Source: an uncultured Deinococcales bacterium
Lineage (GTDB): Bacteria > Deinococcota > Deinococci > Deinococcales > JAAFIG01
DNA length: 18,424 nucleotides
Direction: 5' to 3'
Assembly (NCBI GenBank): GCA_964247135.1
Contig: CAXTTL010000082.1
Span: 1 to 18,424 of the forward strand
The notes beneath the pieces are model-generated. The model was not told the DNA's origin, did not search any database, and worked only from the letters and a program-made list of their open reading frames with translations. Positions 1 through 18,424 of this stretch are shown here, piece after piece; position 1 is the first letter of the stretch, and each line of letters starts with the position of its first letter. The position numbers and the translations under genes were made by a program.

Positions 1-46
1 AAATTTGAGATGCCGTAAAATAATGTGCTTTCAAAAGGAGAACCAC

Positions 47-499
47 ATGCCCTATTCAGCCCAAGAATACGTCCAAGCCCTGCAACTTCACCGCGCCCCG
101 CTGCTCGAGCTTCTGGGGCAAATCCCAGAGGACAAAGCCACGTTTGTCGCCTGGGACGGCGGCAGGAATTTTATCCAAACCACAGACCACCTCAAACTCA
201 CCAACTTGCGGATGCTCGCCATGATGGCAGGCGAAACCCCTGGCAGCGCAGAACCTTCCAGCGATCTTGCCAGCGCTCGAGCCGCCCTGGAAACAGCCAG
301 CGCAACCTTGACCGACAAAATTTCGCAACTCTCGAGCGAACAGTTGGAAAGCGTGGTTGACGCGTTTGGTGGCATGAAAATGCCCGTCTACAAACTGCTC
401 GATTTCGCCCGTGAGCACGATGCGCATCACAAGGGGCAACTCTGGACGATGGCACGCATGATTGGCGTGCAACCGCCAATGTTCGTCAAGTTCGGTTAA
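47..499 (+). CDS. DinB/YfiT-family protein (150 aa)
   Basis: SD AAAGGAG (34-40) precedes ATG at 47, in frame with ORF 5..499. Helical protein with the DinB-type His pattern TTDHL ... EHDAHHKGQ near the C-terminus. Confidence 0.85.
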   Translation: MPYSAQEYVQALQLHRAPLLELLGQIPEDKATFVAWDGGRNFIQTTDHLKLTNLRMLAMMAGETPGSAEPSSDLASARAALETASATLTDKISQLSSEQLESVVDAFGGMKMPVYKLLDFAREHDAHHKGQLWTMARMIGVQPPMFVKFG

Positions 500-1430
500 A
501 GCGCTTCTCGAGTTGGATTTGCGCCTTTGATCGTTCAAAGCCAAGTTTTTTGTTGATTGCCAGCATCGCAACATTGGTGCTGGCATTGTTGGAATGAAGC
601 TCGGTAAAAGCGTTTTGCACGGCGTATTCGATTGCCCGAAGTTTGAGCGCCAACGCCAGATTTTGCCCGCGATGTTCGCGCAGTACGCCCGTCATGCCCG
701 TGTGAAGTTGGGTTGGGTTCGGACGCACACGGTGCTGTGACATGCCAACCCATTCGCCATTTTTGAGCGCCACAAAGCAAGCCGTTTGAAGAAGGCTGGG
801 ATTGTTGAAGTTGTGGCGTTTGAATTCCTCGAAACCGATTGGTGTATATTTTCGGACTCGAGGTACATCGACATCAACTTGCGTGAACAATTCGTACAAT
901 TTCTGCTCGCAATTTGGGTCAGCTTGCAACTCGGCAAAACTCGAGATGCTGTAGCCGTTGGCACTCAGATGTTGTTTGAACGCCGCAAACAATTCGGCAT
1001 CAAACCCCTCGAGTTTCAAGGTTTGATGGTATACCCGCATCACCTCTTTAAAACCTCGGGTTTGGGCAAAATGCAGCGCGTATGGATGAATTTCGTACAA
1101 ATTGCAAAATACGCCGACAGGGTGGTGGTGTTCCAATTCAACCTCGAGAAACTGGTAAAACGCCCTCCCAAAACCTCGGGTTTGAAACTCAGGCAGCACG
1201 TTCACCTCGAGATAAAACTGATTTTCACTCAAGTGAGTGAATGAAGCCTCACTGACACTTTTGCCTTCAAACTCGAGCATAAAACGTTTTATGAAATTAT
1301 TTTCGGTGCGTTTTCTATCCACACGCTCGAGTTCTTCGGCACAAACGGGATGATCTGCCCAAGTGGCATTGTGAATTTTTTCAATGCTTGGGTAATCGGT
1401 TTGGGTTGCGGGTCGAATACTGATTTTCAT
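486..1430 (-). CDS. Tandem (two-domain) GNAT acetyltransferase, paralogue 5 (314 aa)
   Basis: Two acetyl-CoA motif A copies (VLPEFQTRGFG; TGVLREHRGQNLA) and C-terminal NVAMLAINKKLGF. ATGA overlap with the upstream paralogue. Confidence 0.9.
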   Translation of the reverse strand: MKISIRPATQTDYPSIEKIHNATWADHPVCAEELERVDRKRTENNFIKRFMLEFEGKSVSEASFTHLSENQFYLEVNVLPEFQTRGFGRAFYQFLEVELEHHHPVGVFCNLYEIHPYALHFAQTRGFKEVMRVYHQTLKLEGFDAELFAAFKQHLSANGYSISSFAELQADPNCEQKLYELFTQVDVDVPRVRKYTPIGFEEFKRHNFNNPSLLQTACFVALKNGEWVGMSQHRVRPNPTQLHTGMTGVLREHRGQNLALALKLRAIEYAVQNAFTELHSNNASTNVAMLAINKKLGFERSKAQIQLEKRFNRT

Positions 1431-2377
1431 TCATCATCTCGGTAGAATTTCACCACACTGATCAGCGCGGGTTGACGCACAAAACCGAGTTTGTCATTGA
1501 TCGCCAGCATCGGCGCGTTGCGCGTGTCATTGTCGGTCCGAATCGTGCTGTAATCTTGCTCGAGCGCGTATTTGATAACCCGCAATTTGAGTGCCAACGC
1601 AATGCCGCGACCCCTGGCTTCACGGCGGGTGGCGGTCAACCATTGATCCATCCAACCTTCCCGAGCGGCTTGATAAACGCCCGAAAACCCGAGGATGGTG
1701 TCGGTCTTGGGATCGAGCGCGATTTGCGTGCCTGCCCAAAGAAAGTATTCGTCACCAAGAACTTGCTCTTGAAAAAATTCAAAACTGATCGGGCTGGCGG
1801 CTTGCGACCTCGGCACGTCGGCTCGGGTGGCGGTGAAGCAATCAAAAAAAGCTTGGCGAAACACCGTCGAATCGAGTTCTTTTGCCGTGTGAAATTCCAC
1901 GCCCTCAACGTTTTCAAGTCCCGCAAAGCTCGAGAAATCAAAGCTTTTAACGGTCAGCAAGCTCTCAAAATCGCGTTTGGCTTCGCTAAATCCTCGAGTC
2001 GTGGCAAATTGAAGGCTGTGCGCGTCGGATTCTGCGACTTGGCTGCGAAAACAAATGGCTTCGAGCGCGGTTAAAAACTCGAGTGCTTGCTGATAAAGGG
2101 CTGACCCAATGCCCTGAGATTGTTTCTCAGGATGTACAAAAATATTGCCAAAAAACTTGTGCGGGTGGTACATGCCAGGGTGACGGTAGATTTCCGCAAC
2201 GCCAACAATCCGCCCCTCGAGTTCGGTAACAAAAAACGTGGTTTGAAATTGGGCTTCGAGCGTGTCGATGTCCGATTCGGCTTCGTCGAGCGTGCGTTGC
2301 TGGTTGGGGCGCACCAGATTCCAAAGCTCAACAATTCCGCCCAGGTCATCGCGGTGAAAAGGTCGTATCTCGAGCAT
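1427..2377 (-). CDS. Tandem GNAT acetyltransferase, paralogue 4 (316 aa, starts MLEIRPF)
   Basis: Start moved from 2521 to 2377 because SD GGGAGG precedes a TAATG overlap with the previous stop. Motifs VHPEKQSQGIG, TATRREARGRGIA and NAPMLAINDKLGF. Confidence 0.9.
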   Translation of the reverse strand: MLEIRPFHRDDLGGIVELWNLVRPNQQRTLDEAESDIDTLEAQFQTTFFVTELEGRIVGVAEIYRHPGMYHPHKFFGNIFVHPEKQSQGIGSALYQQALEFLTALEAICFRSQVAESDAHSLQFATTRGFSEAKRDFESLLTVKSFDFSSFAGLENVEGVEFHTAKELDSTVFRQAFFDCFTATRADVPRSQAASPISFEFFQEQVLGDEYFLWAGTQIALDPKTDTILGFSGVYQAAREGWMDQWLTATRREARGRGIALALKLRVIKYALEQDYSTIRTDNDTRNAPMLAINDKLGFVRQPALISVVKFYRDDE

Positions 2378-3330
2378 TAGGATTCCTCCCGAAGTTTTTT
2401 GCCGTACCTCATGCTGGCGGGTTGTCGTACAAAACCCATTTTTTCGTTGACAGACAACATTGGCGCGTTGACCAGATCGTTGCTGGTTGCCATTTCTTTG
2501 ATGCCTTGACTGATCGCCCATTCAATACCTTTGAGTTTTAAGGCTTGTGCCAAACCGCGCCCGCGAAATTCGGGCAGCACACCCGTCACATCGACAAAGA
2601 CATTGCCGTTTGAATCAATCCCAAGGTTGTTGATGCCAACGTAGCGTCCGTCAAAAATGGCAATGCAAAACGCAGCTTCACGCGCCCATGAAGCCTTTAA
2701 AATCGATGTTTGGAATTGCGCCAGGCTGAGGTCGGTGTTTGGCATTCCAAGCGGAACGTCGTTTGAGACGGCATTGCCCAAATCGCAGAGTTTTTGATCG
2801 CGTTCAGGGTCGTCGTGTAACTGGTCAATGGTTTTAAATTCAAAACCGTGAAACTCGAGTTTTTCGATCAAGCCTTGAAACGGCGCGGCATCAAAATCTT
2901 CGAGTTTCAAGATCAAATCCACGCGTCGCCATTCCTCAACAAAACCGTGATGCTCGAGAAATTTCAAACTGTAAACTCGGTCTTCTCGCACGCCACATTG
3001 CAACAACGTGGGCTTAAACGGCTCGAGTTCTTGCATGGCTCTTGCCAGCAGCTTCGAGCCAATGCCAAGCCGTTGAAAATCTGGCTGAACGCCTGCGCGT
3101 AACCAAAAATGTTGTGGATAAAAATGATGTTCCGATTGGGTGTACATCAAAAATCCGCGTATTTGCCGCTCGACCAGGGCAACGAAAATTTGGTGTTTGA
3201 TTTTTTGGTCTTTTTTTTTGATTTCCTCGAGTATCTCTGCGGCGCTGATCGGACGTTCTGGCAACACCAGATTTTGAATCTCGCTCATTCTGGGAAAATC
3301 TTCGGGCGCGGCGTGACGAATCTCGAGCAT
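2377..3330 (-). CDS. Tandem GNAT acetyltransferase, paralogue 3 (317 aa)
   Basis: Motifs VQPDFQRLGIG, TGVLPEFRGRGLA and NAPMLSVNEKMGF. Starts 3 nt after the previous stop. Confidence 0.9.
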   Translation of the reverse strand: MLEIRHAAPEDFPRMSEIQNLVLPERPISAAEILEEIKKKDQKIKHQIFVALVERQIRGFLMYTQSEHHFYPQHFWLRAGVQPDFQRLGIGSKLLARAMQELEPFKPTLLQCGVREDRVYSLKFLEHHGFVEEWRRVDLILKLEDFDAAPFQGLIEKLEFHGFEFKTIDQLHDDPERDQKLCDLGNAVSNDVPLGMPNTDLSLAQFQTSILKASWAREAAFCIAIFDGRYVGINNLGIDSNGNVFVDVTGVLPEFRGRGLAQALKLKGIEWAISQGIKEMATSNDLVNAPMLSVNEKMGFVRQPASMRYGKKLREES

Positions 3331-3333
3331 GAT

Positions 3334-4281
3334 TTAAAACTTTCTTTCAAAGCGAATCCAACCAGGAAAACGCTTGAATCCAAGCTTGCGGTTCATCTCG
3401 AGCATTGCCGTGTTTGGCGCGTCGTTGAAGGTTCTGATCTCAAAGTTGCCGATGCTTTGCGCGTAACGAATGCCGCGAAGTTTTAACAGGGTTGCCAGCC
3501 CAATGCCGCGATATTCGCGCAGCACGCCAGTCATGCCGATGATCAAAAAACCGGTCGGGTTTTTGATAAAACTGGTGTACCCAACAAATTCATCGTCTTT
3601 GACGGCGATCAGGCAGCCGTCTGGTTCAAACATGGGGTCGAGCGTCATTTCTTTTTGCCAGGTTTCAAAGCTGGGTTTACTCACCTCTTCACCATACGGA
3701 ATGTCTTGCCAGAGCGCCCAATCCAGGTCATAAAGTTTGCTGTCTCGAGCTGGGTCGGACTCGAGTTCCGAAAACGTTTTGATCTCAATTCCTGCGGCTT
3801 TGATCTTCTCTTCAAAGTGCGAGTACGGCGCAAAATCAAAGTTCGCCGTCTCGAGTCTCGATTCCGTGCGTCGCCAGGTTTCTTCAAAGCCTCGATCCGT
3901 ATGAAAGCGAATGGCTCGCGTCCAATCTTCGCCCGCTCCAGATTGCAAAATCTCGGCATTGCGTGTTTTGATGTGTGACAGTACATGCTCGAACAAACTC
4001 GAGCCGATGCGCGAACCCCAGAATTCTGGATGAACCCGCAAGTTCAGATTGAGTTTGCCGACACGGTGCGCAAACGGGTCTTCAAACACGCTTGCAAGTC
4101 CACGAATGACACCATCAACCACAGCGACAAAACCCGCGAAATAAAAATTCTGATCTCGAGATGCCTCTTCGTGCAGCAAACGCTCGAGTGTTAAGGGAAA
4201 GTTTGGGTTGGCGGCGTTTAAAACCTCGAGCATTTCAGGGAAATCTTCGGGGGTTTTGGTGGGTCGAATCTCGAGCTTCAT
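3334..4281 (-). CDS. Tandem GNAT acetyltransferase, paralogue 2 (315 aa)
   Basis: Motifs VHPEFWGSRIG, TGVLREYRGIGLA and NTAMLEMNRKLGF. SD GAGAGG and ATGA overlap with the upstream gene. Confidence 0.9.
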   Translation of the reverse strand: MKLEIRPTKTPEDFPEMLEVLNAANPNFPLTLERLLHEEASRDQNFYFAGFVAVVDGVIRGLASVFEDPFAHRVGKLNLNLRVHPEFWGSRIGSSLFEHVLSHIKTRNAEILQSGAGEDWTRAIRFHTDRGFEETWRRTESRLETANFDFAPYSHFEEKIKAAGIEIKTFSELESDPARDSKLYDLDWALWQDIPYGEEVSKPSFETWQKEMTLDPMFEPDGCLIAVKDDEFVGYTSFIKNPTGFLIIGMTGVLREYRGIGLATLLKLRGIRYAQSIGNFEIRTFNDAPNTAMLEMNRKLGFKRFPGWIRFERKF

Positions 4282-5249
4282 GAATTCCTCTCAAAATGCC
4301 GCACAAAATGCACCCAGGCGGGTTGTTTGACAAAACCAAGTTTTTCGTTGATGGCGAGCATCGGGCGGTTGACATCATCGTTGAAGGTTTTGATTTGCGC
4401 AATGCCTTTGGTTTTTGCCCAGAGAATATTTTTGATTTTTAACGCCAGCGCAATCTGCTTGCCGCGCCATTCGCGCCGAGTGCCGGTTGCGCCATTCCAG
4501 GTGTCAGGCTTGCCTGGAGACCACCACAGGGTGCTTTCGGACAGAAACTCGAGCTTCCCTGCGTCATTTGGTTTGATGGCGACGACATAGGCTTCTGGGA
4601 CAAAATCTGGGTTTTTTAAAGCCCTGGTTTCAAATCGTTCAAAATTGGTTTCGGTGAATGGTTCAGGGTCGGGCATGTCACGGCTGGCGTCCATATCCAA
4701 ACGCCATAATTCCTGCGCCAGATCGGGCGTGCCAATCAGATCGGCATAAGATTTCAACTCAATCCCCTCGAGCTTTAACTGTCCCTCGAGCTGCAAGTAC
4801 GGGCTGGTATCAAAGCTTTGCACGTCGAGCCTGGATTCCCAGGCGCGGTATTCCTCCGTAAAACCAGCTTTCTCGAGAAACCGAATGCTGTGCGTCCAGT
4901 CCACTCGAGTCACGGCACGGACGGTCAGCACCTGATGCTCCTCGAGTTTGGTTAGTAGATGCTCGAGTAACCCCCGCCCAACGCCTTGTTGTCGGTGCTC
5001 GGGCAAAACATTGATGTCTACAAAAAATTTATGGGGATGAAACCGTTCTGCCGATTGCGAAAATGCACCAACCCCAAGCGTGTTCCCGTTTGTATCTTCA
5101 GCCAGAAAACGTTTGAACAACAGATACTTTTCGCGCACGCCATCGTAAAAACGAATTTCTTCGGCGCTGTCGGCAAGGTCTGGGTTGACCGCTTTATCGA
5201 TTTCGGCGATGGTTTGGTAATCGTTTTCGGTAAAGGCACGAATTTGCAT
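4278..5249 (-). CDS. Tandem GNAT acetyltransferase, paralogue 1 (323 aa, starts MQIRAF)
   Basis: SD CAGGAG precedes ATG 5249, and MQIR matches the paralogue N-termini. An alternative in-frame ATG lies at 5348. Motifs VLPEHRQQGVG, TGTRREWRGKQIA and NRPMLAINEKLGF. Confidence 0.88.
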   Translation of the reverse strand: MQIRAFTENDYQTIAEIDKAVNPDLADSAEEIRFYDGVREKYLLFKRFLAEDTNGNTLGVGAFSQSAERFHPHKFFVDINVLPEHRQQGVGRGLLEHLLTKLEEHQVLTVRAVTRVDWTHSIRFLEKAGFTEEYRAWESRLDVQSFDTSPYLQLEGQLKLEGIELKSYADLIGTPDLAQELWRLDMDASRDMPDPEPFTETNFERFETRALKNPDFVPEAYVVAIKPNDAGKLEFLSESTLWWSPGKPDTWNGATGTRREWRGKQIALALKIKNILWAKTKGIAQIKTFNDDVNRPMLAINEKLGFVKQPAWVHFVRHFERNS

Positions 5250-5338
5250 GGTTGAAGTCTCCTGAGTATATTCTGACCGCTCGAGTTGCGTTTTTGCATC
5301 TGCCGAATGACGGATGTGAAGACTTGAGTTTCTGATTT

Positions 5339-6187
5339 TCAATGCCACAATTCAAAAAATTCTTGCCACAAGCCAATGCGTTTTAACTCTCGAGCCACAT
5401 GCCCTAGCATTGCCCGCTCGAATGTTGCAGGATAATCGGTGTTCCAATTTTCGGTTGCGCGTCGTCCCGCGTGCCACATTTGCTTTGCCAGATCAAAATG
5501 GGCATTCACAATCGAAGCGGGGGAAATGTCGGTCAGGGCGAGCGCCATCTCGAGTCGCTGGCGCTCAACAGGTTCGAGCAATTCATTCAAGTGCAAATCG
5601 CCAACGTCACGCGGTCTGCCACGCCCGAGTGAACTCACGAAAATGATTTGATTCGCTTCATGGTGTAGGTATTCTAAAGCCGCAATCGTTTCACCTCGTT
5701 CGATGCTGCTCGGCAGGTGGGAGAGCAAATTCCAGAAGTAACAAATTTCAACGTGCAACGCTCGAGCGATGTCTTCACGGTTCGGAGTTGAAGCTGGCAA
5801 AACCTCGAGGATACCGTGAGGGTCGTACAAAACCCGAGTTTGATTTTCATTGATCTGCAAAGCTGTTCCAGTCTCGAGAAAGCTGTGAAGTGAAATCAAT
5901 TCCCCGCTCGAGTTCAGCAGTTTCGTGCCAATCATTGACCCACCGAACAATTCATGATGCAGCAAGACAGGATGAATTTGATTCAGCCTCGGTTCGTAAT
6001 CGGCGCGAAATGGCGCAGCATCTTCTGGCAGCAGGGCAATCTGCAAGTCGATATCCGAGTGCCGATCCGCCCGTCCACGTCCCATGCTTCCCTTCAACCA
6101 CAGCGCCCGAACTCGAGTGTCAAATGTCAAGTTGCTGACCAGTACCTCGAGAAATTCGAGTTGGGGTTTGATGTCGTGTTCAATCAT
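5339..6187 (-). CDS. Pol-beta-superfamily nucleotidyltransferase with helical C-terminal domain (282 aa)
   Basis: LKGSMGRGRADRHSDIDL matches the hG[GS]x9-13DhD signature. The two-domain layout resembles aminoglycoside/lincosamide nucleotidyltransferase-like proteins; substrate unknown. Confidence 0.8.
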   Translation of the reverse strand: MIEHDIKPQLEFLEVLVSNLTFDTRVRALWLKGSMGRGRADRHSDIDLQIALLPEDAAPFRADYEPRLNQIHPVLLHHELFGGSMIGTKLLNSSGELISLHSFLETGTALQINENQTRVLYDPHGILEVLPASTPNREDIARALHVEICYFWNLLSHLPSSIERGETIAALEYLHHEANQIIFVSSLGRGRPRDVGDLHLNELLEPVERQRLEMALALTDISPASIVNAHFDLAKQMWHAGRRATENWNTDYPATFERAMLGHVARELKRIGLWQEFFELWH

Positions 6188-6260
6188 TTTTGCGCCCTAC
6201 AATATCTGTAAAATCGAGAAAAGGGTTTTTCATGTCGTTGCAATCCAAAACCTCGAGCAT
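6180..6260 (-). CDS. Possible 26-aa bridging ORF (MLEVLDCNDMKNPFLDFTDIVGRKND)
   Basis: Its ATG overlaps the kinase stop (TGATG) and its stop overlaps the nucleotidyltransferase start (ATGATTGA). No homology recognised. Confidence 0.25.
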   Translation of the reverse strand: MLEVLDCNDMKNPFLDFTDIVGRKND

Positions 6261-7177
6261 CACAACACCAAAGCCAGTTCTTCCGAAGGTTTGGCAACCT
6301 GCACCTCTCGAGCCACACGCCGCACTTGTTTTAAAGTCTCGATTGGGTCTGGGCGCAAACCAAAATGCCCAAAACTGCGGCACAAGCCCGCCACGTCACG
6401 CTCGAGAATCATGTTCGCGCTGGGGTTTTGTTGCACCAGCACGACTTGTGGGAAGTCAATCACGATGCAGCGCTCTTGCCACCACAAAATGTTAAACGTG
6501 CTGTAATCGCCGTGAACCCGACCCGCGCCCAGAATCAAACCCATGTTGTGAACACTCTGCTTGAAGGCTTCTTCGGCAGTCGCTTTGGAAAGTTTGGCGT
6601 CAGACAATCGCGGTGCCGCCCCGTTTTCGTCGCCAATGAATTCCATCAAAATCACGTTGCCAGCTTCGGTCAGTGCAATCGGTCGCGGTACGGGAACGCC
6701 AGCGTGTTGCAGCGCGTGCATCTGCCCGAATTCTTCTTGAACCCACAAGACATTCTGCGCCCCAATGCCGGTGCTCGAGCGCAATTCGATGGCTTTTTGC
6801 AGGCGTTTGTCGTCAATAAACCTCGAGCCTCGGTAAAGCGAATCGTTTTTAAAACTTCGTACCCGAGAGTCAATGTAAAGTTTGGCGGCGGCAAGTCCCT
6901 CCTTGCCTTCGACCACGTAGACGGTGGCTTCCTTGCCCGATTTTAACTCCCACAGTAACTCGAGAATCAAACCGCGCTCGAAGAGTTCTTGCAAGCCTGG
7001 ATCGTCGAACTTGACGTGTTCTTCGACTTTGTAATCGGTTTGGTTTTCACTCAGCAATGCGGCAACGCTGCGTCGGCGCGGCGGTTTGCGGGCGTGACGA
7101 TGCCCTCGGTCTTGAAAGGCTTCACGACTTTCATCCCAGGACAAATTGCTGTCGCGGGTGCTCGGACGGCGGCTCAT
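6260..7177 (-). CDS. RIO1-family atypical Ser/Thr kinase/ATPase (305 aa)
   Basis: RIO motifs LKSGKEATVY, AAKLY, VPVPRP, ILMEFIG, VHGDYSTFNIL and VIDFPQ. Arg-rich N-terminal extension. Confidence 0.92.
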   Translation of the reverse strand: MSRRPSTRDSNLSWDESREAFQDRGHRHARKPPRRRSVAALLSENQTDYKVEEHVKFDDPGLQELFERGLILELLWELKSGKEATVYVVEGKEGLAAAKLYIDSRVRSFKNDSLYRGSRFIDDKRLQKAIELRSSTGIGAQNVLWVQEEFGQMHALQHAGVPVPRPIALTEAGNVILMEFIGDENGAAPRLSDAKLSKATAEEAFKQSVHNMGLILGAGRVHGDYSTFNILWWQERCIVIDFPQVVLVQQNPSANMILERDVAGLCRSFGHFGLRPDPIETLKQVRRVAREVQVAKPSEELALVL

Positions 7178-7254
7178 GCTGCCACCAATGGGGGTTTAAA
7201 ACTCGAGTTTTTAGAATTGAACCTGCAAAGTACGGCTGATACGATATGAATCAC
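7174..7254 (-). CDS. Possible 26-aa upstream ORF (MIHIVSAVLCRFNSKNSSFKPPLVAA)
   Basis: AGGAG (7264-7260), 5 nt, then GTG. Its TGA overlaps the kinase ATG (ATGA). Confidence 0.3.
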   Translation of the reverse strand: MIHIVSAVLCRFNSKNSSFKPPLVAA

Positions 7255-7327
7255 TTTGACTCCTGATTGAATGAGACAGGGCGAAGAGCCTCGAGCCGAG
7301 GTGTAAAAGGGATTGGGTTGTTTTCAT
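7211..7327 (-). CDS. Putative 38-aa leader/small peptide (MKTTQSLLHLGSRLFALSHSIRSQSDSYRISRTLQVQF)
   Basis: Full-length SD GGAGGTGA (7342-7335), 7 nt, ATG 7327, TAA 7213-7211. Too short for the ORF track. Confidence 0.5.
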   Translation of the reverse strand: MKTTQSLLHLGSRLFALSHSIRSQSDSYRISRTLQVQF

Positions 7328-7365
7328 ATTCGTGTCACCTCCAATGCAGAGAAATTATTGTCGAA

Positions 7366-7371
7366 AGTCTA
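7366..7371 (-). promoter_or_regulatory. Candidate -10 box (TAGACT) for the leader/RIO/NTase/GNAT operon
   Basis: TANNNT hexamer identical to the one before bcp, about 25 nt upstream of the strong SD and downstream of the flotillin terminator. Confidence 0.35.
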
Positions 7372-7461
7372 CACCAAAAAGTAACTCGAGGTGCGATGAG
7401 CCAAATGGCGTATTTGGGTTAAGGTTGTGATGCTCGAGCGAATCGCAAATTTGGCTATTAA

Positions 7462-7489
7462 AAACCTCGAGCAGTTAAGCTCGAGGTTT
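7462..7489 (-). terminator. Intrinsic terminator after the flotillin gene
   Basis: Perfect 11-bp inverted repeat AAACCTCGAGC-agttaa-GCTCGAGGTTT, 16 nt past the stop, running into a T tract on the minus strand. Confidence 0.75.
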
Positions 7490-7505
7490 CAATTTGGATT
7501 TTGCT

Positions 7506-8846
7506 TTAAGTGTTCAGATCAATCACACCATCGACGGGTTTGTTCGTGGCTTTGACGCTTTGTGCATTGTTCGTGCCGAGTGACTCGAGCACCCCACTTT
7601 TGCCGATCAACTGGGTTGCCATGACCATCTGAATCACGTTGCCAATCTGATTGGTGACATCGCTGGCTGCGCCTTTGCCGTCGCCAGAAATGCTGACCAG
7701 TTTGGCTTGCGCCAGGGCTTGCGAGATGGCTTGGGCGATTTGAGGCAGTTGTTCGATTTGACGGTATTTCAAGTAATTTTCGCCACCTGCCGAAATGGCT
7801 TCGTTAAACAGTTGAATGCTTTTGGCGTTGGCTTCACCGACTTTCAGAATCCGAACCGCTTCGGCTTCCGCTTGGGCTTGGGCTGCCATCCGAACCCTGG
7901 CGGCGTCGGCTTCGGCGGCAATTTTGACTCGCATCGCGTCGGCATCGGCGGCGACTTTCACGCGCAAGGCGTCGGCTTCGGCTTGCGCGACCTGCGTGGC
8001 GCGAAGCTCGGCGAGGCGTTGCTTGGCGAGTGCGTCCTGGGTGCTGGCTTCGGCTTCGGCGACCAGTTTGGCGTTCGAGGCTTTTGTTTGCTCGAGTTCA
8101 CGGCTTTTGTCGCTGATGGTGCGTTCCGCCTCGAGTTGTGCCTCTTTGGCACGACGGGTTTGTTGGGTACTGACAATGTCGGCGTTGGCTTGGGCTTCGG
8201 CGGCGCTTTGACGGCGGCGGGCTTCGGCAACCTCAGAGCGCACGACTTTGATGTTCAGGCTGTTGAAAATCAAGCCCAAATCGGTAAGTTCTTTGCTGCA
8301 AGCCTTGCGAATGATAATGGCGAGCGGATCGTCATCTTCGCTGTCGGGCGCGGGTTCGTTGCGCTGCCCAGCGGTTTTGGCAGAAAACAATTGATCGTGG
8401 GTCAAGAGGTTGATGGCACGGCGTCCGGCACTGGTCAACAGGTCGGAGAGCGTGTTGAGTTGCTCGTCTTCGGGTTTGGCGAAGTACCTGTTGGCGGCGG
8501 TGCGAATCAGCACGTCGGTGTCACCGACACTGACAATCGCGCTCGCCAAAACCTGAATTTTGATCGGGCGCGGAATGCCGTTTGCGTCAATGTCGGCGGT
8601 CTGGTCGGTGATGTCCAGGTCAACGTTGATCGCCTTGCTCGAGAGGGTTGTACCTTGGGTCAAAAGCGGCACCTCGAGGCTTTTGCCTGGTCCTCGGTAA
8701 ATGTTGGTGCCGCCGTTGACCCAACTGACCATGCGGATCGAACCCGCGTCCACGTTGCGTAAAAAACTGGTGACGATCAGTGGAATCACCACGAGAATCA
8801 CGAGCACTGCGGCGATAATCCAAATAAACGGTCCCAAATCTGGCAT
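7506..8846 (-). CDS. SPFH/flotillin-family membrane scaffold protein (446 aa)
   Basis: N-terminal TM helix, SPFH-like domain, long Ala/Glu-rich coiled coil (AEAEA repeats), SD AAAGGAGG. Lies downstream of an NfeD-like gene. Confidence 0.85.
   Translation of the reverse strand: MPDLGPFIWIIAAVLVILVVIPLIVTSFLRNVDAGSIRMVSWVNGGTNIYRGPGKSLEVPLLTQGTTLSSKAINVDLDITDQTADIDANGIPRPIKIQVLASAIVSVGDTDVLIRTAANRYFAKPEDEQLNTLSDLLTSAGRRAINLLTHDQLFSAKTAGQRNEPAPDSEDDDPLAIIIRKACSKELTDLGLIFNSLNIKVVRSEVAEARRRQSAAEAQANADIVSTQQTRRAKEAQLEAERTISDKSRELEQTKASNAKLVAEAEASTQDALAKQRLAELRATQVAQAEADALRVKVAADADAMRVKIAAEADAARVRMAAQAQAEAEAVRILKVGEANAKSIQLFNEAISAGGENYLKYRQIEQLPQIAQAISQALAQAKLVSISGDGKGAASDVTNQIGNVIQMVMATQLIGKSGVLESLGTNNAQSVKATNKPVDGVIDLNT
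7884..7982 (-). repeat. Three 33-bp (11-aa) coding tandem repeats in the flotillin coiled coil
   Basis: gcgtcggc(t/a)tcggc at 7903, 7936 and 7969, encoding AEADALRVKVA / ADADAMRVKIA / AEADAARVRMA. Confidence 0.75.
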
Positions 8847-8943
8847 TTTTACTTCCCTCCTTTAAGGGTTCGTACCTGCATGTTTTGCGAGACTCGAGGG
8901 TTCAGGTACGCACAGCCGCTCGAGTGAGGATGATTTCAGGGTT

Positions 8944-9516
8944 TTAGATTTTACTGACGATGCAGCTTCCATCGCTGTTGACAGCTTCAATCCGAACGTG
9001 TTGCCCTCGAGAAACATTGGTGGTTTTGTCTTTCAATGTTCCCAAAACTTGGCGCACTTGTCCGTCAAGCTCGAGTTCGATCAAACCTTGCCCGTTCGCG
9101 TCAAAGTTGGTGTTGGCGGTGGCGGTTGCGCCCTTCACACTCTCGAGGTTTTTGGCTGGGGTGCTGGCGAATTTGAACATGACGTTCCAGTACGGTTCGA
9201 CCAGTAAGCGCTCAAACAAAATTGCACCCGCGCCTGCAACCAAAACCGCCAGAATTTTTGGTAGGAACGAAACGGTCATGCCAATCGCGCCAAAACCGAG
9301 CGCCAGACTGAAAATCGCTCTGGGTGAAACAAAAGCCAGCAAGCGACTGAGGGTGCTGTGGTCGTGCGTTCCGTGACTCGAGGCGTGGTGATGCGTGTGC
9401 GTATGAAGATCGTGACTGTGGTTCGAGTGTTGCCCGTGATTCCCGCCGTGACTGAAACCCAAAAGCGCCATCGAAATTAATCCAACCAAACCGAGTACCA
9501 ATGCCATGAGGAACAT
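8944..9516 (-). CDS. NfeD-like (YuaF-type) membrane protein with His-rich loop (190 aa)
   Basis: Start moved to 9516 (SD GAAGGGAG, MFLMALVLG). Three hydrophobic segments, a C-terminal OB-fold-like region (GLIELELDGQVRQV...GQHVRIEAV), and the typical position upstream of a flotillin gene. Confidence 0.75.
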   Translation of the reverse strand: MFLMALVLGLVGLISMALLGFSHGGNHGQHSNHSHDLHTHTHHHASSHGTHDHSTLSRLLAFVSPRAIFSLALGFGAIGMTVSFLPKILAVLVAGAGAILFERLLVEPYWNVMFKFASTPAKNLESVKGATATANTNFDANGQGLIELELDGQVRQVLGTLKDKTTNVSRGQHVRIEAVNSDGSCIVSKI

Positions 9517-9634
9517 GTTGTTCTCCCTTCCCTCGCTTTTACGATACGCGATACTCCAACAAAACGTTCCCGAATGCACCTTTGACGGCTCGAGAGGCGT
9601 GGAAATAAGAATTGTTTGCGCTGCCGGGGTTTGC

Positions 9635-12130
9635 TTAAAACTCGAGTGTGATGTTTGCGTCAATCAGTTTGAGCAGTTCGTTAAATGGCACGGCTTTGGA
9701 CCAATAAAATCCTTGAGCGCGTGCGCAATTGAGCTTTTGCAACATTTCGACTTGCTTTTTGGTTTCGACCCCTTCGGCAATCACTTGCAAACTTAAGTTG
9801 CGTCCCAATTCAATGATGCTTTTGACCAAGGCATCGTCTTGCTCGAGGTCAATCACAAAGGATTTATCGATTTTCAAAATATCAAACGGTAAATGCCGCA
9901 AATGACTAAGGCTCGAGTAACCCGTACCAAAGTCATCTATCGCCAGTTTCACGCCCAAATCTCGGAGCTTGCGCATTCGTTCGGCGGCAGCGTCCACGTC
10001 CTGCATGACCAGGCTTTCGGTCAGTTCAAGCTCGAGTTGCTGCGGGTTTAAGCCGCTGTTCTCGAGGGCTTCGGCGACCAGCAGGCTAAAGTCGCTGCGT
10101 GGAAATTGAGCGGCTGAAACGTTGACCGCCACGCTGATTTGGCGGTGGGTGCGCCGTGAAATCCGCACGGCGTTCAGACATGCCTCGCGCAGCACCCATG
10201 CGCCGACGGGTGCGATCAAATCGGTATCTTCGAGCACGGGGACAAAACGTTGTGGAGAAATTTCGCCAAGTTGTGGATGCTGCCAACGCAGGAGGGCTTC
10301 GATGCCAGTGATCTCTTGGGTTGGATTGTTGCTGAGGTGGTATTGCGGTTGGTAATACAGTTGAAACTCGTGGTGCTCGAGGGCGTGGCGCAGTTGGGCT
10401 TCAAAATGCAGTCGATCCGAGGCGAAATCGCCCATGCGTGGCGCAAACAACCGATACGTGTTTTTACCCGAATCTTTGGCACGGTACATGGCGGTGTCGG
10501 CGTGCTTGAGCAGGGTTTCAACACTTGTGCCATCACTTGGATAAACCGCCACGCCAATACTGCCAGTGACGTTCAGTTCGTGTCCGTGGATTTGAAAGGT
10601 GGGGATCAAGGCTTGCAGCACTTTGCGGGCGACCTTGTTGACATCCTCGAGCGATCCAATATCATCCAAAATCAGTGTGAATTCGTCGCCGCCCATGCGT
10701 GCCACCGTGTCGCCAGTCCGTACCGAACCCAACAAACGACTGGCAACCTTCACCAGCAAGGCATCACCCACTCCGTGCCCCAGGGTGTCGTTGATGGCTT
10801 TAAAGCGATCCAAGTCCATGAATGCCACCGCCACCAATCGACCGTGACGTTCGGCGTTGTCCAGTGCCAACTCGAGTTTTTGTCTGAACAGCAAACGGTT
10901 GGGCAGGGTGGTTAAGGCGTCATGGTGTGCCAGCAACTCGAGTTTTTCCTCGAGTTCTTTGCGTTCGGTGATGTCAAAAAAGCTCGAGACCACCGCGTAT
11001 GGTTTGGTTTCGCCTTCGTGGGTTAACAGGCGGGTGTTGCCCGAAATCCAGATCAGGGCGGCGTCGGGTCGTTGTACGCCCATGATGATATTGACTTGGG
11101 TTTGCCCAGTGCGCCAAGTGACTGCCCAAGGCAGGGCATCTGGTGGGAATGGCGTTCCATCGGCTTGAATCGCTCGCCAGGGCAGTTCGTCCACGCGTTT
11201 GCCAATTAAACTCACGCCCAAAAGCTGTTCAGCGGCAGGGTTGGCACTTAAAACATGTCCCTTGAAGTCTTGCACCACCACACTTTCGGCAAGCGACTCG
11301 AGTACCATGCGGTGATGTACTTCGCTTTCACGTAAGGCGTGTTCGGCGTGTTTGCGTTCGGTGATGTCATGTCCCTCGAGCACCCACAAGATCAGGTTGC
11401 CAGATTCGTCGTGTAAGGCGCTGATCGCACAATCCAGAACCCGAGTTGATTCATAACCTTTTACCTCGAGTTCACTTCGACGAAATTCTTCTGCCGTGTG
11501 AATTTGGGTGGCTTGGTACGCCCATTTTTCGGCGTTGGCATTACTTTTCCACCAAGCCCCTTCCCAGAATGTCGATCCGATCAGGGCATCGCGGGTCATG
11601 CCCAGGTATTTCAAACCTGAACGGTTGACCTCGAGAAACTTTCCTTCGGGTGAAAGCAGCGCCATGACTTGAGAAGAGTTGTTGAAAATCGCGCTTAAGC
11701 GTTGTTGGCTTTGATTCAGTCGTTGTTTGAGGTGGTTGGTTTCGCTCAGGTCACGCAACCAGATCAGCAGCAAGTTCTGGTTGTCAAATTCAAATGGGAC
11801 GCTCGAGTATTCCACTTCAATGTGTTGACCGTTGGCGTGCAAACCAATTTTGGTGGTGTGTTTGGGTTGTCCGTGTTGAATTGAAGAAATTCTGTTGCTT
11901 AAACGCGCAGTTAAACTGTTCGCATCTTGGTCTGGGATCAGCAATTCAAAAATTTGGCGTCCCAAAACAGCCTCTCGAGTGTATCCCAGCAAACGTTCAC
12001 TGGCAGGATTCCATTCGTGAATTAAACCTTGGTGGTCAATCACGATCACACAAAATTGAGAATTGCTAATTAGAACCTCAGCCAAACTCGAGTTGATGTG
12101 TTGCTTGGTTTGGTCTGGGTTTAATTGCAT
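9635..12130 (-). CDS. Cytoplasmic PAS-PAS-PAS-GGDEF-EAL diguanylate cyclase/phosphodiesterase (831 aa)
   Basis: Three PAS starts (WNPASERLLGY, VNRSGLKYLG, ANPAAEQLLG), DLDRFKAINDTLGH, RTGD I-site plus GGDEF, EALLRW and DDFGTGYSS all intact. Confidence 0.95.
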   Translation of the reverse strand: MQLNPDQTKQHINSSLAEVLISNSQFCVIVIDHQGLIHEWNPASERLLGYTREAVLGRQIFELLIPDQDANSLTARLSNRISSIQHGQPKHTTKIGLHANGQHIEVEYSSVPFEFDNQNLLLIWLRDLSETNHLKQRLNQSQQRLSAIFNNSSQVMALLSPEGKFLEVNRSGLKYLGMTRDALIGSTFWEGAWWKSNANAEKWAYQATQIHTAEEFRRSELEVKGYESTRVLDCAISALHDESGNLILWVLEGHDITERKHAEHALRESEVHHRMVLESLAESVVVQDFKGHVLSANPAAEQLLGVSLIGKRVDELPWRAIQADGTPFPPDALPWAVTWRTGQTQVNIIMGVQRPDAALIWISGNTRLLTHEGETKPYAVVSSFFDITERKELEEKLELLAHHDALTTLPNRLLFRQKLELALDNAERHGRLVAVAFMDLDRFKAINDTLGHGVGDALLVKVASRLLGSVRTGDTVARMGGDEFTLILDDIGSLEDVNKVARKVLQALIPTFQIHGHELNVTGSIGVAVYPSDGTSVETLLKHADTAMYRAKDSGKNTYRLFAPRMGDFASDRLHFEAQLRHALEHHEFQLYYQPQYHLSNNPTQEITGIEALLRWQHPQLGEISPQRFVPVLEDTDLIAPVGAWVLREACLNAVRISRRTHRQISVAVNVSAAQFPRSDFSLLVAEALENSGLNPQQLELELTESLVMQDVDAAAERMRKLRDLGVKLAIDDFGTGYSSLSHLRHLPFDILKIDKSFVIDLEQDDALVKSIIELGRNLSLQVIAEGVETKKQVEMLQKLNCARAQGFYWSKAVPFNELLKLIDANITLEF

Positions 12131-12142
12131 CGTGTGAGCCTA
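12131..12142 (-). promoter_or_regulatory. Candidate leaderless promoter: TAGGCT, 6 nt, ATG
   Basis: Minus strand reads TAGGCT CACACG ATG with no SD. Confidence 0.55.
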
Positions 12143-12316
12143 ACCGAAATTTGAAGTTCTAACAATACTCGAACATCAAAGCAGTTTGATCTGGATTTTA
12201 AATGAAGTGAAGGTTTGTTCACAAAACAGTCTTTAGGTTTTGGCAAAAATTTGATATTCTGTTCACAACAAAAAACTCGAGCACGTTCTTGATATTCACG
12301 AAATGGAAAGGGTTTT

Positions 12317-12739
12317 ATGGCAGAACTCAAAACCAAACAAAACGATGCTTCTGTTGATGATTTCCTCGAGTCAATCCCAAACGAACAAGTTCGCACAGAT
12401 TGCCAAACCATTGTCCAAATCATGGCAAAAGCCAGCAACTCGAGCGCCAAAATGTGGGGTGCAAGTATCATTGGTTTTGGCAGCTACCATTACCGCTACG
12501 CCTCTGGACGCGAAGCCGATTGGATGCGCATTGGTTTCGCGCCGCGCAAGCAAAACATGGCGCTGTACATTGTCAGTGGCTTTGAAGAATACGAAAAACT
12601 GCTGGCGCAACTTGGCAAATACTCCAGAGCAAAGTCATGCTTGTACATCAAAAAACTCTCCGATATTCACCTGCCCATTCTCGAGAAACTGATTCAAGCC
12701 TCAGTCAAACACATTTCCGAAAAGTACCCAGAGTCTTAA
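12317..12739 (+). CDS. DUF1801 (YdhG-like) protein (140 aa)
   Basis: Typical sequence MAELKTK..ASVDDFL..MWGASIIGFGSYHYRYASGREADW..GFAPRK..LGKY..KSCLYIKKL. Purine-rich SD GGAAAGG. Confidence 0.88.
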   Translation: MAELKTKQNDASVDDFLESIPNEQVRTDCQTIVQIMAKASNSSAKMWGASIIGFGSYHYRYASGREADWMRIGFAPRKQNMALYIVSGFEEYEKLLAQLGKYSRAKSCLYIKKLSDIHLPILEKLIQASVKHISEKYPES

Positions 12740-12751
12740 ATTTCAACACAA

Positions 12752-12782
12752 AAACTCGAGAGACTTTTTGCCTCTCGAGTTT
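12752..12782. terminator. Bidirectional intrinsic terminator between convergent genes
   Basis: Perfect 11-bp inverted repeat AAACTCGAGAG-actttttgc-CTCTCGAGTTT flanked by A and T tracts, between the DUF1801 and DUF4139 stops. Confidence 0.75.
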
Positions 12783-12799
12783 CTTGATTCTCACGGCTT

Positions 12800-14077
12800 T
12801 TAATATTTGAAGGTGATCGTATAGGTCGCTTCAAACTTCTCGCCTGGTTTGAGCGTGTTGACGGCGGAAATACCCTCTTCGCTGTTCTTGTAGTTGGGCA
12901 ATTTGACCGCCTCGAGATCATAGTTTTGTCCGCCCAGAACCTCATTGATCTTGACCGTCACCGCCCTGGTTTTGGTGTTGACCAAACTGAAATTCACTTT
13001 GTACTTGATGTTCGTGTTGGTGCGGCTCAGGGTTTGCACCGTGCGGGTCAAACGCAAGTCAAAATCCGCGCCCAAGTTGATCGTGGCTTTTTCGGCTTTC
13101 GGATTGTCAGAAATCCGCGCCTGTCCGACCACCCTGGCATCTTCGCGCACGGTCATGACGCCACCTGGCAAATCCGAATCGGTTTTGATGTTGTAGACCC
13201 GACTCAGCGGCACGACAATTTTGGGGCTGCCGTTAAAACCGCTGTAATACTCAAAGCTCCGCTCGAGGCTGGCTTTGGTGTTAATAAATGGCAAACTGGT
13301 GGTGGTGCGGGCTGCCAGTGTGGCGGGGCTGTTAAATTTGAAGGTCTGCAAACCCGCGCTTTCACCTGCGGCTTCGACGCTCGGCGCACCGTCGCTCGAG
13401 GCTTTGGCAATCGGTGCGGCGGCAGCCACGGCATACGGTTGCACGTTTTGGTTGTACTCCCCAGAAGCCAGGTTGACCTGCCCTGCGATCAACTCGAGTT
13501 TTGGGGTTTTGTATTCCACGCCGCTGGCGTTTTGCACATCTGCCCAACCCGTCAGTTTCGCATCGTCGCCTTTGATCGCCAAGGTGTAACGCGGACTCCA
13601 AGTGATGCCCCGCGTCAGGTACGTCAGCACGCTCGAGCCACCAGCGCCGCCCAAAGTCCAAGAATAGGTTGGTGCGAAACGCACGCCCTCAAGGGTTGGG
13701 AAGACCACATCGGCAACGCTGGCTTGCACAAATTGATTGCCGATTTGAAACAATCCAATATTGGCTTTGATGACAATGGCTTTGACCAGTTTGTTATCGC
13801 GCTTTAATAGCACTTCTTTGCCTTCAAACGCCTCGAGCAAACTTGGGCTGGCGGGCAGCAAATTCACGTTAAAAATTTCTGGGTACTCGAGTTCCAAACT
13901 TCCAGGCACGAGGTACTGCCCAAGGTCGGCGGCTGGCGACCAATCAAAACGGTTGTTTGATATTTGCACGGGTTCACGGATTTCCGCAAAGTTGTAATAC
14001 AAAGTTGCATCGGTGGCTTTGGCGCTTGAGAGTGCTGCGGTGATGGCGAGAACGGCGAGTTGCAAGTTCTTTTTCAT
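12800..14077 (-). CDS. Exported DUF4139-domain protein (425 aa)
   Basis: Signal peptide MKKNLQLAVLAITAALSSAKA. Family-like motifs LTYLTRGITWSPRY, GWADVQNASG, LELIAGQVN and LPGGVMTVRED. Confidence 0.75.
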   Translation of the reverse strand: MKKNLQLAVLAITAALSSAKATDATLYYNFAEIREPVQISNNRFDWSPAADLGQYLVPGSLELEYPEIFNVNLLPASPSLLEAFEGKEVLLKRDNKLVKAIVIKANIGLFQIGNQFVQASVADVVFPTLEGVRFAPTYSWTLGGAGGSSVLTYLTRGITWSPRYTLAIKGDDAKLTGWADVQNASGVEYKTPKLELIAGQVNLASGEYNQNVQPYAVAAAAPIAKASSDGAPSVEAAGESAGLQTFKFNSPATLAARTTTSLPFINTKASLERSFEYYSGFNGSPKIVVPLSRVYNIKTDSDLPGGVMTVREDARVVGQARISDNPKAEKATINLGADFDLRLTRTVQTLSRTNTNIKYKVNFSLVNTKTRAVTVKINEVLGGQNYDLEAVKLPNYKNSEEGISAVNTLKPGEKFEATYTITFKY

Positions 14078-14089
14078 GCCTCGAGTGTA
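14078..14089 (-). promoter_or_regulatory. Candidate leaderless promoter: TACACT-CGAGGC-ATG
   Basis: TANNNT 6 nt before the ATG, no SD, overlapping CTCGAG. Confidence 0.65.
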
Positions 14090-14160
14090 CGGAAAGTTTT
14101 TTGGATTTTATGAGCAATCATTCAAGGTTCGTTTCCATTCTCGAGCATTAAACGGGGGGC

Positions 14161-14191
14161 TTGACTTTTACGTTACGGAAACGCCCATTGT
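14161..14191 (+). promoter_or_regulatory. MerR-type promoter/operator
   Basis: -35 TTGACT (14161-14166), a 19-bp spacer holding the dyad TTTACGT-T-ACGGAAA (14167-14181), and a weak -10 CATTGT (14186-14191), directly upstream of a MerR gene. Confidence 0.65.
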
Positions 14192-14224
14192 GATGCTCGA
14201 GCGCTCAAACCAAAGGAAATCAAC

Positions 14225-15052
14225 ATGAAAATCAGCGATCTTGCGCACTTGGCTCGGGTTTCAACCCGAACGTTACGCCATTACGACGAAATTGGTTTGT
14301 TCAAACCGACCCGAATTGATTCTTTAACCGGATACCGCGAGTACAGCGTGAGTCAGATGGCGCTCTTGAACCGCATCCTGGCATTGCGCGACTTGGGCTT
14401 TTCGCTCGAGCAAATTTCGAGCTTAACCGCCAATGGTTTCGCGCCAGATCGTTTACGTGACTTGCTCGAGTTGCGCAAAGCCGAACTTGAAACCCATATT
14501 TCGGAACAAAGCAAACGTCTCGAGCAGGTTGAGCAAAGACTCGAGCGCATCAACCAGGAGAGTATTATGTTTGATTACACAGTCAACATCAAATCGCTTC
14601 CAGATCATTTGATTGCTTCCGTTGGAAACCCAGAGCTTGATGTGGTCGAGGAAAACATTCGATCTTTAAAAAATTATTATTCGGTATTGTTCGATCATCT
14701 TGCTCAGCACGGCGTTCAGAGTGCCTTGCCTCAAATCAACATTGCACATCCAACAAAAAATGATTTCTGGAAGATGGAGGTCGCGCAAATGCTCGAGAAA
14801 CCCATCCCTGAAAGCGATCAAGTCAAGGTGTACCAACTGGCAGGTGTGCCAATGGCGGCATTCCTCGAGTTTCGGGGTTTGCACGAATGGCAAAAAGTTG
14901 AAGATGCCGTTCTGGGATTGCTGACCTGGGTGGAAGAAAACGGCTACAGCACTGCTGGAGCGTTGCGTCAAGTCTATCTCGAGATGCCCCAAGGGTACGA
15001 CGAGGGTGTGCCTTGCGTCATTGAAATTCAAGTTCCAGTGCAGCTCTCGTAA
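14225..15052 (+). CDS. MerR-family regulator with GyrI-like effector domain (BltR/BmrR-like, 275 aa)
   Basis: HTH MKISDLAHLARVSTRTLRHYDEIGLFKP..TGYREYS, a coiled coil, and a C-terminal GyrI-like domain (WVEENGY..GALRQVYL..IEIQVPV). Confidence 0.92.
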   Translation: MKISDLAHLARVSTRTLRHYDEIGLFKPTRIDSLTGYREYSVSQMALLNRILALRDLGFSLEQISSLTANGFAPDRLRDLLELRKAELETHISEQSKRLEQVEQRLERINQESIMFDYTVNIKSLPDHLIASVGNPELDVVEENIRSLKNYYSVLFDHLAQHGVQSALPQINIAHPTKNDFWKMEVAQMLEKPIPESDQVKVYQLAGVPMAAFLEFRGLHEWQKVEDAVLGLLTWVEENGYSTAGALRQVYLEMPQGYDEGVPCVIEIQVPVQLS

Positions 15053-15100
15053 CATCAGAAAACTTAAAGCCAGTTCACAAAATATCCCAACCAAAAGGAC

Positions 15101-15112
15101 TAGACTCGAGCC
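15101..15112 (+). promoter_or_regulatory. Candidate leaderless promoter: TAGACT-CGAGCC-ATG
   Basis: TANNNT 6 nt before ATG 15113, overlapping CTCGAG. Confidence 0.65.
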
Positions 15113-15649
15113 ATGAAAATCCTGACCGCATTTTTGGCTGTGCTGATTTGCTCGAGTCTCGCCTTGGCATTAAGAGTTGGCGAACCCGCGCCGCTGCCGA
15201 CCATCAAAGATTCGTTTGGCAAAACCATCAAGCTCGAGTCCGACAAGGGCAAATGGATTGTGCTGTTTTTTTACCCTCGAGCATTCACAAGCGGTTGCAC
15301 GGCGCAAAATATTGAATATACCAAGCGCTATCAGGATTTTCTCGAGGCTGGTGCGGTGGTTTACGGCGTCTCGAACGATGCCAGCGCCAAGCAGTGCGAT
15401 TTTGTCAAAAAGTATGCGCTCAAAGTGCCGCAAATTCCCGATACCAAGTTCGAGTTGGCGAAGGCGTTTGATGTCGCCTCGGGTTTGGGTTTGTACAACC
15501 GTGACACGGTTATTATTGCGCCTTCGGGCAAGGTGAATGCCATCAAGCGTGGGGTCAATGCAGTCAACGATGCGGCTGAAAATCTCGAGTTTGTGCAACG
15601 CAAAGGTGATTGCAAGGTTGTCCTAAGCGGCACTGTGTCTTGCGGTTGA
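15113..15649 (+). CDS. bcp: BCP/PrxQ-type peroxiredoxin with N-terminal signal peptide (178 aa)
   Basis: Peroxidatic motif FYPRAFTSGCT (PxxxTxxC), VYGVSND and the conserved Arg in RDTVIIAP. Hydrophobic leader ending ALA. Confidence 0.85.
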   Translation: MKILTAFLAVLICSSLALALRVGEPAPLPTIKDSFGKTIKLESDKGKWIVLFFYPRAFTSGCTAQNIEYTKRYQDFLEAGAVVYGVSNDASAKQCDFVKKYALKVPQIPDTKFELAKAFDVASGLGLYNRDTVIIAPSGKVNAIKRGVNAVNDAAENLEFVQRKGDCKVVLSGTVSCG

Positions 15650-16042
15650 ACGTTCAAATTCCAGGTTTGGATTGGGTTGAAGGCTCGAGTCGGTTTTGAG
15701 CATACACAGCACTTCGATCACAAAGTTTCCAGGGCATTTAAAGTAAAACGTCCATGAACCATGAAATTTGTGTGGTTCTTCAGCTTGAACACCATCGGCT
15801 GTCAGGCGTTGATACAACTCGTTGACTCGAGTTTGGTTTTCTTGAACAAAGCCAACATGAAACGATGCTGGGTAACTGACGGCATCGCCTTTGAAGATGT
15901 TGACAATCATGCCGTTTTCGTCGCTTAAAAGTGCCATGTGAGGATTGGCTTTTTTGAGGGCTTGGAGTCCAAAGTATGTTTCCAAAAATGTTGAGGTCAC
16001 AAGGACATCTTCGACGGTCAAATTGATGTGGTTGAGTTTCAT
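15623..16042 (-). CDS. VOC/glyoxalase-family protein (139 aa)
   Basis: Start moved to 16042 (SD AAAGGAG). Motifs MKLNHINLTVEDV, FHVGF and FYFKCPGNFVIEV. Confidence 0.85.
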   Translation of the reverse strand: MKLNHINLTVEDVLVTSTFLETYFGLQALKKANPHMALLSDENGMIVNIFKGDAVSYPASFHVGFVQENQTRVNELYQRLTADGVQAEEPHKFHGSWTFYFKCPGNFVIEVLCMLKTDSSLQPNPNLEFERSTARHSAA

Positions 16043-16073
16043 TTGAGTCTCCTTTGAGTGTGCTCGAGTGGTT

Positions 16074-16268
16074 TTAGACCAGTTGTTTTGATGCTCGAGG
16101 CTCGAGTTCTGGCTCGAGTTTTCGCGCCCAGGCTTGCAGGGTTTGCGCGAGTTGGTGTCGCCAAGAAACGTTGGCATTGCGAAGTTGACGGTGCGTGTCT
16201 GCATCGTGCAGGAGTTGCTCAATGTGTTCTTGCTTGATGATTTGTATCCACTGCATTTGGTTGTCCAT
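16074..16268 (-). CDS. Small hypothetical helical protein (64 aa)
   Basis: Strong SD CAGGAGG and a near-consensus promoter directly upstream; amphipathic helical sequence. Confidence 0.7.
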   Translation of the reverse strand: MDNQMQWIQIIKQEHIEQLLHDADTHRQLRNANVSWRHQLAQTLQAWARKLEPELEPRASKQLV

Positions 16269-16287
16269 GTTCCTGCCTCCTGAAAAT

Positions 16288-16317
16288 ACTATAAAGTATA
16301 ATATTATAATTTGTCAA
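16288..16317 (-). promoter_or_regulatory. Sigma70-type promoter with palindromic operator
   Basis: TTGACA (16317-16312), 18 nt, TATAGT (16293-16288). The spacer is covered by the 20-bp dyad AAAGTATAATATTATAATTT (16293-16312, one mismatched pair). Confidence 0.7.
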
Positions 16318-16448
16318 GTTTGATTTTCGTTTTAAGTCATAATACTTATTTTTTAGCTCAAAAAAGAAATCTGAGATAACCAAATTGAATTACCCCGCAC
16401 TCGAGTACAACCGCCCCTCGAGACTCAAACCGAATTTCAAATGGGCGG

Positions 16449-16460
16449 TATACTCGAGCC
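16449..16460 (+). promoter_or_regulatory. Candidate leaderless promoter of trpS: TATACT-CGAGCC-GTG
   Basis: Near-consensus -10 box 6 nt before GTG 16461, no SD, overlapping CTCGAG. Confidence 0.7.
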
Positions 16461-17477
16461 GTGAAACGTGTTTTTTCGGGCATTCAACCAACCGGCGACT
16501 TGCACATCGGCAATTACTTGGGCGCGATTCGCAACTGGGTCAAAATAGGCGAACAGATCGGCAAAGACGCGATTTTTTGCATCGTGGATTATCATGCCAT
16601 CACCATTCCGCACGACCGCGAACTGCTGGCACAACGCACCTTCGACGCGGCACTGGCGAACATGGCGGCAGGCTTAGACCCGAACAAAATTGTGCTTTTC
16701 GCACAATCACATGTGCCAGAACACCTCGAGCTTGGCTGGGTTTTCAGCACCCAAACTCCCTTGGGCGAACTCGAGCGCATGACGCAATTCAAAGACAAAT
16801 CCGAGCAGCACAGCGTGCTGGCGGGCTTATTGATGTATCCAGTTTTGCAAGCTGCCGATATTTTGCTCTACAAAGCCGATACTGTTCCTGTCGGCGAGGA
16901 TCAAATTCAGCACATCGAACTCACTCGAGAAATCGCACGGCGTTTTAACGCCAAGTTCGCCCCCGAAAATCCCGTATTCCCCGAACCCAAAGCCAGCATC
17001 GACAAAAGCGCCGCTCGGGTGCCTGGTCTGGACAATTCGGGCAAGATGAGCAAATCCAAAAACAACACGCTCGAGTTGCTCGAGCCTCAAGCGGCGCTCT
17101 GGGAGAAAATTCGGGTTGCGCCCACCGATCCCGCTCGGGTGCGCCGCAATGATCCTGGAACGCCCGAAAAATGCGTGATCTACTCGTATCACAAGCTTTT
17201 CTCGAGTTTGGACATGATTCAGGAAGTGGACACGGGTTGTCGCACTGCTGGCATTGGCTGTATCGACTGCAAAAAACGCCTGATGATCGGATTGATGGAA
17301 ACCCTCGAGCCGATTCAAGCTCGCGCCGCTCACCTTCAAGCCCACCCGCATGAGGTCACCGATGCGCTCGTGTCTGGCGCAGAACATTGCCAGAAGATTG
17401 CCAAAGAAACCATGCTCGAGGTTCGTGACGCCATCGGTTTACTCAGACCAAATTCCATCCGTCCTGCCGCCCAATGA
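16461..17477 (+). CDS. trpS: Tryptophan--tRNA ligase (338 aa)
   Basis: FSGIQPTGDLHIGNYLGA (HIGH), YPVLQAADIL, VPVGEDQIQH and KMSKS. Confidence 0.97.
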   Translation: MKRVFSGIQPTGDLHIGNYLGAIRNWVKIGEQIGKDAIFCIVDYHAITIPHDRELLAQRTFDAALANMAAGLDPNKIVLFAQSHVPEHLELGWVFSTQTPLGELERMTQFKDKSEQHSVLAGLLMYPVLQAADILLYKADTVPVGEDQIQHIELTREIARRFNAKFAPENPVFPEPKASIDKSAARVPGLDNSGKMSKSKNNTLELLEPQAALWEKIRVAPTDPARVRRNDPGTPEKCVIYSYHKLFSSLDMIQEVDTGCRTAGIGCIDCKKRLMIGLMETLEPIQARAAHLQAHPHEVTDALVSGAEHCQKIAKETMLEVRDAIGLLRPNSIRPAAQ

Positions 17478-18235
17478 CACCACCAATACTCGAGCCTCAA
17501 GATACTTTCGATATCACCTTCATTGCCCGTTTTGAGGGTTTTGAAGGCACGTTGCTCGAGCTTGCAGCCGCCCTTCGCGCTGGAAAACTTGAACCCGTTT
17601 TTGTGCCGCTCCTCGAGTTGACCCGCGCTGTATTGTTGCGCTTTGAGAATTTTCGCACCGAACTCGAGATTCTCAGCATCGGCAGCCTGGACTTGGCTTC
17701 CGAAGCCCTGCCGCACCTGGCTGGCGTGATCGAACTCAAAGCGCGGTTGTTGCTTCCGCGTCCCATCAAAGCCCATCACGAAGACGCCGATGAAATCGAT
17801 GCCTCACTCCAGGATGTGCTCTCAGGCGTCGAAGCCCTCGCTCAACTCGAGGGTGCAATCTCGTTCTTGCGTGACCGCCGCAAAGAGCGCTCGAAAATGC
17901 TGATCGCCAGCCCTGTGCCCATCAACCTGCCCCGCAAGATGCGACCGCTCACCCAAAGCATCGGTGATCTGGTTGATGCCGCCAAACGCCGCGTGCGCGA
18001 AGTCAACCTTTTCGACCTCGCCCATGACCGCCTCACGCTTCCCCAAGCCCTCGAGCGTCTGCGTGTGTTCAGCCAAAAACTCAAAAAATTCTTCTTCTCC
18101 GAGATTCCAGCCCAAGACTGGGGTGAACGCACCGTTCTGTTCAGCGCCATGCTCGAGGGTGTTCGCGCTGGGGAACTAAAGGTTGAACAACCTGAGATTT
18201 ACGGCGCAATCGAAATTCAACAGACCGTGAATTGA
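17474..18235 (+). CDS. scpA: Segregation and condensation protein A (kleisin, 253 aa)
   Basis: FEGTLLEL N-terminal motif, IELKARLLLP, and C-terminal FSAMLE..GELKVEQPEIYGAIEI. ATGA overlap with trpS. Confidence 0.88.
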   Translation: MTPPILEPQDTFDITFIARFEGFEGTLLELAAALRAGKLEPVFVPLLELTRAVLLRFENFRTELEILSIGSLDLASEALPHLAGVIELKARLLLPRPIKAHHEDADEIDASLQDVLSGVEALAQLEGAISFLRDRRKERSKMLIASPVPINLPRKMRPLTQSIGDLVDAAKRRVREVNLFDLAHDRLTLPQALERLRVFSQKLKKFFFSEIPAQDWGERTVLFSAMLEGVRAGELKVEQPEIYGAIEIQQTVN

Positions 18236-18348
18236 AGACTGCGGGTATTCTCAAACAGCCAGTCATCATGCCATCAGTTGCCCTCGACATTTTCAAGAAA
18301 ACAAAGTCCAGAACAAGAATTGCTGCCCCTCAAGAATCCACCAAAGCT

Positions 18349-18388
18349 CCCTTCTCTCCCAGGAGAGAAGGGTCGGGGATGAGAGGGG
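18349..18388 (+). repeat. REP-like palindromic element
   Basis: CCCTTCTCTCC-CA-GGAGAGAAGGG inverted repeat followed by the G-rich tail TCGGGGATGAGAGGGG; no U tract. Confidence 0.55.
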
Positions 18389-18424
18389 ACAAGTGCAATT
18401 GCTGCCTTTTGTGTAAGCACGAAC

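What the first reader, a model, noticed from the sequence alone, without database searches (positions are those of the whole stretch)
14078..16463. CTCGAG is fused to the -10 box of three leaderless-type genes: TANACT-CGAGSC-start
Seen: three unrelated genes share the same 12-nt architecture directly before the start codon and lack a properly spaced SD: TACACT CGAGGC ATG (DUF4139, minus, 14089-14075), TAGACT CGAGCC ATG (bcp, 15101-15115) and TATACT CGAGCC GTG (trpS, 16449-16463). The final CT of the -10 hexamer is the first CT of the palindrome, so CGAG fills the discriminator. A fourth gene has the same spacing without the palindrome (TAGGCT CACACG ATG, 12142-12128). Established: TANNNT 6-7 nt before the start codon marks leaderless mRNAs, which are very common in Deinococcus-Thermus. 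Inference: a potentially methylatable site placed in the region melted by RNA polymerase could give methylation- or replication-coupled control of a promoter class, a function I do not know to be described for HIP-like motifs.
Basis: partly seen in the sequence, partly recalled or inferred. Interest (0 to 1): 0.82.

Follow-up and report, generated by a model that had tools for sequence, protein, structure and literature searches.

The report
Abundant palindrome overlapping leaderless promoter boxes
Three neighbouring genes of a bacterium likely of the Deinococcus group have the word CTCGAG overlapping the predicted promoter box just before their start codons, but that word occurs every 150 bases in this genome, so the overlap is most likely a by-product and not a new gene switch.

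Summary
The three sites are as described and look like ordinary Deinococcota leaderless promoters (TANACT, 6 nt, start). A dedicated promoter class is not supported. CTCGAG occurs 33,925 times in the genome (6.7/kb), and 16.5% of CT in upstream intergenic DNA continues as CGAG. Fused starts number 86 of 485 TANNCT starts, against about 80 expected (p=0.43). A modest bias remains: 71/347 at the 6-nt spacer versus 15/138 at 7 nt, with the same direction in 17 of 19 family genomes. Odds run 1.2-1.7 times background in fitted models. A preferred G at -3, avoided restriction-type words and spacing between copies explain part of it. Fused sites are no better conserved than other CTCGAG sites (6/11 versus 110/150). 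Orthologues keep the -10 box but often lose CGAG (bcp 6/15 keep it, DUF4139 3/12). The genes share no function, and no shared CTCGAG methyltransferase was found. The register matches the known M. tuberculosis MamA/-10 overlap.

The parts
14078..14089 (-). -10-type hexamer TACACT plus 6-nt spacer CGAGGC; CTCGAG at 14080-14085
   Evidence: -10 kept in 12/12 orthologues, CGAG in 3/12
12800..14077 (-). DUF4139 gene, 425 aa, ATG start, likely leaderless
15101..15112 (+). -10-type hexamer TAGACT plus 6-nt spacer CGAGCC; CTCGAG at 15105-15110
   Evidence: -10 kept in 15/15 orthologues, CGAG in 6/15
15113..15649 (+). AhpC/TSA (Bcp-like) peroxiredoxin gene, 178 aa, likely leaderless
16449..16460 (+). 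-10-type hexamer TATACT plus 6-nt spacer CGAGCC; CTCGAG at 16453-16458
   Evidence: fused in 9 of 16 family genomes with upstream sequence (this one included), in 0 of 13 loci of other families
16461..17477 (+). trpS, 338 aa, GTG start, likely leaderless
12131..12142 (-). unfused comparison promoter TAGGCT CACACG before the PAS-GGDEF-EAL gene (9635-12130)
104..18157 (.). 142 CTCGAG copies spread over the window (HIP-like background)
   Evidence: 142 versus 3.16 expected from shuffles

Best explanation
The three genes carry a TANACT box six bases before the start codon, as hundreds of likely leaderless genes in this genome do, and the CTCGAG overlapping that box is most likely a by-product of a genome-wide excess of the word, not a dedicated control element. 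Shown: the word occurs 6.7 times per kb in coding and non-coding DNA alike; 57% of the -10-type hexamers end in CT, which supplies its first two letters; and the fused share (18%) matches the share of any upstream CT that continues as CGAG (16.5%). Inferred: a DNA-level pressure of unknown kind (HIP-like) fills any slot that tolerates the word, and the discriminator is such a slot. The 6-nt spacer is filled more often than the 7-nt spacer, likely for three reasons. The last G of the word falls on the preferred -3 position. The usual pre-start triplets after the word at 7 nt (GCC, CCC, CTC) would create avoided GGCC or GRGCYC sites. And the -10 box and start codon leave no room for a competing nearby copy. 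Sites are gained and lost while the -10 box stays.
For: Density 33,925 copies, 35x first-order Markov; 6.6/kb intergenic and 6.7/kb coding. Pooled 86/485 versus 79.8 expected, p=0.43. Joint promoter model, both spacers: odds 1.17-1.32, p=0.16-0.42. Implied boost 90x at 6 nt and 45x at 7 nt lies within the 47-94x of synonymous coding contexts; 13,141 of 16,421 Leu-Glu pairs are CTCGAG. Given G at the fourth spacer position: 71/153 fused versus 1,178/2,525 background. Genome-wide, CTCGAG is followed by CCC 0, CTC 0 and GCC 2 times in 67,850. Gaps of 6-14 nt between copies number 620 versus 1,975 expected; fused 38/145 without versus 33/202 with a nearby copy, p=0.03. Conservation to a same-genus genome: 6/11 fused versus 110/150 near-intergenic and 2,851/3,606 coding; reverse direction 16/21 versus 69/93. 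Across genera 7 of 26 orthologues are fused, versus 39-50% retention of coding CTCGAG. Family share ranges from 2 to 30%. The 21 sampled fused genes have mixed Pfam families.
Against: At the 6-nt spacer the excess is significant under some nulls: 65/285 high-confidence starts versus 16.4%, p=0.005; 71 versus 48.9 expected from non-C5 discriminators, p=0.001; 71 versus 10.6% from a matrix of unfused promoters, a null biased low; joint model odds 1.5-1.7, p=0.02-0.08. Pattern counts exceed the genome-wide (mostly coding) background in 16 of 19 genomes (kin, not independent), and G009 shows 9/39 versus 9.1%, p=0.007. Among orthologues where this genome has TANNCT, 7/16 are fused, p=0.014. trpS and bcp keep the fusion across three or four genera. 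The flank effects explain only part of the threefold 6-versus-7 difference (513/3,070 versus 88/1,532).
Confidence: 0.7

Rival explanations
1. Mild selection on promoter mechanics, without methylation: CGAG is a good discriminator for starting exactly at the codon 6 nt after the -10 box, so once the HIP-like pressure creates it, it is kept at 6-nt promoters and lost at 7-nt promoters.
For: 6-nt versus 7-nt asymmetry: 42/192 versus 2/66 with starts chosen by coding potential only; 51/229 versus 4/79 for TANACT, p=0.0003; same direction in 17 of 19 genomes. The fused share rises with a genome's use of the 6-nt spacer, rho 0.78 (kin). A passage of PMC5730371 states that purine-rich discriminators favour upstream start sites.
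Against: Unfused promoters show no purine difference between 6 and 7 nt, and G at -5 is not preferred (16%). trpS orthologues carry the fusion at 7- and 8-nt spacing. No extra conservation. The total over both spacers is at chance.
Confidence: 0.18
2. One reading: CTCGAG is methylated or bound by a factor, and its overlap with the -10 box gives methylation- or replication-coupled control of about 70-90 leaderless promoters, as MamA does in M. tuberculosis.
For: The register equals that of MamA: last base of the -10 box on the template strand and the third base after it on the non-template strand (PMC3701705), provided CTCGAG is N6-methylated at its A (recalled XhoI/PaeR7I-type position; untested). 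Modest 6-nt excess. Long retention at trpS and bcp.
Against: No methyltransferase could be assigned to CTCGAG. Of the hits here, three sit beside Pfam-confirmed restriction enzymes (NgoPII, Eco29kI, MvaI/BcnI), and there is no TaqI_C match (genome 84% complete). The recurrent ~500-aa family candidates are not one orthologous group. No conserved or functionally coherent gene set. Nearly absent in three family genomes: 3/179, 15/219 and 10/214. For HIP1, no link to transcription starts was found (PMC5861425).
Confidence: 0.1
3. The hexamers are not promoters; the genes are transcribed with leaders from farther upstream, and the whole pattern is chance.
For: No RNA evidence was available for these starts.
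Against: Sharp TANNNT peak at 6-7 nt without using the signal to pick starts. TANACT-N5-C-RTG occurs 218 times versus 54 for the reversed control. The -10 box is kept in 27 of 27 bcp and DUF4139 orthologues. This architecture is established in the phylum.
Confidence: 0.03

Closest known systems
Leaderless -10-motif promoters of Deinococcus-Thermus (PMC12340547, PMC4007540; passages read)
   Same: TANNNT 6-7 nt before ATG/GTG, no SD; hexamers ending in CT are common (TACACT is the commonest in D. radiodurans; TAAACT and TAGACT here).
   Different: About 18% carry CGAG right after the box because the genome is CTCGAG-rich; the find on PMC12340547 gave 0 hits for 'methyl' and 'palindrom'; start sites are not mapped here.
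MamA (CTGGAG, m6A) overlap with the -10 box in Mycobacterium tuberculosis (PMC3701705, PMC7591249; passages read)
   Same: A CTnnAG word whose first CT is the end of the -10 hexamer, in the same register relative to the start site.
   Different: MamA is an identified methyltransferase with about 1,947 sites and knock-out effects on expression. Here the word is a perfect palindrome with 33,925 sites, no enzyme is identified, methylation is untested, and the overlap frequency is close to chance.
HIP1 (GCGATCGC) and alternative HIPs of cyanobacteria (PMC5861425, PMC4390886; passages read)
   Same: A hyper-abundant palindrome in coding and non-coding DNA, conserved beyond control words, with no clear tie to transcription starts.
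   Different: Different word and phylum; HIP1 goes with two orphan methyltransferases, while none was found for CTCGAG; the letters of HIP1 do not fit the end of a TANNNT box.

Membership tests
Deinococcus-Thermus leaderless promoter | TANNNT 6-7 nt before the start codon | tested here: met
   kept in orthologues
Deinococcus-Thermus leaderless promoter | no Shine-Dalgarno at working distance | tested here: met
   SD scan at 4-12 nt negative for the four starts
Deinococcus-Thermus leaderless promoter | transcription start at or within a few bases of the start codon | not testable with these tools
   no RNA holder listed
MamA-type methylation-tuned -10 promoters | site overlaps the -10 box in the MamA register | tested here: met
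   sequence compared with the passage of PMC3701705
MamA-type methylation-tuned -10 promoters | a cognate orphan methyltransferase is encoded | tested here: inconclusive
   none assignable in six family searches of this 84% complete genome or among 15 family candidates; specificity cannot be read from sequence alone
MamA-type methylation-tuned -10 promoters | over-representation of the site at the -10 position | tested here: inconclusive
   pooled at chance (p=0.43); 6-nt spacer odds 1.2-1.7x in fitted models; 7-nt spacer depleted
MamA-type methylation-tuned -10 promoters | site is methylated and expression depends on it | not testable with these tools
   needs a methylome and mutants
Conserved regulon | site kept at orthologous promoters more than background sites | tested here: not met
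   6/11 versus 110/150; 16/21 versus 69/93; 7/26 across genera versus 39-50% for coding sites
Conserved regulon | functionally coherent gene set | tested here: not met
   21 fused genes of G005 scanned: mixed enzymes, one response regulator, 5 without a family; the 86 of this genome were inspected by eye only
HIP-like word | genome-wide over-representation in coding and non-coding DNA | tested here: met
HIP-like word | conserved more than other words | tested here: met
   69-79% kept versus 37-46% for other aligned 6-mers

The most novel reading that the evidence does not exclude
The HIP-like word CTCGAG is modified or bound by a still unknown factor, and at some 70 leaderless promoters with a 6-nt spacer, where it sits in the MamA register, it tunes initiation, so that a genome-wide palindrome has been co-opted as a shared promoter switch in a whole bacterial family.
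Probability: 0.1. Interest if true: 0.7.

Novelty: new member of a known kind. Interest (0 to 1): 0.25.

Why it matters
As it stands it matters little: these are ordinary leaderless-type promoters in a genome saturated with one palindrome. The useful result is a caution and a handle. In such genomes any motif containing CT or GAG will look enriched, so the null must be conditional. The roughly 70 fused promoters also give a simple read-out for testing whether CTCGAG is modified or bound at all, which bears on the open question of what maintains HIP-like words. If the novel case held, it would be a gene-level function for a HIP-like word, which was looked for and not found for HIP1 (PMC5861425).

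Tried and rejected
RNA: no RNA holder listed for 11900-18400; this is no evidence either way. Methyltransferase leads: the 466-479 aa N6/N4 enzyme on C4 has an adjacent co-directional 271-aa ORF without a Pfam family, read as a likely partner nuclease; I did not test it across the family. A ~500-aa PF07669-weak ORF recurs in many family genomes; 15 such loci were fetched and fall into several groups (pairwise identity mostly 23-35%, small clusters up to 91%), with only 25-27% identity to the type I-like protein on C169 here; rejected as a shared enzyme. PF01555 and PF00145 were searched in this genome only, not across the family. A sigma region 1.2 preference for G at -5 was rejected (16% in unfused promoters). 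Coupling of G-3 with C-1 was rejected (110/166 versus 220/364, p=0.21). The null built from unfused promoters (10.6%) was set aside as biased low, since removing fused sites depletes the same letters; it is reported as evidence against. Gene-call samples of four relatives had low power and mixed signs: 7/54, 1/47, 9/39 and 2/30 against backgrounds of 15.4, 10.9, 9.1 and 11.5%. Promoter loci of G010 were not obtained, so its orthologues were not compared beyond the three genes. Paper searches for CTCGAG with Deinococcus or Meiothermus, HIP with Deinococc-, and leaderless with discriminator and methylation listed nothing on this motif; the library lacks most subscription papers and I read no supplements.
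Full report
Observation. My SD scan found none at 4-12 nt before them. The trpS GTG aligns with residue 1 of PDB 2el7, by far the best hit; that 2el7 is the Thermus enzyme is recalled.

Background. CTCGAG occurs 142 times in the window against 3.16 expected and 33,925 times in the 5.09 Mb, 84% complete genome: 6.66/kb, 35 times a first-order Markov expectation, equally in coding and intergenic DNA. It is the top palindrome in all 17 trpS loci of the family (4.0-9.3/kb) and at most 2.8/kb in 13 loci of other families. 13,141 of 16,421 Leu-Glu pairs use it, and 65-67% of synonymously allowed positions in the compared genes carry it. This scan reported the excess before, in this and other genomes; it had no note on the fused motif.

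Leaderless signal. I called genes with my own codon model (4,019 starts, atypical genes missed) and scored only TANNNT and SD, never CGAG. 601 starts have TANNNT at 6 nt and 246 at 7 nt; 485 of these 847 end in CT. With starts chosen by coding potential alone the peak remains (319 at 6 nt, 112 at 7 nt, 93 at 5 nt, 15-58 elsewhere, of 3,977). This agrees with D. radiodurans (TANNNT 6-7 bp upstream, commonest form TACACT; passages of PMC12340547) and D. deserti (60% leaderless; passages of PMC4007540). No RNA test was possible.

Is the fusion enriched? 71 of 347 TANNCT starts at 6 nt and 15 of 138 at 7 nt are fused. In upstream intergenic DNA 16.5% of CT continues as CGAG, giving 58-61 expected at 6 nt (p=0.06-0.16) and 23-24 at 7 nt (p=0.04-0.07); pooled, 86 versus 79.8, p=0.43. 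Against this: the high-confidence 6-nt subset is 65/285, p=0.005, a null from non-C5 discriminators expects 48.9, p=0.001, and a null from unfused promoters, biased low, expects 10.6%. Maximum-entropy models with position-specific bases and one common boost give odds of 1.2-1.5 (p=0.10-0.44). Fitted jointly with all upstream classes they give 1.5-1.7 at 6 nt (p=0.02-0.08) and 1.2-1.3 for both spacers (p=0.16-0.42). The implied boost (90x at 6 nt, 45x at 7 nt) lies within the 47-94x of synonymous coding contexts. So about two thirds or more of the fused sites, and on the pooled count nearly all, need no promoter-specific cause.

The residual. The 6-versus-7 asymmetry is real: 42/192 versus 2/66 with non-circular starts, and 513/3,070 versus 88/1,532 in pattern counts over 19 family genomes, same direction in 17 (the counts include non-gene decoys and the genomes are kin). 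Pattern counts exceed the genome-wide background in 16 of 19 genomes and fall below it in G015, G007 and G011. Three ordinary causes contribute. At 6 nt the last G of the word is the -3 base, where unfused promoters also prefer G; given that G, 71/153 are fused versus 1,178/2,525 in background. At 7 nt the common pre-start triplets GCC, CCC and CTC almost never follow the word (2, 0 and 0 of 67,850), because GGCC and GRGCYC are avoided. Copies also avoid short gaps (620 versus 1,975 at 6-14 nt), and fused sites are commoner when no neighbour copy is near (38/145 versus 33/202, p=0.03). These do not account for the whole threefold difference, so a small effect on start-site choice stays possible (passage of PMC5730371). 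A similar fit appears upstream: a peak of CTCGAG-N-TANNNT (18 of 601, about 6 at neighbouring positions) puts the word's G on the preferred -14 G.

Conservation. Against a same-genus genome (800 kb fetched, 623 kb aligned) 6 of 11 fused sites are kept, versus 110/150 near-intergenic, 359/521 other intergenic and 2,851/3,606 coding sites; all 11 keep TANNCT. In the reverse direction, from the first 30 of 91 pattern hits, 27 aligned at the site, 21 of these head an ORF of 60 aa or more, and 16 of those 21 keep CTCGAG, versus 69/93 other intergenic sites. Across genera, 92 pattern-led ORFs gave 64 of 60 aa or more and 26 with a usable orthologue here (18 no hit, 18 failed identity or coverage filters, 2 no start): 7 fused, 9 TANNCT unfused, 4 other TANNNT, 6 none. 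7/16 is above the 18% base rate (p=0.014) but in the range of coding CTCGAG retention, 39-50%. For the three genes: bcp keeps TANNNT in 15/15 orthologues and CGAG in 6/15; DUF4139 12/12 and 3/12, with loss in relatives of 95-96% protein identity; trpS is fused in 9 of 16 family genomes, at spacers of 6, 7 and 8 nt, and in none of 13 outside the family. The box is old and the palindrome comes and goes. The 21 fused genes scanned are a mixed set.

Methylation. Family searches in this genome, a motif scan and ORF lists gave methyltransferases, three of them beside Pfam-confirmed NgoPII, Eco29kI and MvaI/BcnI nucleases; the first two fit the avoided GGCC and CCGCGG (specificities recalled). None could be tied to CTCGAG. 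A recurring ~500-aa candidate in the family proved to be several unrelated groups. Absence is not shown: the genome is incomplete and specificity cannot be read from sequence.

Comparison. It works like an ordinary Deinococcus-Thermus leaderless promoter. The geometry equals the M. tuberculosis MamA overlap, where methylated bases lie opposite the last -10 base and three bases after the box (passages of PMC3701705, and PMC7591249), but the defining enzyme and expression effect are not shown here. For HIP1, no link with transcription starts was found (passages of PMC5861425), and a methylation-dependent repair model has been proposed (passages of PMC4390886, which has no hit for CTCGAG, Deinococcus or Thermus). 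Searches listed no paper on this motif; I saw listings and passages only, no supplements.

Verdict. Observation confirmed; regulatory reading mostly not supported. By-product 0.70, mild mechanical selection 0.18, methylation- or factor-coupled control 0.10, not promoters 0.03. Novelty: new members of a known promoter kind; as a dedicated element it is not demonstrated. Interest 0.25.

Noticed in passing
whole genome G000: Very strong avoidance of many palindromic words beside the CTCGAG excess: GAGCTC 0 copies, GAGCCC/GGGCTC 0.004x, CCGCGG 0.005x, GGATCC 0.007x, GCATGC 0.007x, CGTACG 0.008x, CAGCTG 0.011x, GGCC 0.016x, GCGCGC, TCGCGA, CGATCG, ATGCAT, CTGCAG under 0.04x. GAGCTC is also nearly absent in samples of G005, G009 and G011 but not G008.
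   Followed up: partly
upstream of 6-nt leaderless starts, genome-wide: Second positional peak CTCGAG-N-TANNNT at -19 (18 of 601), placing the word's G on the preferred -14 G; a position-specific model expects about 12.
   Followed up: partly
window 486-5249, minus strand: Five tandem, tightly coupled ~315-aa genes, each matching GNAT acetyltransferase families.
   Followed up: no
window 14161-14200: TTGACT followed by a partial dyad upstream of the MerR-family gene at 14225, resembling a MerR-type long-spacer promoter (architecture recalled, untested).
   Followed up: no
G015, G007, G011: Three family genomes have few fused promoters (2-7% of pattern hits) although CTCGAG is abundant; they also use the 7-nt spacer more than most relatives.
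   Followed up: partly
L031 (G000:C189:3425-7051): An MvaI/BcnI-family nuclease and N6/N4 methyltransferase pair lies directly downstream of a gene that looks like ftsZ; the methyltransferase ORF has no CTCGAG, suggesting recent arrival.
   Followed up: no
window 6260-7177, minus strand: RIO-domain kinase gene.
   Followed up: no
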